A model generated the notes under the pieces. The model saw only the letters and a program-made list of their open reading frames with translations. It had not been told where the DNA came from and did not search any database. Positions 1 through 64,000 of a stretch of 64,000 nucleotides of DNA are shown here, piece after piece (positions within the stretch are counted from its first letter, which is position 1; each line of letters begins with the position of its first letter). The stretch lies in the NCBI GenBank assembly GCA_964558715.1, contig CAZLFD010000003.1:2312-66311 (forward strand), read 5' to 3'. Origin of the DNA: an uncultured Candidatus Peribacteria bacterium (GTDB taxonomy: Bacteria; Patescibacteriota; Gracilibacteria; CAIRYL01; GCA-016699755). The position numbers and the translations under genes were made by a program.

Positions 1-3000
1 TATCCTCGAGGAGGATACCACTGTCGACACCGCGGATCTGGGCATCGGTTCCGTTGAGCGAAAGCTCGACATTAAAGGTGTGGCCAGACTCTGCGGTAGC
101 GCCAGAATCTTGGTCGTCCATCTCGTTAATGTCGACACGTACTTCAATGAACTCGGTGTCGTCATCTTCGATGATAAGGTCGAGGTCTTGGAAGAGCGCG
201 ACATCATTCGCGTCGATGGTTGGCACCGAAGCGTCTTGACCACTGGTCTTTTTAACAGCCGTACCATCGTCGTAGTAGAAGAGGGTCACGGCGTCGACGG
301 CGTCGGAGTCGTTGGTAACATCAGCCGGGTCTGTACCCCCACCGCCGTTACCAAAGGTGGTATCAAAGAAATCATTACCCGGTGCATTACCGGTGTCCAC
401 TTCGTTGATGATCACCGAGAGGTCTTCGACTTCGATGGATTCGCGCGATGCTTCGAACTCGAAGACACCCACTGGGATGTCGGTGAGCCCGGCAGCGACG
501 ATTACCGAGTCGGTCTTGTTGTTGTCGACCGAGACGGCGAGGCTACCCTTGAGGGCGACGCTGAAGGTGGCACCACTCGGTACGTCAACCGAGTTAAACA
601 CTTCACCGGTATCACCGTCTTCGTCCTCGAGGTCGATTTCACTGACATCGAGACTAAGAATGATTTCGCGACCATCGGTGGGGCTCGAGGCGATATCGGC
701 GGTCACCACAATGGTGAACTCGTCACCGGCGGGCACAAGAATACCGTTGCTGCCACCGTCTTCATCGAGGTCGTTGAAGACGACTGAGCCGTCGGGAGTC
801 GATTCTTCGCCGGTCTCAAGCGGGGTAAGAACGTTCCCTTCTTTCTTAAAGATAGCGTAGTCATCGATATCACTGTCAGTGGCGGTGCCACTGTTATCAA
901 ACTCAAGCCGACGGATGAAGAGGTCTTCTACTTCGTTGGCACGCACAGAACCCTGCCATACAGTCACATTCTCGGCATCAGACACGTATGTGTCGTCGTT
1001 AAGTGCTTTACCGGTAACAGTAAGCGTGGGCGCGGCGACCGTGTATATTTTGGTCGTCGGGTCCCCACTCGGCTTAATATCGAAGCTGCTCGTACCCTTG
1101 TTTGATTCGATACCCTCCACATCAACGGAATCCATATCGAGAGCAAAGCTGTAATCATCGCCATCGGCAGCAGTGTTTTCCACATCTGCCTGCAACGAGA
1201 GCACAATCACTTCACCGGTCTCGAGCACGACTTCATCGCTGAAGATCACGTCACCACCGGCGTCTGGATCTTCTGGGCCCATAAAGGTAGCACCGGTTTC
1301 AACATTTACCAAGCGCACATCGGTAATATCGGTGGCGTTGTCGAGGTCATCTTGGCCAAGCAGGGTGAGGCCTTCATTCAACTCGACGGCTTCGCCGAAG
1401 TTGCTAATGGTAAGAATAGCAAACTCGACATTGTCGCTGTCTGGCGCGACATCGCGCGAAGAGCTATCGAAGGCGAAGGTGATGTCACCACCTAAGATTG
1501 AGATAACATCGGGTGTACCACTCTCGGTGGCCTCAACGCCGAAGCCGAAGGTAAGGCCTTGGGCGATCACGTCAGAAGAGACCTCGTCGAACTCTACGGT
1601 GAGTGTATCATCTACACCGGCGAGGATATCGGCACGGATACGGATGGTACGGCTATCACCATCTTCAAGCAGCCATCCCTCGTCGACGTTTTCGGTAAAG
1701 TCGAGCGTTACTTCTTCGTTATTGACGAATTCGACAATGTTAGAGATGCGTTCACCTTGAAATTCGGCGAAAACGTTTCCAATATCACCATCATCTACCC
1801 CGTCAAACTCGAATGTCACGGCTTGAACGAGTACATCCTCTGGAGACCCAGCCTCTACTCTAATACGCGCGACCTCAACATCACTCTCACCCACCTCGAC
1901 CTCGTCGTCAGCGACAGACAAGAACTCGAAGTCCAAATCTCCAACTTCAACATCAGCAACACGCATGGTGTTACCACGGAGCGGGAAGTCACCGGTTACT
2001 TCAACAGCACCACCGGTATCGGCACCCACAACCGTAAGATCGGCCGGGTCGACTACCAAGAAGTTATGTTCACCAGCAGAACCGGCAGCACTTAGGTCTC
2101 CTGCAAGTACGATTGTCTTGGTATCACCAGACATCACGACAACTGGGTCAGAAGCGAGGTTGAGTGGAGCGATTTCATCGTCATTTGTAAAAGGACGATC
2201 AGAACCACGCTGTACCATACCATCAAACAGCTTGACATCATCGAAGTCGTTTTGGTCACCAAGGCCACCGTGGCTTACCACAATACCCGTCATTTCGACA
2301 TCTTCATTACCATTGTTGGTGACATCGAGGGCAAGGAACGGAACATTGGTACCGTTACGTGGAACAGACATAGCCTCTGGGCTTTGTGAAGAAAGACTGA
2401 CTTCGAGAACGGCATCAGAAACACCGGTCGGTTCGTCGTCGTCTTCATCGTCGTCTTCGTCGTCGTCTTCGTCTTCATCCATGTCGTCTTCGTCGTCTTC
2501 ATCCGTAGGCTCACAGACATCTTCGCCATTGGCGACCTTGATGCTGTTGGCAAGGATCTTGGTTGATTCGGCACGGGTTACGTTACCGTTCGGGGTGAAA
2601 TTCGTAGGCGTCGTACCGCTAACAATACACTGATTGTAGGCGGTCGCGACATACTCGTAAAACCACTCACCCATCGGTACATCGACAAATGGAGGAGAAG
2701 GTTCGAGCATGGTCTCGATATCACCGGTCAAGAGGATGACCTTGAGCGCTGCAGAGCGGGTGATCGGGAGGTTGGGCCCGAAAGTACCGTCGGCAAAACC
2801 CTGGACGATGTCGAGGCCAGCGGCGATCTCGGCATACGGGAAGTACCAAGCGTCACTCGGGACGTCGGTAAAGGTTGGCGCACCTGCATCGGCAAAAGCC
2901 AACGCGAGGTCATCGACACTGTCGCCGTAAAACGCTTCGATGGCGAGCTTGGTCAGCTCGGCACGTGTCAGCGAGTTGTTTGGAAAGAACATCGTCTTGG

Positions 3001-3193
3001 GGTTGCCTTCGGCATCCTCAGTAGAGATGATGTCCTGTTCAGACAGATCGATAATGAAATCTTCAGCCCAATGGCCGCCGATATCAGTAAATGCCGGGGT
3101 TCCGGCTGTAGCTACTGGTGTAGCGATGAGGATCATGGACATTGCCACGGCCACACTCGATACACTAGCAAGCGTCTTCTTGAGAAGATTCAT
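1..3193 (-). CDS. Large secreted SLH-domain cell-surface (S-layer-like) protein, N-terminal >1060 codons; ORF runs off the left edge
   Basis: Absent from the ORF track because no stop lies in the window. Manual reverse translation from the ATG at 3193-3191 gives the signal peptide MNLLKKTLASVSSVAVAMSMILIATPVATA. Three SLH-type repeats follow (FTDIGGHWAEDFI..., FTDVPSDAWYFPYAEIAAGLDIVQGFADGTFGPN..., FVDVPMGEWFYEYVATAYNQCIVSG...). Next come a pure D/E acidic run (about 2430-2510) and beta-rich sequence (VEVTGDFPLRGNTMRVADVEVGDLDFEF...). The + strand ORFs here are short, multi-frame and low-complexity mirror images. Confidence 0.85.
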   Translation of the reverse strand, partial: MNLLKKTLASVSSVAVAMSMILIATPVATAGTPAFTDIGGHWAEDFIIDLSEQDIISTEDAEGNPKTMFFPNNSLTRAELTKLAIEAFYGDSVDDLALAFADAGAPTFTDVPSDAWYFPYAEIAAGLDIVQGFADGTFGPNLPITRSAALKVILLTGDIETMLEPSPPFVDVPMGEWFYEYVATAYNQCIVSGTTPTNFTPNGNVTRAESTKILANSIKVANGEDVCEPTDEDDEDDMDEDEDDDEDDDEDDDEPTGVSDAVLEVSLSSQSPEAMSVPRNGTNVPFLALDVTNNGNEDVEMTGIVVSHGGLGDQNDFDDVKLFDGMVQRGSDRPFTNDDEIAPLNLASDPVVVMSGDTKTIVLAGDLSAAGSAGEHNFLVVDPADLTVVGADTGGAVEVTGDFPLRGNTMRVADVEVGDLDFEFLSVADDEVEVGESDVEVARIRVEAGSPEDVLVQAVTFEFDGVDDGDIGNVFAEFQGERISNIVEFVNNEEVTLDFTENVDEGWLLEDGDSRTIRIRADILAGVDDTLTVEFDEVSSDVIAQGLTFGFGVEATESGTPDVISILGGDITFAFDSSSRDVAPDSDNVEFAILTISNFGEAVELNEGLTLLGQDDLDNATDITDVRLVNVETGATFMGPEDPDAGGDVIFSDEVVLETGEVIVLSLQADVENTAADGDDYSFALDMDSVDVEGIESNKGTSSFDIKPSGDPTTKIYTVAAPTLTVTGKALNDDTYVSDAENVTVWQGSVRANEVEDLFIRRLEFDNSGTATDSDIDDYAIFKKEGNVLTPLETGEESTPDGSVVFNDLDEDGGSNGILVPAGDEFTIVVTADIASSPTDGREIILSLDVSEIDLEDEDGDTGEVFNSVDVPSGATFSVALKGSLAVSVDNNKTDSVIVAAGLTDIPVGVFEFEASRESIEVEDLSVIINEVDTGNAPGNDFFDTTFGNGGGGTDPADVTNDSDAVDAVTLFYYDDGTAVKKTSGQDASVPTIDANDVALFQDLDLIIEDDDTEFIEVRVDINEMDDQDSGATAESGHTFNVELSLNGTDAQIRGVDSGILLED

Positions 3194-3255
3194 ATCTTCG
3201 TAAGAAAAAGAAAAAGTTTGTAAGCAAGTCACCAGAGATGACTAAGGTTGAAAGG

Positions 3256-3282
3256 GGTTGCAAAGCTTTGGGTTGCAAAGCT
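3256..3282. repeat. Direct repeat GGTTGCAAAGCT x2 (3256-3267, 3271-3282) containing the 10-bp palindrome CAAAGCTTTG; 60-90 bp upstream of the S-layer gene start
   Basis: Read directly: ggggttgcaaagctttgggttgcaaagctgtc. Position is consistent with an operator or UTR element, but its function is unknown. Confidence 0.6.
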
Positions 3283-3320
3283 GTCATAGGTTAGGGCTTT
3301 CTCACTAGAAACGATTGCTG

Positions 3321-3354
3321 CTCTCCTTAAGATAGGAGAGGCTGGGTGAGGTCG
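3321..3354 (+). repeat. Dispersed C-arm/G-arm palindromic element, copy A
   Basis: CTCTCCTtaagatAGGAGAGgcTGGGTGAGGTCG: a perfect 7-bp stem followed by a GGTGAGG-type tail. Confidence 0.7.
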
Positions 3355-3989
3355 AACAAAGATATCGACCCCTTACACTTCCCTCTAGCTCCCTTCGACC
3401 ATGCTCGGGGCAGGTAGGGTCTTCGACAGGGGGAAAGCTATTCAGATATTCTGAATGTGTTTCATCATCACTTATATATACGCACACCTATCCCAAAGTG
3501 ATGGGGTAGGCTTTTGATCCCGCCAAAGCGGAATCGGTTTTTCGATGATGTCAAAGGTCGTTCGTGATCCCGCCGGGTGGCGAGAAAGCCATTTACGATG
3601 AGTTGTCCTCCTCCGCTAGCAACCTGCTTTTGTCGTCAGACATTTACATACCCGCCGATTATCCAGTATGTAGGGGTGTAAAGTCAACGATTTGCGCCTT
3701 GGTAGCGAACATCCGCCACTCTTTCTTAGAGACATGCGAAGTGTGCGATTGCGTGAATCGTGAGTCGAGAAGCAAAAATCTGACTCGCCTATATAAACGA
3801 ATGAAAAGCGAAAATGTTTCATTATTTCGTGTTGCGAGTACACTTTTTTTTTGTAAAGTATAATTTTGGGGCTTTGGGCAGTGAAAAGAGCATGTTATCG
3901 GAGGTGGGGCTAGCGCGCGGAACTTCTCTCTCTGAAATCAGGGGGTTGAACAGCAAATAAAAAAAGAAACATACGGTACGAAGAGAACT

Positions 3990-4029
3990 CGGCCACTCCT
4001 CAATTCCCCTTAACACAAACGGGGAAGCC
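3990..4029 (-). repeat. Dispersed palindromic element, copy A2 (reverse orientation)
   Basis: The minus strand reads GGCTTCCCCgtttgtgttaaGGGGAAttGAGGAGTGGCCG. Confidence 0.6.
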
Positions 4030-4141
4030 TCCTGAAATCACACCGTTAATCTCATCCAAGCTTTCCTAACTCAGGTGAGGAGAAGCCGCATGCATGGGGA
4101 AACAAGACCCAAACTTATGCATCCGTTTAAGAGAAGCGGGG

Positions 4142-5050
4142 TCATCGCCCAGCAAACGAAAACTCAAAATATTCACCATCTTGCTGAAAGATCAGCAGTT
4201 CACCGGCGCTGTAGAAACGAGCATCAGACTCGGCATCATTGCGAAAAAGAAATACCGGTGGGCTGCCCAAACGATGAAACATATATATACCGGTGTGAGT
4301 AATGGCGACAACAGATTCAGATTCGGGCAGATAAAAGGCCTGCTCGATGTTTTCGTCGAAGCGATGGAACAAGAGGTTTTCTTGAGTTTGCGTGTTTTTA
4401 TACAAGATGCCGTTCCCCGAAAAATAGAGAAAGCCAGTGCCATCTGGCGAAAACCTGCCACGGGTGGCATCGGGCACATCTGAAACAAAACCCGGGAGCG
4501 TTCCGTGGATCAGCGAGAGTAATTCACCATTCGCGCTTACTCTATAGTCATCCGCTGCTTCGACAGCTCCAAAAAAACGTGTTTCACCACCATCGACAAT
4601 CTGGGCATCTTGTAAATCTGGATACCAACGGATATACCCTCTGCCCCAGGGGTCGAACAGCAGCGAAGAGAAATCGCCCAATGGTCTTGCAACGAGCGTT
4701 TCTGGAATAAGTTGTAGGTTGCGGTAGCGGTGTGAGTGAACCTGATCGACGATGATCTCTTCACAAAAAGTGTGGAATCCGGTCTGACGCAGACACACTC
4801 GCACATTGCCGGTCGGCACGCCCAAAAACACATCTGGTGAATTGCCGCGCGGTTGACCGTTGATAAAAACAGAGGCTCCCGGCGGAGAGGTCGTCACCGA
4901 TATGACACCAGTCGAGACCAGTTCGCCATCGTGCAGATCGAAGCGCCACCCTTGTGCCCACATGACGAGTAACGCCCCACCGATGAAAAAAAGCGGAGGC
5001 ATAAGCAGGCGAAGCCACCATTGCGGAGGAAGATGATTGCGGTCGAACAT
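4142..5050 (-). CDS. PEGA-domain membrane-anchored protein with a beta-propeller-like C-terminal region
   Basis: 302 aa ORF with an N-terminal TM (WWLRLLMPPLFFIGGALLVMW). PEGA-like segment ISVTTSPPGASVFINGQPRGNSPDVFLGVPTGNVRVCLRQTGFHTF. The start overlaps the cysS stop (TGATG at 5048-5052). Confidence 0.7.
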   Translation of the reverse strand: MFDRNHLPPQWWLRLLMPPLFFIGGALLVMWAQGWRFDLHDGELVSTGVISVTTSPPGASVFINGQPRGNSPDVFLGVPTGNVRVCLRQTGFHTFCEEIIVDQVHSHRYRNLQLIPETLVARPLGDFSSLLFDPWGRGYIRWYPDLQDAQIVDGGETRFFGAVEAADDYRVSANGELLSLIHGTLPGFVSDVPDATRGRFSPDGTGFLYFSGNGILYKNTQTQENLLFHRFDENIEQAFYLPESESVVAITHTGIYMFHRLGSPPVFLFRNDAESDARFYSAGELLIFQQDGEYFEFSFAGR

Positions 5051-6489
5051 CAGCTTACTGGCAAGAGGTCATATCCGTCAGAAGTATCTCGAATAGTAAA
5101 CCCTAGTTCGGCAATGGCGTCGCGCAGGCGGTCGCTCTCGGGCCAATCTTTCTCTTGGCGGGCGACAAGCCGCTGCTCTGCCAAGGCGATGACTTCGGCA
5201 GGGGCTTTAGTGCCTTTGGGAAACAACGGCACACCGAAAGTATTTTGTGCGAGCGTAAAGAAACCCTGCATCGATTCAAGTTCATCTGCACTCAAAGGGA
5301 GGAGTGGCATGACATCAGACACCAATCCATGCACCGCCGCAATCGCCACAGAGGTGTTGAGGTCGTCATCCATGGCAGCTCTAAAGTCTTGCTCTGCTTG
5401 TTGCGCCAGCGATGCAACGCGGTTTTGCGGACGCGTTTCGCCATTGTCGCCACTTGTGGCGAGGTGTAAAAAATTACGGATTTTCTCGAGCCCGTTCGCT
5501 GCCGCAGTAATAGATTCATCGGTAAGATTCACTTTTGAACGGTAATGATTACTGACCAGAAAAAACCGCACCGCTTCGGTGCTGTTGCCTTTTTCAATGA
5601 GGTCGGCCAGGGTATAAAAATTACCGAGTGATTTACTCATCTTCTTGCCATCGACCATCAGGTGTTCATTGTGCAGCCAAAAACGCGTCGGCTCGCATTC
5701 ATACCCGCAGGCCGATTGGGCGATTTCGTCTTCGTGATGGGGAAAGATCAGGTCGACCCCGCCAGAGTGAATATCGAACGGTAGGTCGAAATATTCATTT
5801 TCCATCACCGAGCATTCTAAATGCCAGCCCGGGCGGCCGGGAAAATCGGTTCCCTCAAAATCAAAATTCCAACTGGGTTCTCCGGGTTTTTCAGCCTTCC
5901 AAAGTACGAAGTCTGACAGGTCGTGCTTTTCGACCTCATCTGCCATCGAACGCGTACCCGTTTTCAGGTTATCAAGGTCGAGATGCAAGAGTTTGCCGTA
6001 CGTGTCATCTGCTGCCCACTTTTTTACATCGAAAAAAATCGAGCCATCCACTTCGTAGGCGTATCCACGTTTTGCAATATTACGAATCAATTCTTGCATG
6101 CCCACAATAAATTCCGTCGCCTTTGGGTTTGCAAAAAAAGCACTTTTAGGAATATTAAGCTGTTCAAGGTCGGCGTAAAACAAATCTTCATATTTTTGGG
6201 TGAACTGCTTCAGCGCCTGCATGGGCTCGGCATCTGGGTAAGCGATTTTAGAGTCACGGATGATCTTGTCTTCGATATCGGTAATATTCATCACCCATTT
6301 CACGTTGTATTGATGACCATGCGTCAACCAACGGCGCAAGGTATCGGCGGCCAGATACGCACGCATGTTACCGATGTGCGCGTGGTTATAAACCGTTGGC
6401 CCGCAGGTATAAAATGAGACCTCGCCATCGCGAATCGGCGAGAACTTTTGGAGCGAGCGACCTAAGGTGTTGAAAAGCTGTAATGTCAT
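5050..6489 (-). CDS. cysS: Cysteine--tRNA ligase
   Basis: HIGH motif (NHAHIGNMRAY), KMSKS motif (KMSKSLGN) and a typical N-terminus MTLQLFNTLGR. Start placed at the internal ATG 6489 rather than the track start 6549. Confidence 0.95.
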   Translation of the reverse strand: MTLQLFNTLGRSLQKFSPIRDGEVSFYTCGPTVYNHAHIGNMRAYLAADTLRRWLTHGHQYNVKWVMNITDIEDKIIRDSKIAYPDAEPMQALKQFTQKYEDLFYADLEQLNIPKSAFFANPKATEFIVGMQELIRNIAKRGYAYEVDGSIFFDVKKWAADDTYGKLLHLDLDNLKTGTRSMADEVEKHDLSDFVLWKAEKPGEPSWNFDFEGTDFPGRPGWHLECSVMENEYFDLPFDIHSGGVDLIFPHHEDEIAQSACGYECEPTRFWLHNEHLMVDGKKMSKSLGNFYTLADLIEKGNSTEAVRFFLVSNHYRSKVNLTDESITAAANGLEKIRNFLHLATSGDNGETRPQNRVASLAQQAEQDFRAAMDDDLNTSVAIAAVHGLVSDVMPLLPLSADELESMQGFFTLAQNTFGVPLFPKGTKAPAEVIALAEQRLVARQEKDWPESDRLRDAIAELGFTIRDTSDGYDLLPVS

Positions 6490-6561
6490 CGTCAATCGAG
6501 AATACTTGGAAGGAGGAAGATACTCCTCTAAACTTACTGCAAATCTCACCTTTTGCGCAAG

Positions 6562-7899
6562 ATGAAACTCGTTCTGATCGGTGCCGGCCCCCTACCGGGT
6601 GATAGCAACAAAGTCGCTTCTGCTGCCGGCTTACGTACAGAACAGTTTTTAGCCGAGCTGCCTGCTGATGCAGATATAACACTGATACTGATAGAAAAGA
6701 GCGACTCACGCACAAGTGAGCCGGAGCAGGCTGTGGATAAACGCAAATGCATCAGTATCGACAAAAATGACTCCCGCTTATTCAAGCGTGTAAAGCAAGC
6801 GTTCGCTGCGACAAAACCAGATGCCGTCATCGGTATTAATACCTTTCCGAGCTACGTCGCTGCCAAATGTGTTGACGACCAAACCCCGCTATGGGCAGAT
6901 ATAAATGGCTGGTCGCTGGCAGAAGTGCAGGCACAAGCATTTTCTAAACAGTCAAACACGCCTCTGGCAATGGCGATTGCACGCGAAAAAACCATTGTAA
7001 AAAGGGCAGATCGGTTCTCGGTTGTTTCGACAGCACAGAAATATGCTTTGTACGGCGAACTCGCCCTTCTTGGACGCTTGACAAAAGACACATTTATGTA
7101 CCCTTTTGTCGAAGTTGTCGAAAATACCTGTCGACCGCTGACCGCGTCAGAATCTGTACAAACATCGTCGAGCTTTCGCGGCAAGCAGATACCCGAAGAT
7201 GCCTTTTTGCTGCTTTGGCTAGGCGGCTTTAATGCCTGGGCTGATGCAGAAACCCTCTTCAAAGTAATGGAAAAAGCGATTACTGCGGATGGAAATATCC
7301 ATTTAGCGATTACCGGCGGCACATTGCCGGGTATCGATGAACAAACGTTTCCCGAGTTTCAGAAGCGAGTGGAAAATTCAAGCATTGCCGATCATATTCA
7401 TTTTCTCAGCTGGCTACCAAAGGCGAGATTGGTAGACCTGATGTACGAAAGTGATGTGGGTCTCAATATCGATCGCATGTGCATAGAGACCGAGACCGGT
7501 GCCCGGAATCGCCTAAACGAAATGCTGCGCTTTCGTCTGCCGCTTATAACCACGGCTGGCTCTGAGATATCTCGCATTTTAGGTGAACACGGGGCAGCGC
7601 TTGTTTGCACAAGTGGAAACGTGTCTGATATCACTGATAAAATCTTGCTTTTATCCAAAGATATTGGAGAGCGCAAAAGAGTATCAGACTGCCAAGAAAC
7701 CTTGATAAAAACGCGTTTTTGTGCGACAATTACTCAGAAGCCAGTACGGCAATGGATCACCAACATACAATGCGCCCCAGAACGGTATCAGAAAGGCACT
7801 CTCGGCAAGTTGGCACTACCGGTGGCAGCAGTGGGCTATTTGCGTACCAACGGGGTGCGCGCATTCTGGCGCAAACTTCGCCAACACATTGGTACATAA
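6562..7899 (+). CDS. Glycosyltransferase, GT-B fold (family 1/GT4-like)
   Basis: C-terminal half reads like a Glycos_transf_1 domain (WLGGFNAWADAETLFKVMEKA..., HFLSWLPKARLVDLMYESDVGLNID..., ETGARNRLNEMLRFRLPLITT). Likely start is ATG 6562 (MKLVLIGAG); the track start 6553 is a TTG. Confidence 0.7.
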   Translation: MKLVLIGAGPLPGDSNKVASAAGLRTEQFLAELPADADITLILIEKSDSRTSEPEQAVDKRKCISIDKNDSRLFKRVKQAFAATKPDAVIGINTFPSYVAAKCVDDQTPLWADINGWSLAEVQAQAFSKQSNTPLAMAIAREKTIVKRADRFSVVSTAQKYALYGELALLGRLTKDTFMYPFVEVVENTCRPLTASESVQTSSSFRGKQIPEDAFLLLWLGGFNAWADAETLFKVMEKAITADGNIHLAITGGTLPGIDEQTFPEFQKRVENSSIADHIHFLSWLPKARLVDLMYESDVGLNIDRMCIETETGARNRLNEMLRFRLPLITTAGSEISRILGEHGAALVCTSGNVSDITDKILLLSKDIGERKRVSDCQETLIKTRFCATITQKPVRQWITNIQCAPERYQKGTLGKLALPVAAVGYLRTNGVRAFWRKLRQHIGT

Positions 7900-9368
7900 T
7901 CTGGCTTAAAAAAGCGCTTATTATTCTTTTAAGCGTCATCTTCGCCATGTCGCTGAGCGGCTGCCGAAAAAAATGTGAAGAGGGGTCTTCTACTTGGCCA
8001 GAATGCCAAAACATCGATGCGACACCGCCTCCCAACTACCGTGATATTGTCGTGTGGAACCTGCACGACCCAAGTGATGTGTTTCGCGGAGCGTTTCAAA
8101 CATTTACCCAAACACGGGAGCAGGGGCTTAGCATCAACTATAAGCAATTTTCGAATCCTTACGAATACGAAGAACTTGTCATTAGCGAAATCGCACAAGG
8201 CAAGGGGCCCGATGTGCTGGCCATCGACCCATTGTGGCTGACAAAGTACCCCGAACTGTTTGCGCCGATACCTCCAGATATCATGGTACCAGAACAGGTT
8301 GATGAGCAATTCTTTCCGGTCGTGAGCAAACACCTGGTCAAAACCGATCCGAGTACACAACTGGCGGATATTTTTGCGTTACCGCTCTATATCGACACCC
8401 TAGCGATCTACTACAACGCCAAGATTTTCCGCAATCAGCTCTACAAGATGAATAAGCCCGGTGAAACGTGGGAAGAAATCAAAGAACAAGCTTTTGACAT
8501 GACCGAACAAGATAAATCGATCGAGCGCTTTCGCCTGTCGACCATAGCGTTGGGCCGAGCCGACAATATTCGGTTAGCGGCGGATATAATCGCTATGCTT
8601 TTTTTGCAGTACGGAGTAGACCTCTTTAACGATGCGGGAGATGCAGCCGTCATCGCCGAGGCGCAAGGCACAGCGGGCGGCAGTGGAAAAAAGTATTTTC
8701 CTGGGGTGGAAGCGATGAACCTCTACACCGGTTTTTCAGATTCGCGCTATAAAAATTATTCGTGGAACCGCCTGATCACTGGGCTATATCCGCAACTCGC
8801 TGAAATCGGTGCTTTTTCCCGTGGCAAGACGGCGATGATCCTTGGCTATTCAACCACATACAAAGACATTCTTGCTACCATCCAAGGGCTTGGCAAAAAC
8901 AATGTCGCAACAATTATTCCGGATGATATCGACACCGTACCGGCACCGCAATTGAACGGCTTGAGCAATGATGCCCGTGTCGCACTCGCGCATTTCTACC
9001 CACTCGCCGTTTCTGTCCGCTCGGCTCATCGTGACGAGGCGTGGCAGCTTGTGCACTACCTCGCAACGAATCAGGATTTTGCTCGTCAATACCACCAACA
9101 GACCGGTAAGCCATCTGCACTCAAGGCACTCAACCCCGAGCAGCAATCAAAAGCGCTTCTTGGTGTGTTTGCCCGACAAGTACCCTATGCCGATCTTTTG
9201 AATGTAATAAGCACTGAAGACTTTGAGCAGATATTTAAAAATGCCATCAAAGAGCTCGAAGTACAAGGGCTCGAAGAGCAGGTCTTGCCCACTATGCAGC
9301 TGCGCTTACAGTGTCTGCTCGACCAGACAAAAGGTGAACAGCTCGATACCGATTGCCCTCAAGTTTAA
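7896..9368 (+). CDS. Extracellular solute-binding lipoprotein (ABC-type, family 1/MalE-like), paralog 1
   Basis: Lipoprotein signal (WLKKALIILLSVIFAMSLSGC) followed by an SBP-like body (VVWNLHDPSDVF..., GKGPDVLAIDPLWLTKY, LPLYIDTLAIYYN). The maximal track ORF is 7719..9368. No ATG/GTG/TTG lies immediately before the signal peptide, so the true start is uncertain (see findings). Confidence 0.75.
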   Translation: MIWLKKALIILLSVIFAMSLSGCRKKCEEGSSTWPECQNIDATPPPNYRDIVVWNLHDPSDVFRGAFQTFTQTREQGLSINYKQFSNPYEYEELVISEIAQGKGPDVLAIDPLWLTKYPELFAPIPPDIMVPEQVDEQFFPVVSKHLVKTDPSTQLADIFALPLYIDTLAIYYNAKIFRNQLYKMNKPGETWEEIKEQAFDMTEQDKSIERFRLSTIALGRADNIRLAADIIAMLFLQYGVDLFNDAGDAAVIAEAQGTAGGSGKKYFPGVEAMNLYTGFSDSRYKNYSWNRLITGLYPQLAEIGAFSRGKTAMILGYSTTYKDILATIQGLGKNNVATIIPDDIDTVPAPQLNGLSNDARVALAHFYPLAVSVRSAHRDEAWQLVHYLATNQDFARQYHQQTGKPSALKALNPEQQSKALLGVFARQVPYADLLNVISTEDFEQIFKNAIKELEVQGLEEQVLPTMQLRLQCLLDQTKGEQLDTDCPQV

Positions 9369-9381
9369 TAAGCCGTACCCA

Positions 9382-10914
9382 ATGCAAAACAAAATCACTT
9401 CTGCCGCCATTCTTCAAACTTCAGCACCCAAGCTGCTGATGCTTATTGGAGTACTGGGTTTGATGCTGATAGTCTTTAGTGCTTGCCGTGAAAAATGTGT
9501 TCCGGGAGCATCCATTTACCCCGAATGCCTCGAAAAGCCGATCGTACCCGAGCACGAACTGGTCGTGTGGAATTTGTATGAAGATGAAGATGTCTACCAA
9601 GAGCAATTCAGCAAGTTTACCAAAGAGTATCCGATGGTCAAAATTAAATATCAGAGCTTTCCTGATGCCAAAGAATACAAAAACGCATTGATCAAGCAAC
9701 TAGCTCTGGGCAATGGGCCAGATATCTTTGCCATGCCTTATGGATGGGTCGAAGAAAATATTGCTCTGCTCGCACCTGCGCCCATAACTACCGGTGCCGC
9801 GGGTGAACAGATATTAACGGTCGATCCCGAGGTGTATCGCGAACTCTTTCATCAGGCGATTAGTGAAGTACTCATTCGCACTGTCGATGGAGTCGAGCGA
9901 GTCTTTGGTGTTGCCCTCTATCTCGATACCCTTGCCTTGTATTACAATGGAAAAGCCCTTAATGGAGCGATTCCGGAGAAGTATAGCCCCGCTGCGAGTT
10001 GGACGGAAATGCGTGCCGATGCCGCCAAAATGACAAAACGCGATAGCGAAAGCGGCGCTGTAATACGCTCGGGTATCGCCCTCGGATCAGGCAAAAGCAT
10101 ACGCTACGCCCCAGACATTATAAGCCTGCTCTTTGTCCAGTATGGCGCAAGTATTTATGATGAAGCGATGCGCAAGAGTATCCTCGCAGCGTCACAAGAT
10201 TCCACCCCATCTCAATCGACCGAAACCCCTGCCAAAGAAGCCTTCAAGCTCTATACCAGCTTTACCGATAAAGGTGCACGAAACTACAGTTGGGATGAAG
10301 AAATGGCAGCAGATGATACCGCTGAGCTCGGAGCATTTTTACGCGGTGATATCGCTATGCTTTTTGGCTATTCCGACCTCACCAACGAACTGGAAGCAGC
10401 TCGAAAAACACTGCGGGAAGCAGGAGAGAATGGTCTGATCGATACTACAGAAATCCGCCATGCAAAAGCTCCACAATTAGTGAGCGATAACAACTATCAA
10501 TGGCCAGATATCAGTAATATAGCCAGCTTTAACGGGTTTTTTGTAGCAGCACAGTCTGAGCATCGGGCAAGTGCCTGGGCGTTGATCCTTCAGCTCGCTG
10601 ATACCGATAGTGCACGTACCTATGCTGAAAAAACAGAAAGACCACCTGCCCGGCGCGACATCACCGAAGAAGTATTAAGAAATGGGAAATCGTCTCGCAA
10701 AGCCAAAATATTTGCAGATCAGGCCAAAACGGCGCGTGCACTGATTACGGGCGACCCCGATGACTTCGCGGTGATCATGCGATCTGCCGCCGACATTGTC
10801 GCAAAGGGAGAATTATCTATTGAAGATGCATTGCAGCAAGCAGAAGAGCGCCTGCAATGCGTACTTGAACGTATCAAAGGCGATGCAACCAAAGCAAATT
10901 GCACTACGCTGTAA
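9382..10914 (+). CDS. Extracellular solute-binding lipoprotein, paralog 2
   Basis: ATG 9382 gives MQNKITSAAILQTSAPKLLMLIGVLGLMLIVFSAC (lipobox). The architecture matches the upstream gene (VVWNLYEDEDVY, GNGPDIFAMPYGWVEEN, ALYLDTLALYYNG, C-terminal RLQCVLERIKGD...C). Confidence 0.8.
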   Translation: MQNKITSAAILQTSAPKLLMLIGVLGLMLIVFSACREKCVPGASIYPECLEKPIVPEHELVVWNLYEDEDVYQEQFSKFTKEYPMVKIKYQSFPDAKEYKNALIKQLALGNGPDIFAMPYGWVEENIALLAPAPITTGAAGEQILTVDPEVYRELFHQAISEVLIRTVDGVERVFGVALYLDTLALYYNGKALNGAIPEKYSPAASWTEMRADAAKMTKRDSESGAVIRSGIALGSGKSIRYAPDIISLLFVQYGASIYDEAMRKSILAASQDSTPSQSTETPAKEAFKLYTSFTDKGARNYSWDEEMAADDTAELGAFLRGDIAMLFGYSDLTNELEAARKTLREAGENGLIDTTEIRHAKAPQLVSDNNYQWPDISNIASFNGFFVAAQSEHRASAWALILQLADTDSARTYAEKTERPPARRDITEEVLRNGKSSRKAKIFADQAKTARALITGDPDDFAVIMRSAADIVAKGELSIEDALQQAEERLQCVLERIKGDATKANCTTL

Positions 10915-10919
10915 TCTAA

Positions 10920-11474
10920 CTATGCGTTCTTGAGCTGTAAGAATTCTGCGCGTGTTCGCATGTCGTTTTTAAAGCGGCCGCGTAAAGATGATGTTTCGAC
11001 TGACGAGGCTTGTTTTTCTACACCGCGCGCCATCATACAGAGATGTTTCGCCGAAATGATAACGCCCACTCCACGTGCATCTGTGACCGTTTGAATGGCA
11101 TCCGCAATCTGCATAGTAAGGCGCTCCTGATTTTGTAGTCGACGCGAAAATATTTCGACAATGCGGGGGAGCTTCGACAATCCGAGAATAGTCTTATCGG
11201 GTATGTACCCGATGGTGACAGAACCAAAAAAAGGTAAGAGATGGTGCTCGCAAGTCGAGTAGAACTCGATATCACGGACAACGATCATCTCATCAAAGTT
11301 TTCGGAATCGAATGTGGTGACGACATCTTCGACACGCTGACCGTATCCACCGCAAAGTTTCTCCCATGCTTTTGCAGCACGCTCTGGCGTATTTTTCAGG
11401 CCCTCTCGCGAACTATCTTCGCCAATTTCGCCAATCAATCGTTGCATGATGTTTTGTAGGTTTTGAAGGTTCAT
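10920..11474 (-). CDS. folE: GTP cyclohydrolase I
   Basis: GLKNTPERAAKAW, CEHHLLPFFG and HLCMMARGV are classic FolE motifs; 184 aa. Confidence 0.9.
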   Translation of the reverse strand: MNLQNLQNIMQRLIGEIGEDSSREGLKNTPERAAKAWEKLCGGYGQRVEDVVTTFDSENFDEMIVVRDIEFYSTCEHHLLPFFGSVTIGYIPDKTILGLSKLPRIVEIFSRRLQNQERLTMQIADAIQTVTDARGVGVIISAKHLCMMARGVEKQASSVETSSLRGRFKNDMRTRAEFLQLKNA

Positions 11475-11486
11475 AGAAGAAAAATA

Positions 11487-12752
11487 TCAAAGCCGAATCT
11501 GTCCGTTGCCCTGTACGATCCATTTGAAAGACGTGAGGCCTTCGAGAGCAAAAGGGCCGCGCACATGTGTTTTTTGAGTGGATATGCCAATCTCTGCCCC
11601 GAGTCCGAATTGCGCGCCGTCTGAAAATGCTGTTGAAACATTTGCATACACACATGCCGCGTCGACTTCTTGCAAGAAGCGCTCGACACGACGCGGGTCT
11701 TCGCTGCAAATCGCCTCAGAGTGCCCAAGCGAATACGCTTGAATGTGCTCGAGCGCCTGATCGAAAGAGCGGACTGTTTTGATATTGAGCACATAATCAA
11801 GCCACTCAGTCTCTAAATCGGCATCAGTAAGGGGCTCGCTCGCTTCGTACGACACATCCGCCAACGTCGCCAGCACTGTCTCGTCAGCATGGATTTTGAC
11901 GAGGGGAATACCACTTTCTTGATGCAGTCGAAAAAACATCTGAGCAAGATCACGTACAAAGATGTCGGCAACAGAGTGGTGCACGAGTACCGTATCGAGC
12001 GCATTGCAAACCGAGACCCGCCGGGTCTTTTCGTTGGCAACGATATCCACTGCCTTTGCCAGATTTGCGACTTCATCAACATATGTGTGTACAACGCTTG
12101 CCCCGGTTTCTATCACCGGAATGCTTCCATTTTGTACGCAAAAATCAATCAGACCCTTGCCTCCGCGGGGAATTATGACATCGATGAGGCCTCGTGCCGC
12201 CAACATTTCTGAAACTGCCTCACGCTCGATGGTGTCTAAAAATTGTACCGAATCCGCCGACAAGCCTTCTGCTGCTAGTGCTTCATGAATTATTTTTACC
12301 AGTGCCCGATTGGTCTGCAAAGATTCCTTGCCACCCTTAAGAACGATTGCATTTCCCGACTTAATAGCAAGGGCTGTAGCATCGATCGTTACATTGGGGC
12401 GTGACTCGTAAATCATTCCAACGACTCCGATTGGCACGCGAATACGTGAGATTTTCATGCCATTCGGAATACGCTTTTCCTCGATGATCCGACCCACTTC
12501 ATCGGGGAGATCCGCCACCGTCCGCACTTCATCTGCCATATGAGTAATGCGAGTGGCATCGAGCATCAGACGGTCACTCATCCCCTCGCGAGATAATGCG
12601 GCGATATCCTCCGCATTAGCAGAAATTATCGCTTCTGCCGCATCTTCAAGCTTGGCTGCCAAAGTGCGGAGAAACACATTTTTTTTAGCGGTTGTCATAC
12701 CGTTTAATAATCGGGACGCCTGTTTTGCTGCAACAAACTGCTCAGTAAACAT
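11487..12752 (-). CDS. proA: Gamma-glutamyl phosphate reductase
   Basis: 421 aa aldehyde-dehydrogenase-type protein with IIPRGGKGLI and VCNALDTVLVH. The N-terminus is typical of ProA. No proB is adjacent. Confidence 0.9.
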   Translation of the reverse strand: MFTEQFVAAKQASRLLNGMTTAKKNVFLRTLAAKLEDAAEAIISANAEDIAALSREGMSDRLMLDATRITHMADEVRTVADLPDEVGRIIEEKRIPNGMKISRIRVPIGVVGMIYESRPNVTIDATALAIKSGNAIVLKGGKESLQTNRALVKIIHEALAAEGLSADSVQFLDTIEREAVSEMLAARGLIDVIIPRGGKGLIDFCVQNGSIPVIETGASVVHTYVDEVANLAKAVDIVANEKTRRVSVCNALDTVLVHHSVADIFVRDLAQMFFRLHQESGIPLVKIHADETVLATLADVSYEASEPLTDADLETEWLDYVLNIKTVRSFDQALEHIQAYSLGHSEAICSEDPRRVERFLQEVDAACVYANVSTAFSDGAQFGLGAEIGISTQKTHVRGPFALEGLTSFKWIVQGNGQIRL

Positions 12753-12851
12753 AAGAGTTGGTAACGACCATTATTATGTGCAGAAAACTGGATTTTATCA
12801 ATCCCTCATTGGCACTCAACCTTCTTGCGAGCTTTCGCATTGAATGGCAGA

Positions 12852-13139
12852 ATGAAAGATGTGATAGAACAAGCACCTAAAAAAGGCCTCCGCAAAAAAA
12901 TCGACCGCTTGCTTTTGGGCGTCGTGGTCGGGGGAGCTGTTGGCTCTATTCTTGGCGTTGCACTGGCACCCAAAAGCGGAAAAGAAACGCGTAAAATTGT
13001 GACAGATCGCAGCCGCGAAACCTGGAAAAAAATATCGGATATCATCGAAGAACGCGAAGCACGTGAACACGTAAAGAAACAAAAAGGCTTTTGGCATGTA
13101 TTACATCAGTTGTTTGTCCGCAAAAAAGATGACCGCTAA
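12852..13139 (+). CDS. YtxH-domain protein
   Basis: LLLGVVVGGAVGSILGVALAPKSGKETRKIV matches the YtxH signature (G-rich TM followed by APxSGxETR). ATG 12852 is preferred over TTG 12825. Confidence 0.7.
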   Translation: MKDVIEQAPKKGLRKKIDRLLLGVVVGGAVGSILGVALAPKSGKETRKIVTDRSRETWKKISDIIEEREAREHVKKQKGFWHVLHQLFVRKKDDR

Positions 13140-14415
13140 GCGCGAACTGCAGCCTTATTTACACGGCGCAAGCGGCACTGTGCAAGTACCTGGGAGCAAA
13201 TCGTTGACCAATCGCGCCTTACTGTTGTGTGCTTTAGCAGAAGGAAAAAGCACGCTCACCGGAGGGCTAGAATCGGATGACTCGCAAGTAATGCAGGCAG
13301 CACTTGCCGACTTAGGAGTAGTAATTGAGAAAGCCGCAGCAAGATGGTCAGTAAGTGGGAATGGAGGGTTTTTTACTCCAGGGAATCACGAGCTCTATTT
13401 GGGCAATGCAGGAACAGCAATGCGCTTTCTTACCGCTGCCGCAGGATTGATGAAAGGGAGAGTCAGGCTACATGGAAAGCGAAGAATGCACGAACGCCCG
13501 ATTGCAGACCTCATCGATGCCCTCAAGCAATTAGGTGTCAGCATAAAATCGGAAGCAAACAACGGTTGCCCGCCAGTAATTATTGATGGCAATGGAGAGC
13601 TTAGGGGTGGTAATTGTGTCGTGTCTGGAAGCATTTCTAGCCAATTCCTCTCTGCTCTTTTGCAGATCGCTCCCCTCACCAAAACCGGTGTTCAACTACA
13701 TATCAAGCCGCCACTTGTCTCTCGTCCGTACTTACAAATGACGATCGGGTTGCTGCACAGATTTGGAATCAAAGTAATCGAGCATTCAGAACTGGAGTAT
13801 GAGATTGCACCACAAGCACTGAAGCCCATAGAGCTCTGTATCGAAGGCGATGCCAGTGCCTCGGCACATGTCTTTGCCTTGGCGGTGGCTGCTGGTGGCG
13901 AAATTACCATTAATAACTTTCCGCAACCCAGTTTACAAGGGGATGCAGCTTTTCTGGATGTATTGCGCCACTTTGGCGCAAGCGTCGAAACAGCAGCAAA
14001 TGGCACCACCGTAAGAATGGAGAGTACAGTGCAGCCACTTGGAGCAATCGACCTTGAGCATATTCCGGATGCAGGCATGTCGGCAGTGGTACTCGCCGCA
14101 CTTGCGAACGGCAAAAGTAGATTTACGGGCATGTCGACTTTGCGTCATAAAGAATGCGACCGCATTGCAGCATTAGAGCAAAATCTGATAGCTGCGGGGG
14201 CAAACGTCAGTTCGGGGCCAGATTGGATTGAAGTCGACGGTAATCCGCAATGCTTACATGGAGCAGAAATCGAAACCTTTGATGATCATCGTGTTGCTAT
14301 GAGCCTAGCCGCGATCGGAGCAGCAACGCCGGGGATTATCATTCACGACCCGACTTGCGTAAACAAGACTTTTCCGACTTTTTGGGATGTGTTTGAAGCT
14401 TGCCGCAAACAATGA
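13129..14415 (+). CDS. aroA: 3-phosphoshikimate 1-carboxyvinyltransferase (EPSP synthase)
   Basis: VPGSKSLTNRALLLCALAEGKSTL, LGNAGTAMRFL and DHRVAMSLA motifs. Start is 13129 (MTAKRELQ) or 13096. Confidence 0.92.
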   Translation: MTAKRELQPYLHGASGTVQVPGSKSLTNRALLLCALAEGKSTLTGGLESDDSQVMQAALADLGVVIEKAAARWSVSGNGGFFTPGNHELYLGNAGTAMRFLTAAAGLMKGRVRLHGKRRMHERPIADLIDALKQLGVSIKSEANNGCPPVIIDGNGELRGGNCVVSGSISSQFLSALLQIAPLTKTGVQLHIKPPLVSRPYLQMTIGLLHRFGIKVIEHSELEYEIAPQALKPIELCIEGDASASAHVFALAVAAGGEITINNFPQPSLQGDAAFLDVLRHFGASVETAANGTTVRMESTVQPLGAIDLEHIPDAGMSAVVLAALANGKSRFTGMSTLRHKECDRIAALEQNLIAAGANVSSGPDWIEVDGNPQCLHGAEIETFDDHRVAMSLAAIGAATPGIIIHDPTCVNKTFPTFWDVFEACRKQ

Positions 14416-14972
14416 ACAGCTCTAAAAACATTATTCTCATCGGCATGCGTGGGAGTGGCAAAAGTCATGTGGGTCGCGAGTTGGCAGCTTGCCTCAATCG
14501 TCGCTTCTTCGACACCGATGTCGAAATAGAGAAACGAGTGCAAAAGAGTATTCCCGAGCTAGTCGCTAGCAAAGGCTGGCTTACATTTCGCCAGATAGAG
14601 ACAGAAGTATGCCGCATTGTGAGCCAAGCCGAAAAAGCTGTTATTGCCACTGGTGGCGGCATTGTTTTACAGCCAGACAACATAAGTGCACTCCGGCAAA
14701 ATGGAGTCATCATCTACCTAAGTGTACCGTTGAAAGACCTAATCCACCGTATTCAAAAAAGCTCGCACAAGCGCCCCAGTCTCACGGGCAAAGACCCGGC
14801 GGATGAACTTCGCGCAATATGGCAAGAGCGCAAAAATCTCTACCCAGAAGCAGCGGATATCATCGTGGAGAACCCGAATGTAAGCAATAATAAGGCGGCC
14901 GATATTCAGCTACATACCGAACAGGTGATTGCCAAGCTTAAGCAATTTCATTACGTCGAAAAAGATGTCTAA
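14412..14972 (+). CDS. aroK: Shikimate kinase
   Basis: P-loop [31 protein letters not shown] 14412 overlaps the aroA TGA (ATGA). Confidence 0.85.
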
Positions 14973-15645
14973 TGTACGATTCGCTGTCCGCCAGCTCGGA
15001 TTTTTTCCGTGGGATATCGTCGCCGCATTCAGTGAAGATCCGGCATTACGAAATAAAGTATTCGGCATTATCGAATTATTGACGTATCAAGGTGTGTGGG
15101 CAGTGGCCTTCCATCGTATCGCACATCTGCTATACGCCTTGCGAATTCCGGTCTTGCCGCGTCTCATTTCGCAAATATCCCGACTGGCAACCGGCATTGA
15201 AATCCATCCCGGAGCCAAGATCGGCAAAGGGTTTTTCATCGACCACGGTACCGGGGTAGTGATCGGCGAAACGGCGATTGTCGGTGATCATGTTTTGATG
15301 TATCACCAGGTGACATTGGGCGGAACCAGCTTGTGCAGTGGCAAGCGCCATCCTACCATTGGTAATCATGTTTTGCTTGGTGCTGGCGCAAAAATATTCG
15401 GGCCGATCAGTATCGGCGAAAATTCACAAGTCGGTGGTGGTGCGGTGGTGATCAAAGATGTGCCTGAAAACTCCGTTGTCGTCGGTAACCCGGGGCGTAT
15501 TGTGCGTCGCCATGGGAAAAAAGTGGGTTCTCCCATTGAACATGTCGATCAGATCTCCTTGCCAGATCCGATTGAAAAACGCCTCACTCAGCAAGATCGA
15601 AAAATAAAAATGTTGGAAAAACAGTTAAAAAACCTCGGAAAATAA
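14965..15645 (+). CDS. cysE: Serine O-acetyltransferase
   Basis: Left-handed beta-helix hexapeptide repeats [47 protein letters not shown] 14965 overlaps the end of aroK. Confidence 0.85.
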
Positions 15646-15737
15646 TTCCCGAAGCCAGATTATTCTGCACCGCACTATTCCTCTTGTGCAAGCGATATTT
15701 TTTGGAGATAACAACAAAACATATTATTATCTTTAAA

Positions 15738-16736
15738 ATGTTTATTTCTATAGTGAAGTATTTTTTATTGCTCTTACTGAGTTTCGGACTTCTCGTTATT
15801 CCGCTCACTCTGGTGCAAGCAGAGCCTTCCTCAGCCGATACGTGGGCGATTCAATTGCATAACATCAATCCTGTAGCTATTGCCGATGATGACGTTGACT
15901 TGGTCGTAATCGATTACGCCAAAGACGGGACCGACAAAACGGCATTTTCAGCGGCTGAAGTAGCAGCCATGCAGCAGAATGGCAAAAAGGTATTGGCCTA
16001 TCTTTCGATTGGAAAGGCGGAGGCGTGGCGGTTCTATTGGAATAGCCAATGGGAAGCGGCGAGACAAGGTGATTGCTACGAAAGATACTACGATTACCTG
16101 AAATACAAGTGGACATGGCGAAACAAATGCGTACCTGGGAATACTCCACTCGTCGGGAACAAAGACCCACTGTGGGATGGCGAATTGTATGCCCGCTATT
16201 GGGACAATCGCTGGAAAACAGATGTGGTAGAACCGTACATGGAACGAATTATGGAGGCAGGCTTTGATGGGGTCTATTTGGCGCATGTCGACGCGTATAA
16301 CTACTGGGGCGCCGGTACCCTTACCAGAAGGACATATGCGCGCGAGATGCAAGAGCTAATCATTACGCTTTCAAGTACCGCAAAGCAGCAAAGTGGTGAT
16401 GATTTTTTAGTGATACCAGAAAATGTATCCGGTATTATTTCTGCCAGTAAAGATGTGCAGCTCAATAAAAAATTCCTCACTGCAATTGACGCCATTGCCG
16501 AGCGGTCACTCGTGTTTGATACTACAAAAGCCAAACGCGGCAAACGGATTACGGAATTGCGGACTGATTATTCATACCAAAAACCGATACTGGTGCTCGA
16601 ATTTTCGTCCAGTACATATGCGCCAACCCTACGTAGATGGCAAGAATCATTTTTAAAAAAGTATGGCCTACGTATGAGCATTACGCGAAGTAGCAATAAT
16701 GCGGAATTGGACTCAATCTCAGAACCAGTCAAATGA
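15738..16736 (+). CDS. Secreted MJ1477/TM1410-family putative glycoside hydrolase (GH114 / endo-alpha-1,4-polygalactosaminidase-like TIM barrel)
   Basis: Signal peptide MFISIVKYFLLLLLSFGLLVIPLTLVQA. Family-typical motifs VVIDYAKDG, KVLAYLSIGKAEAWRFYW, YARYWDNRW and GFDGVYLAHVDAY. Confidence 0.75.
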   Translation: MFISIVKYFLLLLLSFGLLVIPLTLVQAEPSSADTWAIQLHNINPVAIADDDVDLVVIDYAKDGTDKTAFSAAEVAAMQQNGKKVLAYLSIGKAEAWRFYWNSQWEAARQGDCYERYYDYLKYKWTWRNKCVPGNTPLVGNKDPLWDGELYARYWDNRWKTDVVEPYMERIMEAGFDGVYLAHVDAYNYWGAGTLTRRTYAREMQELIITLSSTAKQQSGDDFLVIPENVSGIISASKDVQLNKKFLTAIDAIAERSLVFDTTKAKRGKRITELRTDYSYQKPILVLEFSSSTYAPTLRRWQESFLKKYGLRMSITRSSNNAELDSISEPVK

Positions 16737-19700
16737 AACAAGGAGCAAAGCGAGTCATTGTCGGGCTGATGATTCTGTCGCTTGTAATCGGATACATTCC
16801 ACATCCAGCAAATGCGGCGGAACATACGATTATTGAGATCAGCGAGATCTACGGCAATGCCAACAGCGGAGAGCAAGAATGGATCGAGCTGCACTCACTG
16901 AGCACAATGGAAATCAATCTTGCTGGCTATACGCTCTCAGATAACATCGGGGTCATCTACACGATTCCCACCGACACTGTGCTTAAGGCAAACGAATATC
17001 TGGTGATACAAGGTTGGAGCAACAAATTAAACAACACCGGTGATTCGGCGATTCTTGCAAACACGAATAGTGAAGTCGTTGCAGCAGAATACAATTTTCC
17101 GGCAATCGATAAAAATACCAGTTGGTATCCTAAATATCAACGAGCAGATGTACCTACTCCGGGGTTGGCGCATCCAAATGACGAAGCAAGTGGCGAAACA
17201 GAAGATGATGGAGAGTCAACGGAAAATGACGAAAGTGGCGATACAAGCGAAGAAGGCACATCTGACGAAGAACAGCAGGGTGATACGGAGGAAAATGAGG
17301 AAAACACGGATGATACAGAGGAAAACGATGAAAGGAGCAATGATGAAGAAGCTGGCGAAAATGACAGACAAGATACCGAAAATGAGTCGGAGAAGGGTGA
17401 CGAAGAAGGCAGAGAAAGTTCGCCATATGCGACAATCGGCGAGATCCTGATTTCAGAAATTGTCAGTAACCCAGAAGCAGGCGGAAACGAATGGGTCGAG
17501 CTAGAATCAGCATCTGATCGCGAGCTTGATTTGGCGGGATACATCTTTGCTGATGCTATTGGTGAATTTTATACACTGCCGCAGACAAGCATCATTCAAC
17601 CGGGAGATCGAATTGTATTCTTTGGTTGGGGCAACAAGCTGAATAACACGGGTGATTCACTGTATCTCAAGTTACCGGATGGCTCGATAGTCGATGAAGT
17701 GATCGATTTTCCGAAACTCGACAAAGGCGAAAGTTGGCTACCAAGCGTAAATGCCAAGGGCATTCCTACCCCAGAGGAAGAAAATATTCTATTGGAGAAC
17801 GAGCAATCGCCAAGCCCGACCCCGGAATCAACTCCTTCACCCACGGTGAATCCAACACCCGAACCGACAATCACCATTTCGCCACTTCCATCACCGTCAT
17901 CGGTGCCAAGTAGTTCGCCTTCACCACCAAATCCATTCCCATTAGTTACGCCGACTCCAAGCGCCAGCCCTCAGCCGACCGATGCGCCTACTCCCCTGCC
18001 ATCACCATCGCCAGAACTCCTTCCCCTTCCTGAAATCGGCGACGTCTTACTCAGCGAAATCATGAGTAATCCTACTTCGGATGAAGAGGAATGGGTGGAG
18101 CTCGTTTCGACATCGACAAACTCATTCAGTCTTGATGGCTGTACACTTGAAGATGCAGTTGGCGAGATTTATACGCTTACTACAACAGAGAGAATCGAAG
18201 CAGAAGAGTATTTGGTGGTGAGTGGCTGGGGGAATAAGCTAAATAATACCGGTGATTCATTGACGCTGAGGCTTCCTGATGGAACAGTTCTGGATACTGT
18301 GGTCAATTTTCCCGCTCTCGAAAAAGGAACAACGTGGTTGCCGCAAACGAATCAGCTCGGAATCCCGAGCCGGGGACAGAAAAACACTCCGCTTCCGGTA
18401 GCAACGCCAACACCCACGCCAGAGGCCGAAGAGCCGGAACCGTCTTCAGAACCGGCACCCAGCGAGCCACTAGCACCAACACCTGCACCCGGTGAAGTGC
18501 TCATCAATGAGATTATGAGTAACCCGCTAGAAGGCGATGAGTGGATCGAGCTGATTTCGAAAGCAGAAAATGAACTGTCACTAAATGGATTCGAATTCCA
18601 CGATGCGACTGGCGGTTTTTTCACATTCGACAGCGAAGCGGTAATCGCGCCAACAGAATTCCTTGTCGTTTCTGGGTGGTCGGATAAATTAAACAATACC
18701 GGCGATTCATTAGCCCTGATAAGCGCGGAGGGCAGTGTTATCGATGGCTTTATCGAGATTCCCGCAATGGACAAAGGCGAGTCGTGGAGTACCGATTTTG
18801 CCGCTGCTACAACGCCATCACCAAGAGAAGAGAATATTCCTCGCGAAACACCAGATGAAGAAAATGACGAAGGTGGCGAAGAAGATGAAAACAGAAAATC
18901 AGAAGATTCAGAAGAATCATTGCTGGCAAGCGATTCTGTCATTATTAACGAAGTGTTTCCAAGCCCCAGTGGCGGAGCCGATGAATGGGTAGAATTCTTC
19001 GTAACCGGGCAAGTAGATATTGACGTAAGCGGCTTTACGCTGAGCGATGAACAAGGTGTCATCTACACTTTTCCGGAAAGAACAGTGCTTCATCCATCAC
19101 AATTTTTCATTGCGACAGGGTGGACCGGAAAACTAAATAACAGCGGCGATAGCGTCATACTGCAAACCCCGAGTGGGAGTACGATTACAGAAATAACCTA
19201 CTTGAGCATACCGAGCGATGCGAGCTGGGGATTTGATGGCAATGCCTATCGCCGCACCGCTACTTCGACAGCAGGGAGTGAGAATGTCTTTCCGAGTTCA
19301 ACCGGTGGAGGTGGTGGCGGGAGCAGTTCTGCAAGCTCATCGAAGAGTCCATTGCCGACACTGCTTAAGACCAGTGCCAAGGTGAAATCGTTAGCGATTG
19401 ATAAATATGATATCCAGATTTCGGAGGTCGTGTTTTCAGGTGAAGAAGATTTTATTGAGCTCTATTGCGCTGAATGCGATGCAGATTTGGCCGGCTTACG
19501 CGTCGCAGACGACAAGGCTGTATTTGAATTTCCGCCAGAGTCGACGGTTGCTACGGGAGAGTATGTCGTAATTCATTTTGCTGATGCGCCAGAAGACGCC
19601 CGCCACGCCAAAGGGGTGTGGCACTTTTGGGCTAATAAAAAAGGGTTGACCGCAACTGATGAAACTATTTTTATTATCGACTCCCGCGGGCAGGTAGAAG

Positions 19701-21763
19701 ATGCGGTATGCATCGCTAATCAGAATGGGAAGTTCTCGCCCGGAGAGGAAGAAGATGTCGTACTGCTTATCAAACAGAATCAGATCAAGGCCGAACACCC
19801 GCTGACCGAAAGCTACTGTTTTGATTCGAGAAAGCTGAAAAATGGTGCTTCACTCATCCGCAGCGATCATGAAACCGGTTATGCTAATCAAGATTATTTC
19901 GCCAGTACCGAAAACACACCTGGCAGCAAAAATCCTGCACCACCTCAGCGCGCCGATGATGTAGTGTTGCAGATGAAAAAAGTGACGCGGATCTCTCCTG
20001 AAACAGTGATTGTAGAGATTAAAAATAGTAGCGGCAGAGCAATCAAAACAGAAGGTTTTGCACTCAATATCAACGAGCAAGACGTAGTACCGCTTCCAGA
20101 TGTGCGCCTTTTCCATCAAAAGTCAGTTTTTGTGACAATCGATGTGGAAGCGGTTTCGCCACTTACAACAGTGCACTTGGTTGATCATTGGAACGCGATG
20201 GGAGCTGAATGGAATGGTGAAATAAGCAAAGTAAGTGAGGGAGAAACGGGCCTAGTGATTTCCGAGATTCTGGCAGACCCAAACGGCGCCGATTCGGGGA
20301 ATGAATTTATTGAACTTCAATGTGTAGTAGAGAGCTGCGAAGCAAATACCTTTGCTCTGAGTATCGGTGATGAAGTAATGCTTATTCCGCAAAGCACCTT
20401 AAAAGAAAGTGAGTTTGAACTTATTCGCGATGCAACCGTGAGAAATTCGGAATTACACGTAAAAGTGATCGATTTTGCTCAAAGCACTCATCAAATCATC
20501 AGTCTTTTCAGTACTGAAACAGGTGAAAGCTATGCGCTATCGAATGAAGAGTATTATTGGACCTCATATATGACACCACTGGCACCAAATATGATTGTGA
20601 CGGATTACGGATCAAATGATTCAGACAGCGACGGTATCCCTGATCAGACTGAAATCGCGCTCGAACTTGACCCGAGCAGCTCCGATGCAAAAAATCCTAT
20701 CGCCATGCGCCTGTACAATGCTCATCTCCGAGAGATGACGAATATCAGCGTCGCAGAAGATGCCGACTCTATTCACATTACCGGCAGTACGATTCCCAAC
20801 ATGAAGGGTAAGTTAGTGCTTCACTCCAGACAGCACGTGTACGACATTGTGGCCGATGCCGATGGAAATTTTTCGCTCGATATAACTCCAGATATCGCAC
20901 CTGGCGAGCACACCATCGACTTGCTCTTCGAGCAACCAAATAGGCGTTTTGTTACCCTTTCTGCGCTGCAGACATTTGAGGTTTCACGTAATCCGCAGCA
21001 AGATTGGCTAACCGATATCAGCATCTATCGCTCGCTGCCAAACCCTGAAGGCAAAGATAGTAAACGCGAATACGTGATTTTAGAAAATCCTACTGATTCC
21101 GCTGGCTGGCTGAAAGGAGCGACGATTTCGAACGGAAAATCATTAAAGATTCTTCCCGACACTTTTTTTACGCCACATCAGCGCAAAGTATTTTTGGCGA
21201 AAGATCTGCCGAGCTTAAAAAACAAAAACGGAGAGTTGGTTTTGTCGGATGATCAAGGAAAAGAGTTCGACCGATTAGCATGGAAGAATGCCAAAAGCGG
21301 GCAACTGTATTGGGAGGGGATGCCGCCATTGCTCACCAGGGCGATAGCCAACAAGGCAAAGAAATCGGGCGCTGCACGTTCGCGTTACCCAATCATGCAT
21401 GGGCCGGAATATGTGGAACAAGCAGTCGAAAAAGACAATCTGCGCTTTTTGGGGATTACAGAAAACATGCTTCAGGTAAGCAATACACAAGGATCAGTGA
21501 CGTTTTATCCGCTGAGCGAAAATCTATCGGCAGCCTTTCTGCAAAGTTCGCTGCAGCAAAACGACCGTGTTTCAATCATAATCGTTGGGAATACCGTGCA
21601 AGCGGTGCGCAAACTTCCGCCAAAGATGATCGGTGCGCCTCCAGTTTCTAATTTTTATCGAGGATCGATATTTCTGCTACTTTTAGCCGGAGTATTAGGA
21701 ATCGCCGCTGTGGGAACTACGAGAAAAATATCAGCAAAGAAGTGTGTCCAATCTGAAACCTAG
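16733..21763 (+). CDS. Giant (1676 aa) surface protein built from repeated lamin-tail domains (LTD), with acidic and Pro/Thr/Ser linkers and a C-terminal TM anchor
   Basis: Signal peptide, then at least 5 canonical LTD units, each with I(S/N)EI..NP...EW(I/V)EL...L.G(Y/F/C)...D......(Y/F)T....(W)(S/G)NKLNNTGDS. About 3 more divergent LTD-like units follow. There is a DSDSDGIPDQTE calcium-binding-like motif and a C-terminal hydrophobic helix IFLLLLAGVLGIAAVG followed by basic residues. The start overlaps the upstream stop (ATGA at 16733-16736). Confidence 0.85.
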   Translation: MKQGAKRVIVGLMILSLVIGYIPHPANAAEHTIIEISEIYGNANSGEQEWIELHSLSTMEINLAGYTLSDNIGVIYTIPTDTVLKANEYLVIQGWSNKLNNTGDSAILANTNSEVVAAEYNFPAIDKNTSWYPKYQRADVPTPGLAHPNDEASGETEDDGESTENDESGDTSEEGTSDEEQQGDTEENEENTDDTEENDERSNDEEAGENDRQDTENESEKGDEEGRESSPYATIGEILISEIVSNPEAGGNEWVELESASDRELDLAGYIFADAIGEFYTLPQTSIIQPGDRIVFFGWGNKLNNTGDSLYLKLPDGSIVDEVIDFPKLDKGESWLPSVNAKGIPTPEEENILLENEQSPSPTPESTPSPTVNPTPEPTITISPLPSPSSVPSSSPSPPNPFPLVTPTPSASPQPTDAPTPLPSPSPELLPLPEIGDVLLSEIMSNPTSDEEEWVELVSTSTNSFSLDGCTLEDAVGEIYTLTTTERIEAEEYLVVSGWGNKLNNTGDSLTLRLPDGTVLDTVVNFPALEKGTTWLPQTNQLGIPSRGQKNTPLPVATPTPTPEAEEPEPSSEPAPSEPLAPTPAPGEVLINEIMSNPLEGDEWIELISKAENELSLNGFEFHDATGGFFTFDSEAVIAPTEFLVVSGWSDKLNNTGDSLALISAEGSVIDGFIEIPAMDKGESWSTDFAAATTPSPREENIPRETPDEENDEGGEEDENRKSEDSEESLLASDSVIINEVFPSPSGGADEWVEFFVTGQVDIDVSGFTLSDEQGVIYTFPERTVLHPSQFFIATGWTGKLNNSGDSVILQTPSGSTITEITYLSIPSDASWGFDGNAYRRTATSTAGSENVFPSSTGGGGGGSSSASSSKSPLPTLLKTSAKVKSLAIDKYDIQISEVVFSGEEDFIELYCAECDADLAGLRVADDKAVFEFPPESTVATGEYVVIHFADAPEDARHAKGVWHFWANKKGLTATDETIFIIDSRGQVEDAVCIANQNGKFSPGEEEDVVLLIKQNQIKAEHPLTESYCFDSRKLKNGASLIRSDHETGYANQDYFASTENTPGSKNPAPPQRADDVVLQMKKVTRISPETVIVEIKNSSGRAIKTEGFALNINEQDVVPLPDVRLFHQKSVFVTIDVEAVSPLTTVHLVDHWNAMGAEWNGEISKVSEGETGLVISEILADPNGADSGNEFIELQCVVESCEANTFALSIGDEVMLIPQSTLKESEFELIRDATVRNSELHVKVIDFAQSTHQIISLFSTETGESYALSNEEYYWTSYMTPLAPNMIVTDYGSNDSDSDGIPDQTEIALELDPSSSDAKNPIAMRLYNAHLREMTNISVAEDADSIHITGSTIPNMKGKLVLHSRQHVYDIVADADGNFSLDITPDIAPGEHTIDLLFEQPNRRFVTLSALQTFEVSRNPQQDWLTDISIYRSLPNPEGKDSKREYVILENPTDSAGWLKGATISNGKSLKILPDTFFTPHQRKVFLAKDLPSLKNKNGELVLSDDQGKEFDRLAWKNAKSGQLYWEGMPPLLTRAIANKAKKSGAARSRYPIMHGPEYVEQAVEKDNLRFLGITENMLQVSNTQGSVTFYPLSENLSAAFLQSSLQQNDRVSIIIVGNTVQAVRKLPPKMIGAPPVSNFYRGSIFLLLLAGVLGIAAVGTTRKISAKKCVQSET
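16820..19260 (+). repeat. Five tandem LTD-coding modules separated by low-complexity linker-coding DNA
   Basis: The NKLNN(T/S)GDS-coding segment recurs near 17024, 17636, 18236, 18686 and 19132. Linkers are a D/E-rich one (about 17190-17420), a P/S/T-rich one (about 17800-18040), a P/E-rich one and a D/E-rich one. Confidence 0.85.
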
Positions 21764-21805
21764 ACTATGCGATGTACTCCTTGCAATTTGCAACTTGTAA
21801 TCCTC

Positions 21806-21834
21806 TTGACCAACGAGCCCAATTCTGGAAAAAT
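21806..21834 (+). promoter_or_regulatory. Candidate sigma-70-type promoter for tRNA-Leu
   Basis: TTGACC (21806-21811), a 17-nt spacer ending in TGg, then AAAAAT (21829-21834), about 25 nt upstream of the tRNA. By-eye match only. Confidence 0.3.
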
Positions 21835-21858
21835 CTTTCAGCAATAGTGGCGTCACTC

Positions 21859-21945
21859 GCCGAGGTGGCGAAATTGGTAGACGCGCGAGACTCAAAATCT
21901 CGTTCCCCTCGGGGAGTGAGGGTTCGATTCCCTCCCTCGGCACCA
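21859..21945 (+). tRNA. tRNA-Leu (anticodon CAA), long variable arm, CCA encoded
   Basis: Acceptor GCCGAGG/CCTCGGC, anticodon stem-loop CGAGA-CTCAAAA-TCTCG, variable arm TTCCCCTCGGGGAGTG, T arm GAGGG-TTCGATT-CCCTC, then ACCA. Confidence 0.95.
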
Positions 21946-21982
21946 CGAGTTTCCTGACTGATTTTTCTTTCATTTTCCGAAA

Positions 21983-22612
21983 ATGCATCCTGTAATTGCC
22001 GCCCAACCATACAAGCAAGGCACCGCAAAAAGTGTCCGTCAAGAGGGCAAAGTTCCTGCCGTTATGTATAGCGAGGGCAAAGAGACAAGTAATATCGCCA
22101 TCGATATGCAAGAGTTCCGTCGTGCCTTTCGCACTGCCGGAAAAGCAACTCTTGTCGAAATCGATTTTGAAGGCAAAAAGACTCCGGCCTTGATCCATGT
22201 TATCGACACTCACCCTGTTTCTGGCGACCCGGTGCATATCGACTTCTTTGCGGTAAATATGAACAAAGAAGTGAACGCTGTTGTACCGGTTAAGTTTAAA
22301 GGTGTTTCTGATGCGGTAAAGTTACTTGGTGGAACGCTGACAGTGATGCATGACCGTATCCAGATCAACTGTCTGCCAAAACATTTGATCAGTTCTATCG
22401 ACGCAGACCTGAGTGTACTCAAAACCTTTCATGACCACATTAACGTAAGCGATTTGCCATTTCCGGCCGAGATTACTGTGACCGACGATGCTGACACCAT
22501 GGTCGCCAGTGTTGCTGCACCACGTAAAGCTGTTGAAGAGACCGCCGATGAAGAAATGGGTGAAGGCGGTGAAGAAGGCGAAGCAGGTGGCAAAGAAAAG
22601 ACCGAAGCGTAA
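21983..22612 (+). CDS. rplY: 50S ribosomal protein L25 / general stress protein Ctc
   Basis: RQEGKVPAVMYSEGKE...LVEIDFEGKKTPALIHVIDTHPVSGDPVHIDFFAV plus an acidic C-terminal tail; 209 aa. Confidence 0.9.
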   Translation: MHPVIAAQPYKQGTAKSVRQEGKVPAVMYSEGKETSNIAIDMQEFRRAFRTAGKATLVEIDFEGKKTPALIHVIDTHPVSGDPVHIDFFAVNMNKEVNAVVPVKFKGVSDAVKLLGGTLTVMHDRIQINCLPKHLISSIDADLSVLKTFHDHINVSDLPFPAEITVTDDADTMVASVAAPRKAVEETADEEMGEGGEEGEAGGKEKTEA

Positions 22613-22635
22613 TCAGATTCTCTCTTTTTGCTTGA

Positions 22636-23724
22636 ATGCCATTGCGCAAACTCTTGATTGCGATAGTACTTGTTTTACTGCTACTTGCTGCTCTGGGTGC
22701 AGGCGTGTTTTATTTGTCGCTCCACACCGAAGAAGGTGAGCTGCTTACCATGGAGACTGGGCGCAAAGCGCTATACTCACTGCTTTCTGGAAAAGAACAA
22801 GACCGCGTCGAAGATTCGCTCCGCCTGACCGGTGTGGGCGACCCACCGCCAATCACGACTTCATTCTTAACCGGGACGACCGTAAGTGATGCCGAAGCCG
22901 AAAAGTTTCTTGGTGTAATGATCGACCTAGCGCCCGCAGCCCGACCATTATTTCGAGGGCTAGATCAGGCTAAAGTGCTTTTCGAAATGCCTGCCGAGGG
23001 TGGGGTACCGCGCATATTGGCGATATTTTCTAGTCAAGACCTGCCCGAAGAAATCGGCCCCGTACGCAGTGCCCGCGATTATTTTGTCAAACTCGCCGAA
23101 AGCATTGCCGGTGGCTACGTACATGCCGGTGGTAGCCCCGATGCGCTCGAAATGCTCTACACCACACCGATGACGAACTACGACGAGTATGGTGATGGCT
23201 TTGTGCGCGACTCCAATCTCGCAAGACCACATAACTTGTTTATCACTCCGTCCGAGATCATAGAATCTGTACAACCATCAACGGCAAAGGAAGCGATTTT
23301 TCTCTACTCGCAAGCGCTTCCCACCGCTCCATTGGGTGAATCTGCCCAACGAGTAGATGTTGATATTTCGACCCGCCGACATGCCATCGCCTGGAACTAT
23401 GACGTAGACCAAAATTGCTATGTGCGCGAACAGCAACTGGAAGAAATGGCGTTTTGCCCTCAAAATGTGACAGTGCTCGCAACGGATATCGGTTTGGTTC
23501 CAGAAGATGATAAAGGTCGCCTTGATGCGCGCATAGTCGGTACTGGCGAGGGAATCCTCTTTCGCGAAGGGCTCGCGTACCGAGTTGCATGGCAACGTGA
23601 GGGCGGAGGAATGTTCCATTTTGTCGACCCTCAAACCGACACCGAAGTGCCACTGCTCCCTGGGCAGACTTTCTTTCAGGTTATCGATACAATCGAGAAA
23701 GTCGCTTTTTCTTCGCCGGGGTAA
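22636..23724 (+). CDS. DUF3048-domain membrane-anchored protein
   Basis: N-terminal TM helix. AEGGVPRILAIFSSQ....IGPVRSARDYF is the typical DUF3048 core. Confidence 0.78.
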   Translation: MPLRKLLIAIVLVLLLLAALGAGVFYLSLHTEEGELLTMETGRKALYSLLSGKEQDRVEDSLRLTGVGDPPPITTSFLTGTTVSDAEAEKFLGVMIDLAPAARPLFRGLDQAKVLFEMPAEGGVPRILAIFSSQDLPEEIGPVRSARDYFVKLAESIAGGYVHAGGSPDALEMLYTTPMTNYDEYGDGFVRDSNLARPHNLFITPSEIIESVQPSTAKEAIFLYSQALPTAPLGESAQRVDVDISTRRHAIAWNYDVDQNCYVREQQLEEMAFCPQNVTVLATDIGLVPEDDKGRLDARIVGTGEGILFREGLAYRVAWQREGGGMFHFVDPQTDTEVPLLPGQTFFQVIDTIEKVAFSSPG

Positions 23725-23794
23725 ATGGAATCACTTTCTCCTGCTGCCCTGAGCTTCCCGAATGGACAAGGAGAGATTACGCGGATTCGCGGTT

Positions 23795-23830
23795 CTTCCC
23801 CTCCTAGACAGGGGGAGTTGGAGGAGGTAG
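23795..23830 (+). repeat. Dispersed palindromic element, copy B
   Basis: CTTCCCCTCCtagacaGGGGGAGttGGAGGAGGTAG, between the DUF3048 gene and queA. Confidence 0.7.
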
Positions 23831-23861
23831 ATTTAGGAATAAATTACGTAGAAAATACAAC

Positions 23862-24896
23862 ATGCAACTCAATGATTTCGATTTCGAGCTTCCGCCGGAA
23901 CTCATCGCCCAAACCCCCACAAAAAGGCGCGAAGCCTCGCGCCTTTTGTGTGTCGATCGACAGACAAAAACACTTAAGCATAAGCAATTCAGCGATATTA
24001 CCGACACGTTCGCCAGCGGCGACATAATTGTCTTCAACCGCAGCAAAGTGATACCGGCACGGCTACAGCTAGAGGGAAAACGCGAGATTTTTTTGAGTGA
24101 ACCGATGACAGAACACACCTGGAAGTGCCTTGTGCGCCCTGGGAAAAAATTTCCCGTCGGCGCGCAAGTAGAGTTTGCCGACGGTTCAAAAGCCAAAGTA
24201 CAAGAGATTGCAGATGATGGACTGCGTGCTATTTCTTTTTCACCAGCGAGTGGCGACTTCTGGCAGTTTCTGCAAGCGAATGGGAGTACTCCGCTGCCAC
24301 CCTATATCAGCCGCCAAGCGGAAGAAGTTGATTCTGAGCGCTACCAGACCGTGTATGCAGAAACCTTAGGTTCGGTAGCCGCCCCGACCGCCGGCCTGCA
24401 CTTTACCGATGAGATTATCGAACTACTCAAAAAGAAGGGGGTGCAAATCGAATTCGTTACGTTGCATGTCGGCCTCGGTACATTTCTTCCGGTAAAGGCA
24501 GAAAATATCACGGAGCACCAGATGCATGCCGAAATCTTTGAGTTGGATGAGGCAACTGCCGAGCGCATCAATGCCGCCAAAGCGGCAGGGGGAAAAATTA
24601 CCGCTATCGGCAGCACAAGCCTGCGGGTGCTGGAATCTTGCGCGGATGCATCGGGAAAATTGCGAGCACAAAGCGGTAAAACGGACATCTTCATCTACCC
24701 GCCTGCGGAGTTTGCAGTAGTCGACCATTTCTTCACCAATTTCCACTTACCAAAAAGCACGCTGCTCATGTTGGTGGCTGCCTTTGTCAGCCCGGGCAAA
24801 ACAGATGGCGTGGAATTTGTGCAGGAGGTATACCAAACCGCAATACAAGAAAAATACCGCTTTTTCAGTTATGGCGATGCGACACTGTGGTGGTAA
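23862..24896 (+). CDS. queA: S-adenosylmethionine:tRNA ribosyltransferase-isomerase
   Basis: MQLNDFDFELPPELIAQTPTKRREASRLL..., TPLPPYI, VAAPTAGLHFT, YRFFSYGDA; 344 aa, full length. Confidence 0.95.
   Translation: MQLNDFDFELPPELIAQTPTKRREASRLLCVDRQTKTLKHKQFSDITDTFASGDIIVFNRSKVIPARLQLEGKREIFLSEPMTEHTWKCLVRPGKKFPVGAQVEFADGSKAKVQEIADDGLRAISFSPASGDFWQFLQANGSTPLPPYISRQAEEVDSERYQTVYAETLGSVAAPTAGLHFTDEIIELLKKKGVQIEFVTLHVGLGTFLPVKAENITEHQMHAEIFELDEATAERINAAKAAGGKITAIGSTSLRVLESCADASGKLRAQSGKTDIFIYPPAEFAVVDHFFTNFHLPKSTLLMLVAAFVSPGKTDGVEFVQEVYQTAIQEKYRFFSYGDATLWW
24482..24896 (+). repeat. Direct repeat copy 1 (3-prime 415 bp of queA)
   Basis: Matches 27149-27563 at a constant offset of 2667 bp. Mismatches seen at 24490/27157 and 24891/27558. 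Translations in three frames are identical between the copies. Confidence 0.9.
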
Positions 24897-25534
24897 CAAG
24901 TGACAGGTTGTAAATCACAAGTTGCAAGAATTACCTTGCTCACGGATACCTGATCAGATTTCCTGTTTGGGCTCGAAATGGTAATGGTTTAGAAAAACAG
25001 ACGCTGCCATAATAAAGTGTTCCGTTTCGAAGCAATAGTCTTCCTTTACCGAAGTTTGTTCAAGTGTTAATCAGGAAAAATATGAAGCGAGATATATCGG
25101 TGAAGAAAAAGAGTATTATCCATCTTCACCTACCAGATGGGTATCGATGTGAAAGATCCAATTGTATTCAGGATACTTCTAATCCATTCTTTTCGATGCA
25201 TCGACCACTGCACCGAGCCCATCCAGCACATTGCGCGTACTTATCGTAGACAGAAAGCCCTTCACGATTTTCAGACACTCTCCCAGAGTCTGGCCGGCCT
25301 CTACATGAACAGGGTATCATTAACGTTCGCGTGTATGCGATGTTTGCTGGCCGTATAATAACGTCGACAAGCGTTTCAGCAGCCGAAAATATGGGTGCAG
25401 TGAAGAAGCAAGGCGACTGCACGAAACCGCATAAACTTTGGCGATTTTTAACATAGCTATTGCTTATCTGCTTTTCTGGGAGGCCAGAATTGCTTCAACT
25501 GATTTCTCTGAATGAATACTTTGCTTTCATAATT

Positions 25535-26770
25535 TTAATGGCGCACATCAAACTTCGCCCTCTTCAAATACCAGCGCAAAGCCAATGGATGGAAGACGAG
25601 CGAGAAGAAAATAATCACAAAGGCCGCACACAGGAACATCTCACGATGCGGATAATCCTCGGGCAATAACAGCAAAAGTAAGATCGAAAACGCGCCTTTT
25701 AATCCCCCCAGATTCAGTACATGCTGCCAGCTCTGCGGCACTTGCTGCGAACGCGCATTCAGCAACAGACAGCCACCATACACCACAAAAGCCCGCGCCA
25801 TCAGCAGCGCAAGAGGAATGAGAACAATATACCATCCGATCGGAAAATGGTGCGCGCCGATACCCACTCCCAGCAAAAAGAACAAGATGCTGTTGAACAG
25901 AAAACTAAGGTATTTCCAAAAATCGTCGTACAGATGTGATTCACAATTTTTCAGTACGTTTTCGGTACTGCTAAAAGCAATAGCAGCGGCCAACACCGTA
26001 ACGACACCGGACACATGTAAAAAATGTTCGCCCACCACAAACGCCAGATAGGCGATGACCAAGGTGAAGGTGGTTTCCGTAAATTCGTTTTCATTCCAAT
26101 AATCAAGTACTTTCGCTGCCAGCCAACCAAGCAGAATCCCCAGCGGAATCGCGCCCGCGAGCGACCACACAAAATGTAATACCACTTCGCTCGCACTGAG
26201 CGATGACACGCCATTGAGCAAGGTCATGCTTAGAATGGAGAAGAGCACCAGCACGGTCGCATCGTTGAAAAGAGATTCACCCTCGATGAGCACTTTCAGT
26301 TTTTTGGGCACTTCAAAGCGAGTGAATATCGACCCTACCGACACCGGATCGGTGGCAGAGACGATTACGCCAAAAAGCAGGGCATGGATGAGACCTACCT
26401 GCAAAATAGGCATGGTAGTGGCACCAAGAATAATCGCGCTGACAATCATCCCGACAAAGGCAAAAAAGGCAATTGGCGCGGATTCGCTTTGCAGGCGGCG
26501 CAGGTCGATGCGCCGTGCGGAATCGAAGATCAGCACCGGCAAAAAGACAAAAAATACTACTTCAGGTAAGATTTTCAGCTCGGGCAATGGTGGAATAAAG
26601 TTCGTGCGCGTGAGCGAATACCCTACACCCAAGATTAAGATCCAAGTTTCTAACGGTAAGAGCCTGCCCTCAAAATAGTGCTTAAGCATTGAGATGACAA
26701 TGAAAAACAGGCATAAGCCGCCGATAAGTTGGATGAGAAGGATCTCCATTTTTGTATCATTAGTGTACAC
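25535..26770 (-). CDS. Na+/H+ (cation:proton) antiporter, CPA1/NhaP type
   Basis: 411 aa polytopic membrane protein with LFGVIVSATDPVSV and ESLFNDATVLVLF, the signature segments of Na_H_Exchanger proteins. Confidence 0.85.
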   Translation of the reverse strand: MYTNDTKMEILLIQLIGGLCLFFIVISMLKHYFEGRLLPLETWILILGVGYSLTRTNFIPPLPELKILPEVVFFVFLPVLIFDSARRIDLRRLQSESAPIAFFAFVGMIVSAIILGATTMPILQVGLIHALLFGVIVSATDPVSVGSIFTRFEVPKKLKVLIEGESLFNDATVLVLFSILSMTLLNGVSSLSASEVVLHFVWSLAGAIPLGILLGWLAAKVLDYWNENEFTETTFTLVIAYLAFVVGEHFLHVSGVVTVLAAAIAFSSTENVLKNCESHLYDDFWKYLSFLFNSILFFLLGVGIGAHHFPIGWYIVLIPLALLMARAFVVYGGCLLLNARSQQVPQSWQHVLNLGGLKGAFSILLLLLLPEDYPHREMFLCAAFVIIFFSLVFHPLALRWYLKRAKFDVRH

Positions 26771-27148
26771 AGAACATATTGATTGCGGTAGTAACTCAGG
26801 TAGCGAAAATTACTTTGCTCACGAGTTCCGGTTGAGGGCTACTGTCTTAAATGCGAATATAATTATACGAATGCTATCCTAACCAAATTCAATTTATAAT
26901 TGATTTACCTGCAATTGCATGTACCTTCCTTCTGAATCACTACCGCCTGAAATTCAGCATCATCCGCAAAATAGCGCTATCGGGCTGGTCATATTCCAGT
27001 AATGACACTGAAATAAGTGGACGATTTCATGAGCAAGATTGCGGACTTGCGCATTGGAAGCCAAGTAGACTGAACACTTGGGTCGAAACACATTGGCCCT
27101 TCGTCCCCGGTATCAAAACCGAGGAGCTTATGAAAAGTGGCATCCGGT

Positions 27149-27563
27149 ATTTCTTCTGGTAAAGGCAGAAAATATCACGGAGCACCAGATGCATGCCGAA
27201 ATCTTTGAGTTGGATGAGGCAACTGCCGAGCGCATCAATGCCGCCAAAGCGGCAGGGGGAAAAATTACCGCTATCGGCAGCACAAGCCTGCGGGTGCTGG
27301 AATCTTGCGCGGATGCATCGGGAAAATTGCGAGCACAAAGCGGTAAAACGGACATCTTCATCTACCCGCCTGCGGAGTTTGCAGTAGTCGACCATTTCTT
27401 CACCAATTTCCACTTACCAAAAAGCACGCTGCTCATGTTGGTGGCTGCCTTTGTCAGCCCGGGCAAAACAGATGGCGTGGAATTTGTGCAGGAGGTATAC
27501 CAAACCGCAATACAAGAAAAATACCGCTTTTTCAGTTATGGCGATGCGACACTGTGGCGGTAA
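27149..27563 (+). pseudogene. Truncated second copy of the queA 3-prime end (direct repeat copy 2)
   Basis: Encodes ...VKAENITEHQMHAEIFELDEAT...YRFFSYGDATLWR, identical to queA residues about 208-344 except the last codon (W to R). It lacks the N-terminal 60 percent of the gene. Confidence 0.9.
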
Positions 27564-27570
27564 TCTCGTA

Positions 27571-28122
27571 CTAGGGTCTTGGCATTGCGGCAGCCCCAAC
27601 AGCCCGGGTAGGCGACGGATCTGGTCCTGAAAAACTTGGGTAGAAATCTAGAATCTCGGGGAGAGTCACTTTTACAAGCTTTTTTAAGCGATTGGATAAT
27701 TGACTTTTGAGTATTAATGGGTGAAGAGTTTTGTCTGACAAGCGTAAATCACGCTCGATGGCATCACAAGCTACCACCAGTTTCTGGTTAACTTCGTTCA
27801 AGGTACGCCCAATCCTTATCTGGCTCCCTGGATTATGGTACGCATCTTCAAACTTTGGCATTGCGCAGTTTATGAATGTACGGAATATCTCCTCAACAAT
27901 TACCCTATGCTCCTCTGCCAAATCTGTCAGTTGTAATTGGTATTGCGGACTTCGATCAAGAATCGTATCAGCCCACCCCTGAACCTGAAAATCAATATAT
28001 TCTCTCAATGCCTCTACTGCCAATCTTGTACCCTTTGTGCATTTTGTAAACTGACCGGCAGCATTTCTGCAGCTTCTAAGCTGAGAGGGAGCGATTCTGA
28101 TGGGGGTGTTCCTCAATCTCAA
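27571..28122 (-). CDS. Hypothetical protein (183 aa, TTG start in the track)
   Basis: An ORF with ordinary amino-acid composition, co-directional with uvrB, ending 8 bp from the queA-prime stop. No motif recognised. Confidence 0.5.
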   Translation of the reverse strand: MRLRNTPIRIAPSQLRSCRNAAGQFTKCTKGTRLAVEALREYIDFQVQGWADTILDRSPQYQLQLTDLAEEHRVIVEEIFRTFINCAMPKFEDAYHNPGSQIRIGRTLNEVNQKLVVACDAIERDLRLSDKTLHPLILKSQLSNRLKKLVKVTLPEILDFYPSFSGPDPSPTRAVGAAAMPRP

Positions 28123-28203
28123 ATGTAACGCACGGCATACGCTCTGTCATTCTTTTTAAAAAAAAGTTGTATAATCTATAATAAGATACTGGTGTTTTAT
28201 CAA

Positions 28204-30443
<2,240 letters not shown>

Positions 30444-30466
30444 TCAAGATATGGCTGTGGTTATGG

Positions 30467-30934
30467 TTATGCCTTGCGCGTCGATTTTTTCGCCTGAAAC
30501 TTCTCAATACATTGTGGGTGCTTTTTGATAAACATCGTCAGCTTATGAATGCGAGAGACTGTGGTGGGATGGACCAAGTGTTCGATTTTGCAGGAGTCGA
30601 CTTGCGAGCGCTTCGCCGGCAAGCCAAGAACTTCGGTAAAAAACTCTTCCAGTACTTTTGCGTTTGTGCGCAGGGTAGAAACGGTTTCCTCTCCTTCTGC
30701 AGAAAGGCGGAAAAACTTGTTCTCATCTTCGAGCAAAAATCCTTTTTGCTTAAGGCTTCGCAGCGCCTGCGAACAACTGCCTGGAGTGATGTCGAGTTCG
30801 CGGGCAATATCCGTAGTGCGCGCATAACCGTGCTCGTCGATAAGTGCCTGAATCGTCAATAGATAATGCGCCGCACTATGTGTAACGGGATTTTGATCAT
30901 ACTCCTTCCATGTTTTATTCTCGGTATTAGACAT
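30467..30934 (-). CDS. DtxR/MntR-family metal-dependent transcriptional regulator
   Basis: HSAAHYLLTIQALIDEHGYARTTDIARELDITPGSCSQALRSLKQKGFL is a DtxR-type wHTH; 155 aa. Confidence 0.75.
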   Translation of the reverse strand: MSNTENKTWKEYDQNPVTHSAAHYLLTIQALIDEHGYARTTDIARELDITPGSCSQALRSLKQKGFLLEDENKFFRLSAEGEETVSTLRTNAKVLEEFFTEVLGLPAKRSQVDSCKIEHLVHPTTVSRIHKLTMFIKKHPQCIEKFQAKKSTRKA

Positions 30935-30970
30935 GCTTCTGGAGGGAAAAATACGCCGTTAGTATCGGCA

Positions 30971-30982
30971 TTTTGCGCAAAA
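30971..30982. promoter_or_regulatory. Perfect 12-bp palindrome TTTTGCGCAAAA in the divergent promoter region next to the DtxR-like gene
   Basis: Read directly at 30971-30982, 37 bp upstream of the regulator start codon (30934). An operator role is inference only. Confidence 0.3.
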
Positions 30983-31053
30983 AAGGCAATACGGGATGCT
31001 GATTGATTCTTTATAAAATAATATGTATAATATATTAAAATTTACAGAAGCCT

Positions 31054-31815
31054 ATGCATACAAAACAACTGATCACCTACACAAGTGGGTGTATGGCGGC
31101 CATCGCACTTTTTGTGACCGGCTATCAATTTGTGCACGCTCAGGCACTTGCCCATTGCCATCAAATCAATAGCACGGCGGAGTTTCCACAAACTGATGAC
31201 TTTGGCGTACCGTATAATATTTTTAGTGCCGCCACAGAGAACCTGATAGTCATCATCTGTAATGATCCGGCATCGACAGTGCACATCGGCTACGAACAAA
31301 ACAACCACTATATTTTTGAAGAAGGCTACCTCTGGCGCAATAATGCTTGGGTCAAACAAGGCCTGAGCGGACGGGTGAAAGACCGTAATTGGCTCGTCGG
31401 AAAAGCAACCGGAACTATGGCAACCACCTCAGCCGAACTCGGTCAAACCAATTATTTTGTATCGTATATTTGTCATCGTATCGGTGATAACTGGCAGTGC
31501 GGCTGTCAAACAAACACGAACTGCATCGATAATCGCTGGAGCATCCAACAGTTTTCTGGAGCGCCAGTGGGCACACCCGCGCCAAATATCACTTTGATGG
31601 TCGATACGCTCAATGTTCCATCTGGTGGCTCGGTGCAAATCACCTGGAGCGCCACTGATGCGCAGACCTGCCTTGCCTACGGTGACTGGGAAGGAGATCT
31701 ACCCGCACAAGGGAGTAGGGTAATCAATGGCATTACAGCCAATAAAAAATACCAATTGCAATGTGACGGCCCTGGCGGTTCTGCCATTGCTCTACAGCAA
31801 GTATATGTGCAATAG
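31054..31815 (+). CDS. Secreted hypothetical protein with a C-terminal Ig-like/beta-sandwich-looking domain
   Basis: Signal peptide (CMAAIALFVTGYQFVHAQA). C-terminal segment ITLMVDTLNVPSGGSVQITWSATDAQTCLAYGDWEGDL...YQLQCDGPGG. No family recognised. Confidence 0.55.
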   Translation: MHTKQLITYTSGCMAAIALFVTGYQFVHAQALAHCHQINSTAEFPQTDDFGVPYNIFSAATENLIVIICNDPASTVHIGYEQNNHYIFEEGYLWRNNAWVKQGLSGRVKDRNWLVGKATGTMATTSAELGQTNYFVSYICHRIGDNWQCGCQTNTNCIDNRWSIQQFSGAPVGTPAPNITLMVDTLNVPSGGSVQITWSATDAQTCLAYGDWEGDLPAQGSRVINGITANKKYQLQCDGPGGSAIALQQVYVQ

Positions 31816-31818
31816 CTA

Positions 31819-32472
31819 CTAGGCTCCGCGTAAGGTAGTTGCCGCTTGCTCGAGGTTATCTGCATTCCAAAAAAACGAGCCCGAAACGATCCAGTTAGCG
31901 CCGGCCTCAAGAGCAAAGTCGACCGTTTTGTCACTTATGCCACCGTCGATTTGAATGTCTTTTTCAGAGAATTCTGCACGGATGCGACGGACTTTTTCGA
32001 GTGATTCGGGAATGAACGCCTGCCCAGAAAAGCCAGGATTCACGCTCATCACCAAGACAAAATCGGCAAAACCGATAGCTTCGATGGCGACTTCAAGGCT
32101 CGTCCCGGGGTTCACGACAACACCGGCCTGCATGCCAAGATCGCGAATGCGCTGCAGCGTACGATGGATGTGCGGGCAGGTTTCGATGTGTACGGATAAT
32201 GCGACTGCGCCAGCTTCAGCAAAATCATCAAGCAAAACATCCGGTTTTTCTACCATCAAATGTGCATCGAACGGTTTATTGGAAGCAAGGCATTTGAGTA
32301 CCGGTGCCCCAAAAGTCAGGTTCGGTACGAACTGACCATCCATCACATCGAAATGAAAGCCATCAACAAATGGCTCCGCACGTTTGATCTCGTCGCCCAA
32401 GCGCGACATATCGGCAGAAAGCAAAGAGGGCTGGATTTTGATTTCGGGCATGAGCAGTAAAACATCACTCAA
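31819..32472 (-). CDS. rpe: Ribulose-phosphate 3-epimerase
   Basis: PSLLSADMSRLGDEI, FHFDVMDGQFVPNLTFG, MSVNPGFSGQAFI. Confidence 0.92.
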   Translation of the reverse strand: MSDVLLLMPEIKIQPSLLSADMSRLGDEIKRAEPFVDGFHFDVMDGQFVPNLTFGAPVLKCLASNKPFDAHLMVEKPDVLLDDFAEAGAVALSVHIETCPHIHRTLQRIRDLGMQAGVVVNPGTSLEVAIEAIGFADFVLVMSVNPGFSGQAFIPESLEKVRRIRAEFSEKDIQIDGGISDKTVDFALEAGANWIVSGSFFWNADNLEQAATTLRGA

Positions 32473-32473
32473 A

Positions 32474-32737
32474 TTATAGCATGCTCAATGAGTCTGGAGC
32501 CATGCCGAAGATCTGGTAGAAATTATAAATGGCAATGCCACCCCAAATGATTTCTAGAAATGTGCCCGGAAAAGATTTTTTTCGCGTGTACTCAATGCCA
32601 AGAAAGATCGCACCCAAAAGATTCATAATCGGAAACCAGATGTCTTGCGGCGTGATAACGCCATACACATTTAGAAAATATGCGCCGATAATGAGGAGTG
32701 ACCCGCTCCAGCCGATTGCGATAAGAAGGTACTTCAT
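32474..32737 (-). CDS. Small (87 aa) three-helix integral membrane protein, function unknown
   Basis: Three hydrophobic segments. Tightly packed between rpiB (4-nt overlap) and rpe. Confidence 0.55.
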   Translation of the reverse strand: MKYLLIAIGWSGSLLIIGAYFLNVYGVITPQDIWFPIMNLLGAIFLGIEYTRKKSFPGTFLEIIWGGIAIYNFYQIFGMAPDSLSML

Positions 32738-33162
32738 GCTTCAATCTGCCCAACACGGCGCTCGTGGCGACCGCCTTCAAATTCGGTTACAAGAAAAGTG
32801 GAGACGATATCTTTTGCGACTTCAATACCAGTCGTGCGTTCGCCTAATGCAAGAACGTTGGCATTGTTGTGTTGGCGCGCCAATCGCGCATGGGTCGTGG
32901 TGCAGCAAAGCGCCGCGCGCACGCCGGCTACCTTATTTGCCGCCATAGAAATGCCGATGCCTGTGCCGCATACGGCAATGCCAAACGAACCTGTATCGGC
33001 AACGGTATTTTCGGCCACGGCTTTGCCGAATTGCGGATAATCGACTGAGTCTGCCGAATGCGTGCCCACGTCTTCTACAGTATGGCCGAGTTCTTGGAGC
33101 ATGGGTTTCAGCTCTTCTTTGAGTATGTATCCGCCGTGATCGGAGCCGATATAAATTTTCAT
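32734..33162 (-). CDS. rpiB: Ribose-5-phosphate isomerase B
   Basis: MKIYIGSDHGGY..., AVCGTGIGISMAANK, RHERRV; 142 aa. Confidence 0.92.
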   Translation of the reverse strand: MKIYIGSDHGGYILKEELKPMLQELGHTVEDVGTHSADSVDYPQFGKAVAENTVADTGSFGIAVCGTGIGISMAANKVAGVRAALCCTTTHARLARQHNNANVLALGERTTGIEVAKDIVSTFLVTEFEGGRHERRVGQIEA

Positions 33163-33262
33163 TTTTAGTGGAGAAATCTGCCCTTATATTTTCTCCTAAG
33201 ACGGCGATTTTGTCACTGCAAAACTACAAAAAGTTTAAAAATTATCGATGTGTTACAAAGGA

Positions 33263-34930
33263 CTACAAAATACGCTCGGCTGTTTCTCGCAACAGTACAA
33301 GCCGAATGTCGTCATACGAGACCTGCTCTTTTAGCTCACGGTAGATCGCACTAGAACGGATGCCGCCTTTTTCCGTTTGCTCCTCTGGCAGATTGCGCCG
33401 CCGCACCGCATCTTTAGCAGATAGTACACGTTTGCACAGCTCTTCATCTGGCAGCAAGTGTGCGATCGGAAAGTCGACTGCACCATGTTCGAGAAGTTGC
33501 TCGAGATGCGAGGCGATAGTGCCGACTTTCAGCTCGCGCTCGGCAGCGGCATCTGAAAGTGATAGTCCTTTTGCTAGAAGTTGCCGGGTGATTTCGGTGG
33601 TCGCGACTTTTTCTTTTTTCTGCTGTTGCACTTCGGTGAGCGGGGGATATTTCTCAGTTAGTGGACGATTCGCCAGCTCGGCTTCTGCCTGCCGAGACTG
33701 CCGTTGCAAATCGGCATCTGCTTGCAGAACGGTTTTATCCACGAGAAGCGCTGTTTCGTTTAGCCCGAGTAATCGCAGACCGGCTAGATCTTTCACGCGT
33801 GAGAGTGCCACATAACCGTGCCCGGGATCAAATGCCTTGCTCAAGTCGACTTCTGCCGCATCCAGGGTCATCCCCTGGCTTTTGTGCACGGTAATCGCCC
33901 ACGCCAGCCGCAATGGAATCTGTTCGATACTGGCTAGCTTTTTGCCGCGTTCGTCCACCATGCTCCATTCTTCTGGAAACACCAAAATCTCACTGCCAGT
34001 CGTGGTTTTAATAATGGGGAGTCCCGTATCATCATCAAAGCCGAGTACTTCACCCAAAGTGCCATTTACATATCCCTGCTCAAAATTATTTTTGATAAAC
34101 ATTACAAAGGCTCCTTTTTTCAGTTCTAGTTCTTCAGTAACCAAACTGTTTTGCAGCATTTTTTCCGCAATCACTGGGTTCCCTCTGAGTGTGGCCGAAA
34201 AAGCATGTTCTGTATCTAGAAGGTTATTGAGTTCTTCGCTATTGATACGATCGACATCAACGTTGTGGGTAAACAGGCGCGTGGGGCGCACAGTTGCGGG
34301 GAGTGGATGCTGAAAACGGCTTTGGAGCACAGAGTAGGATTCTTCTGACACTTCACCCTTACGCAAATCATCAAGCAGACGAACAAGTGCGCTATCACTA
34401 TGGCGATGCCGCTCAGAGAGGTAACACACCGTAGGACTGAGGCGCTGCCAAGTTACGGTTTGCCAGACAAAACGGCCGTCGGCAGGAAAGTCGCCGATCG
34501 GCGGCAACTGGAAAAAATCTCCGGTCAAGACAACTTGGATGCCGCCAAACGGTTCGGTGCTAAAGCGGATGTTGCGGAGCAACGCATCGACACTTTCAAA
34601 TAGCCCTGGCGTCAACATCGAAACTTCATCGATGATCAGTACTCTTGTCTTCTCGAAGCGTGTACGCAAATATGATTTCGAGAGGATTTTTTCGATAACG
34701 TGTTCATCTATCGCGTCACGTACACCCATGCCCGACCACGAGTGTAGGGTAGTTCCGCCGATGTGGGTGGCGGCAATGCCGGTGGGCGCGGTAATGGCGA
34801 CCGGCACATCGCGCTCGCGCAGATAACCGATAAAGCGGTTGAGCAGATGGGTTTTGCCCGAACCCGGCGCGCCGGTCAAAAAAACATTTGCGCCAGAAGC
34901 GAGGATTTTAGCAGCAGTTACCTGTTTCAT
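33263..34930 (-). CDS. PIF1/RecD-like ATP-dependent DNA helicase with a C-terminal HTH domain
   Basis: Walker A FLTGAPGSGKTHLL, APTGIAATHIGGTTLHSW, LIIDEVSM, ITVHKSQGMTLD, and a C-terminal helical HTH-like tail. Confidence 0.85.
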   Translation of the reverse strand: MKQVTAAKILASGANVFLTGAPGSGKTHLLNRFIGYLRERDVPVAITAPTGIAATHIGGTTLHSWSGMGVRDAIDEHVIEKILSKSYLRTRFEKTRVLIIDEVSMLTPGLFESVDALLRNIRFSTEPFGGIQVVLTGDFFQLPPIGDFPADGRFVWQTVTWQRLSPTVCYLSERHRHSDSALVRLLDDLRKGEVSEESYSVLQSRFQHPLPATVRPTRLFTHNVDVDRINSEELNNLLDTEHAFSATLRGNPVIAEKMLQNSLVTEELELKKGAFVMFIKNNFEQGYVNGTLGEVLGFDDDTGLPIIKTTTGSEILVFPEEWSMVDERGKKLASIEQIPLRLAWAITVHKSQGMTLDAAEVDLSKAFDPGHGYVALSRVKDLAGLRLLGLNETALLVDKTVLQADADLQRQSRQAEAELANRPLTEKYPPLTEVQQQKKEKVATTEITRQLLAKGLSLSDAAAERELKVGTIASHLEQLLEHGAVDFPIAHLLPDEELCKRVLSAKDAVRRRNLPEEQTEKGGIRSSAIYRELKEQVSYDDIRLVLLRETAERIL

Positions 34931-35087
34931 ATGTACACAAAAACACTTGTATTTAATGTATACTAACTTTTAATAACAGATGCAAATTTTGCGCAACTGT
35001 ACTTTTTTTATTAAACCTCGACTAATTGGTTGACATATGTAATATTAGGGTATAAAGAGGATTAAACTTTTCTTTAGAGTACCACAT

Positions 35088-35411
35088 ATGAAAACTTCAA
35101 CTGAGCAGCTTGGTGTATCAATTGATGCTAGTTCTAGATGCAACCAGATAGTTAATGATTCCGAAATTTCAGTCTCTTTGCGTTCACGCTATGTGTGGAC
35201 ACCTGAAGATAGCGACTTCAAAACTACAACTGTAGATTTCTTGATAGACGAAATGCGTATCACGGTTGAACAAGTAGAGATAATTGGTAGAAGGATTTAT
35301 GTGCGACCAGTAGGTCAACATAATATAGAAGTCGTTATCGCGAAGCTCCGCGAGAGGCTACCCAATTGTAAAATCGAACATCGAGAAAACAAAGTATCAC
35401 AGACTGAATAA
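35088..35411 (+). CDS. Hypothetical protein (107 aa) in a visibly A+T-rich segment
   Basis: ORF only, with no recognisable motif. It is preceded by TTGACA (35030-35035) and TATAAA (35051-35056). Confidence 0.4.
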   Translation: MKTSTEQLGVSIDASSRCNQIVNDSEISVSLRSRYVWTPEDSDFKTTTVDFLIDEMRITVEQVEIIGRRIYVRPVGQHNIEVVIAKLRERLPNCKIEHRENKVSQTE

Positions 35412-35527
35412 GCAGATGGCCAATGAACACAACTGTTCATCGACAATATTGATTGATTTTCGAAGCGGTAGGCATTGATAGCAGTTTAGAAAATGGTGCA
35501 CAATAGTCAGGAATATTCCCGTAACAG

Positions 35528-36622
35528 ATGAGTCTGCAAATCGCCCTAGTCGGTCTGCCCAATGTCGGTAAATCGACCCTCTTTAACGCCCTTACCAAAT
35601 CTACCGCGGCAGCGGCAGAAAACTTTCCGTTTTGTACCATCGACCCTAACGTGGGCATTGTGCAGCTAGAAGATGAGCGATTAGAGAAGATTGCAGAAGT
35701 CGCAAAAGCGGCGAAAGTCGTGCCAGAGACGATTGAGTTTGTCGATGTAGCGGGATTAGTAAAAGGCGCGTCGCAAGGCGAGGGGTTGGGAAATCAGTTT
35801 CTCAGCCATATTCGGGAATGCGATGCTGTAGCGCTAGTGCTGCGGTTTTTTGAAGACGGCAATATCATCCACGTCGATGGCAAAATCGACCCCAAAAGCG
35901 ATATGGAAGTGATAGAGACCGAATTGATTCTGGCGGATTTGCAAACGGCAGAAAAAGCGCATCATAAGGCGGAGCGCAACGCAAAGTCGAACGAGAAAGA
36001 AGCGGTGCTGCGCGCATCGGCACTGGGAAAGGTGAAAACGGTATTGGCAGAAGGCAAACGCGCCTCTGCTGCAGAAATTGAAGAAGATGAACAATTTGTG
36101 CTGAAAGAGATCCAATTTTTAACGCGCAAACCGTTTTTGTGTGTGGCAAATGTCGCAGAAGCAGAAGTAGCTGCGTTTGATATCGCAAGTGCAAAAGCTG
36201 CACTCGGGCTGGGGGATCACGATGAACTGGTTGTAGTTTCGGCAAAAATCGAAGCAGAACTGGCTGGGCTCGAGCCAGAAGAAGCGGCGGCGTTTTTGGC
36301 GGATTTAGGATTAGAATCATCCGGCTTACAGAAGCTCGCCCACGTTGCACACAAGCGTCTTGGATTATCCCGCTACTTTACCGCCGGCGAACAAGAGGCA
36401 CGCGCCTGGACGATAAGAGCTGGCATGACGGCGCCACAAGCTGCCGGAGTAATTCATACCGATTTCGAGAAAGGCTTTATTCGCGCAGACGTGGTACCAG
36501 CGGAAGATTTTATTGCGCAAGGCGGCTGGAGCAAATGTCGCGAAAAAGGCCTCGCCCGCAGTGAAGGCAAAGAGTATGTGATGCACGACGGCGATGTCTG
36601 TCTCTTTAAATTTAATGTGTAA
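35528..36622 (+). CDS. ychF: Ribosome-binding ATPase YchF
   Basis: [29 protein letters not shown], and a C-terminal TGS-like GFIRADV. Confidence 0.95.
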
Positions 36623-36632
36623 CTTTTTTTCC

Positions 36633-36724
36633 CTGCCTGCCCTAAGCTCGTCATAGGGATAAGGGAGATTGTGAGGGAGTTTGCAATCACTCTCCCCCTA
36701 AGATAGGGGGATATGGAGGAGATT
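36633..36724 (+). repeat. Two adjacent copies (C-prime, C) of the dispersed palindromic element
   Basis: CCTGCCCTAagctcgtcaTAGGGAtaaGGGAGattGTGAGGGAG, then CTCTCCCCCTAagaTAGGGGGAtaTGGAGGAGATTG (a perfect 8-bp stem). Located downstream of ychF. Confidence 0.7.
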
Positions 36725-36745
36725 GAAATGTTTTAATGAAACGCT

Positions 36746-37123
36746 ATGAAACTCAAGCTACTCGAGCAAGCCTACGTTCTGCTCCGCTATCCCTCGGATA
36801 CGGACATCTCAAAGCTGCGCAATAACGATAACGAATTCTTCTCGTTGACGAAAACTCCGCAAGAGTTATCCCTCTTTTGTGAAGAAACGAAGATTCCGGA
36901 GCTGCAGCCGCAAAAAGTAGAAGCTGGTTGGCGCGGCCTTTATATTGACGAGGTGTTGGAATTTAGCGATATCGGTGTGATAAAAAAGATGTCAGAACCG
37001 CTTGCAGCCACGGAAATATCGATTTTGGCACTTTCGACCTTCGATACTGATTATGTTTTTGTACAATCCCGACACTTGAACCAAGCGATAACGGAACTCC
37101 ACAAGGCCGGTTTCACCTGGTAA
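36746..37123 (+). CDS. ACT-domain protein (ACT_7/CASTOR-like)
   Basis: FFSLTKTPQELSLFCEE...GWRGLYIDEVLEFSDIGVIKKMSEPLAATEISILALSTFDTDYVFV is typical of small ACT_7 proteins. Confidence 0.6.
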   Translation: MKLKLLEQAYVLLRYPSDTDISKLRNNDNEFFSLTKTPQELSLFCEETKIPELQPQKVEAGWRGLYIDEVLEFSDIGVIKKMSEPLAATEISILALSTFDTDYVFVQSRHLNQAITELHKAGFTW

Positions 37124-37443
37124 TGGCTTTTATCATCAATAACGATGGCTTTGTCTGTGAATCTTGTGGGGAAAAAAACCCTCCTGCCAAGGCGACCTGC
37201 CGCGACCACTGCCGTAAATGCTTGATGGGAAAACACGTCGATGACGTTTCACCAGGCGACCGCGCCAGCACTTGCCAAGGAAAAATGGAGCCGATCGCCG
37301 TGTTGCCCGGCACCAAAAAAACGGATTATGTGCTGCTCTACAAATGCGAAAAATGTGGACTTGAGCGTAAAAACCGTGCCGCACCAGATGATGATCTAGA
37401 GACGATTTTGAAGGTGGCGGCAGAGCGGATTTTTAGGGTGTGA
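37123..37443 (+). CDS. RNHCP-domain zinc-ribbon protein
   Basis: FVCESCG....CRDHCRKCLMGKHVD....YKCEKCG shows the Cys pattern of the RNHCP family. The start overlaps the upstream stop (TAATG). Confidence 0.6.
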   Translation: MAFIINNDGFVCESCGEKNPPAKATCRDHCRKCLMGKHVDDVSPGDRASTCQGKMEPIAVLPGTKKTDYVLLYKCEKCGLERKNRAAPDDDLETILKVAAERIFRV

Positions 37444-37444
37444 C

Positions 37445-38989
37445 CTATGCTTCGATTGTCTCATGTTCGTCACCGGAACGCAGTTCTGGAAAGTGTCGGT
37501 AAAGAACAAGCATTGGCAGCTCGCCCTTTCTTCTGGCGCTGGCTAAATCACGCCAATCAGCCGGATTCATGCAGTCTTCTAGTCTTAGTTTCGCCAAATA
37601 TGTTGCGAGCTTTTTATCACCGGCAAAGCCTGTTTTCGGCTGCATATGCAGCAACTCCGTTTTCCAAATATGGTTTGCGATGTCACGCGCATGCGGGTCT
37701 TTTTGAAAATGTTTGTGCATTATCGAAAAAATAGCTTTCATACGCTCGTCTCCATCATCAACAAGCAGGGCATCTTCGGTATGCGGACCATAGCGGAAAG
37801 CCATCAAGTCAAAGACCGCAGTTCGAAAAGACGGTTTGCCATCTGCGACTTGAACGATTTTACTCACAACCTCAGGGTCACTTACGAGCGACATAATGAG
37901 CACCTGTTCCTTTTTAGAGTAATGCATTTCAAATTCAGAACCAACCGATTTACCTGAGCGGTTACGAGCAGCATGCGGCGGAGTAATAGGCGGATGATAT
38001 GCCATAAGCATGGCTGTTTGTATTTTTTGGTGTGTTGGGCGCTGTCGTTCTATTCGCAATGAATCTTTAGCCAAAACATTTGTAAGTCCGGGTGCGAAAT
38101 CTTGCGACACAGAAGACTCGTACGTTTCAACTCCGGTCTTTTTGTTAGCGTCCGTAGATGTATTTCTTGCAAGCTTTATGCTTCCTTCCTTGGGCGCACC
38201 TCCTTCACCGCCATTCGAAAGCAGATCAGCTCCGCCCCCACCTGAGCCATCAACAAATCCGCTCTCCTTCGGATTTCGTGAGACATAGTACGCCTTTGTT
38301 GTATCGCCCCCGTCACCCTGTGCACCTTTTCCGCACACAACTGGTATTCCATCGACATCAACTAAAACCGTGCCGCCACCTGTTAAAGTGGTGTGAATAT
38401 TCTCGAGGTGATCTGCTGTTTGAATGCCCTCATTTTCGAGCAGAAATGTGATTTTTTTGACCTGTTCTTCAATCGGCACTGTCTGCAAACGGTTCGCCAG
38501 CGATGGCGTTTTTAGGCCTTCTTGATTGGGCTGCGCGATTTCAGGGCGAATGGTATCTTCGCCATAGAGAGCATTGTTCACCGATTCTTGCGACTCAGAA
38601 AAAATATAAAGCGCGTCGGCTTCAGCACCTTCAAGTTCTGGCAGTTTTGAAAGAAAGGGATTACGCGAATAATACCAATATTCTTGTTCTTCTTGATATT
38701 GCGCATTGAACATTTCGGAAACTGCCCTGCGCATCGTCGCATCGGCCGTTTTTTCTAATTCATCATCAGGGATTCTCTTAAAATCAAAGAGCGCATCTGC
38801 AATTCTTTCATTATCAGAGGCCGCGAGCTGAGGCTGCAATTCACCTCCCTCATCCGGACCGACTCTACCAGCTGGATATAAATAAATCAGTCGCTGCTCA
38901 GCCACAAACGTGCTTTCATGCCTCTTTTTTTCGAGATCATGCTCCTTCATTTTTTTTGGATTATTCAATACTCTCGATTTCTGCCTCAA
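37445..38989 (-). CDS. Hypothetical protein (514 aa), no recognised domain
   Basis: A long ORF of ordinary complexity with a Gly-rich central stretch (GGGTVLVDVDGIPVVCGKGAQGDGGD...GSGGGGADLLSNGGEGG). No signal peptide or TM. The start may be the internal ATG at 38950. Confidence 0.6.
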   Translation of the reverse strand: MRQKSRVLNNPKKMKEHDLEKKRHESTFVAEQRLIYLYPAGRVGPDEGGELQPQLAASDNERIADALFDFKRIPDDELEKTADATMRRAVSEMFNAQYQEEQEYWYYSRNPFLSKLPELEGAEADALYIFSESQESVNNALYGEDTIRPEIAQPNQEGLKTPSLANRLQTVPIEEQVKKITFLLENEGIQTADHLENIHTTLTGGGTVLVDVDGIPVVCGKGAQGDGGDTTKAYYVSRNPKESGFVDGSGGGGADLLSNGGEGGAPKEGSIKLARNTSTDANKKTGVETYESSVSQDFAPGLTNVLAKDSLRIERQRPTHQKIQTAMLMAYHPPITPPHAARNRSGKSVGSEFEMHYSKKEQVLIMSLVSDPEVVSKIVQVADGKPSFRTAVFDLMAFRYGPHTEDALLVDDGDERMKAIFSIMHKHFQKDPHARDIANHIWKTELLHMQPKTGFAGDKKLATYLAKLRLEDCMNPADWRDLASARRKGELPMLVLYRHFPELRSGDEHETIEA

Positions 38990-39146
38990 TATCTTTCAGG
39001 TTTTTGCTGCGCTCATGCGACTCAGCAGCCACATGCTTGTTTTGTAGCCGTATCCGCGAAGTCTCTGCCCGTGTGTGCGAGTGAGTAATGGTCTCTGCCA
39101 ACGACTGAATTACACCGACGAGTCGTTCGCGTTCCTGTGCATCCAT
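38961..39146 (-). CDS. Small (61 aa) charged, coiled-coil-like hypothetical protein
   Basis: ORF immediately upstream of and overlapping the 514-aa ORF. The composition is helical and charged. Coding status is uncertain. Confidence 0.35.
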   Translation of the reverse strand: MDAQERERLVGVIQSLAETITHSHTRAETSRIRLQNKHVAAESHERSKNLKDIEAEIESIE

Positions 39147-39188
39147 TTTTATGTTGATATATCTATTAATAATAGCAGAAACCTTATC

Positions 39189-39659
39189 TTAGCGCAATTT
39201 CTCTTCCATCATTTTTAACAAGAATTGCAAGGCATATTCTGTCGCAAAAGATTGGCTACTTGCTCGATCGCCTTCAAACCCCTTATCGATGTGCTCTGTG
39301 TGGTTTGCATCGGCAACGGCAAAGAATATTCTTCCGCGCAAAGAATCGACCGGCTCTGCCTCGCCAGTAGTAGAAATACAAAAATCCGCCTTACACTGTT
39401 CGCGCCAGCGTGAAGCCATTTCTACTGCGCATTCAATGGAATAGACACCACATTCGTTAAAAAATTTAGGCGTAAGGTCTAAAAACTGCATTTTGGCGCG
39501 GGTGTCATAAAACACTCCGCCGCTGTAAAACACTTCACTCGCGCCAGAAACCGATGTGAGTGCCGCAGCTATGCGCCCGCCAGTGACCGACTCTACCGTA
39601 CAAATGCGCCAGTTGTTTTGCTGTGCCAAGTGGATGATTTGGGAGGCGAGATTTTTCAC
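39189..39659 (-). CDS. CinA C-terminal domain / nicotinamide-nucleotide amidohydrolase PncC-like
   Basis: CTVESVTGGRIAAALTSVSGASEVFYSGGVFYDTRAK is the CinA C-terminal signature. Confidence 0.85.
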   Translation of the reverse strand: MKNLASQIIHLAQQNNWRICTVESVTGGRIAAALTSVSGASEVFYSGGVFYDTRAKMQFLDLTPKFFNECGVYSIECAVEMASRWREQCKADFCISTTGEAEPVDSLRGRIFFAVADANHTEHIDKGFEGDRASSQSFATEYALQFLLKMMEEKLR

Positions 39660-39662
39660 TGT

Positions 39663-39926
39663 TTATTCAAAAAAATAATGCTTAAAAATCGCTTTGTGAA
39701 TCGTCCATGTGCATTTGAGCCCCACCGGAAAGACGACGATATCTCCGACACCAAAACTGACTTCCCTTCCATCATCTATCATAACCGTCGCGCTGCCCTC
39801 GAGAATCAAACAGTTTTCACTTTGGGAATATTCCCAGGGAAACACCGCCGGCTCGTGGCTCCATATCGACCAATTTTTAGCAGTTGCGATTTCTTCTTCA
39901 TTCGGTTTTTTGACGATGATTTCCAT
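39663..39926 (-). CDS. Small cupin (DUF861/cupin_3-like)
   Basis: 87 aa: WEYSQSENCLILEGSATVMIDDGREVSFGVGDIVVFPVGLKCTWTI. Confidence 0.6.
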   Translation of the reverse strand: MEIIVKKPNEEEIATAKNWSIWSHEPAVFPWEYSQSENCLILEGSATVMIDDGREVSFGVGDIVVFPVGLKCTWTIHKAIFKHYFFE

Positions 39927-40112
39927 AAACGCGAAACACTTTGTGGTGTGATTCTAGCGCGAAAGCGATGTGGGCACAAAATATTGTGCCTCTGCGAATG
40001 CCGTGGCAAGCAGAGGGAAGAAGTGCGCTGTTTGCTTCTGCTGTTTGCAAATTGCCGATTGCTTTTCAGAGCTTAAAATGACACAATCAGTTCGATTTAA
40101 TCACGAACGAAA

Positions 40113-42101
40113 ATGGCTGAGAAACAGAATTATTCTGCAGAGAATATCCAGGTGCTCGAAGGGCTTGAGGCAGTGCGTAAACGCCCAGGGATGTACATCG
40201 GTTCAACAGATGTGCGCGGCTTGCATCACTTATTGTGGGAGATCGTCGACAATGCGATTGATGAAGCAATGGCGGGATACTGCGACAATATCGAAATCGT
40301 CATGCAGGCGGATGGTGGAGTGAGAGTATCAGATAATGGACGTGGTATTCCGGTAGATACGCATTCAAAAACTGGAAAATCTGCGCTCGAAACGGTGATG
40401 ACGATTTTGCATGCGGGCGGAAAATTCGGCGGCGGCGGGTATAAGGTTTCAGGAGGATTGCATGGCGTGGGCGCAAGTGTGGTGAATGCCCTGGCAGAAA
40501 AAGTCGTGGCGACCGTTAAGCGCGATGGAAAACTGCATCGCCAGGAGTACGCACGTGGTGCGGTGGTCACGCCAATCGAAGTAGTGGGTGAAGCAAGCGA
40601 TACCGGAACAGAAATCGTCTTTTACCCGGACCCGCAGATCTTTAAAGAAACCACGAGCATGGAGTGGGACACCATTCTCACTCGTCTGCGTCAGCAAGCG
40701 TATTTAACGAAAGGTGTCCGCATCGCCATTGCAGACGAAACAGGCGAAAAGCCCAAGCGACATGCCTTCTTTTTTGATGGCGGAGTGGCAAGTTACGTGC
40801 GGCATTTATCCGAGAATAAGGTGTCGATTTCAGAGGTCATCGCTGTGGAGCGCGAGACCGAAGCTTGCCAATTGGAAGTGGCGATGCGCTACACCGACTC
40901 GTACACCGAAAACATCTGGTGTTTCACCAACCATATTCACAATCCAGAGGGAGGGACACACTTGACCGGATTTCGCACGGCGCTGACCCGTACCATCAAT
41001 GCCTACGCGCGCGACAAGCAGATGCTAAAAGAAAAAGAAGATAATTTTGTCGCCGAAGACGTACGCGAAGGCCTTACCGCAGTGCTTTCGATTAAAGTCG
41101 CCGAGCCGCAGTTTGAAGGGCAGACGAAAGGGAAGCTCGGGAATTCGGAGGTGCGCCCAGCAGTAGAAGCTGCCTTTGCCGAAGCATTTACCGAATATTT
41201 GGAAGAAAACCCGAATGAAGCCCGCGCGGTTATTGGAAAGTGCTTGCTTGCTGCCCGAGCCCGTAAAGCGGCGCGTGCTGCGCGCGATACCGTAATCCGC
41301 AAGGGAGCACTCGAAGGGATGACTCTGCCGGGGAAATTGGCGGACTGCTCCAGTAAAAATGCCGAAGAGACCGAGATTTTCATTGTAGAGGGCGACTCTG
41401 CCGGTGGCTCGGCAAAGCAAGGGCGCAATCGCGACTTTCAGGCGATTTTGCCACTAAGAGGAAAAATCTTGAATGTAGAGCAGGCACGACTCGACAAAAT
41501 GTTGAACAACAATGAGGTCAAGGCGCTGATTACTGCATTGGGAACCGGTATTGGTGATATCTTCGAGGCAGAGAAATTGCGCTACGGCAAAGTGGTGATC
41601 ATGACGGATGCCGACGTCGACGGCGCCCACATCCGCACTTTATTGCTGACCTTGTTCTACCGCTACTTCCGTGAAATCGTGGATAATGGGAATTTGTATA
41701 TCGCCTGCCCACCACTCTATAAAGTGGCAAAGGGAAAAGACGTGCGTTATGCCTACGACGAGGTGGAAAAGCTGAACATTTTAAAAGACATGGGTATTGA
41801 AGACGAGGCCGAAGAGATTGAAGAAAACGAGGAAGAAAATGGAAACGAAGAAGAGGAGACCGCGACCAAAAAGAAGTCGAACCGTGTTTCGATTCAGCGC
41901 TATAAAGGTCTGGGTGAAATGAACCCTGATCAATTATGGGAGACGACGATGGACCCAGACATGCGCACTATGATGCAGGTTACGATCGAAGATGCCGAGC
42001 GTAGCGATCTTGTGTTTACCACGCTGATGGGGAGCGAAGTCTTACCGCGCAAAAAGTTCATCCAAACGCATGCGAAATCGGTGAAAAATTTGGATATTTG
42101 A
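40113..42101 (+). CDS. gyrB: DNA gyrase subunit B
   Basis: YSAENIQVLEGLEAVRKRPGMYIGS, GGLHGVGASVVNALA, EGDSAGGSAKQGR (Toprim), PLRGKILNVE, IMTDADVDGAHI. An acidic insert lies near the C-terminus. Confidence 0.97.
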   Translation: MAEKQNYSAENIQVLEGLEAVRKRPGMYIGSTDVRGLHHLLWEIVDNAIDEAMAGYCDNIEIVMQADGGVRVSDNGRGIPVDTHSKTGKSALETVMTILHAGGKFGGGGYKVSGGLHGVGASVVNALAEKVVATVKRDGKLHRQEYARGAVVTPIEVVGEASDTGTEIVFYPDPQIFKETTSMEWDTILTRLRQQAYLTKGVRIAIADETGEKPKRHAFFFDGGVASYVRHLSENKVSISEVIAVERETEACQLEVAMRYTDSYTENIWCFTNHIHNPEGGTHLTGFRTALTRTINAYARDKQMLKEKEDNFVAEDVREGLTAVLSIKVAEPQFEGQTKGKLGNSEVRPAVEAAFAEAFTEYLEENPNEARAVIGKCLLAARARKAARAARDTVIRKGALEGMTLPGKLADCSSKNAEETEIFIVEGDSAGGSAKQGRNRDFQAILPLRGKILNVEQARLDKMLNNNEVKALITALGTGIGDIFEAEKLRYGKVVIMTDADVDGAHIRTLLLTLFYRYFREIVDNGNLYIACPPLYKVAKGKDVRYAYDEVEKLNILKDMGIEDEAEEIEENEEENGNEEEETATKKKSNRVSIQRYKGLGEMNPDQLWETTMDPDMRTMMQVTIEDAERSDLVFTTLMGSEVLPRKKFIQTHAKSVKNLDI

Positions 42102-42352
42102 TGAGTTCATCCCATAAAAAAGTGTGTGGGTTAGCAGGAGGAGACGCATGGCGACACCAGCGAAACCGAATCGGACATACTGATTGTTCTTTGGAAAATC
42201 GGTATTCTGAATCAGATAAGTGCTATGCTGATCTGTGAAAATTAGCGGCAAGAGGATGACGTCAGAAAAAGCGTAAGCGATCATTCAGATTTGGTTTGGC
42301 AATCGCCGTGCCGATGAACCGGGTGCCGCAAGAATCGGCTGAGCAATAGTGG

Positions 42353-42853
42353 ATGAAAGACGAAAGATTCGACTGCGAAATCGCTGCCCGATTCGGGCAA
42401 CATCTGGCGGAAATCCGAGAAAATGACACTAAAAATGACCCTCTGATCACTTTGGCCAAGATCATAGTGCTTGACCATTTCTCGCGCAACATCTACCGCA
42501 GCAAGCCGGAGAGTCTTGCCAAAGATGACTTGGCACTGAAGTTGAGTTCTGAACTGGTAGCCAGCGATGAATGGCAAAAATTCTCAGAACCCGAATCCCA
42601 ATTCGCGATTATGCCGTTTATGCATTCCGAAAGTCTACAATTACAAAACCGAGCAGTAAAGCTGTTTGAACACCTGGTTGCACGCGCAAGGCCGCAATTT
42701 AAAGAAATATCACAGAATGCACTGAAGCATGCCACCTTACACCGAGATATCATCGCCCGTTTTAACCGTTTTCCGCATCGTGATCAGATTTTAGGCAGAA
42801 AAAGTTCTGCCACCGAGATCGAGTTTTTAGAGCAACCCGATTCATCTTTTTAG
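42353..42853 (+). CDS. DUF924-family protein (N-terminus apparently eroded)
   Basis: LDHFSRNIYR, FMHSES and RFNRFPHRDQILGRKSSATEIEFL match DUF924. The conserved (F/I)WFG N-terminal motif lies upstream in another frame (see findings). Confidence 0.8.
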   Translation: MKDERFDCEIAARFGQHLAEIRENDTKNDPLITLAKIIVLDHFSRNIYRSKPESLAKDDLALKLSSELVASDEWQKFSEPESQFAIMPFMHSESLQLQNRAVKLFEHLVARARPQFKEISQNALKHATLHRDIIARFNRFPHRDQILGRKSSATEIEFLEQPDSSF

Positions 42854-43069
42854 TCGTTTACCACCGGCATAATCAAGTATCCGCCGGGGTATGCCGCTCG
42901 GCTTTCTGTAATTTGGCCTGTAGCCTGTATTACGCCGCTCGCTTTTGCTATGCAGGCGAATAGGTTAGCATGCTAATGACTAATCTTAAATCTGAATATA
43001 CCACTGATAAACCATCGGGTCTTTTTAAGGGTAGCCGTCATTACTTTTCTGGCAGCTATCATCGGATAC

Positions 43070-43693
43070 GTGGAGTATCAATACCAACTACACACCTATG
43101 TCTCGAAAGAAAGCCTCGGCAAGCTCGAAACTTTTATCCGTTCACATGGCATTTGGGCGCCGTTCGCTTTTGCGCTCATTTATTATTTTGCGACGCTGTT
43201 CTTTCTTTCTGCCGCAGTATTGACAATATTAAGTGGTGTGCTCTTTGGAAAACTGTGGGGCTCAGTACTGGTCGTGTTTATTGCGACGGTCGCCGCACAA
43301 ACCGGATTTTTTCTATCGCATCGGTACGGCTCCGGCATTTTCGATAAGGTAGGCAAGCAAGGTGGTACGATCAAAAGGCTCGTTGATAAGCTAAACACCG
43401 GCATCGAGCACAATGGCTTTCGCGCTTTTTTTATTCTCCGCTGCTTGTTTCTACCGTACATGCCGCTTAGCTACGCGGCAGGATTAGTGAAAAAAGCGAA
43501 AGCGCGAGATTTTTTTCTGGCGACGTTCTTCACGAATGCGATTTTTAGCCCGGTGTTTGTGTTTTTCGGCGATGCTCTTTTACAGGGGCCGAAGGCGCTC
43601 TTTTTACCGGCGGTCCTGATTGTGCTCGTGCTATTGGTGCCACGGTTTGTGAAGTTTTTTCAGCACAGATTCTCTTCTCCGAAAACAGTATGA
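43070..43693 (+). CDS. TVP38/TMEM64 (DedA-related, SNARE-associated) membrane protein
   Basis: FFLSAAVLTILSGVLFGKLWGSVLVVFIATVAAQTGFFLSHRYG is the family core. The first TM helix is encoded upstream of the GTG at 43070 (see findings). Confidence 0.8.
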   Translation: MEYQYQLHTYVSKESLGKLETFIRSHGIWAPFAFALIYYFATLFFLSAAVLTILSGVLFGKLWGSVLVVFIATVAAQTGFFLSHRYGSGIFDKVGKQGGTIKRLVDKLNTGIEHNGFRAFFILRCLFLPYMPLSYAAGLVKKAKARDFFLATFFTNAIFSPVFVFFGDALLQGPKALFLPAVLIVLVLLVPRFVKFFQHRFSSPKTV

Positions 43694-45183
43694 AGTACGA
43701 ATACGATTTATTGGTGATCGGCGGTGGCGCAGCCGGACTCACGGTTGCCTCTGGTGCGGCCCAGCTGGGAGCAAAGGTAGCGCTCGTCAGCAAAGATGCT
43801 CTAGGTGGCGATTGCCTGTTTTTTGGCTGCGTACCGAGCAAGACCTTGATTAAATCTGCCAAAGTCGCGCATATTATCAAACATGCTGATGCTTTTGGTT
43901 TGAAGGCGGCCAAGCCCGAATACGATTTTGCGGAAGTGACTAGGCGCATCAATACCGTAATCGAAACGGCCGGAATCCACGATGACCCAGAGCGCTTTCG
44001 CAACATGGGAGTGGATGTGATTTTCGGCAAAGCCGACTTTTGGGATATGCATACTGTCTGTGTGCGCCTGACAAAACTCTTCGCCAAAGAGCAACAAAGA
44101 GAAGTTTCAGAAAAAGGTGATGAATTTATGCTGACTGCAGAAAAAATCGTAATCGCTACCGGCTCACGCCCTTTTGTTCCGCCGATTCCTGGTATGATGG
44201 AGAGTGGTTTTCTGACGAATGAGAATATCTTTTCGATGAAAAAATTGCCAAAATCATTGGTGGTACTTGGCGCCGGGCCGATCGGCTGTGAACTGGCTCA
44301 AGCCTTTGCTAGGCTAGGAACAAAGGTAACGATGCTCGTACGCGGTGAACAGATCATGAGCAAAGAAGACCCCGATGTTGCTACATACATGGCGGATATT
44401 TTTGCCGAAGAAGCGATTGAGATCCGCTACAAGACCAGTGTTACTAACGTCGAAAATCATGAGTCGTTGAAGCGCATCACGATTGATGAAGATGGTGAAA
44501 AAGGTGAGTTAGAGGCGGAGAATATTCTAGTTGCTACGGGCAGAGTGCCAGACCTCGGGCCGCTTAATCTAGAAAACGCCGGGGTAAAATCTGACAAGCG
44601 CGGTATTGTTACGGATAAGAAACTGCGCACCAACCAAAAGCACATCTACGCCATTGGTGATGTAAACGGCAAATACCAATTTACCCATACGGCCGGTTAC
44701 GAAGGGGGCATTGTGGTGAGTAACGCGGTGTTGCATTTTCCACGCAAAGTGGATTATGAAGCGATTCCCTGGGCGACCTTTACCGACCCCGAAGTAGCAA
44801 GTTGTGGCCTGAATGAGGCCGAGGCAAAGCAGCGCGGCATCGATTATCAGGTTTGGCGGCACGAATTTACGCGGCAAGACCGAGCTTTGGCAGAATCGGA
44901 AAATCACGGCTTTGTGAAAATCCTCACGACCGGTAGACGCGGCAAAATCATTGGTGGGCAGATCGTCGGGCCACATGCTGGTGAAATCATCCACGAATTG
45001 ATCCTCGCACGTAATGCCGGGCTTACCCTGGCGAGCATCGCCAGTGCTGTACATGTGTATCCGACGTTGGCAGAAATCATCAAGTCTGCGGCAGGAAAGT
45101 ACTTCGCAGAAAAACTCTTCACCAATAAAACACGAAAGATCCTCAAATTCTTTTTTCGTTATCGCGGGAAGACAGAACAGTAA
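43690..45183 (+). CDS. Class I pyridine nucleotide-disulfide oxidoreductase (dihydrolipoyl dehydrogenase / mercuric-reductase-like)
   Basis: YDLLVIGGGAAGL (FAD), redox CxxxxC (GGDCLFFGCVPSK), VVLGAGPIGCELA (NAD) and a C-terminal dimerisation HVYPTLAE. ATGA overlap with the TVP38 gene. Confidence 0.85.
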   Translation: MKYEYDLLVIGGGAAGLTVASGAAQLGAKVALVSKDALGGDCLFFGCVPSKTLIKSAKVAHIIKHADAFGLKAAKPEYDFAEVTRRINTVIETAGIHDDPERFRNMGVDVIFGKADFWDMHTVCVRLTKLFAKEQQREVSEKGDEFMLTAEKIVIATGSRPFVPPIPGMMESGFLTNENIFSMKKLPKSLVVLGAGPIGCELAQAFARLGTKVTMLVRGEQIMSKEDPDVATYMADIFAEEAIEIRYKTSVTNVENHESLKRITIDEDGEKGELEAENILVATGRVPDLGPLNLENAGVKSDKRGIVTDKKLRTNQKHIYAIGDVNGKYQFTHTAGYEGGIVVSNAVLHFPRKVDYEAIPWATFTDPEVASCGLNEAEAKQRGIDYQVWRHEFTRQDRALAESENHGFVKILTTGRRGKIIGGQIVGPHAGEIIHELILARNAGLTLASIASAVHVYPTLAEIIKSAAGKYFAEKLFTNKTRKILKFFFRYRGKTEQ

Positions 45184-45282
45184 AGTCACTCCAGCTTTGT
45201 CCGGAATCGGGAGGAATCTTTCAGTGGCTTTTCAGTCTCTTCAAACCTTGCTACCCAGAGAGAGGGCAGTGATACAAAAAAA

Positions 45283-45312
45283 ACACCCGCATCAGATGGG
45301 GGTGTCTTTTTT
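45283..45312. terminator. Bidirectional intrinsic terminator
   Basis: ACACCC-gcatcagatgg-GGGTGT hairpin flanked by an A8 run upstream and a T6 run downstream. On the minus strand the hairpin is followed by T8. Confidence 0.7.
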
Positions 45313-45717
45313 AATATTTATGTTCATGTCTCTCTGGTTGCGCTCACGGTGCCTTAGGTATGAAGTAAGGAGTGAACGAAAGAGTCATGGGGGGCATGAA
45401 CGTGGCCCTTATCTTGCCTTCCTCCGGAGTGGTTTTGGTCGTTCCTGCGACCTGCCCGTTGGTCACTTGGTCGTACTGTCAAAGACGGTAGCCAAGTGCA
45501 GACAAATGGAGGTGGGATTCCGGTCGTTCAGATTCGGAGTCCGCTTGGAAAGCTAAGAAAACGGAACCCTTCGATGGGCGATCACAAGCTTTCGGTTGCA
45601 GACTGAGTCGCATATTGCGTGTCGCCCGAAAGATCTTTTGTGAATGGGGGCCGAAGAGCTCCCGTTTTCTCCGCTTTGAGAGAGGGGTTTAAGTGGTCTT
45701 GTTAAGGTTCTTTAGAG

Positions 45718-45796
45718 TCTGTTTGTTTTTGTGGGTGTTTGTGTGGTGTGTAGTCTTTGTGTGTGTTGGTTTGAGGTGTTTGTTTATTTGTGTGTT
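45718..45796. repeat. About 80-nt G/T-only low-complexity tract (C/A-rich on the minus strand)
   Basis: gtctgtttgtttttgtgggtgtttgtgtggtgtgtagtctttgtgtgtgttggtttgaggtgtttgtttatttgtgtgtt. Lies about 200 nt downstream of the murC stop on the minus strand. Confidence 0.8.
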
Positions 45797-45991
45797 CCGA
45801 AACCATTTCTTGCTCGAGGTTTCATAAAACTATAATCGAACAAAGTGTAATCCGTCAAACTTTTTATGTTGAAAAAGTCAATGATCATGTTTTGGTATAC
45901 TTTTATGATTTACGAAAAAGCCTGTCAATCAAGTTTTTTACTGGCTTCTCTTACGCAATGACTTTTGAATTATTTCCCCCGAAGATTATTC

Positions 45992-47299
45992 TTACGACTC
46001 CAAAAATCCTTCTACTACCTGGTGTACTGGCCCTGCTCCAATACTTATTACTACATCTCCGGTCTTGGTTTCTTGCTGAAGCAGTGTAATCGTTTGGGCA
46101 AAGTCGACCGTGTGCCGAGCTCGTGTGCCATTGCTGCTGATTTTCTCGACCAATTGTTCCGCAGAAACAGATTGCACATCTTCTTCGCTATCCCGCACAC
46201 GGTAGATGTTGGGAATTAATACTTCATCGGCATCTGCAAAACTGGCGGCGAACTCTTCGAGGAACTCGTGCGTACGACTGTATTGGTGTGGCTGAAACAC
46301 TGCCCAGAGCTTTTGCTGGGGGAATTTTTCGCGGAAGGCGGACAAGGTGGCTCGCAGTTCGGTAGGATGATGTGCATAATCGTCGAAGAGCTGAACATCA
46401 TTCTTTTCACCCTTGTGCTCAAAACGCCGCCAGGTTCCGCGGAATTGTGCCAATGATTGTTGCGCGAATTCGAGCGGCAGTTCAAGCGCCTGAAACAACG
46501 CAAGTACGTGCGCGGCATTCTGGCGATTGTGGTCACCAGGAATCGCCATTTCTGGCACCTGGCTTAAAAACTCAGCGGAATCAATTTTTTGCGCGGCAAT
46601 GCTGCCAAAAAGTTCCTTGATCTTTACATCCGAAAAATCGGCGATCAGTACTCCCGATTCAGGCAAGCGCGCAGCAAATGCACGGAAGGCCTCGAAATAA
46701 GCCTCTTCATCTGCAAAAAAATCAAGGTGATCGGGCTCACAGTTGGTGACAATAATGATGTTTGGTGAAAGATGGTGAAAGGAGTTGTGGTATTCGCAAC
46801 TTTCAACGACAAACAGCCCACATTCGTTTTCATTACACAGCACCGGCGGTGCAGAAAGCCGGATATTTTTACCACCCCACTCAAAGACTTTTGTGCCAAG
46901 GATGACAAGTGGGTCAGCAAAAGCTTCTTCGAGGGCTAATCCAGCCATGGCCGTAGTGGTCGATTTGCCATGCGTACCGCAGATTGAAACCGTGTTTGAG
47001 GCTTGCGAAATATCGCCCAGTGCGGCGAAGTAGGATTTTTCAGCAATTTTCAATTCTTTTGCGCGCATACGTTCGGGGTTCTCTGGCATAATCGCTTCAG
47101 AGTAGACGAGCTCGTAACTTTCGGGGTCGAGGTTATCTGCATTATGCTCCGGAAAAATATAAATGCCTTCTGCACGAAGCTCATCAAGCAACGGCGAAGG
47201 GGCTTCGTCGGAGCCGACCACTTCGACGCCCTTTGAAACAAAAAAACGCGCAAGTGCGCTCATGCCAATTCCGCCGATACCGACAAAGTGTGCCTTCAT
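45992..47299 (-). CDS. murC: UDP-N-acetylmuramate--L-alanine ligase
   Basis: HFVGIGGIGMSALARFFVSKGVEVVGSD, ICGTHGKSTTTAM, DDYAHHP. Confidence 0.93.
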   Translation of the reverse strand: MKAHFVGIGGIGMSALARFFVSKGVEVVGSDEAPSPLLDELRAEGIYIFPEHNADNLDPESYELVYSEAIMPENPERMRAKELKIAEKSYFAALGDISQASNTVSICGTHGKSTTTAMAGLALEEAFADPLVILGTKVFEWGGKNIRLSAPPVLCNENECGLFVVESCEYHNSFHHLSPNIIIVTNCEPDHLDFFADEEAYFEAFRAFAARLPESGVLIADFSDVKIKELFGSIAAQKIDSAEFLSQVPEMAIPGDHNRQNAAHVLALFQALELPLEFAQQSLAQFRGTWRRFEHKGEKNDVQLFDDYAHHPTELRATLSAFREKFPQQKLWAVFQPHQYSRTHEFLEEFAASFADADEVLIPNIYRVRDSEEDVQSVSAEQLVEKISSNGTRARHTVDFAQTITLLQQETKTGDVVISIGAGPVHQVVEGFLES

Positions 47300-47862
47300 T
47301 TCTCGGCCTCTAAACTGTCGCGCAGTTTCTTGAGTCCGCGCGATTGTAAGATGCGGATCGCTGTTTCACTCTTGCCGAGCACAGTGGCGATTTCGGAATT
47401 TTTCTGTTCGGAGAAGTATTTGAGAATAATCGCTTGTGCTTGCATTTCAGGCAAGTTCTTGAGGGCGGACATGATCCGTCGTCGGTCGACACTGGTCGAC
47501 GTTTTTTCTGTAGCATCCGCCGTACTTGATTCGTCGACTACCGTTTCAGGAATCTCATCGAGCGGAACATTTTTGCGATAATGGTCAACCAAGACATTCT
47601 TGGCAATACGAAATAGCCATGCCGAAAAGGGCATGCTGTCTTTTTTCTGATACTTACCCAGGTGTTTCATCGTCTTAAAAAACACTTCAGATGTAATGTC
47701 TTCTGCAACGGCTTCAGACGTGACGCGAAAAAAGATAAAGCGGTAGACTTGGTTTACATAGGTGTCGTACAGCACACCAAAAGATTCTTTATCCCCATTT
47801 TGCGCGCGTATCACCAATGCGTCGATTTCTGCTTCACTTTTATCCATACAAGCCTGAAACAC
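47296..47862 (-). CDS. Sigma-70 family (ECF-type) RNA polymerase sigma factor
   Basis: Region 2 (FGVLYDTYVNQVYRFIFFRV, WLFRIAKNVLVDHYRK) and region 4 (LPEMQAQAIILKYFSEQKNSEIATVLGKSETAIRILQSRGLKKL). The stop overlaps the murC start by 4 nt. Confidence 0.85.
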   Translation of the reverse strand: MFQACMDKSEAEIDALVIRAQNGDKESFGVLYDTYVNQVYRFIFFRVTSEAVAEDITSEVFFKTMKHLGKYQKKDSMPFSAWLFRIAKNVLVDHYRKNVPLDEIPETVVDESSTADATEKTSTSVDRRRIMSALKNLPEMQAQAIILKYFSEQKNSEIATVLGKSETAIRILQSRGLKKLRDSLEAEK

Positions 47863-47961
47863 CGCTTGCTATTGTTGCGTAAAGCAGTGAAACACTGCAA
47901 GCAAATATCGCATAAAATCTGTAATTCACCTGTTTAGCAGGTCATACTTTTCTGCTGCAAT

Positions 47962-49755
47962 TTACTCCCACTCGATCGTACCGGGCGGCTTACTGGTAAG
48001 ATCCAAAAACACGCATGAGATGCTATCTATCTCCATCAACGATTCTGCCATTTCTTTCAGCACATCTGGCGGAAAAATCACGGCTGTGGCTGTCATCGCA
48101 TTTTCACTTTGTATCGGGCGTAGGATGATCGACTCGGTTTCAGGCGTAACGCCAATGGGGAGGAGGATCACTGGAAACTGCCAAACACTTTCGTACAGTC
48201 CGCGGTTTTCGATAATCGTACGAATGCGGGCATCTGCCTCTTGCAACATGGCAATGCGGTCGAGAGTGATTTTAGTAGGAGTTTTTGGATAGATGGTTTC
48301 AAAGTGCTCGGTATGTGAAATCGAAACCAATACCCGATTGATATCAGGGTACGCATTCGGAATCTTGCTAGCAGAGGCAAGTAGGTCATCGACCGGTTTA
48401 TCGGTAAAAATCGCCGCTGGATGCCGATAACTGCGTGCATCGCCTTGTACCCCTACCGAGCGTACCGGGAGGATTTTGGTATGCAGTGCGAATTCGCTTT
48501 TTATGCGCGTAGTAATCTCATCTGCATGCGAAAGTGCATTCGGCTCGCTTTGGCACAAAATACGTACGCCCAGACCCGGCCCCGGAAACGGATGCCGCCC
48601 CACGACTTCTTCGGGCAGCCCCAGTTTACGGCCGATATCGCGAACTTCGTCTTTATAAAAATCTGCAAGCGGTTCGACAATACGCCCTTCGGCGATCATT
48701 TTTTCAATCTCGGGCACGCGGTTGTGATGGGTTTTAATCTTGCTCGCGTGTTCGCTGCCGCCAGTTTCAATATGATCGGGGTAGATCGTGCCCTGGCCGA
48801 GCAACCATTTTTCATCTTCGAGCTCAAGTTTTTCTGCCCATTTGCGTTGCACATCAAGAAATGCATTGCCAATGGCAGCGCGCTTTGCTTCGGGGCCGGT
48901 AATGTCTTGTAGCTTTTCGAGAAAATGCTCGCTCTCGCTGGCGATGTGCAGATTTTTAAAACCAGCATCCGCCATCATCCGACCGACTTCTTTCGCCTCG
49001 TTTTTCCGCAGTAAGCCGCTGTCGACAAAAAGCCCAAAAACCCTGTCGGCACCGATTGCTTCGGTGAGTAAAGCAAAGGCGACCGAAGAGTCGACTCCAC
49101 CGGAAACAAGTAAAAAAACATTCTTGTTTTCGAGTTTTTTATCCAGATCGGCGATGATGTGCTCGGCAGCTTTCGCTACGCTCCACGTACCCGCAGCACC
49201 GCAGATGCTCACGAAATTACCAAGTATTTCCATGCCGTACTCCGAGTGAGTCACCTCGGGGTGAAATTGCACGGAATAGAGTTTTTGCTCTGGATTTTCG
49301 TAAGTGGCAATCGGGCAGATGTCGGTACTGCCGGTCGCCCGAAAGCCTTGGGGCAACTCAGTGACCGAATCGCCGTGATTCATCCACACGGTGGAAATTT
49401 CGGGAATATCAGTGAACAACTCACCGTTTTGATGCGTAAACACGGCCTCGCCATATTCTTTTTGGCGTGATTCAATACTTCCGCCAAAGTGATGCGCCAG
49501 GAGGTGGTGGCCATAGCAGATGCCCATAATTGGGATATCAAGATCGAAGATTTCTAAATCGGGGTGCGGTGCATTCTTTTCAAAAACCGATTGCGGCCCA
49601 CCGGAAAGAATGATGCCATAGGGGTTCAGGGCTTTGATTTCTGCAGCAGATGTTTTGACCGGAAGGATTTCGGAATACGCTGACAAACGCCGTACGCGGT
49701 TTCCGATCAGGTGGGCGAACTGGCTGCCGAAGTCGAGAATGACGATTGGTCTCAT
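47962..49755 (-). CDS. guaA: GMP synthase (glutamine-hydrolysing)
   Basis: GATase domain (ICYGHHLL, FHPEV), ATP-PPase loop LLVSGGVDSSV, C-terminal KPPGTIEWE. At 597 aa it is somewhat longer than typical. Confidence 0.95.
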   Translation of the reverse strand: MRPIVILDFGSQFAHLIGNRVRRLSAYSEILPVKTSAAEIKALNPYGIILSGGPQSVFEKNAPHPDLEIFDLDIPIMGICYGHHLLAHHFGGSIESRQKEYGEAVFTHQNGELFTDIPEISTVWMNHGDSVTELPQGFRATGSTDICPIATYENPEQKLYSVQFHPEVTHSEYGMEILGNFVSICGAAGTWSVAKAAEHIIADLDKKLENKNVFLLVSGGVDSSVAFALLTEAIGADRVFGLFVDSGLLRKNEAKEVGRMMADAGFKNLHIASESEHFLEKLQDITGPEAKRAAIGNAFLDVQRKWAEKLELEDEKWLLGQGTIYPDHIETGGSEHASKIKTHHNRVPEIEKMIAEGRIVEPLADFYKDEVRDIGRKLGLPEEVVGRHPFPGPGLGVRILCQSEPNALSHADEITTRIKSEFALHTKILPVRSVGVQGDARSYRHPAAIFTDKPVDDLLASASKIPNAYPDINRVLVSISHTEHFETIYPKTPTKITLDRIAMLQEADARIRTIIENRGLYESVWQFPVILLPIGVTPETESIILRPIQSENAMTATAVIFPPDVLKEMAESLMEIDSISCVFLDLTSKPPGTIEWE

Positions 49756-49773
49756 AGATATGGTGATTCTGCC

Positions 49774-51357
49774 TTAAGCCCGAAAAAAACGGGAGAGAAA
49801 GTTGCGCACGCGTAAGCCAAGTGTGGGACTGTCAGTACGCGAAAGAGCCACGCCAGCAAGAGTCCAGAATGTTAGCGCAACGACAGAAGATTCCCACGAG
49901 TGGAGAAAGAGACAAGCCGCCGACACGCCGACTAAGCCTAGTAGTGAGGCCTTGCTCTCGGCGGTTCTTCGCCTAAGCAGCTGCAGGGCAACCATAGCAA
50001 GAATCGCCAAAAAGAGAACGAGGCCGATAATTCCGGATTCTAAACCGACTTGCAAATACCAACTCTCCGGCAAAAAACCAGTTTCACCCGGGCGGGCAAA
50101 GCGCGCGCTTGCCGGGCCAGCATCACCGAGGCCAAGGCCGAAGGGATATTGCATGATGTAATACGCACCATCGCTCCAGCGCTCCCAGTGGCCCTGGCTA
50201 CTGCTAGGACGGAGGATGATGTTCCAAAAAAACGCGCCGTAAAACGCACGGATGAATACAAGCGCTCCTAAAAAGAGCGGAAAGACCATGCCCGCAAGCA
50301 GAGGAAAGGCTTGGCGGCGCGAGTTCCATGCCTGCAGCAAAAGCAGTAATGCCAGAAATAGCGCTGAAATCGCTAGTGATACCGGTCTGAGTGCATCCCA
50401 CTTTTCGATGACAAGCGCCGGAAAAAAGAGGCCAAAGATACCGCCGCCAAACAAGGCGAGGTAGCCAATAGCGACAAACGGGCGGGCGGATTGGACGACA
50501 AAAAGCGCAGCCATAGCGGCGATCATACCGATCCATGCTGAGCGCGACCAGGTAAGAAACAGCACCGCTATACCGGCGACAAAAACGGCATAGAGCGAGA
50601 TCCGCAACAAACGCGTGCTGGCTTGGGCAGCAAAAAAAAGAAAAAGCGGGAGAACGACCAGTAGATATGCACCCAATTGATTGGGGCCAGAAAGGGTGGA
50701 TTGGATACGACAAAATTCTTCGTGCGTAATGCGGTTTTCGATCTTGTGGCAGTACGACAAGCCTTGTCCGGCCTCGGTAATGCCGTATTCACTGCTGTAA
50801 CCAAAATTGACAAGGAACTCTTCGGGCAAGATAGTTTTTTGGAGTAACCCAAACGTGATCACTAGCGCAGCCGGACCCATAGCACAGGTAAAGAGTAGTT
50901 TTTTTTGCGCCGCCGTAAACGTGAGTTGACGCACCACCACAAAGGTGATCAGAAATAGGAGGCCGTACTTGGCGCCCCACACCATCTGCACCAGATTCTG
51001 CGGAAAGCCATCCCCAGTAAACAGTACCCCTGTAACTAGCGATACGACTACAAAACCAGCGATGATGTAATCTAATAACCCTTTCTGCAAAGTTGAACGG
51101 CGCTGCCACATAAGCGGGAGCACAAGCGCAAAAAAGCCAACAAGTAATATCTCTTTCCAGGCACTGATCAAAAACAAGAACACCGGTGGCGCATCAGCAA
51201 AAACCGCCATGAGCGCGGTACTGAAAAACGGATGAAACGGGAGTGCCGCCAAAATAACTGCCAGGATGAGAACAGCAATTCGCTGCATAAAAATATCCGT
51301 AAAGATTGTTCGTATCTTCACGATTTTTGCGCCTTTTTGCAATCCATGCATCGTCAT
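49774..51357 (-). CDS. O-antigen ligase / Wzy_C-family polytopic membrane protein
   Basis: At least 10 hydrophobic helices. LTWSRSAWIGMIAAMAALFVV is the characteristic Wzy_C segment. The start may be ATG 51288 (MQRIAVLILAV). Confidence 0.75.
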   Translation of the reverse strand: MTMHGLQKGAKIVKIRTIFTDIFMQRIAVLILAVILAALPFHPFFSTALMAVFADAPPVFLFLISAWKEILLVGFFALVLPLMWQRRSTLQKGLLDYIIAGFVVVSLVTGVLFTGDGFPQNLVQMVWGAKYGLLFLITFVVVRQLTFTAAQKKLLFTCAMGPAALVITFGLLQKTILPEEFLVNFGYSSEYGITEAGQGLSYCHKIENRITHEEFCRIQSTLSGPNQLGAYLLVVLPLFLFFAAQASTRLLRISLYAVFVAGIAVLFLTWSRSAWIGMIAAMAALFVVQSARPFVAIGYLALFGGGIFGLFFPALVIEKWDALRPVSLAISALFLALLLLLQAWNSRRQAFPLLAGMVFPLFLGALVFIRAFYGAFFWNIILRPSSSQGHWERWSDGAYYIMQYPFGLGLGDAGPASARFARPGETGFLPESWYLQVGLESGIIGLVLFLAILAMVALQLLRRRTAESKASLLGLVGVSAACLFLHSWESSVVALTFWTLAGVALSRTDSPTLGLRVRNFLSRFFRA

Positions 51358-51387
51358 TCCGACTTGACCAAAATCGAAGGGGCGATC

Positions 51388-52347
51388 TTATTGCACCACA
51401 CCGCTGGCAAACGTAGAAGTCACAACGTAACTGATTAAGACAACGACGATGCCGATGATCGCCCCAGTAATGACTTTTTTTCCGGATTCGACGCGGTCTT
51501 GATCGCCGAATGAGATGATCCATTGACTACCCCCGTACAAAAAAGCGACAAAGGCGACTACCGCTAAAAATTGTAGAAAGTACTGGATAATGGCGATCGC
51601 CTCACGTACGCCAGTGTCGGCGTCGGGATTATAGGTGACCCTCCAATCGTTTCCGAGCAGGTTTGGATAGATGACTTCACGAATAAGGACATCGTTGACA
51701 AGAATTACTAACAAGCCGACACCGACCCACTGGAACACCGTCTTTTGTTGCGATATTTCTTCAGTTTCACCCAAGGCGACGATCATCTTGTAGCCCGATA
51801 CCATCACATATACCACTGCGACGATGATGAGAATCCCCTTCACCCATTCAAGCAAGGCGAGTATCTCGATAATCGCCCTACCACTCGCTGTCGTCAAATT
51901 ATCAGGGCTCGCCAAAACACCACTCACCACAACAGCACCGCCGCCATAGAGAATATCGAAGATCACCGTATCGACCACAAGCATGCCCACTAATCCGATG
52001 AGTGACCAGGCGACTCCCATTTTACCGGTGCTCACCTTGTCTTCTTCGCCATTACTCGTAACCAAGAGTAAAGAGCTCCATGCCAACCATGCAATGGCGA
52101 TGGCTGCGACCAAAAACTTGATTATATCGACCACACTCAAAATAGCATTGGCGAGCATCCGTTGCCCGGGATTATTGATCACCTCGCCCACATCTGTTCC
52201 AGACTGGTCTTCGCATGCCAAGCCCGCAGCATTACAAGAAAAGGGGATTCCTTGATTTTGGCTGGCAAACGCGGTATCCATCACCACCGGAGTAAGTGAG
52301 AGAATCAAGCCGCAAACCGCCAGCAAGATGACAAAAATTGAACGCAT
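51388..52347 (-). CDS. Secreted/membrane protein made of three tandem pilin-like (two-helix hairpin, VirB2/TrbC or T4SS-pilin-like) modules
   Basis: Signal peptide MRSIFVILLAVCGLILSLTPVVMDTAFA. Three units carry the loop signature ...LVTSNGEEDKVSTGKMGVAWSLIG..., ...IVALGETEEISQQKTVFQWVGVG... and ...IISFGDQDRVESGKKVITGAIIG.... The family call is from memory and is not HMM-verified. Confidence 0.6.
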   Translation of the reverse strand: MRSIFVILLAVCGLILSLTPVVMDTAFASQNQGIPFSCNAAGLACEDQSGTDVGEVINNPGQRMLANAILSVVDIIKFLVAAIAIAWLAWSSLLLVTSNGEEDKVSTGKMGVAWSLIGLVGMLVVDTVIFDILYGGGAVVVSGVLASPDNLTTASGRAIIEILALLEWVKGILIIVAVVYVMVSGYKMIVALGETEEISQQKTVFQWVGVGLLVILVNDVLIREVIYPNLLGNDWRVTYNPDADTGVREAIAIIQYFLQFLAVVAFVAFLYGGSQWIISFGDQDRVESGKKVITGAIIGIVVVLISYVVTSTFASGVVQ

Positions 52348-53267
52348 CAGCCTGGATTAAAGACAGCTACAAGTGCAAAGGCCGAAAGAATGATTACGAT
52401 GCCTAAGAGCGACCCGCCGATGATTTCTTTTGCCTTGCGGTGGCGATCTTCATCGCCGAACGAAGTCACAAAATACCCTCCTGCGACAATAAATGATGCC
52501 ATCGCAAGGACACCCAAAAAGGTAAGGATAAAGCGGAGCAAGCCGACCATCTGCTGAGCAAAGCTTTCAATCTCTCCCTCGCCCGGGGCGCCACTGTCCG
52601 GGTAAAACACGGTGCGCACCAGCGGTTCGGCGAACATGGCGATCAGCAGACCAGAAAAGCCCCATTGAAAAATCTTTTTCGCGCTCGAAATAGTTTCTTC
52701 TTCGCCATTAGCGGTAATAAATTTGTAGCCGGCATAAAACACCGTCGCGATGGCAATCGGTGTCAGGGCGACTTGGATAAACGCCGTAATGCGAGCAAAA
52801 ATCTGCTCAGCGCCAGCTTGGTTGATGATATCTGCGTTCGCGTTGGTGGGGGCAAAAGCATTGCCGATATCTACTGCCAGCGAAATAACGACGAATCCGG
52901 CTATTCCCCAGCCCAGATTCTTGCGCTGCTCACTGATCATCTCTTCTCTTCCGGCACTACCGACCAGCGTGAGCAGATACACTACCCAGATCAAGAGCGC
53001 CACAAAAGCGAAGATATACTTGAACTGCGGCAAGACAAAATTGTAAAACAGATTGCGAATCGCCTCTACTGAGCTGCCGCCAGTCGGCTGTATCATCACG
53101 TCAACCGGGTCAAAGACATCTGTCCAATCTCCTAAAACACCGCCACCCGCCTCGTTTCCTGGCACGGGGGCTTCAGGAACCTGCTGCGCTAAAGCTGTCT
53201 GGGGTTCTGCCCAGAGCAGTATTGCCACAAGGCCGACAACCAGTAAAACGAAGAATTTGGTTTTCAT
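52347..53267 (-). CDS. Paralogous tri-modular pilin-like membrane protein
   Basis: Signal peptide MKTKFFVLLVVGLVAILLWAEPQTALA (ATG 53267; the track ORF extends to 53336). The units are ...LVGSAGREEMISEQRKNLGWGIAG..., ...FITANGEEETISSAKKIFQWGFSG... and ...VTSFGDEDRHRKAKEIIGGSLLG.... TGATG overlap with the next gene. Confidence 0.6.
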   Translation of the reverse strand: MKTKFFVLLVVGLVAILLWAEPQTALAQQVPEAPVPGNEAGGGVLGDWTDVFDPVDVMIQPTGGSSVEAIRNLFYNFVLPQFKYIFAFVALLIWVVYLLTLVGSAGREEMISEQRKNLGWGIAGFVVISLAVDIGNAFAPTNANADIINQAGAEQIFARITAFIQVALTPIAIATVFYAGYKFITANGEEETISSAKKIFQWGFSGLLIAMFAEPLVRTVFYPDSGAPGEGEIESFAQQMVGLLRFILTFLGVLAMASFIVAGGYFVTSFGDEDRHRKAKEIIGGSLLGIVIILSAFALVAVFNPG

Positions 53268-53344
53268 ATCGCTATAGTCTACAATTTTTGCGTGTTTTGC
53301 GCAACTGTTTGCCATTTTTATTGATATTCTCCACAATCTGAATC

Positions 53345-54202
53345 ATGTTTACTGCTGTCGCCGTTCACGCCCGGGAAACCCTTAAAGACCCAGTCGCTTT
53401 TCAAAGCTTGTTGGCAGAATTGTCGCAGTGCAGCAGCATTGTCGCGCTTACACCCGAAGCCCAAAAACATGTGACTGAAAAATATGCTCGCGTCGATTTT
53501 CATGCCGATTACGATTTCTTTGTCATTTTCGGTGGCGACGGGAGCGTGCTCAACGTGCTCCATCGTCTCGAAAACCTTGATACGCCACTCTTGCCGATTT
53601 CGGCAGGCACTCTGGGGTTTTTGGCAGAGATTCCGCCAGCCGATTTTTCTGCTTGCTGCCATCGGCTGACGACCAAAGAATACACCATCGACGAGCGCGC
53701 CCTGTTCGATGTGGTTCATATCGACGACAAGGGAAAACAAAAAGCCTTTCGCGCTCTTAATGAAGCCGTTGTTTCGCAACGTGCCGTGGCGCGCATGGTG
53801 GCGCTCAAAACCCTAGTGAATAATGAATATCTGACGACCTACCGCGCCGATGGCGTGATGGTCGCGACCCCGACCGGTAGTACCGCCTATTCACTCGCGG
53901 CAGGCGGACCGATTGTCTATCCGCGTTTCGATGCGCTGATTCTGACACCAGTATCACCACATTCGTTTACCCACCGCTCGCTGCTTTTGCCAGGCGACAA
54001 AAAAGTGACCATCATGCCCGATGATAGTAACCGCGAACCGGTAATGCTGACGATTGACGGGCAGATCACCGTACCAATCGAACAGGGTGAAAAAGTGGAG
54101 ATTAGCATTGCCAAAGAAAAACTTAAATTCTTGCGCATGCCCGAGGAGCACTTCTTAAAAACACTCAAAAGGAAATTGCACTGGGGAAAGAATGCGGTGT
54201 AG
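53345..54202 (+). CDS. nadK: NAD kinase
   Basis: DFFVIFGGDGSVL, NEAVV, YRADGVMVATPTGSTAYSLAAGGPIV. Confidence 0.92.
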   Translation: MFTAVAVHARETLKDPVAFQSLLAELSQCSSIVALTPEAQKHVTEKYARVDFHADYDFFVIFGGDGSVLNVLHRLENLDTPLLPISAGTLGFLAEIPPADFSACCHRLTTKEYTIDERALFDVVHIDDKGKQKAFRALNEAVVSQRAVARMVALKTLVNNEYLTTYRADGVMVATPTGSTAYSLAAGGPIVYPRFDALILTPVSPHSFTHRSLLLPGDKKVTIMPDDSNREPVMLTIDGQITVPIEQGEKVEISIAKEKLKFLRMPEEHFLKTLKRKLHWGKNAV

Positions 54203-54290
54203 GTAGCAATTAGCAATCTGCAATCAGGATATAGTGGTAAATCTGTGTGTCTGCCTAGAGGAAGAACTCAGCATCTTTGCTTGTGATTTC

Positions 54291-54402
54291 CTTTTCCCCT
54301 TGAGAGGAGGAGTGAGAGGGGGTAGATGACTATCTCTGGACTACTCTCATATTTCGCCAGTTTTCTACCCCTACCGCCCTCTTGAAGCAAGAGGCGGGAG
54401 GT
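54291..54402 (+). repeat. Two copies (D, E) of the dispersed element between the convergent nadK and miaA genes
   Basis: CTTTTCCCCTtgagaggaggagtgagAGGGGGTAG (54291-54325) and CCGCCCTCTTGaagCAAGAGGCGGGAGG (54375-54402, abutting the miaA stop). Confidence 0.65.
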
Positions 54403-55358
54403 CAAGCATCGAGCGTCACCCACACCATCGCCTCGTCTTTACGCCACCAGGTGCGCTGGCGCTTGGCGTAGCGGCGCGTATTGCGTGTCATCAACTCTTT
54501 CGCTTTGTGTTCAGAGGTATCGCCACGAATGGCCTCTATCGCCTCGCGGTAGCCATGCGCGATCAGTGCCGGTGTGTCCACATCGTATCCGGCTGCAAGA
54601 AGTGCACGGACTTCATCCAAAAAACCAGCTTGCCAGATCACTTCTGTGCGCTCGGTTATGCGCTTTTCAAGCAGGGCAGATTCGACATGGATGCCGATCT
54701 TAAAAACTTCCCATTCGCAGGCTGCTTTTTGTTTGAGCGCGGACGGTGGTTTACCAGTGTATTCGAAAATCTCGAGTGTACGGATCAGGCGCACGCGGTC
54801 GTGTGCAGTCGCCATTGCGGCGGATTCTGGGTCGACCGTTTTCAATCTTTTATGCAAATCATTGGTCGAAACTTCCTTCAGCGAGTTCCGGAATTCTGGC
54901 TGCGGCGGCACGCGCGGAATACTGAGGTTTTTACAGATGGCGTCGAGAAACAAGCCCGAGCCGCCAACGAGAAAAGGAACATGCCTACGCGCAAGGATTT
55001 CACGGATATTGGATTCGGCAAGCACCTTAAATTCCGCCACCGTAAACTCGGCATCTGGCTGGAGAAAATCGAGTAAGTGATGCGATACGCCATCCATTTC
55101 TGCGGGAGTGATCTTCGCCGTTCCCAGATCCATCCCTGTGTAAAACTGGCGCGAATCACCATTGATGACTTCGCCATTAAACCGCTGTGCCAAACGGATC
55201 GACAGCGCCGTCTTGCCGCTGGCGGTTGGCCCAGTAATCACAATAAGTGGTTTTTTTGCGTTCATTAAAAACTTCTCTAGCCGCTGCACCAGTTCACCTT
55301 CAGCAATACACACAGGCGGCGGAGCAGGTTTTTGCGACATCCCAAAAAAATACACCAT
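54402..55358 (-). CDS. miaA: tRNA dimethylallyltransferase
   Basis: LIVITGPTASGKTALSIRLAQRFNGEVINGDSRQFYTGMDLGTAK, HHLLDF, VGGSGLF. Confidence 0.93.
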   Translation of the reverse strand: MVYFFGMSQKPAPPPVCIAEGELVQRLEKFLMNAKKPLIVITGPTASGKTALSIRLAQRFNGEVINGDSRQFYTGMDLGTAKITPAEMDGVSHHLLDFLQPDAEFTVAEFKVLAESNIREILARRHVPFLVGGSGLFLDAICKNLSIPRVPPQPEFRNSLKEVSTNDLHKRLKTVDPESAAMATAHDRVRLIRTLEIFEYTGKPPSALKQKAACEWEVFKIGIHVESALLEKRITERTEVIWQAGFLDEVRALLAAGYDVDTPALIAHGYREAIEAIRGDTSEHKAKELMTRNTRRYAKRQRTWWRKDEAMVWVTLDA

Positions 55359-55393
55359 TATTGTGTCATACTCTCTTGCTGTCTGTCATGGCA

Positions 55394-55957
55394 TCAGGCG
55401 AGGGTTTCGCGAATAGATTTTCCTTGCGTGATTTCGATCCACAGTTGATGAACATATTCTGCAGAACGATGTGCCAGATCAGCCAATAAGTCGCGCAGCC
55501 TGCGCAGCAGATCGATTGCATGCGAAAGTTCGTAGGCATTGTTTGCGGGGGCTTTTTGCAGCTGTTTCACCTCGCTCTTAACGCTGTCGATCTCGTGACG
55601 GATGGCGGATTTTACTTCGCGCAGCATCACGGCGTCACTCGGCGTCGCGTCATCTTGCAGCTGGGCGCGTACGGCTTGCTCTTCTTCATCGTCTTGTTGT
55701 GCGGTGGCCTGCTGCGTCATTGGCGCTGAGTCGCCCGCTTGCTCGCGAACGACTTCGGCTGATTCACGGATATCAGTATTCATCGGCACATGGTCGACCG
55801 CCTCACCGCGTGCCTGTGCCTCGAACGCCAACTGGGCAGCCTCGATACGCGAATCTGCAATAACACGCGCATCGTGCTTATTGATGTTTGATTGTTCTGC
55901 CGAATCGTGTTGTTCGTCTTCGTGGTTCATGTGCGGCTTAAGATTGCGTGACCTCAC
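55394..55957 (-). CDS. Hypothetical acidic, helical protein (187 aa)
   Basis: ORF only. The middle is Q/E/D/A-rich and the C-terminal part is predicted helical. No motif recognised. Confidence 0.45.
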   Translation of the reverse strand: MRSRNLKPHMNHEDEQHDSAEQSNINKHDARVIADSRIEAAQLAFEAQARGEAVDHVPMNTDIRESAEVVREQAGDSAPMTQQATAQQDDEEEQAVRAQLQDDATPSDAVMLREVKSAIRHEIDSVKSEVKQLQKAPANNAYELSHAIDLLRRLRDLLADLAHRSAEYVHQLWIEITQGKSIRETLA

Positions 55958-56085
55958 AATAAATTTGCGAGATACGATTGTTAATAAAGTCTACCATAGT
56001 TGTCAAGCATTTTCCATGTCACGTCAACCTTTTTTCTGGGCACAGAATCTGCCATGATACAGATGACTTTCCTTTTATCGCTGCT

Positions 56086-57027
56086 ATGCCTAAAAAAATG
56101 CTCGATCCGTTTCTGCGCATCGACCCGTTTTTGCGTGATGTCGGAGTGACCAACGGCCTCAGACGGGTGATTTTTTCTGTTGCCCATGCGGGCAAATACG
56201 TGGCCCACGCTATTCGTAACAACAGTCTCGGTCTAGCGGATTCGAGCAATGCTTCCGGTGAAAACCAACTCGCGCTCGACGTGCTGAGTGATGATATCTT
56301 CTGCCAACATTTGCACAGCAGCGGTGTGGTAGCGCGCTTTGCCAGCGAAGAACAGCAAGATTCCGTACAACTGACCACGAATTCCGACGAGCTCTTCTCG
56401 GTGGCTTTTGACCCCCTCGATGGCAGCTCACTGGTAGATGCCGACTTCGCCATCGGTACGATCTTTACCGTATTTCGCGGAACAGACTTTTTGGGCAAGA
56501 CCGGGAAAGATATTGTCGCCTCTGGCTACATCATCTACGGCCCGCGCACGGTGATGATGGTCGCCACCAAACACGGCTTGTGGGAGTTTACCGAAAACCC
56601 CATCGGCGAGTTTGTGCTCTCGCGCGATGACATCTGCCTCGCGCCCGATGCACTCTATTTTGCCCCCGGCAATCTGCGCGCCACCATGGAGCGCAAAGAA
56701 TACGAAGAACTCTTTTTGCACTGGGCACGCAAAGGCACGACACTGCGCTACAGCGGTGGCATGGTGCCCGATATCCACATGATGCTCGCCAAAGGTTCGG
56801 GCGTGTTCTCGTATCCTAGCTACAGCAAATTCCCAAACGGAAAATTGCGGCTGCTCTTTGAGTGCGCCCCGTTCGCCTTTCTTATTGAGGCGGCGGGCGG
56901 CGCAGCCAAGTGCGAACATGGCAGGGATATTCTTAATATACCGATCGAAGAATTGCATCAACGCACGTCGATCATCGTCGGCTCAAAGAATGATGTCGAT
57001 ATCGCCGTGGAGTATTTGAATAAGTAG
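56086..57027 (+). CDS. fbp: Fructose-1,6-bisphosphatase class 1
   Basis: LALDVLSD, FASEEQ, FDPLDGSS, GYIIYGPRT, LRYSGGMVPD, GKLRLLFECAPFAFLIEAAGG. ATG 56086 is preferred over the track start. Confidence 0.9.
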   Translation: MPKKMLDPFLRIDPFLRDVGVTNGLRRVIFSVAHAGKYVAHAIRNNSLGLADSSNASGENQLALDVLSDDIFCQHLHSSGVVARFASEEQQDSVQLTTNSDELFSVAFDPLDGSSLVDADFAIGTIFTVFRGTDFLGKTGKDIVASGYIIYGPRTVMMVATKHGLWEFTENPIGEFVLSRDDICLAPDALYFAPGNLRATMERKEYEELFLHWARKGTTLRYSGGMVPDIHMMLAKGSGVFSYPSYSKFPNGKLRLLFECAPFAFLIEAAGGAAKCEHGRDILNIPIEELHQRTSIIVGSKNDVDIAVEYLNK

Positions 57028-57032
57028 TTGAG

Positions 57033-57074
57033 CTTCCTTCCCTTGGACTAAGAGGATGATCGAGGCGGGGTTAC
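57033..57074 (+). repeat. Degenerate copy (F) of the dispersed element downstream of fbp
   Basis: CTTCCTTCCCTTGGACTAAGAGGATGATCGAGGCGGGGTTAC aligns with copy D (CCCTTGAG..AGGAGGAGTGAGAGGGGGTAG). Confidence 0.45.
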
Positions 57075-57099
57075 GAAAAAAAACAGACACACCAAAAAT

Positions 57100-57174
57100 T
57101 GGTTGCGGGGGTGGGAATCGAACCCACGACCTACGGGTTATGAGCCCGTCGAGCTACCACTGCTCCACCCCGCG
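57100..57174 (-). tRNA. Initiator tRNA-Met (anticodon CAT), CCA encoded
   Basis: The reverse complement reads CGCGGGG-TG-GAGCAGTGGTAGCTC-G-ACGGG-CTCATAA-CCCGT-AGGTC-GTGGG-TTCGATT-CCCAC-CCCCGCA-ACCA. The C1:A72 mismatch and three G:C pairs closing the anticodon stem are initiator hallmarks. Confidence 0.93.
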
Positions 57175-57343
57175 ACACCGATATTCTCACACCAAACTGA
57201 TGGCGTACAAGCATTATTGCGAAATCGGCGCCAGATGTCTAGTGCTTTCTTCGGTTCTACGCGCCAAACAGCCGGCAAAGCGGTGTGTAGCGCGCGCCAA
57301 GTGTATTCTCCACCCTGATCGGATTATGGCATGCTCGGCAGTA

Positions 57344-57940
57344 TCACTTGCTAAATATGCGCTTCAGAAAGCGCAGGACCATGCTGAATAAGTCGTCGGA
57401 TATCTTGCCGTCGCCGTCGGCATCGAGGAACCGCTGCGCCAATGCCATTGGCATACCTTGCTCTTGCTTGAGTGATCCGGTGGCCTGTTGCAGCAGACCG
57501 GCGATATTGCCCGCATCGAGCCCCTGCTCGAGCTTCGCTTTTCCCAACGCGCCCATCACCACCGGGGCGAGCATGGCGAGGATCTTTCCGGTCTCTTGCT
57601 TACCGGCACCGGTCTGGCCGGCGAGCAGTTCTTCTACCTGCGCAGGGTCTGTAAACAGATGCTGCAAAATACCACCCCCTTCACGCATCGCCGAGTCGCC
57701 GAGTGCGTCATCGAGATGGTTAAAGATCGAGCCGTCGTGGTCTTTGGTCAGGGCTTGGTCGAGCTCTGCGGCACCCTTGGCATTTGCAGAGTTCTTGGCG
57801 AGCGCACCCACCAAAAACGGTAAGGCCGTGTTGATAAGCGATTGCGCTTGGTTCGCATCTACCTGGGCCGCCTGGCCGGCTTTGGCCACGAAGGCATCGT
57901 TTATCTGGGCTTTGAGCGTGTCTGTGAGCAGGTCTTGCAT
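57344..57940 (-). CDS. DUF937-domain protein
   Basis: Repeated helical segments (NTALPFLVGALAKN, GGILQHLF, ILAMLAPVVMGALGK) typical of DUF937. The C-terminal DADGDGKISDDL is EF-hand-like. Confidence 0.65.
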   Translation of the reverse strand: MQDLLTDTLKAQINDAFVAKAGQAAQVDANQAQSLINTALPFLVGALAKNSANAKGAAELDQALTKDHDGSIFNHLDDALGDSAMREGGGILQHLFTDPAQVEELLAGQTGAGKQETGKILAMLAPVVMGALGKAKLEQGLDAGNIAGLLQQATGSLKQEQGMPMALAQRFLDADGDGKISDDLFSMVLRFLKRIFSK

Positions 57941-58121
57941 GGGTCAGGGGAAAGGAGCTTTACAATATGCAAACGGCAGGAGTTGCGCAAGGAGGTGTAT
58001 TGTTAATGGTTTTGTGAAGTAGGTGAAACAGCGGAACACCTGCGGCGGCGTAAGAGAAAGGCAAGTTGAGAATGGGGTGCATTCGGACAGGTCTGACTCG
58101 GTGTTTTTGCAAGTCATCAGA

Positions 58122-58153
58122 AAAATGGATTATAGGTTTTTATAATCCATTTT
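58122..58153. terminator. 13-bp perfect inverted repeat (AAAATGGATTATA-ggtttt-TATAATCCATTTT) just downstream of the R-M operon
   Basis: Read directly. On the minus strand the hairpin ends in a T-run (CCATTTTTCTG), about 60 nt after the stop of the methylase gene at 58214. The stem is A/T-rich, so it is weak as a terminator and could instead be an operator. Confidence 0.4.
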
Positions 58154-58213
58154 ATATGTGAGATGTGGATGAGTATGTGGAGCAGGTGAAACAGCAAAAG
58201 TCCTATTGTGGTG

Positions 58214-58975
58214 CTACTGATTCATTTCAACTTTTTGAAACACAAACAAGTGCTCGTGCATGATGAGCAAGAAGTTATGTTCTTTGCTCTTCTTTTCCCA
58301 AAAACCGGTGGCTTTACAATTGTGCTGATGCTTGATGATATCTTCTTTTAACAGGAATCCGGCCTTCAAAAAGCGATCCATGACTTTATATGCCAAAGGC
58401 TGATACATTTTTTTTCTGCGTGTATCACCCATTAGAATTGCGCAAAACTGGCCATTCTTGAGTACACGGTATAATTCTGCAGCAACTTTCTCCATTTCGT
58501 CACAGAATTCATCGAGATTATTGATGCCGGACAGGTCTTGAGCAATTTCCCCCTCACTATACTTAATAATATCCGCGTATGGCGGATGAGTGAGAGCAAA
58601 ATCAATACTAGCATCTTCAATAAAACTAAGATCGCGCGCATCATTCAAATGAAATTCTTGCTTGCTCGGTGTTTTAAAATCGAACTCCAACGACTTCTGC
58701 GATCGTTCAATTGCCCCCGGATTAATATCACAAGCGATTAGGTTTCTGTGAAGAAGCTTGGCTTCTATCGCCGTTGTGCCACCGCCCACCATTGGGTCCA
58801 GTAAGGTATCGCCCTGTTTCGAATATCTGAGTACAAGATTGCGTACAACTTCCGGTGCCCAGTTCCCACGCCAATCAGATTTATGTGTGGCCCAGTTCCC
58901 ACGCCGTCGAAAGCTCCACACAGTAGTACATTCTTGGTCAAACTCTGGCGGGTTCAAGGATTTTGGATCTTTCAT
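58214..58975 (-). CDS. SAM-dependent DNA methyltransferase (N6-adenine/N4-cytosine type), second methylase of the R-M cassette
   Basis: SAM-binding LLDPMVGGGTTAIEA precedes the catalytic (D/N/T)PPY-type motif ALTHPPYADII, a motif order unlike the beta-class DpnA. Lies 4 nt downstream of the endonuclease gene. Confidence 0.72.
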   Translation of the reverse strand: MKDPKSLNPPEFDQECTTVWSFRRRGNWATHKSDWRGNWAPEVVRNLVLRYSKQGDTLLDPMVGGGTTAIEAKLLHRNLIACDINPGAIERSQKSLEFDFKTPSKQEFHLNDARDLSFIEDASIDFALTHPPYADIIKYSEGEIAQDLSGINNLDEFCDEMEKVAAELYRVLKNGQFCAILMGDTRRKKMYQPLAYKVMDRFLKAGFLLKEDIIKHQHNCKATGFWEKKSKEHNFLLIMHEHLFVFQKVEMNQ

Positions 58976-58978
58976 GAT

Positions 58979-59851
58979 TTAGAAAATATAGCCCAGTACT
59001 CCATTTTCCATATCGGCAAGGTTAAACACATAATCGTTATGATTATAAGTTTCCTCCAGCGAATTTCTGGAAGTTAGCCAGCCCTTTCCGTCTGTTATCC
59101 ATACGAAATCGATATCTTGGCGCTTTAGCTCATCATATAAACTACGAAATTCGCCGCACACTGCTTTAAGCTTTGAGCCGCCACCATTGTAAAAATTGGT
59201 TTCAACTAAAGTTAATTTACCTTCATCATTACCGGGCTTCCAGACTGCAAAATCAAAACTTCTTTCAGATTTATCAATCTCAACAACTATGCCCCACCTG
59301 GTCTGAATCATGGTCGGCGTTGCCTGTGCGAGATATTCACACCCACCGGTCGCACAAAATTCTTTTAAGTACTTTTCGACAATGTTTTCCATTATCTTTC
59401 CACCTCGATTCTTTCTGCCATTACTGTCTAGACCCACTTCAACGCCAAATACATAATCAACCAGGTTCTTTACACCGTCTTCCTTAAACAATCTATGTAA
59501 GCCAGACTTCTCAATAAATTCATAACACTTTTTACTCGTGTCTTCCGAATATGTAATTAGCTCCCCAAAGTCGAAAAATTCAGAACTTCTGTCTTCGTAA
59601 TCAAAAATTTCGAGTTGGTCTTCTCGCGTAGCAACTAACACTGGAATAGCACGAATAATATCCGGCTCTTGTCTAAAGAGACGATCGAACTCAGCCTGCA
59701 AATCATCTTTTCCTAGCAGGTAATTTAACTTGTTCAGGGTTATTTCCATTCTCGCCTTATTTTCAAAGACCTTGTTCCAATCCACAAAATACTCCCAAGT
59801 TTTAATTGAGTCTTTCAGGGTAGCCATGAGGTTGCTAAAATTTTTATCCAT
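58979..59851 (-). CDS. Type II restriction endonuclease, DpnII/MboI family (GATC)
   Basis: Strong recalled similarity to R.DpnII: NLVDYVFGVEVGLDSNGRKNRGGKIMENIVEKYL, VETNFYNGGGSKL, FVWITDGKGW. The 290 aa length matches the family. Confidence 0.9.
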   Translation of the reverse strand: MDKNFSNLMATLKDSIKTWEYFVDWNKVFENKARMEITLNKLNYLLGKDDLQAEFDRLFRQEPDIIRAIPVLVATREDQLEIFDYEDRSSEFFDFGELITYSEDTSKKCYEFIEKSGLHRLFKEDGVKNLVDYVFGVEVGLDSNGRKNRGGKIMENIVEKYLKEFCATGGCEYLAQATPTMIQTRWGIVVEIDKSERSFDFAVWKPGNDEGKLTLVETNFYNGGGSKLKAVCGEFRSLYDELKRQDIDFVWITDGKGWLTSRNSLEETYNHNDYVFNLADMENGVLGYIF

Positions 59852-59866
59852 TAGCTTGTTTGATAT

Positions 59867-60817
59867 TTAAACATAGTTGTATACAACAATCTCTGAAACC
59901 TTCCCTCGCTTACTGGCAGCCGAATTTACTGCTCTACCGGCATAAACCGTGTGAATTTTGGCACCATCAATTTCAGAGTATATTTTTCGAATAAATGGCG
60001 TATCTGAATTAGATAACATTACAAAACAACCTTTCTTATGGAGCTTATTGAATGTATCTCGTAATTCAATTTGTTCTTTCTCTAAAAACCCGCCCGCAGT
60101 ATAGCTAGTGAAGCTTGATGTTTTATTAACGGGGTAATACGGCGGATCGAAATACACAAAGTCGCCCTTATTAGCATGCTTCAAAACATCTTTGTAATCA
60201 CGCTTCGCAATCTGTACGTTCTTTAAAAGCTGATGCACATTTCTGAGATTCACTTCATCGCAAATAACTGGGTTATTATATCTACCAAAAGGCACATTAA
60301 ATTCACCTTTTGAATTCACACGATATAAGCCATTAAACCCAGTTCTGTTTAAATAAATAAAGCGCGCAGCAATTTCTACCTTTGACAGATTCTGTGGCTG
60401 TTTGGCTCGCACCGAAAGATAGTACTCTTTCTCGTACTTGTGCTTTTTGAGGCTTTTGATTAATTCCTCCGGACACTCTTTGATCACTTGATAGGTAGTG
60501 ATGAGTTCTTCGTTCACATCCGACAAAACTGCGTTGTAGGGCTGGATATCAAAGAATACAGCACCACCACCGACAAACGGTTCAAAGTAAGTATTATTTT
60601 CAATATCAAACTTGTCTGGCAAGGGATATAGCTTTTGGTATTGGGCTAGTAATTGCCGCTTGCCACCAACCCATTTAATAAAGGGCTTGGCTTTCGCAAT
60701 AGGGCTTGTTGTCAAAAAATTTTCTACCTCATGTACCAAATCTGCAAAAAAACCCCGCTTTCTCCAGCTCGCCACCTTTATCTTGGGAAATCGCTGAAGC
60801 AAGGCATCCGTAGTCAT
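59867..60817 (-). CDS. Dam-family DNA adenine methyltransferase (M.DpnII/M.MboIA-like)
   Basis: KPFIKWVGGKRQLL, FEPFVGGGAVFF (SAM binding), YFDPPYYPV (DPPY catalytic motif). Confidence 0.9.
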   Translation of the reverse strand: MTTDALLQRFPKIKVASWRKRGFFADLVHEVENFLTTSPIAKAKPFIKWVGGKRQLLAQYQKLYPLPDKFDIENNTYFEPFVGGGAVFFDIQPYNAVLSDVNEELITTYQVIKECPEELIKSLKKHKYEKEYYLSVRAKQPQNLSKVEIAARFIYLNRTGFNGLYRVNSKGEFNVPFGRYNNPVICDEVNLRNVHQLLKNVQIAKRDYKDVLKHANKGDFVYFDPPYYPVNKTSSFTSYTAGGFLEKEQIELRDTFNKLHKKGCFVMLSNSDTPFIRKIYSEIDGAKIHTVYAGRAVNSAASKRGKVSEIVVYNYV

Positions 60818-60882
60818 TTTCGGCTTTAGTTACGTCTGCATAAGATCCTACTGCTTTAAATTTTCTAGATCAATCTTGTTTT

Positions 60883-61248
60883 TTATTTCCACTCTGTCCA
60901 ATACGAATCGCCATCATCCGAATACATTTCCGCCCATTCTTGTGGCGTGCACTTCGTATGCAAACACGCATCCGAACAAAAGTATTCCCGCCCGCCGTCG
61001 ATGCAATAGCCCTCATCCATCCACTTGCCACAATGCTCGCATGTTCGTTCCGGGTCAATTATGGCTCCGGTTTCGGTAATGTGTTCCACATTCGTCACCT
61101 GCACAAAATCACAGGCAAAGCGGTATTGGCCGCGCTCGTACATTGCTTTCGCTTTTGCTTCCGCGGCTTCTTCATCATTTGCAAACAACCAAATTCTGCC
61201 CACGCCGCTCGCCTGCATCATTACTTCGTAATACTTCATTGTACGCAA
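60883..61248 (-). CDS. Hypothetical protein with a C-terminal FCS/TRASH-like zinc-ribbon
   Basis: CEHCGKWMDEGYCIDGGREYFCSDACLHTKC...YWTEW: a CxxC ... YFCSxxC pattern. The start is possibly ATG 61239. Confidence 0.5.
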   Translation of the reverse strand: MRTMKYYEVMMQASGVGRIWLFANDEEAAEAKAKAMYERGQYRFACDFVQVTNVEHITETGAIIDPERTCEHCGKWMDEGYCIDGGREYFCSDACLHTKCTPQEWAEMYSDDGDSYWTEWK

Positions 61249-61299
61249 AAATCACCCGCATCGTAGCGATCTTGGCGGGGCGTTGTCAGATCAATTTTT

Positions 61300-62319
61300 C
61301 TACCCCTCACTCAGCGCCCGCTTGATCATAAACTCCACATTTTCATTCGCATTCTTGTACTCCAAAATCTTTTTGGGGTGCTTCTGCTGCCACACGCGAA
61401 ATACCTCATCGGCAAAGGCCTGCCCCACCGTGGGCACCCCTTTGAAATCGAAGATGATACGGGTGAATTTCTCGAGATTGGTCAGCACCCGCCGGGCTTG
61501 TGAGCGCGAGACGTGCACGGCACCGTACTGATAGAGCTTGACGTGGATATCAGTGGTGTCGAAGGCGAATTCTTCGTACGCGTACTGGTGAAAGAGCTCG
61601 CTGATGCGCTTGTCGGTGTCGAGAGCGATGGCAAAGGTCACCCGGGTGCCGCGCCTGGTGGAAGCGGAATCTTGTAAGAAGATGTCATCGACGAGGTTGT
61701 CGCGGATCAGCCGCTTGCCGAAACTGTCGAGTTCGAAGGTGTCGGCGATGCGCGAGGTGAAAAAGATACCCTGGCCGGAGTGGGCTTGGGGCATGGTGGT
61801 CGTCTTGCCCTTGAGCAGTTCTTGAATGGCGGCAAGCTCATCTGGCAGATTCTTTTTATCGCGGATACTGCGGAAGACACCGATGCCGGCATCACCGATC
61901 TGAAAGGTGATCGTAGTCGGTGTTTTTTGCCAGGTGATGTGGATGGCTTTAGAATGGCTGTGCTCGATAGCGTTGTTGAGCATTTCGGAAAACGCGTAGT
62001 CGAGGATGCTGACAAGATTGTCGGGCAGTCCGTCGAAGATGCGTTTGCCCTTGCGGATATCGAGGAACACTTGGTGCTCTTGCAGATTTTCGTTTTTGAG
62101 GCGCAGCGAGGTCTCTTGCGTCGTATTGGCAGCGTTTGTGGCGAGCGTGTATTTCGCCCCGCGAGTGCTGCCGCTTTTTTGCAGAATGCCGGTGTCTACC
62201 AGATGTTTCAGCTCTTTGGCGATGCCTTGCGGGGTTGCCTGAGTGTGCTGTCGGATCAGGCTTGTAGTGAGCTGTTCGTGCTCTTGGGCCAATTGAAGGA
62301 TGAGGTCGCGCAGTTTCAT
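61300..62319 (-). CDS. wHTH + GHKL (RsbW/anti-sigma-kinase-like) ATPase + DUF4325 (STAS-like) fusion protein
   Basis: N-terminal wHTH (TSLIRQHTQATPQGIAKELKHLVDTGILQKSG). N-box AFSEMLNNAIEHS, G1 box IGDAGIGV, G2-like HSGQGIFF. The C-terminal third (ARRVLTNLEKFTRIIFDFKGVPTVGQAFADEVFRVW) is typical of DUF4325. Confidence 0.7.
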   Translation of the reverse strand: MKLRDLILQLAQEHEQLTTSLIRQHTQATPQGIAKELKHLVDTGILQKSGSTRGAKYTLATNAANTTQETSLRLKNENLQEHQVFLDIRKGKRIFDGLPDNLVSILDYAFSEMLNNAIEHSHSKAIHITWQKTPTTITFQIGDAGIGVFRSIRDKKNLPDELAAIQELLKGKTTTMPQAHSGQGIFFTSRIADTFELDSFGKRLIRDNLVDDIFLQDSASTRRGTRVTFAIALDTDKRISELFHQYAYEEFAFDTTDIHVKLYQYGAVHVSRSQARRVLTNLEKFTRIIFDFKGVPTVGQAFADEVFRVWQQKHPKKILEYKNANENVEFMIKRALSEG

Positions 62320-62330
62320 GCTGCAGAAAG

Positions 62331-62420
62331 ATTATCAACTTAATTATCAACTTTTATTTTTGAATTATCAACTTAATTATCAACTTTTTGCGTACATATT
62401 CTCAACTCGATTCTCAACTT
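62331..62420. repeat. Iteron-like array: six direct 11-12 bp repeats in three tandem pairs
   Basis: ATTATCAACTT occurs at 62331, 62343, 62364 and 62376. ATTCTCAACT(C/T) occurs at 62398 and 62410. Spacing is 12 bp within pairs and 33-34 bp between pairs. The array starts 12 nt upstream of the ATG at 62319. Confidence 0.9.
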
Positions 62421-62560
62421 AGTGACCTGACTGATCGCTATCGAACTATAAAATGGCTGTGGCTATTTTATACTCTACTACAAAAAAGTCAGGTTTTCTG
62501 TATTGAACATTGCTTCACACTTTTGCCAGAATCTTCTTTGCCCTCTCGAAACGATCCCCC

Positions 62561-63004
62561 GTGAAGTCCCCCCTGAAAATCACCGCCATCCACCCCATAA
62601 AACCCGGTAAGCGGCACGAACTGCCGTTGTATCTGTCGCGCATTTCCGCCGGCTTCCCCAGCCCGGCGGATGATTTTTTGGAGAAGAAACTCGACCTCTT
62701 TGAAGAGCTCGTGCGGCATCCGGCCGCCACGTTTTATGTGCGGGCGGAAGGCGAGTCGATGACCGGCGCGGGTATTTTTTCTGGCGATACGCTGATTGTG
62801 GACCGGGCGCTCGAGGCGCGCGACGGCGATATCGTGGTGGCAGTGGTAGATGGAGAACTCCTCGTGAAGTATTTAGAGAAGCAGGGCGATGGGATACGGC
62901 TGCGCGCGGCGAACCCGGCCTATAAGCCGCTCGAGGTACAGGGGGAGATGGATTTTGAAGTATGGGGCGTGGTGACGAATGTATTCCACAAAGTGCGCCG
63001 CTAG
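62561..63004 (+). CDS. umuD: UmuD-like S24 peptidase (translesion polymerase accessory subunit)
   Basis: LPLYLSRISAGFPSPADDF, AEGESMTGAGIFSGDTLIVDR and DIVVAVVDGELLVKYL give the Ser/Lys dyad context. GTG 62561 is preferred; the track ORF starts at TTG 62510. Confidence 0.85.
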   Translation: MKSPLKITAIHPIKPGKRHELPLYLSRISAGFPSPADDFLEKKLDLFEELVRHPAATFYVRAEGESMTGAGIFSGDTLIVDRALEARDGDIVVAVVDGELLVKYLEKQGDGIRLRAANPAYKPLEVQGEMDFEVWGVVTNVFHKVRR

Positions 63005-63045
63005 CGCTGTGGCTGCACAACGGATGAACGATGATCCATTTTTAC

Positions 63046-63084
63046 AAAACCCCCTCTGGCCCACCCCCTTGTCAGGAGGAAGAT
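63046..63084 (-). repeat. Copy G (reverse orientation) of the dispersed element, between umuD and umuC
   Basis: The minus strand reads CTTCCTCCtgacaaGGGGGTGggCCAGAGGGGGTTTTG, which aligns with copy B. Confidence 0.55.
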
Positions 63085-63119
63085 AAGTAGATTTTTTATT
63101 TTTTCGCTTAATGCTTGGT

Positions 63120-64000
63120 ATGTTTGCTCTTGTCGACTGCAACAATTTTTTTGTCTCTTGCGAACGGGTGTTTAATCCGCAGCTGAGGAATGTGCCTGTG
63201 GCGGTGCTGAGCAGCAACGATGGCTGTGTTATTGCGCGGAGCAACGAGGTAAAGGCATTGGGTGTGCCAATGGGCGCCCCGTATTTTAAATATAAAGCGC
63301 TACTCAGGCAGCATGGGGCGCGAGTGTTTTCGTCGAACTTTGAACTGGTGGGCGATATGTCTGACCGGGTGATGCAGACCCTGCGGCCGTTTGTAGAAGA
63401 GATGGAGATCTACTCGGTAGATGAGGCCTTTGTGCGCTTACCGACCCTGCCAAACGAGAGCTACGCGCAGTATGGAAAGCGCATCCGTGAGACCATTTAC
63501 CGCCACACCGGCATCCCCGTTTCCGTAGGCATCGCGCCGACCAAGACCCTTACTAAGATCGCCGGGGTGCTTATCAAACAGACTCCGACAAAAACCGGCG
63601 TGCTCGATATAGCGCAGGTGCCAGATGTAGATGCACGGCTTGCAGAGTTAAGCGTGCACAAGGTGTGGGGCATCGGTTCGGCGCTTACCCGGCGGCTTGA
63701 AGGGCTGAATATTCATACGGTACGTGACTACAAGTATGCCGATGAACGCTTGGTAAAAAAACATCTGCACACGCCCGGCCTGCGCACCCTGCTCGAACTG
63801 AAGGGAGTATCGTGCTTGCCTCTGGCAGCGGCAGATGAACCGTGTAAAACGGTGCTTCATTCGCGTACTTTTAGTCGAACCGTACGGGAGTTTGCCGATC
63901 TACGAGGGGCGATAAGCACCTTTGCCGCCAAGGCGGGCGAAAAGTTACGCCAAAAAGGGCGTATCGCCAATCTGCTCACGGTGTTCGTGCAGACGAGTCG
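63120..64000 (+). CDS. umuC: Y-family DNA polymerase (UmuC/DinB-like), N-terminal 293 codons; runs off the right edge
   Basis: Manual translation gives MFALVDCNNFFVSCERVFNPQLRNVPVAVLSSNDGCVIARSNEVKALGV...SVDEAFV...VSVGIAPTKTLTKIA...VWGIG. It is absent from the ORF track because there is no stop in the window. An alternative ATG lies at 63111. Confidence 0.9.
   Translation, partial: MFALVDCNNFFVSCERVFNPQLRNVPVAVLSSNDGCVIARSNEVKALGVPMGAPYFKYKALLRQHGARVFSSNFELVGDMSDRVMQTLRPFVEEMEIYSVDEAFVRLPTLPNESYAQYGKRIRETIYRHTGIPVSVGIAPTKTLTKIAGVLIKQTPTKTGVLDIAQVPDVDARLAELSVHKVWGIGSALTRRLEGLNIHTVRDYKYADERLVKKHLHTPGLRTLLELKGVSCLPLAAADEPCKTVLHSRTFSRTVREFADLRGAISTFAAKAGEKLRQKGRIANLLTVFVQTS

Follow-up and report, generated by a model that had tools for sequence, protein, structure and literature searches.

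A duplicated queA 3' end in a CPR bacterium, probably the scar of a single repair or recombination event

The queA-uvrB interval and its direct repeat

The window analysed here is a 64-kb stretch of DNA from a Peribacteria/Gracilibacteria-like CPR bacterium, in which approximately 3.3 kb separate queA from uvrB and hold a CPA1/NhaP-type gene, a fragment of queA and three long non-coding stretches (Table 1). The queA gene is full length: its Pfam match covers 1-321 of 322, the NCBIfam equivalog model is matched at 449.8 bits, above its cut-off of 324, and the protein aligns end to end with 11 homologs, retaining the conserved P210 and the C-terminal WW. The intact, opposite-strand nhaP that had been proposed from the sequence alone was confirmed as a CPA1/NhaP-type exchanger gene. 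An alternative in-frame GTG start at 26770 would give a protein of 411 aa, and NCBIfam CPA1 models match the protein, yet below their equivalog cut-offs. Its best outside homolog is merely 45% identical, and the neighbourhoods of the two nearest homologs (45% and 44% identity) are unrelated to this locus. The GC content and codon usage of nhaP lie inside the host range, so the gene could be older than the repeat described below.

Table 1. Features of the queA-uvrB interval, in window positions
Feature	Position	Strand	Remarks
queA	23862..24896	+	Intact, 344 aa; tRNA preQ1(34) S-adenosylmethionine ribosyltransferase-isomerase; Pfam PF02547
R1	24482..24896	+	Native queA 3' end, through the TAA stop; conserved alleles at both variable sites
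638-bp spacer	24897..25534		Separates the convergent stops of queA and nhaP; the frames scanned with Pfam and PHROGs gave no significant match, nor did tblastx
nhaP	25535..26749	-	Intact gene for a CPA1/NhaP-type Na+(K+)/H+ antiporter; translation from the ATG at 26749 gives 404 aa; Pfam PF00999, E 2.6e-51
399-bp region	26750..27148		Upstream of nhaP, ends at the R2 junction; no ORF, no family match
CGGTA, left	27145..27149	+	Left-hand CGGTA of the pair (5-bp direct repeat) that flanks R2
R2	27149..27563	+	queA 3' fragment, residues 208-344, with P210L and W344R
CGGTA, right	27558..27562	+	Right-hand CGGTA of the same pair
640-bp spacer	27564..28203		From R2 to the uvrB stop; contains the orphan open frame
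Orphan open frame	27571-28122	-	183 codons; first ATG not before codon 88
uvrB	28204..30339	-	Pfam UvrB domains

A comparison with related genomes, which the original prediction had proposed, showed that in the closest relative queA is followed directly by a convergent uvrB across a 142-bp spacer, with no nhaP at the site, and this indicates that the insert of approximately 3.3 kb is lineage-specific. The uvrB of the window shares 85% amino-acid identity with the uvrB lying 142 bp from queA at L001/L009. The relative is distant, and alignment of its 142-bp spacer with the three non-coding stretches was no better than alignment of shuffled sequence. A second queA fragment was present at 0 of 86 other queA loci searched with 10-kb flanks.

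The last 415 bases of queA occur twice, as copies R1 and R2 that lie 2.25 kb apart in direct orientation with nhaP between them, and a window-wide search found no other long repeat anywhere in the 64 kb. Alignment of the two copies is gapless at a constant offset of 2667 bp, with 413 of the 415 positions identical, which agrees with the near-identical direct repeat and the two mismatches described earlier. The first mismatch (24490/27157, C/T) changes codon 210 from CCG to CTG and gives P210L in R2; the second (24891/27558, T/C) changes the last codon, as had been claimed for one of the two, from TGG to CGG and gives W344R in R2. Both P210 and W344 are conserved residues in the alignment of the 11 homologs, and both are kept in R1 and altered in R2. 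Furthermore, the two differences lie near the ends of R2, at distances of 9 nt and 6 nt. Identity is lost sharply at both repeat ends, and on the right it reaches exactly to the final base of the stop codon, TAA; extension of the anchored alignment past the ends was not above random (p=0.15 and 0.36) and revealed no graded decay of similarity outside the boundaries, and tblastn and blastn found no further queA sequence upstream of R2. Pfam, NCBIfam and the homolog alignment thus agree with the original prediction that the first copy completes an intact queA and that the second is only a 3' fragment. These data show that R1 remains the functional end of queA, while R2 is probably a non-functional relic; part of R2 had been annotated by the gene caller as a 124-aa ORF (27189-27563), and this 'QueA' call should be treated as a pseudogene fragment.

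Non-coding stretches and the search for mobile-element genes

The three non-coding stretches were searched for protein families and for remnants of mobile elements. Pfam was applied to all ORFs of at least 43 aa and in six frames over the whole 638-bp spacer and in four frames of the 640-bp spacer, and six-frame PHROGs scans covered the 399-bp stretch completely and, of the 638-bp and 640-bp spacers, three frames and one frame, respectively. With this coverage, no integrase, transposase, recombinase or rep remnants were detected, in agreement with the absence of an integrase noted earlier. The sole sub-threshold match in the 638-bp spacer was AP2-like (approximately 25342-25431, E 7.8e-4, 20 bits against a cut-off of 33), and it was absent from the PHROGs results. 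When the non-coding stretches were compared by tblastx with 1.4 Mb of queA neighbourhoods, only self matches were obtained; a search of 24700-28300 against Rfam at a permissive threshold returned nothing, and the 399-bp region upstream of nhaP carries no minus-strand sigma-70-like site.

The orphan open frame of the 640-bp spacer matched no Pfam, NCBIfam or PHROGs family, was absent from the protein collection at six tested starts, and gave one marginal match in an exhaustive HMMER search of 1.8 billion representative proteins; its codon-usage score was the worst of the window ORFs scored. The decayed coding remnants that had been proposed around nhaP were not borne out, the 638-, 399- and 640-bp stretches being without a significant protein-family or relative-genome match.

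Read-graph support for the junctions

Logan contigs, assembled independently at k=31 from the runs SRR7048221 and SRR7048222, reproduced all junctions, four junction-bearing paths in total, at 100% identity to the window. The contigs lead from the 5' part of queA into the repeat, ending at 24520, 30 nt beyond the first variable site; from the end of R1 through the cargo, that is, the DNA between the two copies, to the start of R2 (24861-27187); and from R2 into uvrB (27158-30400). The contigs break exactly where 31-nt words become shared, in the core of the repeat, and in both runs no competing branches were seen at the cargo ends. An assembler mis-join, which had been suggested as an alternative, is largely ruled out by the presence of both novel junctions in these independent assemblies of two runs. 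A plain tandem duplication, suggested earlier as well, is ruled out: of the 2667-bp unit no more than 415 bp recur, and both the window and the read graphs hold a single copy of the cargo, so that the whole unit is not repeated head to tail.

The k=31 graphs fit either phasing of the two variable sites equally, because these sites are 401 bp apart, and for the same spacing neither a circular form nor an empty site has a unique 31-mer. No conspecific sequence was found outside the two runs, exact-word scans of JGI metagenomes with the spacer start and the cargo end being empty, and a literature search found no publication on the two runs.

Origin and consequences of the queA fragment

The reading that we favour, with a probability of roughly 45%, is that the queA tail was copied by a microhomology-mediated copy-and-paste event into an existing nhaP-uvrB spacer. 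We read the locus as a recent chromosomal duplication left by a single repair or recombination event, and not as a mobile element. The interval between queA and uvrB would already have contained nhaP with long non-coding DNA on either side when a ...ATC-CGGTA-ATCTCG... site between nhaP and uvrB suffered a break or a stalled fork. Repair may then have proceeded by a microhomology-primed template switch, in which the free 3' end would pair with the CGGTA that closely precedes position 24482 in queA, the remainder of queA would be copied through to its stop, and the return to the original site would occur through GGTAA microhomology. The predicted product is a queA patch of approximately 410 bp with CGGTA at either side and small errors beside both joints, namely a 2-nt skip, C to T at +9 and T to C at -6; the predicted word before the patch, with the cargo end joined to the spacer, is GCATCCGGTAATCTCGTAC. 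Folding of this junction, with the patch removed in silico, gave no structure above shuffles.

The differences at the ends of R2 and the CGGTA bracket are the reasons for favouring this copying event, in which R2 itself fits as the inserted piece. Both derived alleles are in R2, R1 matching the 11 homologs at both sites, and two random hits both this close to the R2 ends would be expected with a probability of approximately (18/415)^2 = 0.002. In a gapped reading, the left joint holds a 2-nt gap in addition to the two substitutions, and point changes and an indel are thus concentrated beside the joints. Microhomology is present at the target site and at both source ends, with statistics that are modest and were noticed post hoc: the simulated p for the CGGTA bracket around R2 is approximately 0.023, and that for a queA source segment bounded by GGTA motifs (CGGTA at 24476-24480 and GGTAA at 24892-24896) is approximately 0.057. 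The right CGGTA exists only because of the T to C difference at 27558. Given the arrangement in the closest relative, one earlier 2.9-kb insertion and one patch, two events in all, explain the whole interval.

Several observations weigh against copying of the queA tail. The predicted product should keep a 'CA' after the left CGGTA, and this is absent; no genome with the pre-insertion state was found in the JGI exact-word scans; and gene conversion would equally restrict differences to the edges of the repeat, whatever its origin. For templated insertions of approximately 400 bp taken from a site 2 kb distant, documentation is good in eukaryotes and poor in bacteria. As in FoSTeS/MMBIR and in copying of the SDSA or MMEJ type, a nearby segment (2.2 kb away) would have been placed in cis at a new site, with 4-5-nt microhomologies at source and target and with substitutions and an indel within 10 nt of the joints, although microhomology template switching is documented mainly in eukaryotes. 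Related literature exists on template switching and templated insertion (PMC5120786, PMC6902434) and on bacterial MMEJ (bioRxiv 10.1101/2022.03.14.484287), and a literature search, which returned mostly studies of eukaryotes, found no described precedent for a 410-bp patch in a CPR bacterium.

The main rival, which we consider unlikely but a serious contender, is Campbell-type integration of a 2667-bp circle, made up of a 415-bp queA 3' segment and 2252 bp with nhaP, by a single crossover in queA. The circle would have come from a conspecific donor or an earlier excision, and the original queA 3' fragment would have been displaced beside its original downstream DNA. The topology is exactly that of such an event, with the target fragment in direct orientation and the gene restored; the repeat extends no further than the stop codon of queA, which would follow from a difference between donor and recipient beyond that point; nhaP is missing from this site in the closest relative; and the de Bruijn cycle from core through cargo to core is what a circle would also give. 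In laboratory suicide plasmids, insertion-duplication likewise doubles a target-gene fragment as direct repeats around the insert, and a fragment that extends to the stop codon leaves the gene intact; the present locus, by contrast, lacks a vector, replicon or marker, has a cargo of non-coding DNA and a single host-like gene, and shows differences clustered at the ends of one copy. Integration of a circle also needs more events (gain of the cargo by the donor, an illegitimate mid-gene closure of the circle, transfer, the crossover and a separate origin of the 640-bp spacer), and no replication or recombination gene was found. The placing of both differences at the R2 ends would be unexplained, as the right end of R2 would be the old native junction, and the CGGTA bracket would be left unexplained as well. 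The original prediction had seen in this locus the footprint of Campbell-type or site-specific integration: the anatomy that it described stands, but such an origin is a less probable fit than copying of the queA tail, because no recombinase was found, the site is unused at the 86 other queA loci, nhaP is host-like, and the end-clustered differences and the CGGTA bracket point elsewhere.

An old duplication of either origin, homogenised by gene conversion from the selected queA with the outermost bases escaping, is improbable. A run of 400 identical bases with a single difference close to each edge, no more than 10 nt from it, is what conversion with edge escape would leave, and nhaP looks compositionally ameliorated; nevertheless, similarity does not decay gradually beyond the boundaries, no relative shares the arrangement, and a 415-bp direct repeat 2.25 kb apart should be prone to deletion over long periods.

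Still less probable is an incorrect phasing, in which a single queA would be followed by 27564 onward and the cargo with its queA fragment would be a separate circle, a tandem amplicon or a co-occurring strain. The k=31 graphs of both runs are equally compatible with this arrangement, but each molecule would then bear one substitution of a conserved residue, whereas as assembled the functional gene bears none and the relic both. In addition, a 2.7-kb circle could not persist without a replication gene, and the graphs hold both novel junctions with unbranched cargo ends.

A decayed island or prophage that targeted the queA 3' end and supplied a replacement, with R1 and R2 as attL and attR, is very improbable. 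The locus has the classic footprint of such elements at tRNA or protein-coding gene 3' ends, namely direct repeats of the gene end that flank additional DNA lacking in the nearest relative; approximately 1.7 kb of non-coding DNA around nhaP is unusually long for a compact genome and would suggest decayed genes, and the weak AP2-like match points the same way. Against this, no integrase, excisionase, phage or plasmid family was found, the AP2 match is below threshold, the composition of nhaP is host-like, the cargo is only 2.25 kb, and the site was not reused at any of the 86 queA loci. Usual att repeats, which measure tens of bp, are far shorter and less clean than these 415 bp with 99.5% identity.

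A transposon or insertion sequence was rejected, with no transposase in the frames scanned and no inverted repeats at the ends of the cargo or of R2. Homology-facilitated illegitimate recombination (HFIR) likewise adjoins DNA to an anchor through one homologous and one illegitimate joint, but classical HFIR is an insertion-deletion in which the anchor is not duplicated; competence-driven events can yield partial duplications, but transformation merodiploids form between pre-existing repeats and duplicate large regions (PMC3240628, PMC3784515).

Whatever their origin, two 415-bp direct repeats may now recombine, deleting nhaP or releasing a 2667-bp circle. It is a long shot that the repeats make nhaP a homology-driven cassette that needs no integrase, in which RecA-type recombination would free the nhaP circle and restore a clean queA, and competent conspecifics would take up the circle and let it re-enter by a single crossover at queA. 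CPR bacteria carry few classical mobile elements, and such a cassette would offer them a minimal means of shuffling genes. A second and independent possibility, equally speculative, follows from the antisense orientation of R2 in the interval that separates uvrB from nhaP: transcripts that read through, or leader transcripts of nhaP, would bear 415 nt complementary to queA mRNA and would couple the expression of the genes.

Altogether, the locus is a clean, read-supported case of gene-fragment duplication in a streamlined, uncultured CPR genome, and it places a lineage-specific cation/proton antiporter at a queA-uvrB synteny breakpoint. The repeat makes nhaP unstable, with a potential presence/absence polymorphism that would be invisible to short k-mers. 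To our knowledge, the DNA-repair biology of CPR bacteria is essentially unknown, and if the joint signatures hold, the queA fragment would document microhomology-mediated templated repair in this group.

A near-identical queA 3' end on both sides of nhaP

Gap-free comparison at an offset of 2667 revealed 413 of 415 identical positions between 24482-24896 (R1, the native 3' end of queA) and 27149-27563 (R2), in line with the two mismatches of the original prediction. The first difference (24490 C vs 27157 T) changes codon 210 from CCG (Pro) to CTG (Leu); the second (24891 T vs 27558 C), as had been claimed, alters the last codon, from TGG (Trp) to CGG (Arg), and 401 identical bases separate the two sites. 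Similarity ends sharply left and right, the right end being the final base of the TAA stop, and anchored extension past the ends scored about as random window pairs do (p=0.15 left, 0.36 right). No other long repeats were found in a scan of the whole window.

Profile matches confirmed that R1 completes an intact queA and that a single intact gene, nhaP, lies on the opposite strand between the copies. R2 is the 3' fragment predicted, with no further queA sequence upstream by tblastn or blastn, and the gene call made there (124 aa, 27189-27563) represents a pseudogene fragment. The best outside homolog of the antiporter is 45% identical, with unrelated gene contexts; nhaP has a GC content of 0.487 and scores -1.185 for synonymous codons, both values falling inside the spread seen across the genes of the window. 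The predicted absence of an integrase was upheld: no integrase, transposase or replication protein was detected by Pfam in any ORF of at least 43 aa or by translated-frame Pfam and PHROGs scans together spanning the three non-coding stretches. The sole match in these scans was a sub-threshold AP2-like segment, seen by Pfam but not PHROGs, located in the 638-bp spacer in an open stretch of 37 codons and containing a '...YGCSEEARRLHETA' motif. AP2 domains are found in homing endonucleases and some integrases. An Rfam scan of the locus gave no match, and the decayed coding remnants once proposed here were not confirmed by these scans.

The orphan frame between R2 and uvrB spans 183 to about 190 codons (open to about 28150). 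Its first ATG comes no earlier than codon 88, and no other window ORF that was scored had poorer codon usage. It matched no Pfam, NCBIfam or PHROGs family, with one marginal match only among 1.8 billion representative proteins, and it looks non-functional or unique. A frame so long would seldom arise by chance (estimate about 1%), which leaves an orphan or a recently dead gene as a possibility.

Features of the window and extents of independently assembled contigs
Feature	Position	Strand	Evidence or source
1676-aa protein with lamin-tail (LTD) domains	16733-21763	+	
queA, full-length	23862-24896	+	Pfam 1-321/322; NCBIfam equivalog 449.8 bits vs cut-off 324
638 bp without recognisable gene	24897-25534		translated-frame Pfam, PHROGs scans
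AP2-like match, sub-threshold	~25342-25431	+	E 7.8e-4, 20 bits, cut-off 33
nhaP, CPA1/NhaP-type exchanger, intact, 404 aa	25535-26749	-	
399 bp upstream of nhaP	26750-27148		
queA fragment R2, residues 208-344	27149-27563	+	
640 bp with orphan open frame	27564-28203		
Orphan open frame	27571-28122	-	
uvrB	28204-30339	-	Pfam
PIF1-like helicase, C-terminal HTH_40 domain	33263-34930	-	
tRNA-Met	57100-57174		
DpnII-type (GATC) restriction-modification cluster	58214-60817	-	
N6/N4 methylase	58214-58975	-	
DpnII endonuclease	58979-59851	-	E 2e-93
Dam-like D12 methylase	59867-60817	-	
Contig L091	upstream genes to 24520		SRR7048221, 25.6-kb contig
Contig L092	upstream genes to 24520		SRR7048222
Contig L006	24861-27187		SRR7048221
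Contig L007	25091-27187		SRR7048222
Contig L008	27158-30400		SRR7048222

Independent assemblies and phase

The window's proteins also stand in the public protein collection, under an NCBI record for a 68,007-bp contig. Independent Logan contigs (k=31) with matching sequence were available from runs SRR7048221 and SRR7048222. All five were 100% identical to the window, with breaks where 31-mers become common to both copies: L091 and L092 stop 30 nt past the first variable site, and L006 spans the R1 end (T allele), the entire 2252 bp between the copies (the cargo) and the R2 start (T allele). No competing branch was present at either cargo end. These data demonstrate that reads from the two runs contain both novel junctions and that the cargo is single-copy; the observation is confirmed, and the mis-join raised as an alternative is largely excluded. 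In SRR7048222, L008 runs past the second variable site directly into the uvrB side and the cargo contig begins only at 25091, which suggests lower or broken coverage from the R1 end to the cargo; this could be trivial or hint at population heterogeneity.

The k=31 graphs fit either phase over the 401 identical bases, and a single queA plus a separate circle of repeat and cargo would produce the same graph. Such wrong phasing, or another artefact, is quite improbable; each of the two molecules would then carry a single conserved-site substitution. When aligned with 11 QueA homologs, Pro210 shows almost no variation and most sequences share the C-terminal Trp; as assembled, the complete queA has both conserved residues and R2 has both changes, a pattern that argues for the assembled phase.

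Relatives and other features

The nearest QueA proteins were only 72-76% identical and came from Candidatus Gracilibacteria or Candidatus Peribacteria, indicating that the host is a CPR/Patescibacteria lineage, with standard code. The best long relative (GCA_041738935.1; L001 = L009) matches the gene order of the window on either side of the locus, namely LTD protein, tRNA-Leu, L25, DUF3048, queA, then uvrB (85% aa identity), tRNA-His, iron-dependent repressor and a 253-aa ORF. Its LTD-protein block is also conserved in a second relative, L004, the LTD protein being 1406-1434 aa long in these two relatives. In the comparison with related genomes that had been called for, queA and uvrB are convergent in GCA_041738935.1 with only 142 bp between them, compared with one gene amid non-coding stretches of 638, 399 and 640 bp in the window. 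The ~3.3 kb from queA to uvrB is specific to this lineage. No fetched locus had an nhaP homolog near queA, and a search of 86 queA loci out to 10 kb found no second queA fragment. More distant relatives keep L25-DUF3048-queA with other genes downstream, making the queA 3' flank a synteny breakpoint.

Elsewhere, the window encodes a PIF1-like helicase and, about 1 kb from tRNA-Met, a DpnII-type cluster whose GC content (39-43% vs about 49% for the window) indicates that it was probably horizontally acquired.

Origin of the second copy and consequences

We tentatively favor, at a probability of about 0.45, copying of the queA tail into an existing nhaP-uvrB spacer. Both differences sit in R2, one 9 nt from its left end and the other 6 nt from its right end, a placement that two random substitutions would give with a probability of about 0.002. 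Furthermore, CGGTA brackets R2 (27145-27149 and 27558-27562; p about 0.023 by simulation, a modest statistic for a motif noticed after the fact), the second occurrence existing solely through the T->C difference, and in queA itself CGGTA (24476-24480) and GGTAA (24892-24896) mark the limits of the source segment (p about 0.057, equally modest and after the fact). With nhaP and its flanks already between queA and uvrB, a 3' end would leave ...ATCCGGTA and prime at the queA CGGTA; synthesis would copy queA up to the stop and return via GGTAA to CGGTAA-TCTCG. This route would yield the observed product except that two nucleotides (CA) are skipped and that C->T occurs at +9; both would be errors adjoining the joints. 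In eukaryotes, synthesis close to template-switch joints is known to be error-prone. Related literature includes PMC5120786 and PMC6902434, and MMEJ-type repair exists in bacteria (bioRxiv 10.1101/2022.03.14.484287). No pre-event allele was found by exact-word scans of JGI metagenomes or by alignment of the relative's queA-uvrB spacer.

The integrated circular element favored in the original prediction, here a 2667-bp circle of repeat and cargo entering by Campbell-type single crossover in queA, fits the observed topology; however, it is less likely. A conspecific donor must have had the cargo adjoining queA, an illegitimate joint within the gene must have closed the circle, the circle must then have been transferred and have entered by crossover, and the 640-bp spacer must have arisen separately. 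In addition, the right end of R2 would be the old native junction, yet a difference sits 6 nt from it. With more events required, and with the R2-end differences and CGGTA bracket favoring the copied tail, an integrated element is possible but not favored. An old duplication homogenised by gene conversion would likewise confine differences to the edges, and is considered improbable. A decayed site-specific island is very doubtful, as no recombinase is present, the site is not reused among the 86 queA loci and the repeat far exceeds usual att sites. Plain tandem duplication, an earlier alternative, is excluded, since only 415 of 2667 bp recur, as is a transposon, with no transposase or terminal inverted repeats.

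Because nhaP, the orphan frame and uvrB share the minus strand, R2 lies antisense between uvrB and nhaP. Minus-strand sigma-70-like sites (weak evidence) were absent between R2 and nhaP and several lay upstream of R2, so nhaP transcripts might, speculatively, include 415 nt antisense to queA. Homologous recombination between the 415-bp direct repeats, separated by 2.25 kb, could delete nhaP and leave queA intact, with a product invisible to short k-mers. Taken together, the simplest reading of the locus is a scar left by recent illegitimate recombination adjoining a lineage-specific antiporter gene, and it adds a new example to a known kind of event.

Follow-up and report, generated by a model that had tools for sequence, protein, structure and literature searches.

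A widespread gene pair for fused VirB2-type hairpin proteins beside a Wzy_C gene in a Candidatus Peribacteria bacterium

The window analysed here, a 64-kb stretch of DNA from an uncultured Candidatus Peribacteria bacterium, contains three open reading frames (ORFs) that share the minus strand in the order A-B-W (table 1), with a gap of 30 nt between B and W and another of 18 nt between W and guaA. The true start of A is probably the ATG at 53267, which gives a protein of 306 aa beginning with MKTKFF (52347-53267); we place it there because the orthologues begin with MKTK or MQTK. The original prediction described two overlapping genes with a TGATG junction, each encoding a signal peptide followed by three modules, and the ORFs and the Pfam matches reported below agree with this description. 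We read the one-base overlap as translational coupling of the two genes, and because of this coupling A and B would be made in roughly equal amounts. The signal peptides, predicted by reading them off the sequence, open with a basic n-region, continue with a hydrophobic core, and close with A-x-A, which reads ALA in A and AFA in B; in the AF2 model of B, a signal-peptide helix spanning residues 2-18 is followed by a low-confidence tail.

Table 1. Genes, predicted signal peptides, hairpin modules, and gene junction of the A-B-W locus (i-E, value obtained with the independent single-module profile)
Feature	Position	Strand	Details
Gene A, tri-modular T4SS_pilin protein	52347..53336	minus	maximal ORF 329 aa
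Predicted Sec signal peptide of A	53187..53267	minus	MKTKFFVLLVVGLVAILLWAEPQTALA, end A-L-A; hydrophobic N-terminus and orthologue alignment
Module A1	52833..53075	minus	aa 88-168 of 329-aa ORF; helix, loop GREEMISEQRK, helix; i-E 2.6e-7
Module A2	52587..52832	minus	aa 169-250 of 329-aa ORF; loop NGEEETISSAKK; i-E 1.7e-17
Module A3	52350..52586	minus	aa 251-329 of 329-aa ORF; loop FGDEDRHRKAKE; i-E 4.9e-18
TGATG junction	52345..52349	minus	ccaggcTGATGcgt; stop of A and start of B overlap by one base
Gene B, tri-modular T4SS_pilin protein, paralogue of A	51388..52347	minus	319 aa ORF
Predicted Sec signal peptide of B	52264..52347	minus	MRSIFVILLAVCGLILSLTPVVMDTAFA, end A-F-A; hydropathy and AF2
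Module B1	51928..52176	minus	aa 58-140; AF2 helices 60-97, 102-133; loop NGEEDKVSTGK; i-E 2.2e-10
Module B2	51652..51906	minus	aa 148-232; AF2 helices 148-190, 195-230; loop LGETEEISQQK; i-E 1.5e-10
Module B3	51391..51636	minus	aa 238-319; AF2 helices 243-278, 283-315; loop FGDQDRVESGKK; i-E 9.5e-23
Gene W, polytopic Wzy_C (O-antigen-ligase-like) membrane protein	49774..51357	minus	527 aa ORF

Both A and B match the T4SS_pilin family of Pfam (PF18895, curated cut-off 26.6 bits) in three stretches, A with an E value of 1.8e-12 (47.6 bits) and B with 8.7e-17 (61.4 bits). All six modules are also picked up separately by an independent profile of 159 single-module pilin ORFs from unrelated metagenome contigs (i-E 2.6e-7 to 9.5e-23), which matches none of 400 shuffled A and B sequences at E<0.01, and weaker matches to TrbC/VirB2 (PF04956) are seen in relatives. 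The loop signature that had been noted to recur six times is real; written as (S/A)xG(E/D)x(E/D)...K, it is the consensus across the whole family (TAAGNEEKVKKAKK). Judged by these profiles, the modules are T4SS_pilin hairpins of the VirB2/TrbC superfamily, which upholds the identity first proposed for them, even if A and B are not stand-alone single-hairpin proteins of about 100-150 aa but combine three fused hairpins in 306-319 aa. The two proteins are colinear paralogues (28% identity, E 1e-35), and the modules inside one protein share just 17-30% identity, so that the repeat is visible to profiles alone and is missed by self-BLAST. Each also matches, in three stretches, the Mbov_0395 family of pilin-like conjugal transfer proteins of Mycoplasma ICEs (NF045849), with scores of 33.5 and 25 bits, below the family cut-off of 40; that monoderm two-helix T4SS protein is likewise pilin-like, but it is single-module and ICE-borne.

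The pilins VirB2 (T-pilus), TraA (F-pilus), and TrbC are made with a signal peptide and consist of two long hydrophobic helices connected through a short charged loop, with both ends of the chain on the outer face of the membrane. The units of A and B resemble them in the signal peptide, in the charged-loop hairpin of two helices, and, according to the topology that we infer, in having their termini outside. Hydropathy and AF2 agree that each unit consists of two long hydrophobic helices and a short charged loop. The AF2 model of B, obtained with an alignment of 85 sequences (pLDDT 84.1, pTM 0.65), has six helices of 32-43 residues which pair into three hairpins, with pLDDT above 90 within the hairpins and lower confidence in the linkers. 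A Foldseek comparison of these confident hairpins with solved structures found no similar polytopic fold (best E 0.16, TM at most 0.22), and no solved pilin chain is among the Foldseek or sequence matches of A and B. Across 85 homologues, the hairpin loops have a K+R density of 0.17-0.19 per residue, the linkers and N-terminal tail one of 0.05-0.08. Following export via Sec and cleavage of the signal peptide, mature A or B would be anchored in the cytoplasmic membrane by six long helices; its N-terminal tail, both linkers, and its C-terminus would face outward, and the three K/R-rich hairpin loops inward.

The organism belongs to the candidate phyla radiation (CPR), as first supposed, and the closest relatives are assigned to Candidatus Peribacteria and Gracilibacteria. 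The fused form is not rare. We scanned 168 proteins, for the most part the 150 best clusters from an exhaustive search; about 160 contain at least three modules, and 120, whose median length is about 325 aa, contain exactly three. Proteins with three modules make up most of the top of the search, and forms with four to 13-16 modules also exist. Two adjacent tri-modular genes are present in all 11 tri-modular loci examined, including L010 and L011, for which the pair rests on ORF calls made in this analysis, and in each of the 10 loci where gene calls define the junction, the two genes overlap or are separated by no more than 9 nt. The packing of six modules into two genes is therefore not special to this locus. 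Most tri-modular pairs sit amid housekeeping genes such as secE-nusG, nusB-rnc, and guaA-murC, and the pair is widespread but unstudied in the ultrasmall bacteria of the CPR.

The supposition that fused multi-hairpin forms had escaped description has fared better, since our literature search found no account of such forms of VirB2. VirB2-like pilin genes of Patescibacteria are known from 441 arrays of 2-11 separate genes (PMC12102498), and arrays of separate genes are reported also in PMC12857230 and PMC10633639; Southlakia epibionticum ML1 has an essential six-pilin array. The products of these arrays (PF18895/PF04956) resemble A and B in Pfam family, in the hairpin with its G-E-E...K loop, in phylum, and in the clustering of divergent copies at one place, with about 25% identity between copies. 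They differ in that A and B carry three hairpins in one polypeptide and are encoded by two translationally coupled genes, usually amid housekeeping genes rather than beside virB4, and in that the positions of their modules are orthologous across lineages, whereas array genes are hypervariable.

This positional orthology bears upon a question that the fused form immediately raises: Could A and B be polyproteins that are cut in their external linkers to release six single-hairpin pilins, polymerising like VirB2? Every module alone resembles a complete single-module pilin, the linkers, modelled with lower confidence, are predicted to face outward, on the side of the membrane on which signal peptidase works, and the motifs AFA-P and ANA-D are present in linker 1 of A. 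However, each module most resembles its positional counterpart in the paralogue, and likewise in distant pairs; the triplication and the A/B duplication are therefore ancient, and processing into monomers is correspondingly unlikely, since modules that are positionally orthologous and only 17-30% identical are not interchangeable copies. Moreover, orthologues share no conserved A-x-A or signal-peptidase-like site in the linkers. Linker 2 of B itself shows strong conservation (YPNLLGxDWxVTYNPDAxTG), a pattern that would fit a structural element, and in relatives with 6-7 modules the module envelopes overlap, which amounts to linkers of zero length. We thus consider this reading of the original prediction very improbable, and conclude that the pair does not give rise to six equal pilins by cleavage.

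The gene following the pair does encode a Wzy_C protein, as predicted: W matches the family with an E value of 4.2e-10 (40 bits, cut-off 31.7) and has at least 10 hydrophobic segments. The sequence of W alone finds no match to WaaL among solved structures, but a profile of 44 homologues of W matches WaaL (7TPG/7TPJ) at E 8e-4 over profile positions 212-407. A search for homologues of W found 76. The alignment with 7TPG covers a conserved Arg and an E/H-containing loop; it is weak at this E value and ambiguous around EHAH. In the family of W, R270 and E429 are invariant and H484 is conserved at 90%; E429 lies in PE[SN]WYLQ, a position that we tentatively take to be that of the canonical H-N motif. 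Enzymes of the Wzy_C type glycosylate pilins and S-layer proteins in other bacteria. W shares its domain with PilO/TfpO (the partner of PilA), PglL, and WaaL, and lies directly downstream of pilin-like genes, but its neighbours differ from those of PilO/TfpO and PglL in being T4SS-type hairpins, not type IV pilins, and its linkage to them is confined to one clade.

A dedicated O-oligosaccharyltransferase similar to PilO/TfpO or PglL, which would attach glycans to the outward-facing tails or linkers of A and B in a surface scaffold, is a role for W that would fit several features of the locus: the common strand of the three genes, the short gap between B and W, which contains no terminator-like site, the order A-B-W, which five loci preserve even where identity has fallen to 47% for B and 49% for W, and the mature N-terminal tail of A, where three orthologues are rich in Ala, Pro, and Gly. 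Yet the adjacency carries little specific information because the whole block FBPase-miaA-nadK-A-B-W-guaA-sigma-murC is syntenic in the genomes that keep A-B-W. It is found only in the Peribacteria clade, where it is held together with the entire block; within 8 kb of W homologues that share 39% identity there is no pilin module, though one of these homologues still adjoins guaA, and all distant pilin pairs examined outside this clade are without a Wzy_C neighbour. The orthologues of L007 and L090 lack the Ala/Pro tail while retaining W, and the surface polysaccharides and S-layers on which Peribacteria spend heavily provide W with other acceptors (PMC4736985). The proposed glycosylation of the pair by W accordingly appears quite improbable to us. 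We take W to be a divergent WaaL-like glycan ligase or polymerase, whose gene forms with the pair and guaA an operon-like block that is conserved locally, and its role is more probably in general cell-surface glycan assembly than in dedicated pilin glycosylation.

Classical pilins of the VirB2/TraA/TrbC type are stand-alone proteins encoded in diderm T4SS operons that also encode VirB4. Co-encoding with VirB4 and other T4SS genes is not seen for A and B within the 64-kb window, which contains no VirB4, VirB6, or VirD4 gene; as noted originally, no VirB4, VirD4, or PilB-type ATPase is found among its ORFs scanned against Pfam (including all those of at least 250 aa) and by tblastn. The 47%-identical relative L007 encodes, directly upstream of A-B-W-guaA, an ATPase of VirD4 type with 832 aa that matches TrwB_AAD_bind (5.6e-11), DUF87, and TraG-D_C; this single adjacency constitutes weak evidence, because T4CP-like ATPases are common in Patescibacteria, with about two per genome, and seldom lie near virB4 (PMC12102498). 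The essential T4SS of Saccharibacteria has VirB2-like PF18895 genes among its established components (PMC10633639, PMC12857230), and in the class Gracilibacteria T4SS genes are reported to be dispersed and VirB6 to be undetectable (PMC12102498). The label 'pilin' for PF18895 proteins of Patescibacteria is itself an inferred one, since we found no pilus of such proteins demonstrated in the literature for any Patescibacterium.

The family of A and B, their six modules, paralogy, and hairpin secondary structure, the conserved gene pair, and the gene neighbourhoods are results of this analysis, whereas the membrane topology, an A:B assembly, and a role in T4SS or pilus function are our interpretation. 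On balance, we favour with little more than even confidence the view that these paralogues of three fused VirB2-type hairpins, exported via Sec, form an A:B hetero-oligomer and constitute a structural part of the T4SS-like envelope machinery of Patescibacteria. The hairpins in such an oligomer would be non-equivalent, and the pair could serve as a pilus protomer that comes already fused, or provide a base or conduit in the membrane that is built from VirB2-like hairpins. A different possibility is that the pair forms a static polytopic channel or platform of the inner membrane, built of triplicated VirB2 hairpins without being a filament subunit, and fills the VirB6/PrgH-type role that is undetected in Gracilibacteria. 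This would be consistent with the six predicted membrane helices per protein, modelled by AF2 as one unit, with the good conservation of the helices among orthologues while the exposed N-terminal tails vary, with the single-copy, conserved, and housekeeping-embedded nature of the pair, when single-module pilins occur in variable arrays, and with the reported scarcity of VirB6 homologues in Microgenomatia and their absence in Gracilibacteria (PMC12102498). We nevertheless regard it as unlikely, given that A and B showed no sequence or fold similarity to VirB6/TrbL or any solved membrane protein in our searches, and that the length of their helices exceeds what a bilayer needs and is typical of pilins.

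Returning to the favoured view of A and B as fused structural hairpins, single-hairpin proteins could dock on the pair, and the relatives offer candidates in other lineages. A gene for a protein that has one pilin module and a long extracellular part comes after the pair in L005, L006, L010, L011, and L093; such single-module proteins downstream of pairs reach 1585 and 2351 aa and contain PKD repeats. These giant adhesin-like proteins hint, from their gene order and domains, at co-assembly with the pair. It is conceivable, though we hold it only as a tentative and rather doubtful extension, that the tri-hairpin pair and its relatives with 4-16 hairpins represent a distinct, undescribed class of pre-fused VirB2 protomers, which would either form a conduit resembling a pilus or take the place of the VirB6-type channel in the essential T4SS of Patescibacteria, with giant PKD adhesins plugged in by a single hairpin; if so, the pair would be the conserved core of an apparatus for contact between epibiont and host.

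The genes A and B, together with the Wzy_C gene W, form three closely spaced minus-strand ORFs spanning positions 49774-53336 of the window. A and B overlap by one base (TGATG), which belongs both to the stop codon of the former and to the start codon of the latter, and the true start of A is probably the ATG at 53267, since its orthologues begin with MKTK or MQTK. On the same strand, guaA, a gene for an ECF-type sigma factor and murC lie 3′ of W, while a NAD kinase gene, divergent from A, starts at 53345. No terminator-like site between genes came up in a scan for promoters and terminators, whose other matches lay inside T-rich coding sequence and were uninformative.

Coordinates of the genes under study, of comparable features in related loci (L-numbers) and of other features of the window
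Feature	Source	Positions	Strand	Description
Gene A	window	52347-53336	minus	ORF call; Pfam PF18895 T4SS_pilin, E 1.8e-12, three stretches
Gene B	window	51388-52347	minus	ORF call; Pfam PF18895 T4SS_pilin, E 8.7e-17, three stretches
Gene W	window	49774-51357	minus	ORF call; Pfam Wzy_C, E 4.2e-10
LTD-repeat gene	window	16733-21763	plus	1676-aa protein; six Lamin Tail Domain (LTD) repeats, E 2.9e-91
ORF	window	37445-38989	minus	514 aa; no Pfam match at E<=0.01
Long ORFs	window	57056-57391		overlap the tRNA-Met gene; probably spurious
tRNA-Met gene	window	57100-57174	minus	
Restriction-modification system	window	58214-60817	minus	DpnII type: DpnII endonuclease, D12-class N6-adenine methylase, second N6_N4 methylase
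VirD4/TrwB-type ATPase gene	L007	6042-8540		832 aa
Prepilin-like gene	L004	10843-11292		149 aa; type IV prepilin N-methylation motif (N_methyl, 2.3e-7)
Four-gene cassette	L006	2719-11564		two tri-hairpin genes, giant pilin-module/PKD protein, ~730-aa PKD-repeat protein
Four-gene cassette	L093	9059-20427		as in L006

The modules of one protein share just 17-30% identity with each other, and BLAST of each protein against itself showed no off-diagonal matches; this method is blind to the repeats because they have diverged too far, so that profiles are needed. To avoid circularity, we built a module profile from 159 single-module pilin ORFs of unrelated metagenome contigs, and this independent profile recovered each of the six modules separately (i-E 2.6e-7 to 9.5e-23), while none of 400 shuffled A and B sequences matched it at E<0.01, a control that excludes chance or low-complexity matching as the source of the modules. 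The original prediction of six pilin-like modules in two genes is thereby borne out, as is its assignment to the T4SS pilin family, and the recurring loop motif noted with it is the same as the consensus loop of the independent profile, TAAGNEEKVKKAKK. Sub-threshold matches of both proteins to NF045849 (NCBIfam), a pilin-like family of Mycoplasma ICE, were also seen, and a PDB sequence search with the module profile returned designed coiled coils only. As paralogues, A and B align colinearly (28% identity, E 1e-35), and the best partner of the second module of A is the second module of B (34%), with A1-B1 (21%) and A3-B3 (28%) among the closest cross-protein pairs. An assembly artefact fusing separate genes is ruled out, as fused ORFs are kept in many independent contigs.

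An AF2 model of B based on 16 sequences was weak (pLDDT 62), but with 85 tri-modular homologues it reached pLDDT 84.1 and pTM 0.65. In the better model a signal-peptide helix is followed by a low-confidence tail at about residues 19-59 and then by three hairpins with helices of 32-43 residues (60-97/102-133, 148-190/195-230 and 243-278/283-315), joined by two linkers of lower confidence. Neither model had a Foldseek match against the PDB below E 0.1, and the whole chain of the better one has no similar solved structure (best E 0.16, TM <=0.22), the matches being generic helical hairpins such as those of the ATP synthase c subunit and PsbZ; hence the model of B does not look like a known transporter bundle, the fold that would have spoken against a pilin reading. 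Among the 85 homologues, K+R residues are two to three times as dense in the hairpin loops as in linkers or N-terminal tail. This bias and the signal peptide agree with a predicted topology that has the loops on the inner side of the membrane and the tail, both linkers and the C-terminus on the outer side, as if the VirB2 topology occurred three times over.

Could such proteins be precursors to be cut into monomers, as once suggested? Comparison of five orthologues each of A and B shows conserved helices and loops, a conserved linker 2 in B (YPNLLGxDWxVTYNPDAxTG) and variable N-terminal tails, with no signal-peptidase-like site shared by the linkers; moreover, some relatives with 6-7 modules have no linker at all. 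The orthology of module positions likewise speaks against interchangeable hairpins. The idea of a poly-pilin precursor is therefore weak, and cutting into six equal pilins appears unlikely from these sequence comparisons.

The positional orthology extends well beyond close relatives. Two adjacent tri-modular genes occur in all 11 tri-modular loci examined, overlapping or lying <=9 nt apart in 10/10 loci for which gene calls give the junction. These pairs belong either to the Peribacteria clade (the window, L001/L002, L003, where tblastn alone revealed the first gene, L007 and L090) or to distant lineages (L004, L005/L008/L093, L006, L009, and L010 and L011, whose pairs come from our own ORF calls). 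In distant pairs the third modules are closest to A3/B3 and the first mostly to A1/B1, a pattern that points to a single, ancient triplication before A and B arose by duplication. Next to the pairs lie mostly housekeeping genes: secE-nusG-L11-L1, nusB-rnc or guaA-murC. At L007 (B 47% identical), an ATPase gene lies directly upstream of A-B-W-guaA, its product matching TrwB_AAD_bind, DUF87 and TraG-D_C and carrying an N-terminal membrane helix plus DUF8128. The window contains no homologue of this ATPase, and, in line with the earlier remark, no VirB4, VirD4 or PilB-type ATPase turned up among its ORFs compared with Pfam, every one of 250 aa or more included. A gene for one pilin module and a long extracellular portion comes after the pair in L005, L006, L010, L011 and L093, with products of up to 1585 and 2351 aa bearing PKD repeats. 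Another PKD protein follows in L006 and L093, thus forming a four-gene cassette whose giant protein (1585 or 2351 aa) has its single T4SS_pilin module before the PKD repeats; L005, L010 and L011 hold the first three cassette genes, after which the contig ends. The prepilin-like gene of L004 comes directly after the tri-hairpin pair.

How frequent are fused hairpin proteins? HMMER, run exhaustively over 1.84 billion cluster representatives with a single-module profile, gave 39,846 matches at E<=1e-3, of which 1,878 had E<=1e-10. Modules were recounted in 168 proteins, the best 150 plus matches from earlier word-index searches: exactly three were present in 120 of them (median length about 325 aa), the others including 4, 5, 6, 7, 8, 10, 11 and 13 modules, with 16 stretches called by HMMER itself in P0064 (1775 aa). 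Fused poly-hairpin proteins are thus a sizeable class in sequence databases; the ranking favours multi-module proteins. Five of the proteins found (P0019, P0021, P0064, P0076 and P0108) comprise 7 to 13-16 consecutive T4SS_pilin hairpins in 606 to 1775 aa, some with no linker between modules, and L012 has a 7-module gene (606 aa) within an array of single-module genes. A metagenome scan brought up chiefly arrays of single-module genes, with close relatives from Peribacteria absent. Patescibacteria are known for arrays of 2-11 separate VirB2-like genes, including the essential array of Southlakia epibionticum (PMC12102498, PMC12857230, PMC10633639). We found no mention of fused multi-hairpin forms in this literature; the supplement of PMC12102498 gives PF18895 matches without lengths, so that fused forms there are not recognisable. 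The arrangement, originally put forward as one not known to be described, hence appears undescribed in these papers, but it is common in sequence databases.

For W, the gene downstream of the pair, we detected 76 homologues, with identity falling gradually from 68% to about 25%; those with names are hypothetical or O-antigen ligase family proteins, mostly of Peribacteria or Gracilibacteria MAGs. The family profile matches the WaaL structure 7TPG (E 8e-4), while a PDB sequence search with W alone returned nothing. R270, E429 and the loop glycines G405, G407 and G440 are invariant, and H484 is 90% conserved. Within residues 403-443, E429 lies in PE[SN]WYLQ..LE.G, in the place of what we take to be the canonical Wzy_C/WaaL motif, H-N-x-x-L..E.G; W and its relatives may accordingly be a distinct Wzy_C subfamily. 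The order A-B-W-guaA is found in all Peribacteria-clade pairs (window, L001/L002, L003, L007, L090), where much of the surrounding block is also syntenic. Two W homologues of 39% identity differ: L091 keeps W-guaA with no pilin module within 8 kb, and L092 has neither pilin module nor guaA adjoining. Wzy_C genes adjoin none of the distant pilin pairs. The proposed link with pilin glycosylation is therefore backed by local synteny, which makes W a possible glycosylase of A and B, but is unsupported beyond it. Other glycan acceptors are plausible, because surface polysaccharides, S-layer proteins and sortase substrates are reported to be a major investment of Peribacteria (PMC4736985).

In functional terms, A and B would be six-helix membrane proteins co-translated at about 1:1, each with a fixed set of three non-equivalent VirB2 hairpins. 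Together they probably make up a heteromeric assembly of hairpins within a T4SS-like envelope apparatus in Patescibacteria. This assembly might be either a pre-fused protomer of a pilus or a base or conduit in the membrane, and single-hairpin proteins, including the giant adhesin-like ones, could join it. The case for a T4SS role is indirect: it is built on membership of the family, a single adjacent ATPase gene and published work on single-module paralogues. The main rival reading is a static channel substituting for VirB6, which is reported to be undetectable in Gracilibacteria (PMC12102498). Patescibacteria require their T4SS for epibiotic growth, its function and build being unknown (PMC11665869, PMC12857230). 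A coupled triple-hairpin VirB2-like pair would fix the number and order of non-equivalent units, and such an order constrains how a VirB2-based structure could be built in a single-membrane bacterium. It would also be a candidate for membrane components that profile searches have missed in classes such as Gracilibacteria, and the cassette with pilin-anchored giant PKD proteins suggests an unstudied mode of adhesin anchoring. Were the pair a divergent membrane protein devoid of T4SS role, our results would amount to routine annotation of a common CPR family.

The source genome is of Patescibacteria/CPR with the standard genetic code; an alternative code is excluded, TGA being the normal stop in 18 of 65 ORFs. 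Nearest to it are MAGs that bear the titles Candidatus Gracilibacteria bacterium JTS-AC289 and uncultured Candidatus Peribacteria bacterium; the contig search with a close alignment returned only two genomes. The remainder of the window is housekeeping (gyrB, uvrB, cysS, queA, ychF and an EPSP-synthase-family gene, PF00275), with a PIF1-like helicase and three tRNAs. The LTD-repeat gene, preceded by a GH114 glycoside hydrolase gene, probably encodes a large surface protein of the kind that Peribacteria typically have. The restriction-modification stretch has a GC content of 0.41 versus about 0.49.

What the first reader, a model, noticed from the sequence alone, without database searches (positions are those of the whole stretch)
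61300..62319. Single-polypeptide partner-switching-like module fused to a DNA-binding domain (wHTH + RsbW-like GHKL ATPase + STAS-like DUF4325)
The protein combines a winged-helix domain, a GHKL ATPase/kinase core with clear N, G1 and G2 boxes of the anti-sigma-kinase type, and a C-terminal DUF4325 region. DUF4325 is regarded as STAS-like, the fold of anti-anti-sigma factors. A kinase and its putative STAS substrate in one chain, tethered to DNA, suggests a self-contained switch. It sits in an accessory-looking neighbourhood (R-M cassette, zinc-ribbon gene, umuDC) and directly behind an iteron array. A role in defence or mobile-element regulation is possible. As far as I know the function of this architecture has not been established experimentally.
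Basis: partly seen in the sequence, partly recalled or inferred. Interest (0 to 1): 0.7.

Follow-up and report, generated by a model that had tools for sequence, protein, structure and literature searches.

The report
Self-repressing DNA-binding kinase–STAS switch protein
This gene encodes a widespread but untested one-protein regulator (a DNA-binding domain, an anti-sigma-type kinase and a STAS-like domain) that almost certainly shuts off its own promoter by binding the short repeats in front of it; its link to phage defence is not supported.

Summary
ORF 61300-62319 (-) encodes 339 aa with an N-terminal winged helix, a SpoIIAB/RsbW-type GHKL domain with invariant ATP-binding boxes, and a C-terminal DUF4325 domain with a STAS fold.

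Three additions change the picture:
- **The "iteron array" is the gene's own operator.** In 81 loci from many phyla the last ~120 nt before the start codon hold copies of GTT[T/G]ACAA[T/C] about 30 times more densely than the rest of the loci. Copies sit 11, 22 or 33 nt apart. The motif varies with the recognition helix and supplies the -35 and -10 hexamers (window: TTGATA-17-GATAAT).
- **The canonical STAS phospho-serine is absent.** That position is an invariant Gly-Gln. An invariant Ser-Arg-Ser sits at the start of helix 1.
- **There is no conserved neighbour.** The 143 immediate neighbours fall into 117 Pfam families; the most frequent, Fic, occurs 4 times. The R-M and umuDC setting is local.

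Best reading: a stand-alone, self-repressing one-component regulator in which ATP-dependent kinase/STAS interplay gates DNA binding. The closest characterised system is the two-protein CapK/CapS pair (2026). I rate it a new variant of a known kind. The family is large (927 clusters at 50% identity, E<=1e-30) and I found no experimental study of it.

The parts
61300..62319 (-). CDS, 339 aa: wHTH / SpoIIAB-like GHKL / STAS-like (DUF4325) one-component regulator
   Evidence: ORF list. Pfam. More than 7330 homologues, about 340 aa with full-length coverage. 927 clusters at 50% identity with E<=1e-30.
62125..62319 (-). Winged helix-turn-helix, residues 1-65. Recognition helix about residues 30-42; T29-P30-Q31-G32 aligns with the family's S-R-Q-Y.
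   Evidence: AF2 secondary structure H3-13, H19-24, H30-42, E46-49, E56-59 with pLDDT about 90. PHROGs MarR hit E=7e-6. The helix co-varies with the operator.
61621..62031 (-). GHKL (Bergerat) ATP-binding domain of the SpoIIAB/RsbW type, residues about 97-233. N box E112/N116; G1 D143-G145-G147; lid K170-G-K-x-T174-T175; G2 H180-S-G182-x-G184.
   Evidence: HATPase_c_2 E=2.8e-10. Foldseek best hits SpoIIAB, RsbW and UsfX. Residues conserved in at least 97% of 111 sequences.
61303..61554 (-). STAS-like domain (DUF4325), residues 256-339. Invariant S271-R272-S273 at the start of helix 1. Invariant G299-Q300 where SpoIIAA has its phospho-serine.
   Evidence: DUF4325 E=1.5e-15. Domain model pLDDT 85 with beta-alpha-beta-alpha-beta-alpha order. 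STAS domains dominate the fold search. Invariance.
62331..62386 (-). Four exact operator repeats (AAGTTGATAAT on the gene strand), in two pairs. Starts 12 nt apart within a pair; pairs 33 nt apart.
   Evidence: Coordinates read from the sequence; repeat families. Exact copies occur only here in 64 kb. Same motif and layout in the two closest relatives, while spacers and flanks differ.
62398..62420 (-). Distal pair of degenerate repeats (GAGTTGAGAAT and AAGTTGAGAAT on the gene strand), 7 nt from a promoter-like site that faces umuD.
   Evidence: promoter-like site on the + strand at 62427-62454.
62343..62371 (-). Promoter-like site P1, TTGATA-17 nt-GATAAT. Both hexamers lie inside operator repeats.
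   Evidence: Promoter scan, 10 of 12 matches. The same design is seen family-wide: TTGACA in repeat 2, TACAAT in repeat 3.
62376..62405 (-). Promoter-like site P2, TTGAGA-18 nt-GATAAT, also built from repeats.
   Evidence: Promoter scan, 10 of 12 matches.

Best explanation
The gene encodes a stand-alone one-component transcription regulator that represses its own promoter.

**DNA binding (comparative evidence, strong).**
- The N-terminal winged helix binds the 11-nt repeats AAGTTGATAAT.
- The repeats lie on one face of the DNA, in pairs a helical turn apart.
- They contain the -35 and -10 hexamers and cover the transcription start, so bound protein excludes RNA polymerase.

**The switch (inference).**
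- The SpoIIAB-like domain binds ATP.
- Its interaction with the STAS-like domain, in cis or across subunits, decides whether the protein forms the DNA-binding oligomer.
- The trigger could be phosphorylation of S271/S273 or of the lid threonines T174/T175.
- It could also be a switch between ATP- and ADP-bound complexes, or a ligand bound between the two domains.
- Any of these would release the protein from the operator, as phosphorylation of CapS by CapK does in the two-protein system.

**Cassette behaviour.** The unit carries its own promoter and operator and moves between genomes as a single-gene cassette.

**Not known.** The signal it senses, and any output beyond self-regulation.
For: **Architecture and ATP site**
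- Domains confirmed.
- ATP-binding residues are conserved in at least 97% of 111 sequences.

**Operator**
- TT[TG]A[CT]AA occurs at 19.3 per kb in the 120 nt upstream of 81 family genes, against 0.65 per kb elsewhere in the same loci.
- Spacings cluster at 11-12 (52 cases), 20-22 (56 cases) and 32-33 (6 cases); the sequences are shown.

**Helix/operator covariation**
- A Gln helix (S-R-Q-Y) goes with ACAAT direct repeats; Ala/Val/Thr goes with ACAAC plus an inverted copy. Counts are 38:3 against 2:17, Fisher p=4e-10, not corrected for phylogeny.
- The window's clade (T-P-Q-G helix) has GTTGATAA[T/A] x4 in all three members at 66-100% identity, while spacers and flanks have diverged.
- Other helix variants have other motifs: ACATAG, ACACTA, CCTTACAAGT.

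**Shared module**
- Fic proteins carrying a homologous wHTH (hhalign 96.8%, E=3e-10) have the same TTTACAA repeats upstream.

**Promoter overlap**

**Precedent**
- CapK phosphorylates the STAS-wHTH repressor CapS, which breaks its dimer and derepresses transcription (bioRxiv 10.64898/2026.02.02.703251; EMBO J 2026, PMC13373217).
Against: - No biochemical data exist for this family.
- The canonical STAS phospho-acceptor is absent: Q300 is present in 110 of 111 sequences. Any phosphorylation would therefore have to use a non-canonical site.
- The tools gave no coordinates or PAE, so I could not check whether the STAS domain docks on the kinase active site.
- A regulator with no visible target other than itself is incomplete as a function. 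In 791 kb of flanking DNA only about two further genuine-looking arrays were found, both within 1.5 kb of the gene.
- The helix/operator covariation largely separates two clades (within-clade identity 52%, between-clade 43%), so it represents few independent events.
- The repeats resemble consensus promoter hexamers, so part of their conservation could reflect promoter function alone.
Confidence: 0.55

Rival explanations
1. CapK-like sensor kinase. The cis STAS-like domain is not a substrate. Together with the GHKL domain it forms a ligand-binding groove (single-stranded DNA or a nucleotide), as proposed for the internal STAS of CapK. Ligand binding activates the kinase, which acts on another protein or on its own wHTH or linker. 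The window's position between umuDC and an R-M cassette would then reflect DNA-damage sensing.
For: - CapK is HTH-STAS-GHKL, and an AlphaFold 3 model places ssDNA between its STAS and GHKL domains.
- Our STAS lacks the canonical serine but has invariant basic residues (R272, R277, and K170/K172 in the lid).
- 88 of 443 capKS loci adjoin R-M systems, and in the window the gene adjoins an R-M cassette and umuDC.
Against: - The domain order differs: wHTH-GHKL-STAS against HTH-STAS-GHKL.
- No CapS-like second gene or any other conserved partner is present.
- No sequence similarity to any PDB chain was found.
- The R-M and umuDC setting is not conserved among homologues.
Confidence: 0.2
2. DNA-tethered anti-sigma factor with a built-in antagonist. 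The RsbW-like domain sequesters a sigma factor, and the cis STAS-like domain competes for the same surface. The operator, which mimics -35 and -10 elements, places the protein where sigma works.
For: - The best structural matches are the anti-sigma factors SpoIIAB, RsbW and UsfX.
- LvrC shows that RsbW-like domains fused to other regulatory domains are proposed anti-sigma factors.
- The operator contains consensus-like promoter hexamers.
Against: - No sigma-factor gene recurs near the gene.
- The family occurs in phyla with very different sigma repertoires and in a DPANN archaeon, where bacterial sigma factors are absent (established knowledge).
- Nothing tested here bears on sigma binding.
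Confidence: 0.08
3. Single-gene conflict module (abortive-infection or toxin-antitoxin-like). The kinase is a growth-arresting effector held in check by the cis STAS-like domain and by tight self-repression, and is released on phage infection.
For: - Patchy cross-phylum distribution at 45-50% identity with variable neighbours, which indicates horizontal transfer.
- More distant homologues sit in prophages directly upstream of terS/terL, a usual site for accessory genes.
- The only recurrent neighbour is a Fic protein resembling SoFic, which shares the wHTH and the operator.
- Stand-alone DUF4325 genes are coupled to VapC-type PIN genes (PMC5499597).
- Separately, the STAS protein VapS is the antitoxin in VapKSC. 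VapS was not shown to be DUF4325.
Against: - No PADLOC model matches the protein.
- At most about 10% of immediate neighbours look defence-related, and most are housekeeping genes.
- No homologues in cultured phages or plasmids.
- There is no evidence of toxicity.
Confidence: 0.1
4. Local controller of the adjacent R-M operon in this genome. The gene, the Zn-ribbon gene and the DpnII-type cassette are co-transcribed from the repeat-embedded promoter, so the regulator times restriction and modification like a C protein.
For: - All five genes lie on the - strand with gaps of 51, 65, 15 and 3 nt.
- No terminator-like site lies between 60800 and 62700.
Against: - The arrangement is not conserved in any of 80 homologous loci.
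- G+C is 0.41 across 58001-60000, which covers most of the R-M cassette, against 0.47-0.53 in the windows spanning the gene. This suggests a later insertion.
- A promoter-like site lies between the gene and the Zn-ribbon gene (61289..61260).
- At best this is a local add-on and does not explain the family.
Confidence: 0.05
5. Iteron-binding replication or partition protein of an integrated plasmid or phage; this takes the first reader's "iteron array" literally.
For: Directly repeated 11-nt units next to a DNA-binding protein gene.
Against: - No homologues in 72,556 plasmids or 50,697 phages.
- The same repeats lie immediately upstream of the start codon in chromosomal loci of many phyla and overlap the promoter.
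- No replication gene recurs nearby.
Confidence: 0.02

Closest known systems
CapK/CapS (Chambers et al., bioRxiv 10.64898/2026.02.02.703251; EMBO J 2026, PMC13373217)
   Same: - The same three building blocks: an HTH, an anti-sigma-type GHKL kinase and a STAS domain.
- The output is a wHTH repressor that also controls its own expression.
- The kinase/STAS interaction controls the oligomeric state and DNA binding.
- Some loci adjoin R-M systems.
   Different: - CapK/CapS is two proteins (CapK HTH-STAS-GHKL, CapS STAS-wHTH); here there is one chain in the order wHTH-GHKL-STAS.
- CapS has an absolutely conserved serine on helix 2 (S54); here that position is an invariant Gln.
- CapS binds palindromes with TTAAA half-sites; here the sites are 11-nt direct repeats in phase.
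- capKS precedes immune operons in 346 of 443 cases; this family has no conserved neighbour.
- No detectable sequence similarity was found here.
SpoIIAB/SpoIIAA and RsbW/RsbV partner-switching modules
   Same: - The GHKL domain is closest in fold to SpoIIAB and RsbW, with the same E-x-x-x-N-A-I-x-H N box.
- The C-terminal domain has the fold of the antagonists.
   Different: - Kinase and STAS are fused and carry a DNA-binding domain.
- No sigma factor or PP2C phosphatase is associated.
- The canonical phospho-serine is missing.
Rv1364c of Mycobacterium tuberculosis (PAS-phosphatase-kinase-STAS in one chain; from my own knowledge, cited in PMC10950880 and PMC9138534, listed)
   Same: Precedent for an RsbW-like kinase and its STAS partner in one polypeptide.
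   Different: Rv1364c has sensor and phosphatase domains, no DNA-binding domain, and a phosphorylatable STAS serine.
LvrC of Leptospira (Rec + RsbW-like Bergerat domain; PDB 9qih; PMC13269768)
   Same: An RsbW-like domain fused to a different regulatory domain. It is a structural hit.
   Different: A receiver domain instead of wHTH and STAS. It is a proposed anti-sigma factor within a phosphorelay.
Fic proteins with a C-terminal wHTH (SoFic-like)
   Same: A homologous wHTH and the same TTTACAA repeat operator upstream. They are the only recurrent neighbours.
   Different: The effector is a Fic domain rather than kinase plus STAS.

Membership tests
Pfam HATPase_c_2 (RsbW/SpoIIAB-type GHKL) | Profile match above the gathering score | tested here: met
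   40.7 bits against a cut-off of 27.4, E=2.8e-10
Pfam HATPase_c_2 (RsbW/SpoIIAB-type GHKL) | N, G1 and G2 ATP-binding boxes present | tested here: met
   E112, N116, D143-x-G-x-G147 and G182-x-G184 conserved in at least 97% of 111 sequences
Pfam DUF4325 (STAS-like) | Profile match above the gathering score, and a STAS-like fold | tested here: met
   57 bits against a cut-off of 23. The domain model matches RsbS, SpoIIAA, RsbV and SLC26 STAS domains.
Partner-switching module (anti-sigma kinase + anti-anti-sigma STAS) | Conserved phosphorylatable Ser/Thr at the N-terminus of STAS helix 2 | tested here: not met
   The position equivalent to SpoIIAA S58 is Q300 (110 of 111), preceded by G299 (111 of 111). 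T297 is not conserved. The equivalence comes from hand alignment of the secondary-structure elements.
Partner-switching module (anti-sigma kinase + anti-anti-sigma STAS) | Cognate sigma factor and/or PP2C phosphatase encoded alongside | tested here: not met
   No neighbour family is present in more than 6 of 80 loci within +/-6 genes. Neither type appears among the 25 listed of 117 neighbour Pfam families. Single cases are not excluded.
Partner-switching module (anti-sigma kinase + anti-anti-sigma STAS) | Kinase binds a sigma factor | not testable with these tools
   Needs interaction assays
CapK/CapS | Two adjacent genes: HTH-STAS-GHKL followed by STAS-wHTH | tested here: not met
   A single gene with the order wHTH-GHKL-STAS, uniform at about 340 aa across the family
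CapK/CapS | Located upstream of an immune operon | tested here: not met
   117 Pfam families among 143 immediate neighbours, mostly housekeeping
CapK/CapS | Repressor binds its own promoter region | tested here: inconclusive
   Strong comparative evidence for a self-operator, but no binding assay
CapK/CapS | Kinase activated by single-stranded DNA | not testable with these tools
   Needs biochemistry
Iteron-type replication origin with Rep protein | Plasmid or phage context, an adjacent replication gene, repeats not tied to a promoter | tested here: not met
   No plasmid or phage homologues. The repeats overlap the -35 and -10 hexamers and abut the start codon family-wide.
R-M controller (C) proteins | Small HTH protein with a palindromic C-box upstream of an R-M operon, conserved linkage | tested here: not met
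   339-aa three-domain protein with direct repeats. R-M linkage occurs only in this genome.

The most novel reading that the evidence does not exclude
The family is a single-chain partner switch that needs no partner genes. The kinase and a pseudo-substrate STAS domain form an ATP- or ligand-gated clamp that assembles the protein head-to-tail on phased repeats, and those repeats are also the -35 and -10 elements of its own promoter. The same wHTH-plus-operator cassette is reused by Fic effectors. On this reading the kinase is the real output: a mobile, self-silenced conflict or stress effector that is common in CPR bacteria and in prophages. It would be the one-protein counterpart of CapK/CapS and VapKSC.
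Probability: 0.15. Interest if true: 0.8.

Novelty: new variant of a known kind. Interest (0 to 1): 0.6.

Why it matters
- **Scale.** The family is large: more than 7330 clusters at 90% identity and 927 clusters at 50% identity with E<=1e-30. It spreads across phyla and is especially common in CPR/Patescibacteria, whose regulation is almost unknown.
- **Testability.** It packs a complete kinase/STAS/DNA-binding switch into one protein with a clearly readable operator. That makes it an unusually tractable system for asking how anti-sigma-type kinases and STAS domains control DNA binding.
- **Link to recent work.** It extends the CapK/CapS principle, published in 2026, to a one-component form that lacks the canonical phospho-serine.
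- **Operator design.** The repeats that double as promoter hexamers, with recognition-helix and operator covariation, give direct predictions for specificity engineering and for annotating thousands of "DUF4325 domain-containing" genes.

Tried and rejected
- **PADLOC scan of the protein.** Only insignificant hits, to wHTH parts of SoFic and PsyrT.
- **PDB sequence searches.** The full protein and the C-terminal profile gave nothing significant. Weak helix-hairpin-helix-like hits (Hef E=0.057, RecR) were rejected because the model is alpha/beta and fold search returns STAS domains.
- **tblastn against cultured phages and plasmids.** No match.
- **Viral fold library.** Only generic histidine kinases, plus small stand-alone DUF4325 and GHKL proteins.
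- **Search for a regulon.**
  - In the window the motif is at chance outside the array.
  - In 791 kb of homologue flanks, 4 loci had extra clusters against 3 clusters with shuffled words. Only L031 (a remnant copy of the promoter) and L046 (an array just after the stop codon) look real.
- **Metagenome scan for TTGACAATNNNTTGACAAT.** 15 of 120 loci encode a family member, 12 of them with the motif about 50 nt upstream of the start. The rest look like chance matches or unrelated promoters. In so large a collection a pattern with 16 specified bases is expected by chance, so this does not settle the regulon question.
- **Conserved-partner search.** Clustering of +/-6 genes found none.
- **Docking of STAS on the kinase.** Not checked, because the tools return no coordinates or PAE.
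- **Direct comparison with CapK, CapS or VapS sequences.** Not done, because I had no sequences for them.
Full report
**1. The observation**

The ORF at 61300..62319 (- strand) is real. It has an ATG start and encodes 339 aa.

Pfam gives three matches:
- DUF4325, "STAS-like": E=1.5e-15, aa 274-328.
- HATPase_c_2: E=2.8e-10, aa 97-199.
- HATPase_c: E=2e-5.

The N-terminal winged helix is weak in Pfam. Three other results support it:
- A PHROGs MarR-family hit, E=7e-6.
- A helix-helix-helix-strand-strand pattern at pLDDT about 90 in the AlphaFold model.
- wHTH families precomputed on many homologues.

Fold searches agree with the Pfam assignments:
- The whole model matches SpoIIAB best (1til, 1l0o, 1th8, 1tid; TM 0.74-0.79 on the target), then RsbW and UsfX.
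- A separate model of residues 250-339 (pLDDT 85) matches RsbS, SpoIIAA, RsbV, stressosome and SLC26 STAS domains. TM on the query is 0.6-0.66 and the E-values are weak.

The domain description is therefore confirmed.

**2. The family**

- More than 7330 clusters at 90% identity match the protein. They are nearly all about 340 aa long and match over the full length.
- A profile search of 1.84 billion cluster representatives finds 927 with E<=1e-30 and 3582 with E<=1e-3.
- Members come mainly from CPR/Patescibacteria. Others come from Delta- and Gammaproteobacteria, Actinobacteria, Planctomycetes, Omnitrophota, Nitrospirota, Spirochaetes and a DPANN archaeon. All are typically 42-51% identical to the query, which points to horizontal spread.
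- In 111 non-redundant sequences (32-100% identity) these residues are conserved in at least 97%: E112, N115, N116, H120, D143, G145, G147, K170-G-K172, T174, H180, G182, G184-I-F-F-T-S189, S271-R-S273, A275, R277, D291, G299-Q300 and E305.
- The ATP-binding boxes are therefore intact.

**3. The STAS phospho-site**

I aligned the secondary-structure elements by hand. Strand 3 is RIIFDF, the loop is KGVPTVG and helix 2 is QAFADE. In SpoIIAA the corresponding segments are HIVLNL, EDLSFMD and SSGLG.

- On this alignment the serine phosphorylated in SpoIIAA (S58) corresponds to Q300. CapS carries its phospho-serine (S54) at the equivalent position on STAS helix 2.
- Q300 is present in 110 of 111 sequences, and G299 in all 111.
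- T297 is not conserved.
- The only invariant Ser/Thr in the STAS part is S271-R-S273, at the start of helix 1.
- From my own knowledge, the start of helix 1 lies next to the start of helix 2 in STAS folds. I could not check the geometry, because no coordinates are returned.
- The lid threonines T174 and T175 are also conserved: T174 in all 111 sequences, T175 as Thr or Ser in all 111.

**4. The repeats are the family's operator and promoter**

*The window's array.*
- On the gene strand the upstream region reads GAGTTGAGAAT-c-GAGTTGAGAAT, then 11 nt, then AAGTTGATAAT-t-AAGTTGATAAT, then 10 nt, then AAGTTGATAAT-t-AAGTTGATAAT, then 11 nt, then ATG.
- The four exact copies are the only exact copies of the 9-nt core in 64 kb.

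*The same design across the family.*
- I fetched 80 genome loci of homologues and aligned them at the start codon. Nearly all carry 3-6 copies of (A)GTT[T/G]ACAA[T/C]T in the last ~100 nt.
- The 7-mer TT[TG]A[CT]AA occurs at 19.3 per kb there, against 0.65 per kb in the rest of the loci.
- Spacings cluster at 11-12, 20-22 and 32-33 nt. These are whole helical turns.
- Two layouts exist. One has only direct repeats. The other has a direct pair plus an inverted copy downstream of a -10-like element.

*Covariation with the recognition helix.*
- An S-R-Q-Y helix goes with ACAAT. S-R-A/V/T-Y goes with ACAAC and the inverted layout. The counts are 38:3 against 2:17, p=4e-10.
- This test is not corrected for phylogeny, and the two groups are essentially two clades.
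- Rarer helices have their own motifs: ACATAG, ACACTA, CCTTACAAGT.
- The window's clade has T-P-Q-G in place of S-R-Q-Y. All three members (66-100% identity) have GTTGATAA[T/A] x4, while spacers, flanks and 5' leaders differ.
- More distant relatives (32-38% identity) in prophages often show similar TTTACA or TTGACA repeats.

*A shared wHTH-operator module.*
- Fic proteins that neighbour the gene in 6 of 80 loci carry a homologous wHTH (hhalign 96.8%, E=3e-10).
- One of them has the same TTTACAA repeats upstream.
- wHTH plus operator therefore behaves as a reusable self-regulation cassette.

*Promoter overlap.*
- The motif contains -35-like TTGACA and -10-like TACAAT.
- In the window the scan reports TTGATA-17-GATAAT (62371..62343) and TTGAGA-18-GATAAT (62405..62376). 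Both are made entirely of repeat sequence.
- In many loci the last repeat ends 1-12 nt before the ATG, which implies a very short leader.
- Occupied repeats would therefore cover the -35, the -10 and the start site. I infer negative self-regulation from this. It has not been shown.

**5. Genomic context**

*Across the family.*
- Within +/-6 genes, no neighbour family occurs in more than 6 of 80 loci.
- The 143 immediate neighbours fall into 117 Pfam families, led by Fic with 4 members. They include enolase, ClpP, RuvB and tRNA-modification enzymes.
- By my rough count from the PADLOC table, matches touch at most about 10% of the neighbours: the Fic proteins, one type I REase, one AbiEi and a few others.
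- There are no homologues in cultured phages or plasmids.
- IMG/VR holds 44 more distant relatives. In several Firmicutes-like prophages the gene sits directly upstream of terS and terL.

*In the window.*
- The gene is followed on the same strand by a Zn-ribbon gene (phage family phrog_30009) and a DpnII-type cassette of Dam-like MTase, DpnII REase and an N6/N4 MTase.
- It diverges from umuD/umuC.
- This arrangement is not seen in the homologues. G+C is 0.41 across 58001-60000, which covers most of the R-M cassette.

**6. Mechanism**

*Strongly supported.* This is a self-contained, self-repressing one-component regulator whose wHTH binds phased 11-nt repeats embedded in its own promoter.

*Inferred.* An ATP-dependent interplay between the SpoIIAB-like domain and the STAS-like domain controls the DNA-binding oligomer. 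The nearest tested precedent is CapK/CapS, where the kinase phosphorylates a STAS-wHTH repressor on S54, breaks its dimer and derepresses transcription. Because the canonical serine is missing here, three versions remain open:
- phosphorylation at S271 or S273, or at the lid threonines;
- a nucleotide-state clamp without phosphotransfer;
- a CapK-like ligand groove between the STAS and GHKL domains.

*Unknown.* The signal, and any output beyond self-control. In about 0.79 Mb of flanking DNA I found only two further convincing arrays, both next to the gene. The metagenome pattern scan could not settle the regulon question, because chance matches dominate.

**7. Comparison and novelty**

- The protein is a member of Pfam HATPase_c_2 and DUF4325.
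- It is not a canonical partner-switching module: it has no phospho-serine, no associated sigma factor and no phosphatase.
- It is not CapK/CapS: it is one gene, has a different domain order, binds direct repeats and has no immune operon downstream.
- It is not an iteron/Rep system.
- Literature searches found only passing mentions of DUF4325. The CapK/CapS papers do not treat this architecture.
- I rate it a new variant of a known kind, of moderate to high interest.

Noticed in passing
L013:1143-2174 (-) and five other genome loci (L015, L031, L059, L061, L072): Fic-family genes neighbour the regulator in 6 of 80 loci. The C-terminal wHTH of the L013 Fic protein, the one tested, is homologous to the regulator's N-terminal wHTH (same V-S-R-Q helix and G-S-T..A.Y wing). 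That gene also has TTTACAA x3 repeats upstream, so the wHTH-plus-operator module is shared between two effector families.
   Followed up: partly
L105, L108, L111, L114, L115, L117, L118, L123 (IMG/VR prophage contigs), about positions 5770-9000: Distant homologues (33-38% identity) lie directly upstream of the terminase small and large subunit genes. In L111, the one checked, the preceding gene is a phrog_36 transcriptional regulator. This is a usual slot for accessory or late-regulation genes in temperate phages.
   Followed up: partly
L046:9020-9065; L144 around 166-184; L238 around 2369-2387: A second operator array sits immediately after the regulator's stop codon in some loci. This could mean control of the downstream gene or DNA looping.
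   Followed up: no
window 58214-60817 (-): A complete DpnII-type R-M cassette: MethyltransfD12 Dam-like MTase, DpnII endonuclease and N6_N4 MTase. G+C is 0.41 across 58001-60000, against about 0.5 nearby. It lies about 1 kb from tRNA-Met (57100-57174) and looks like a horizontally acquired island.
   Followed up: partly
window 60883-61248 (-): A 121-aa Cys-rich (zinc-ribbon-like) protein with a phage relative (phrog_30009, E=6.6e-12). It lies 51 nt downstream of the regulator on the same strand.
   Followed up: partly
window 62398-62454: The distal degenerate repeat pair ends 7 nt from a promoter-like site on the + strand (CTGACT-16-TAAAAT, 62427-62454) that faces umuD/umuC. The regulator might also influence this divergent SOS-type operon in this genome.
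   Followed up: no
L223:10950-11106: A metagenome contig ends in at least 11 exact tandem copies of CTGTTGACAAT, preceded by degenerate copies. This is a long array of the same 11-nt unit with no family gene in view.
   Followed up: no
L031:6505-6580: An orphan copy of the operator-promoter, followed by a truncated start of the gene (ATGGATATTGAGAAATAA), lies 1.5 kb upstream of the intact gene. It is a remnant of a duplication or replacement.
   Followed up: no
L127:12357-14284 (same organism as the window): Two adjacent genes with weak or faint T4SS_pilin Pfam hits, close to a Wzy_C gene. The closest homologues of the regulator come from Peregrinibacteria and Peribacteria, which fits a CPR origin for the window.
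   Followed up: no
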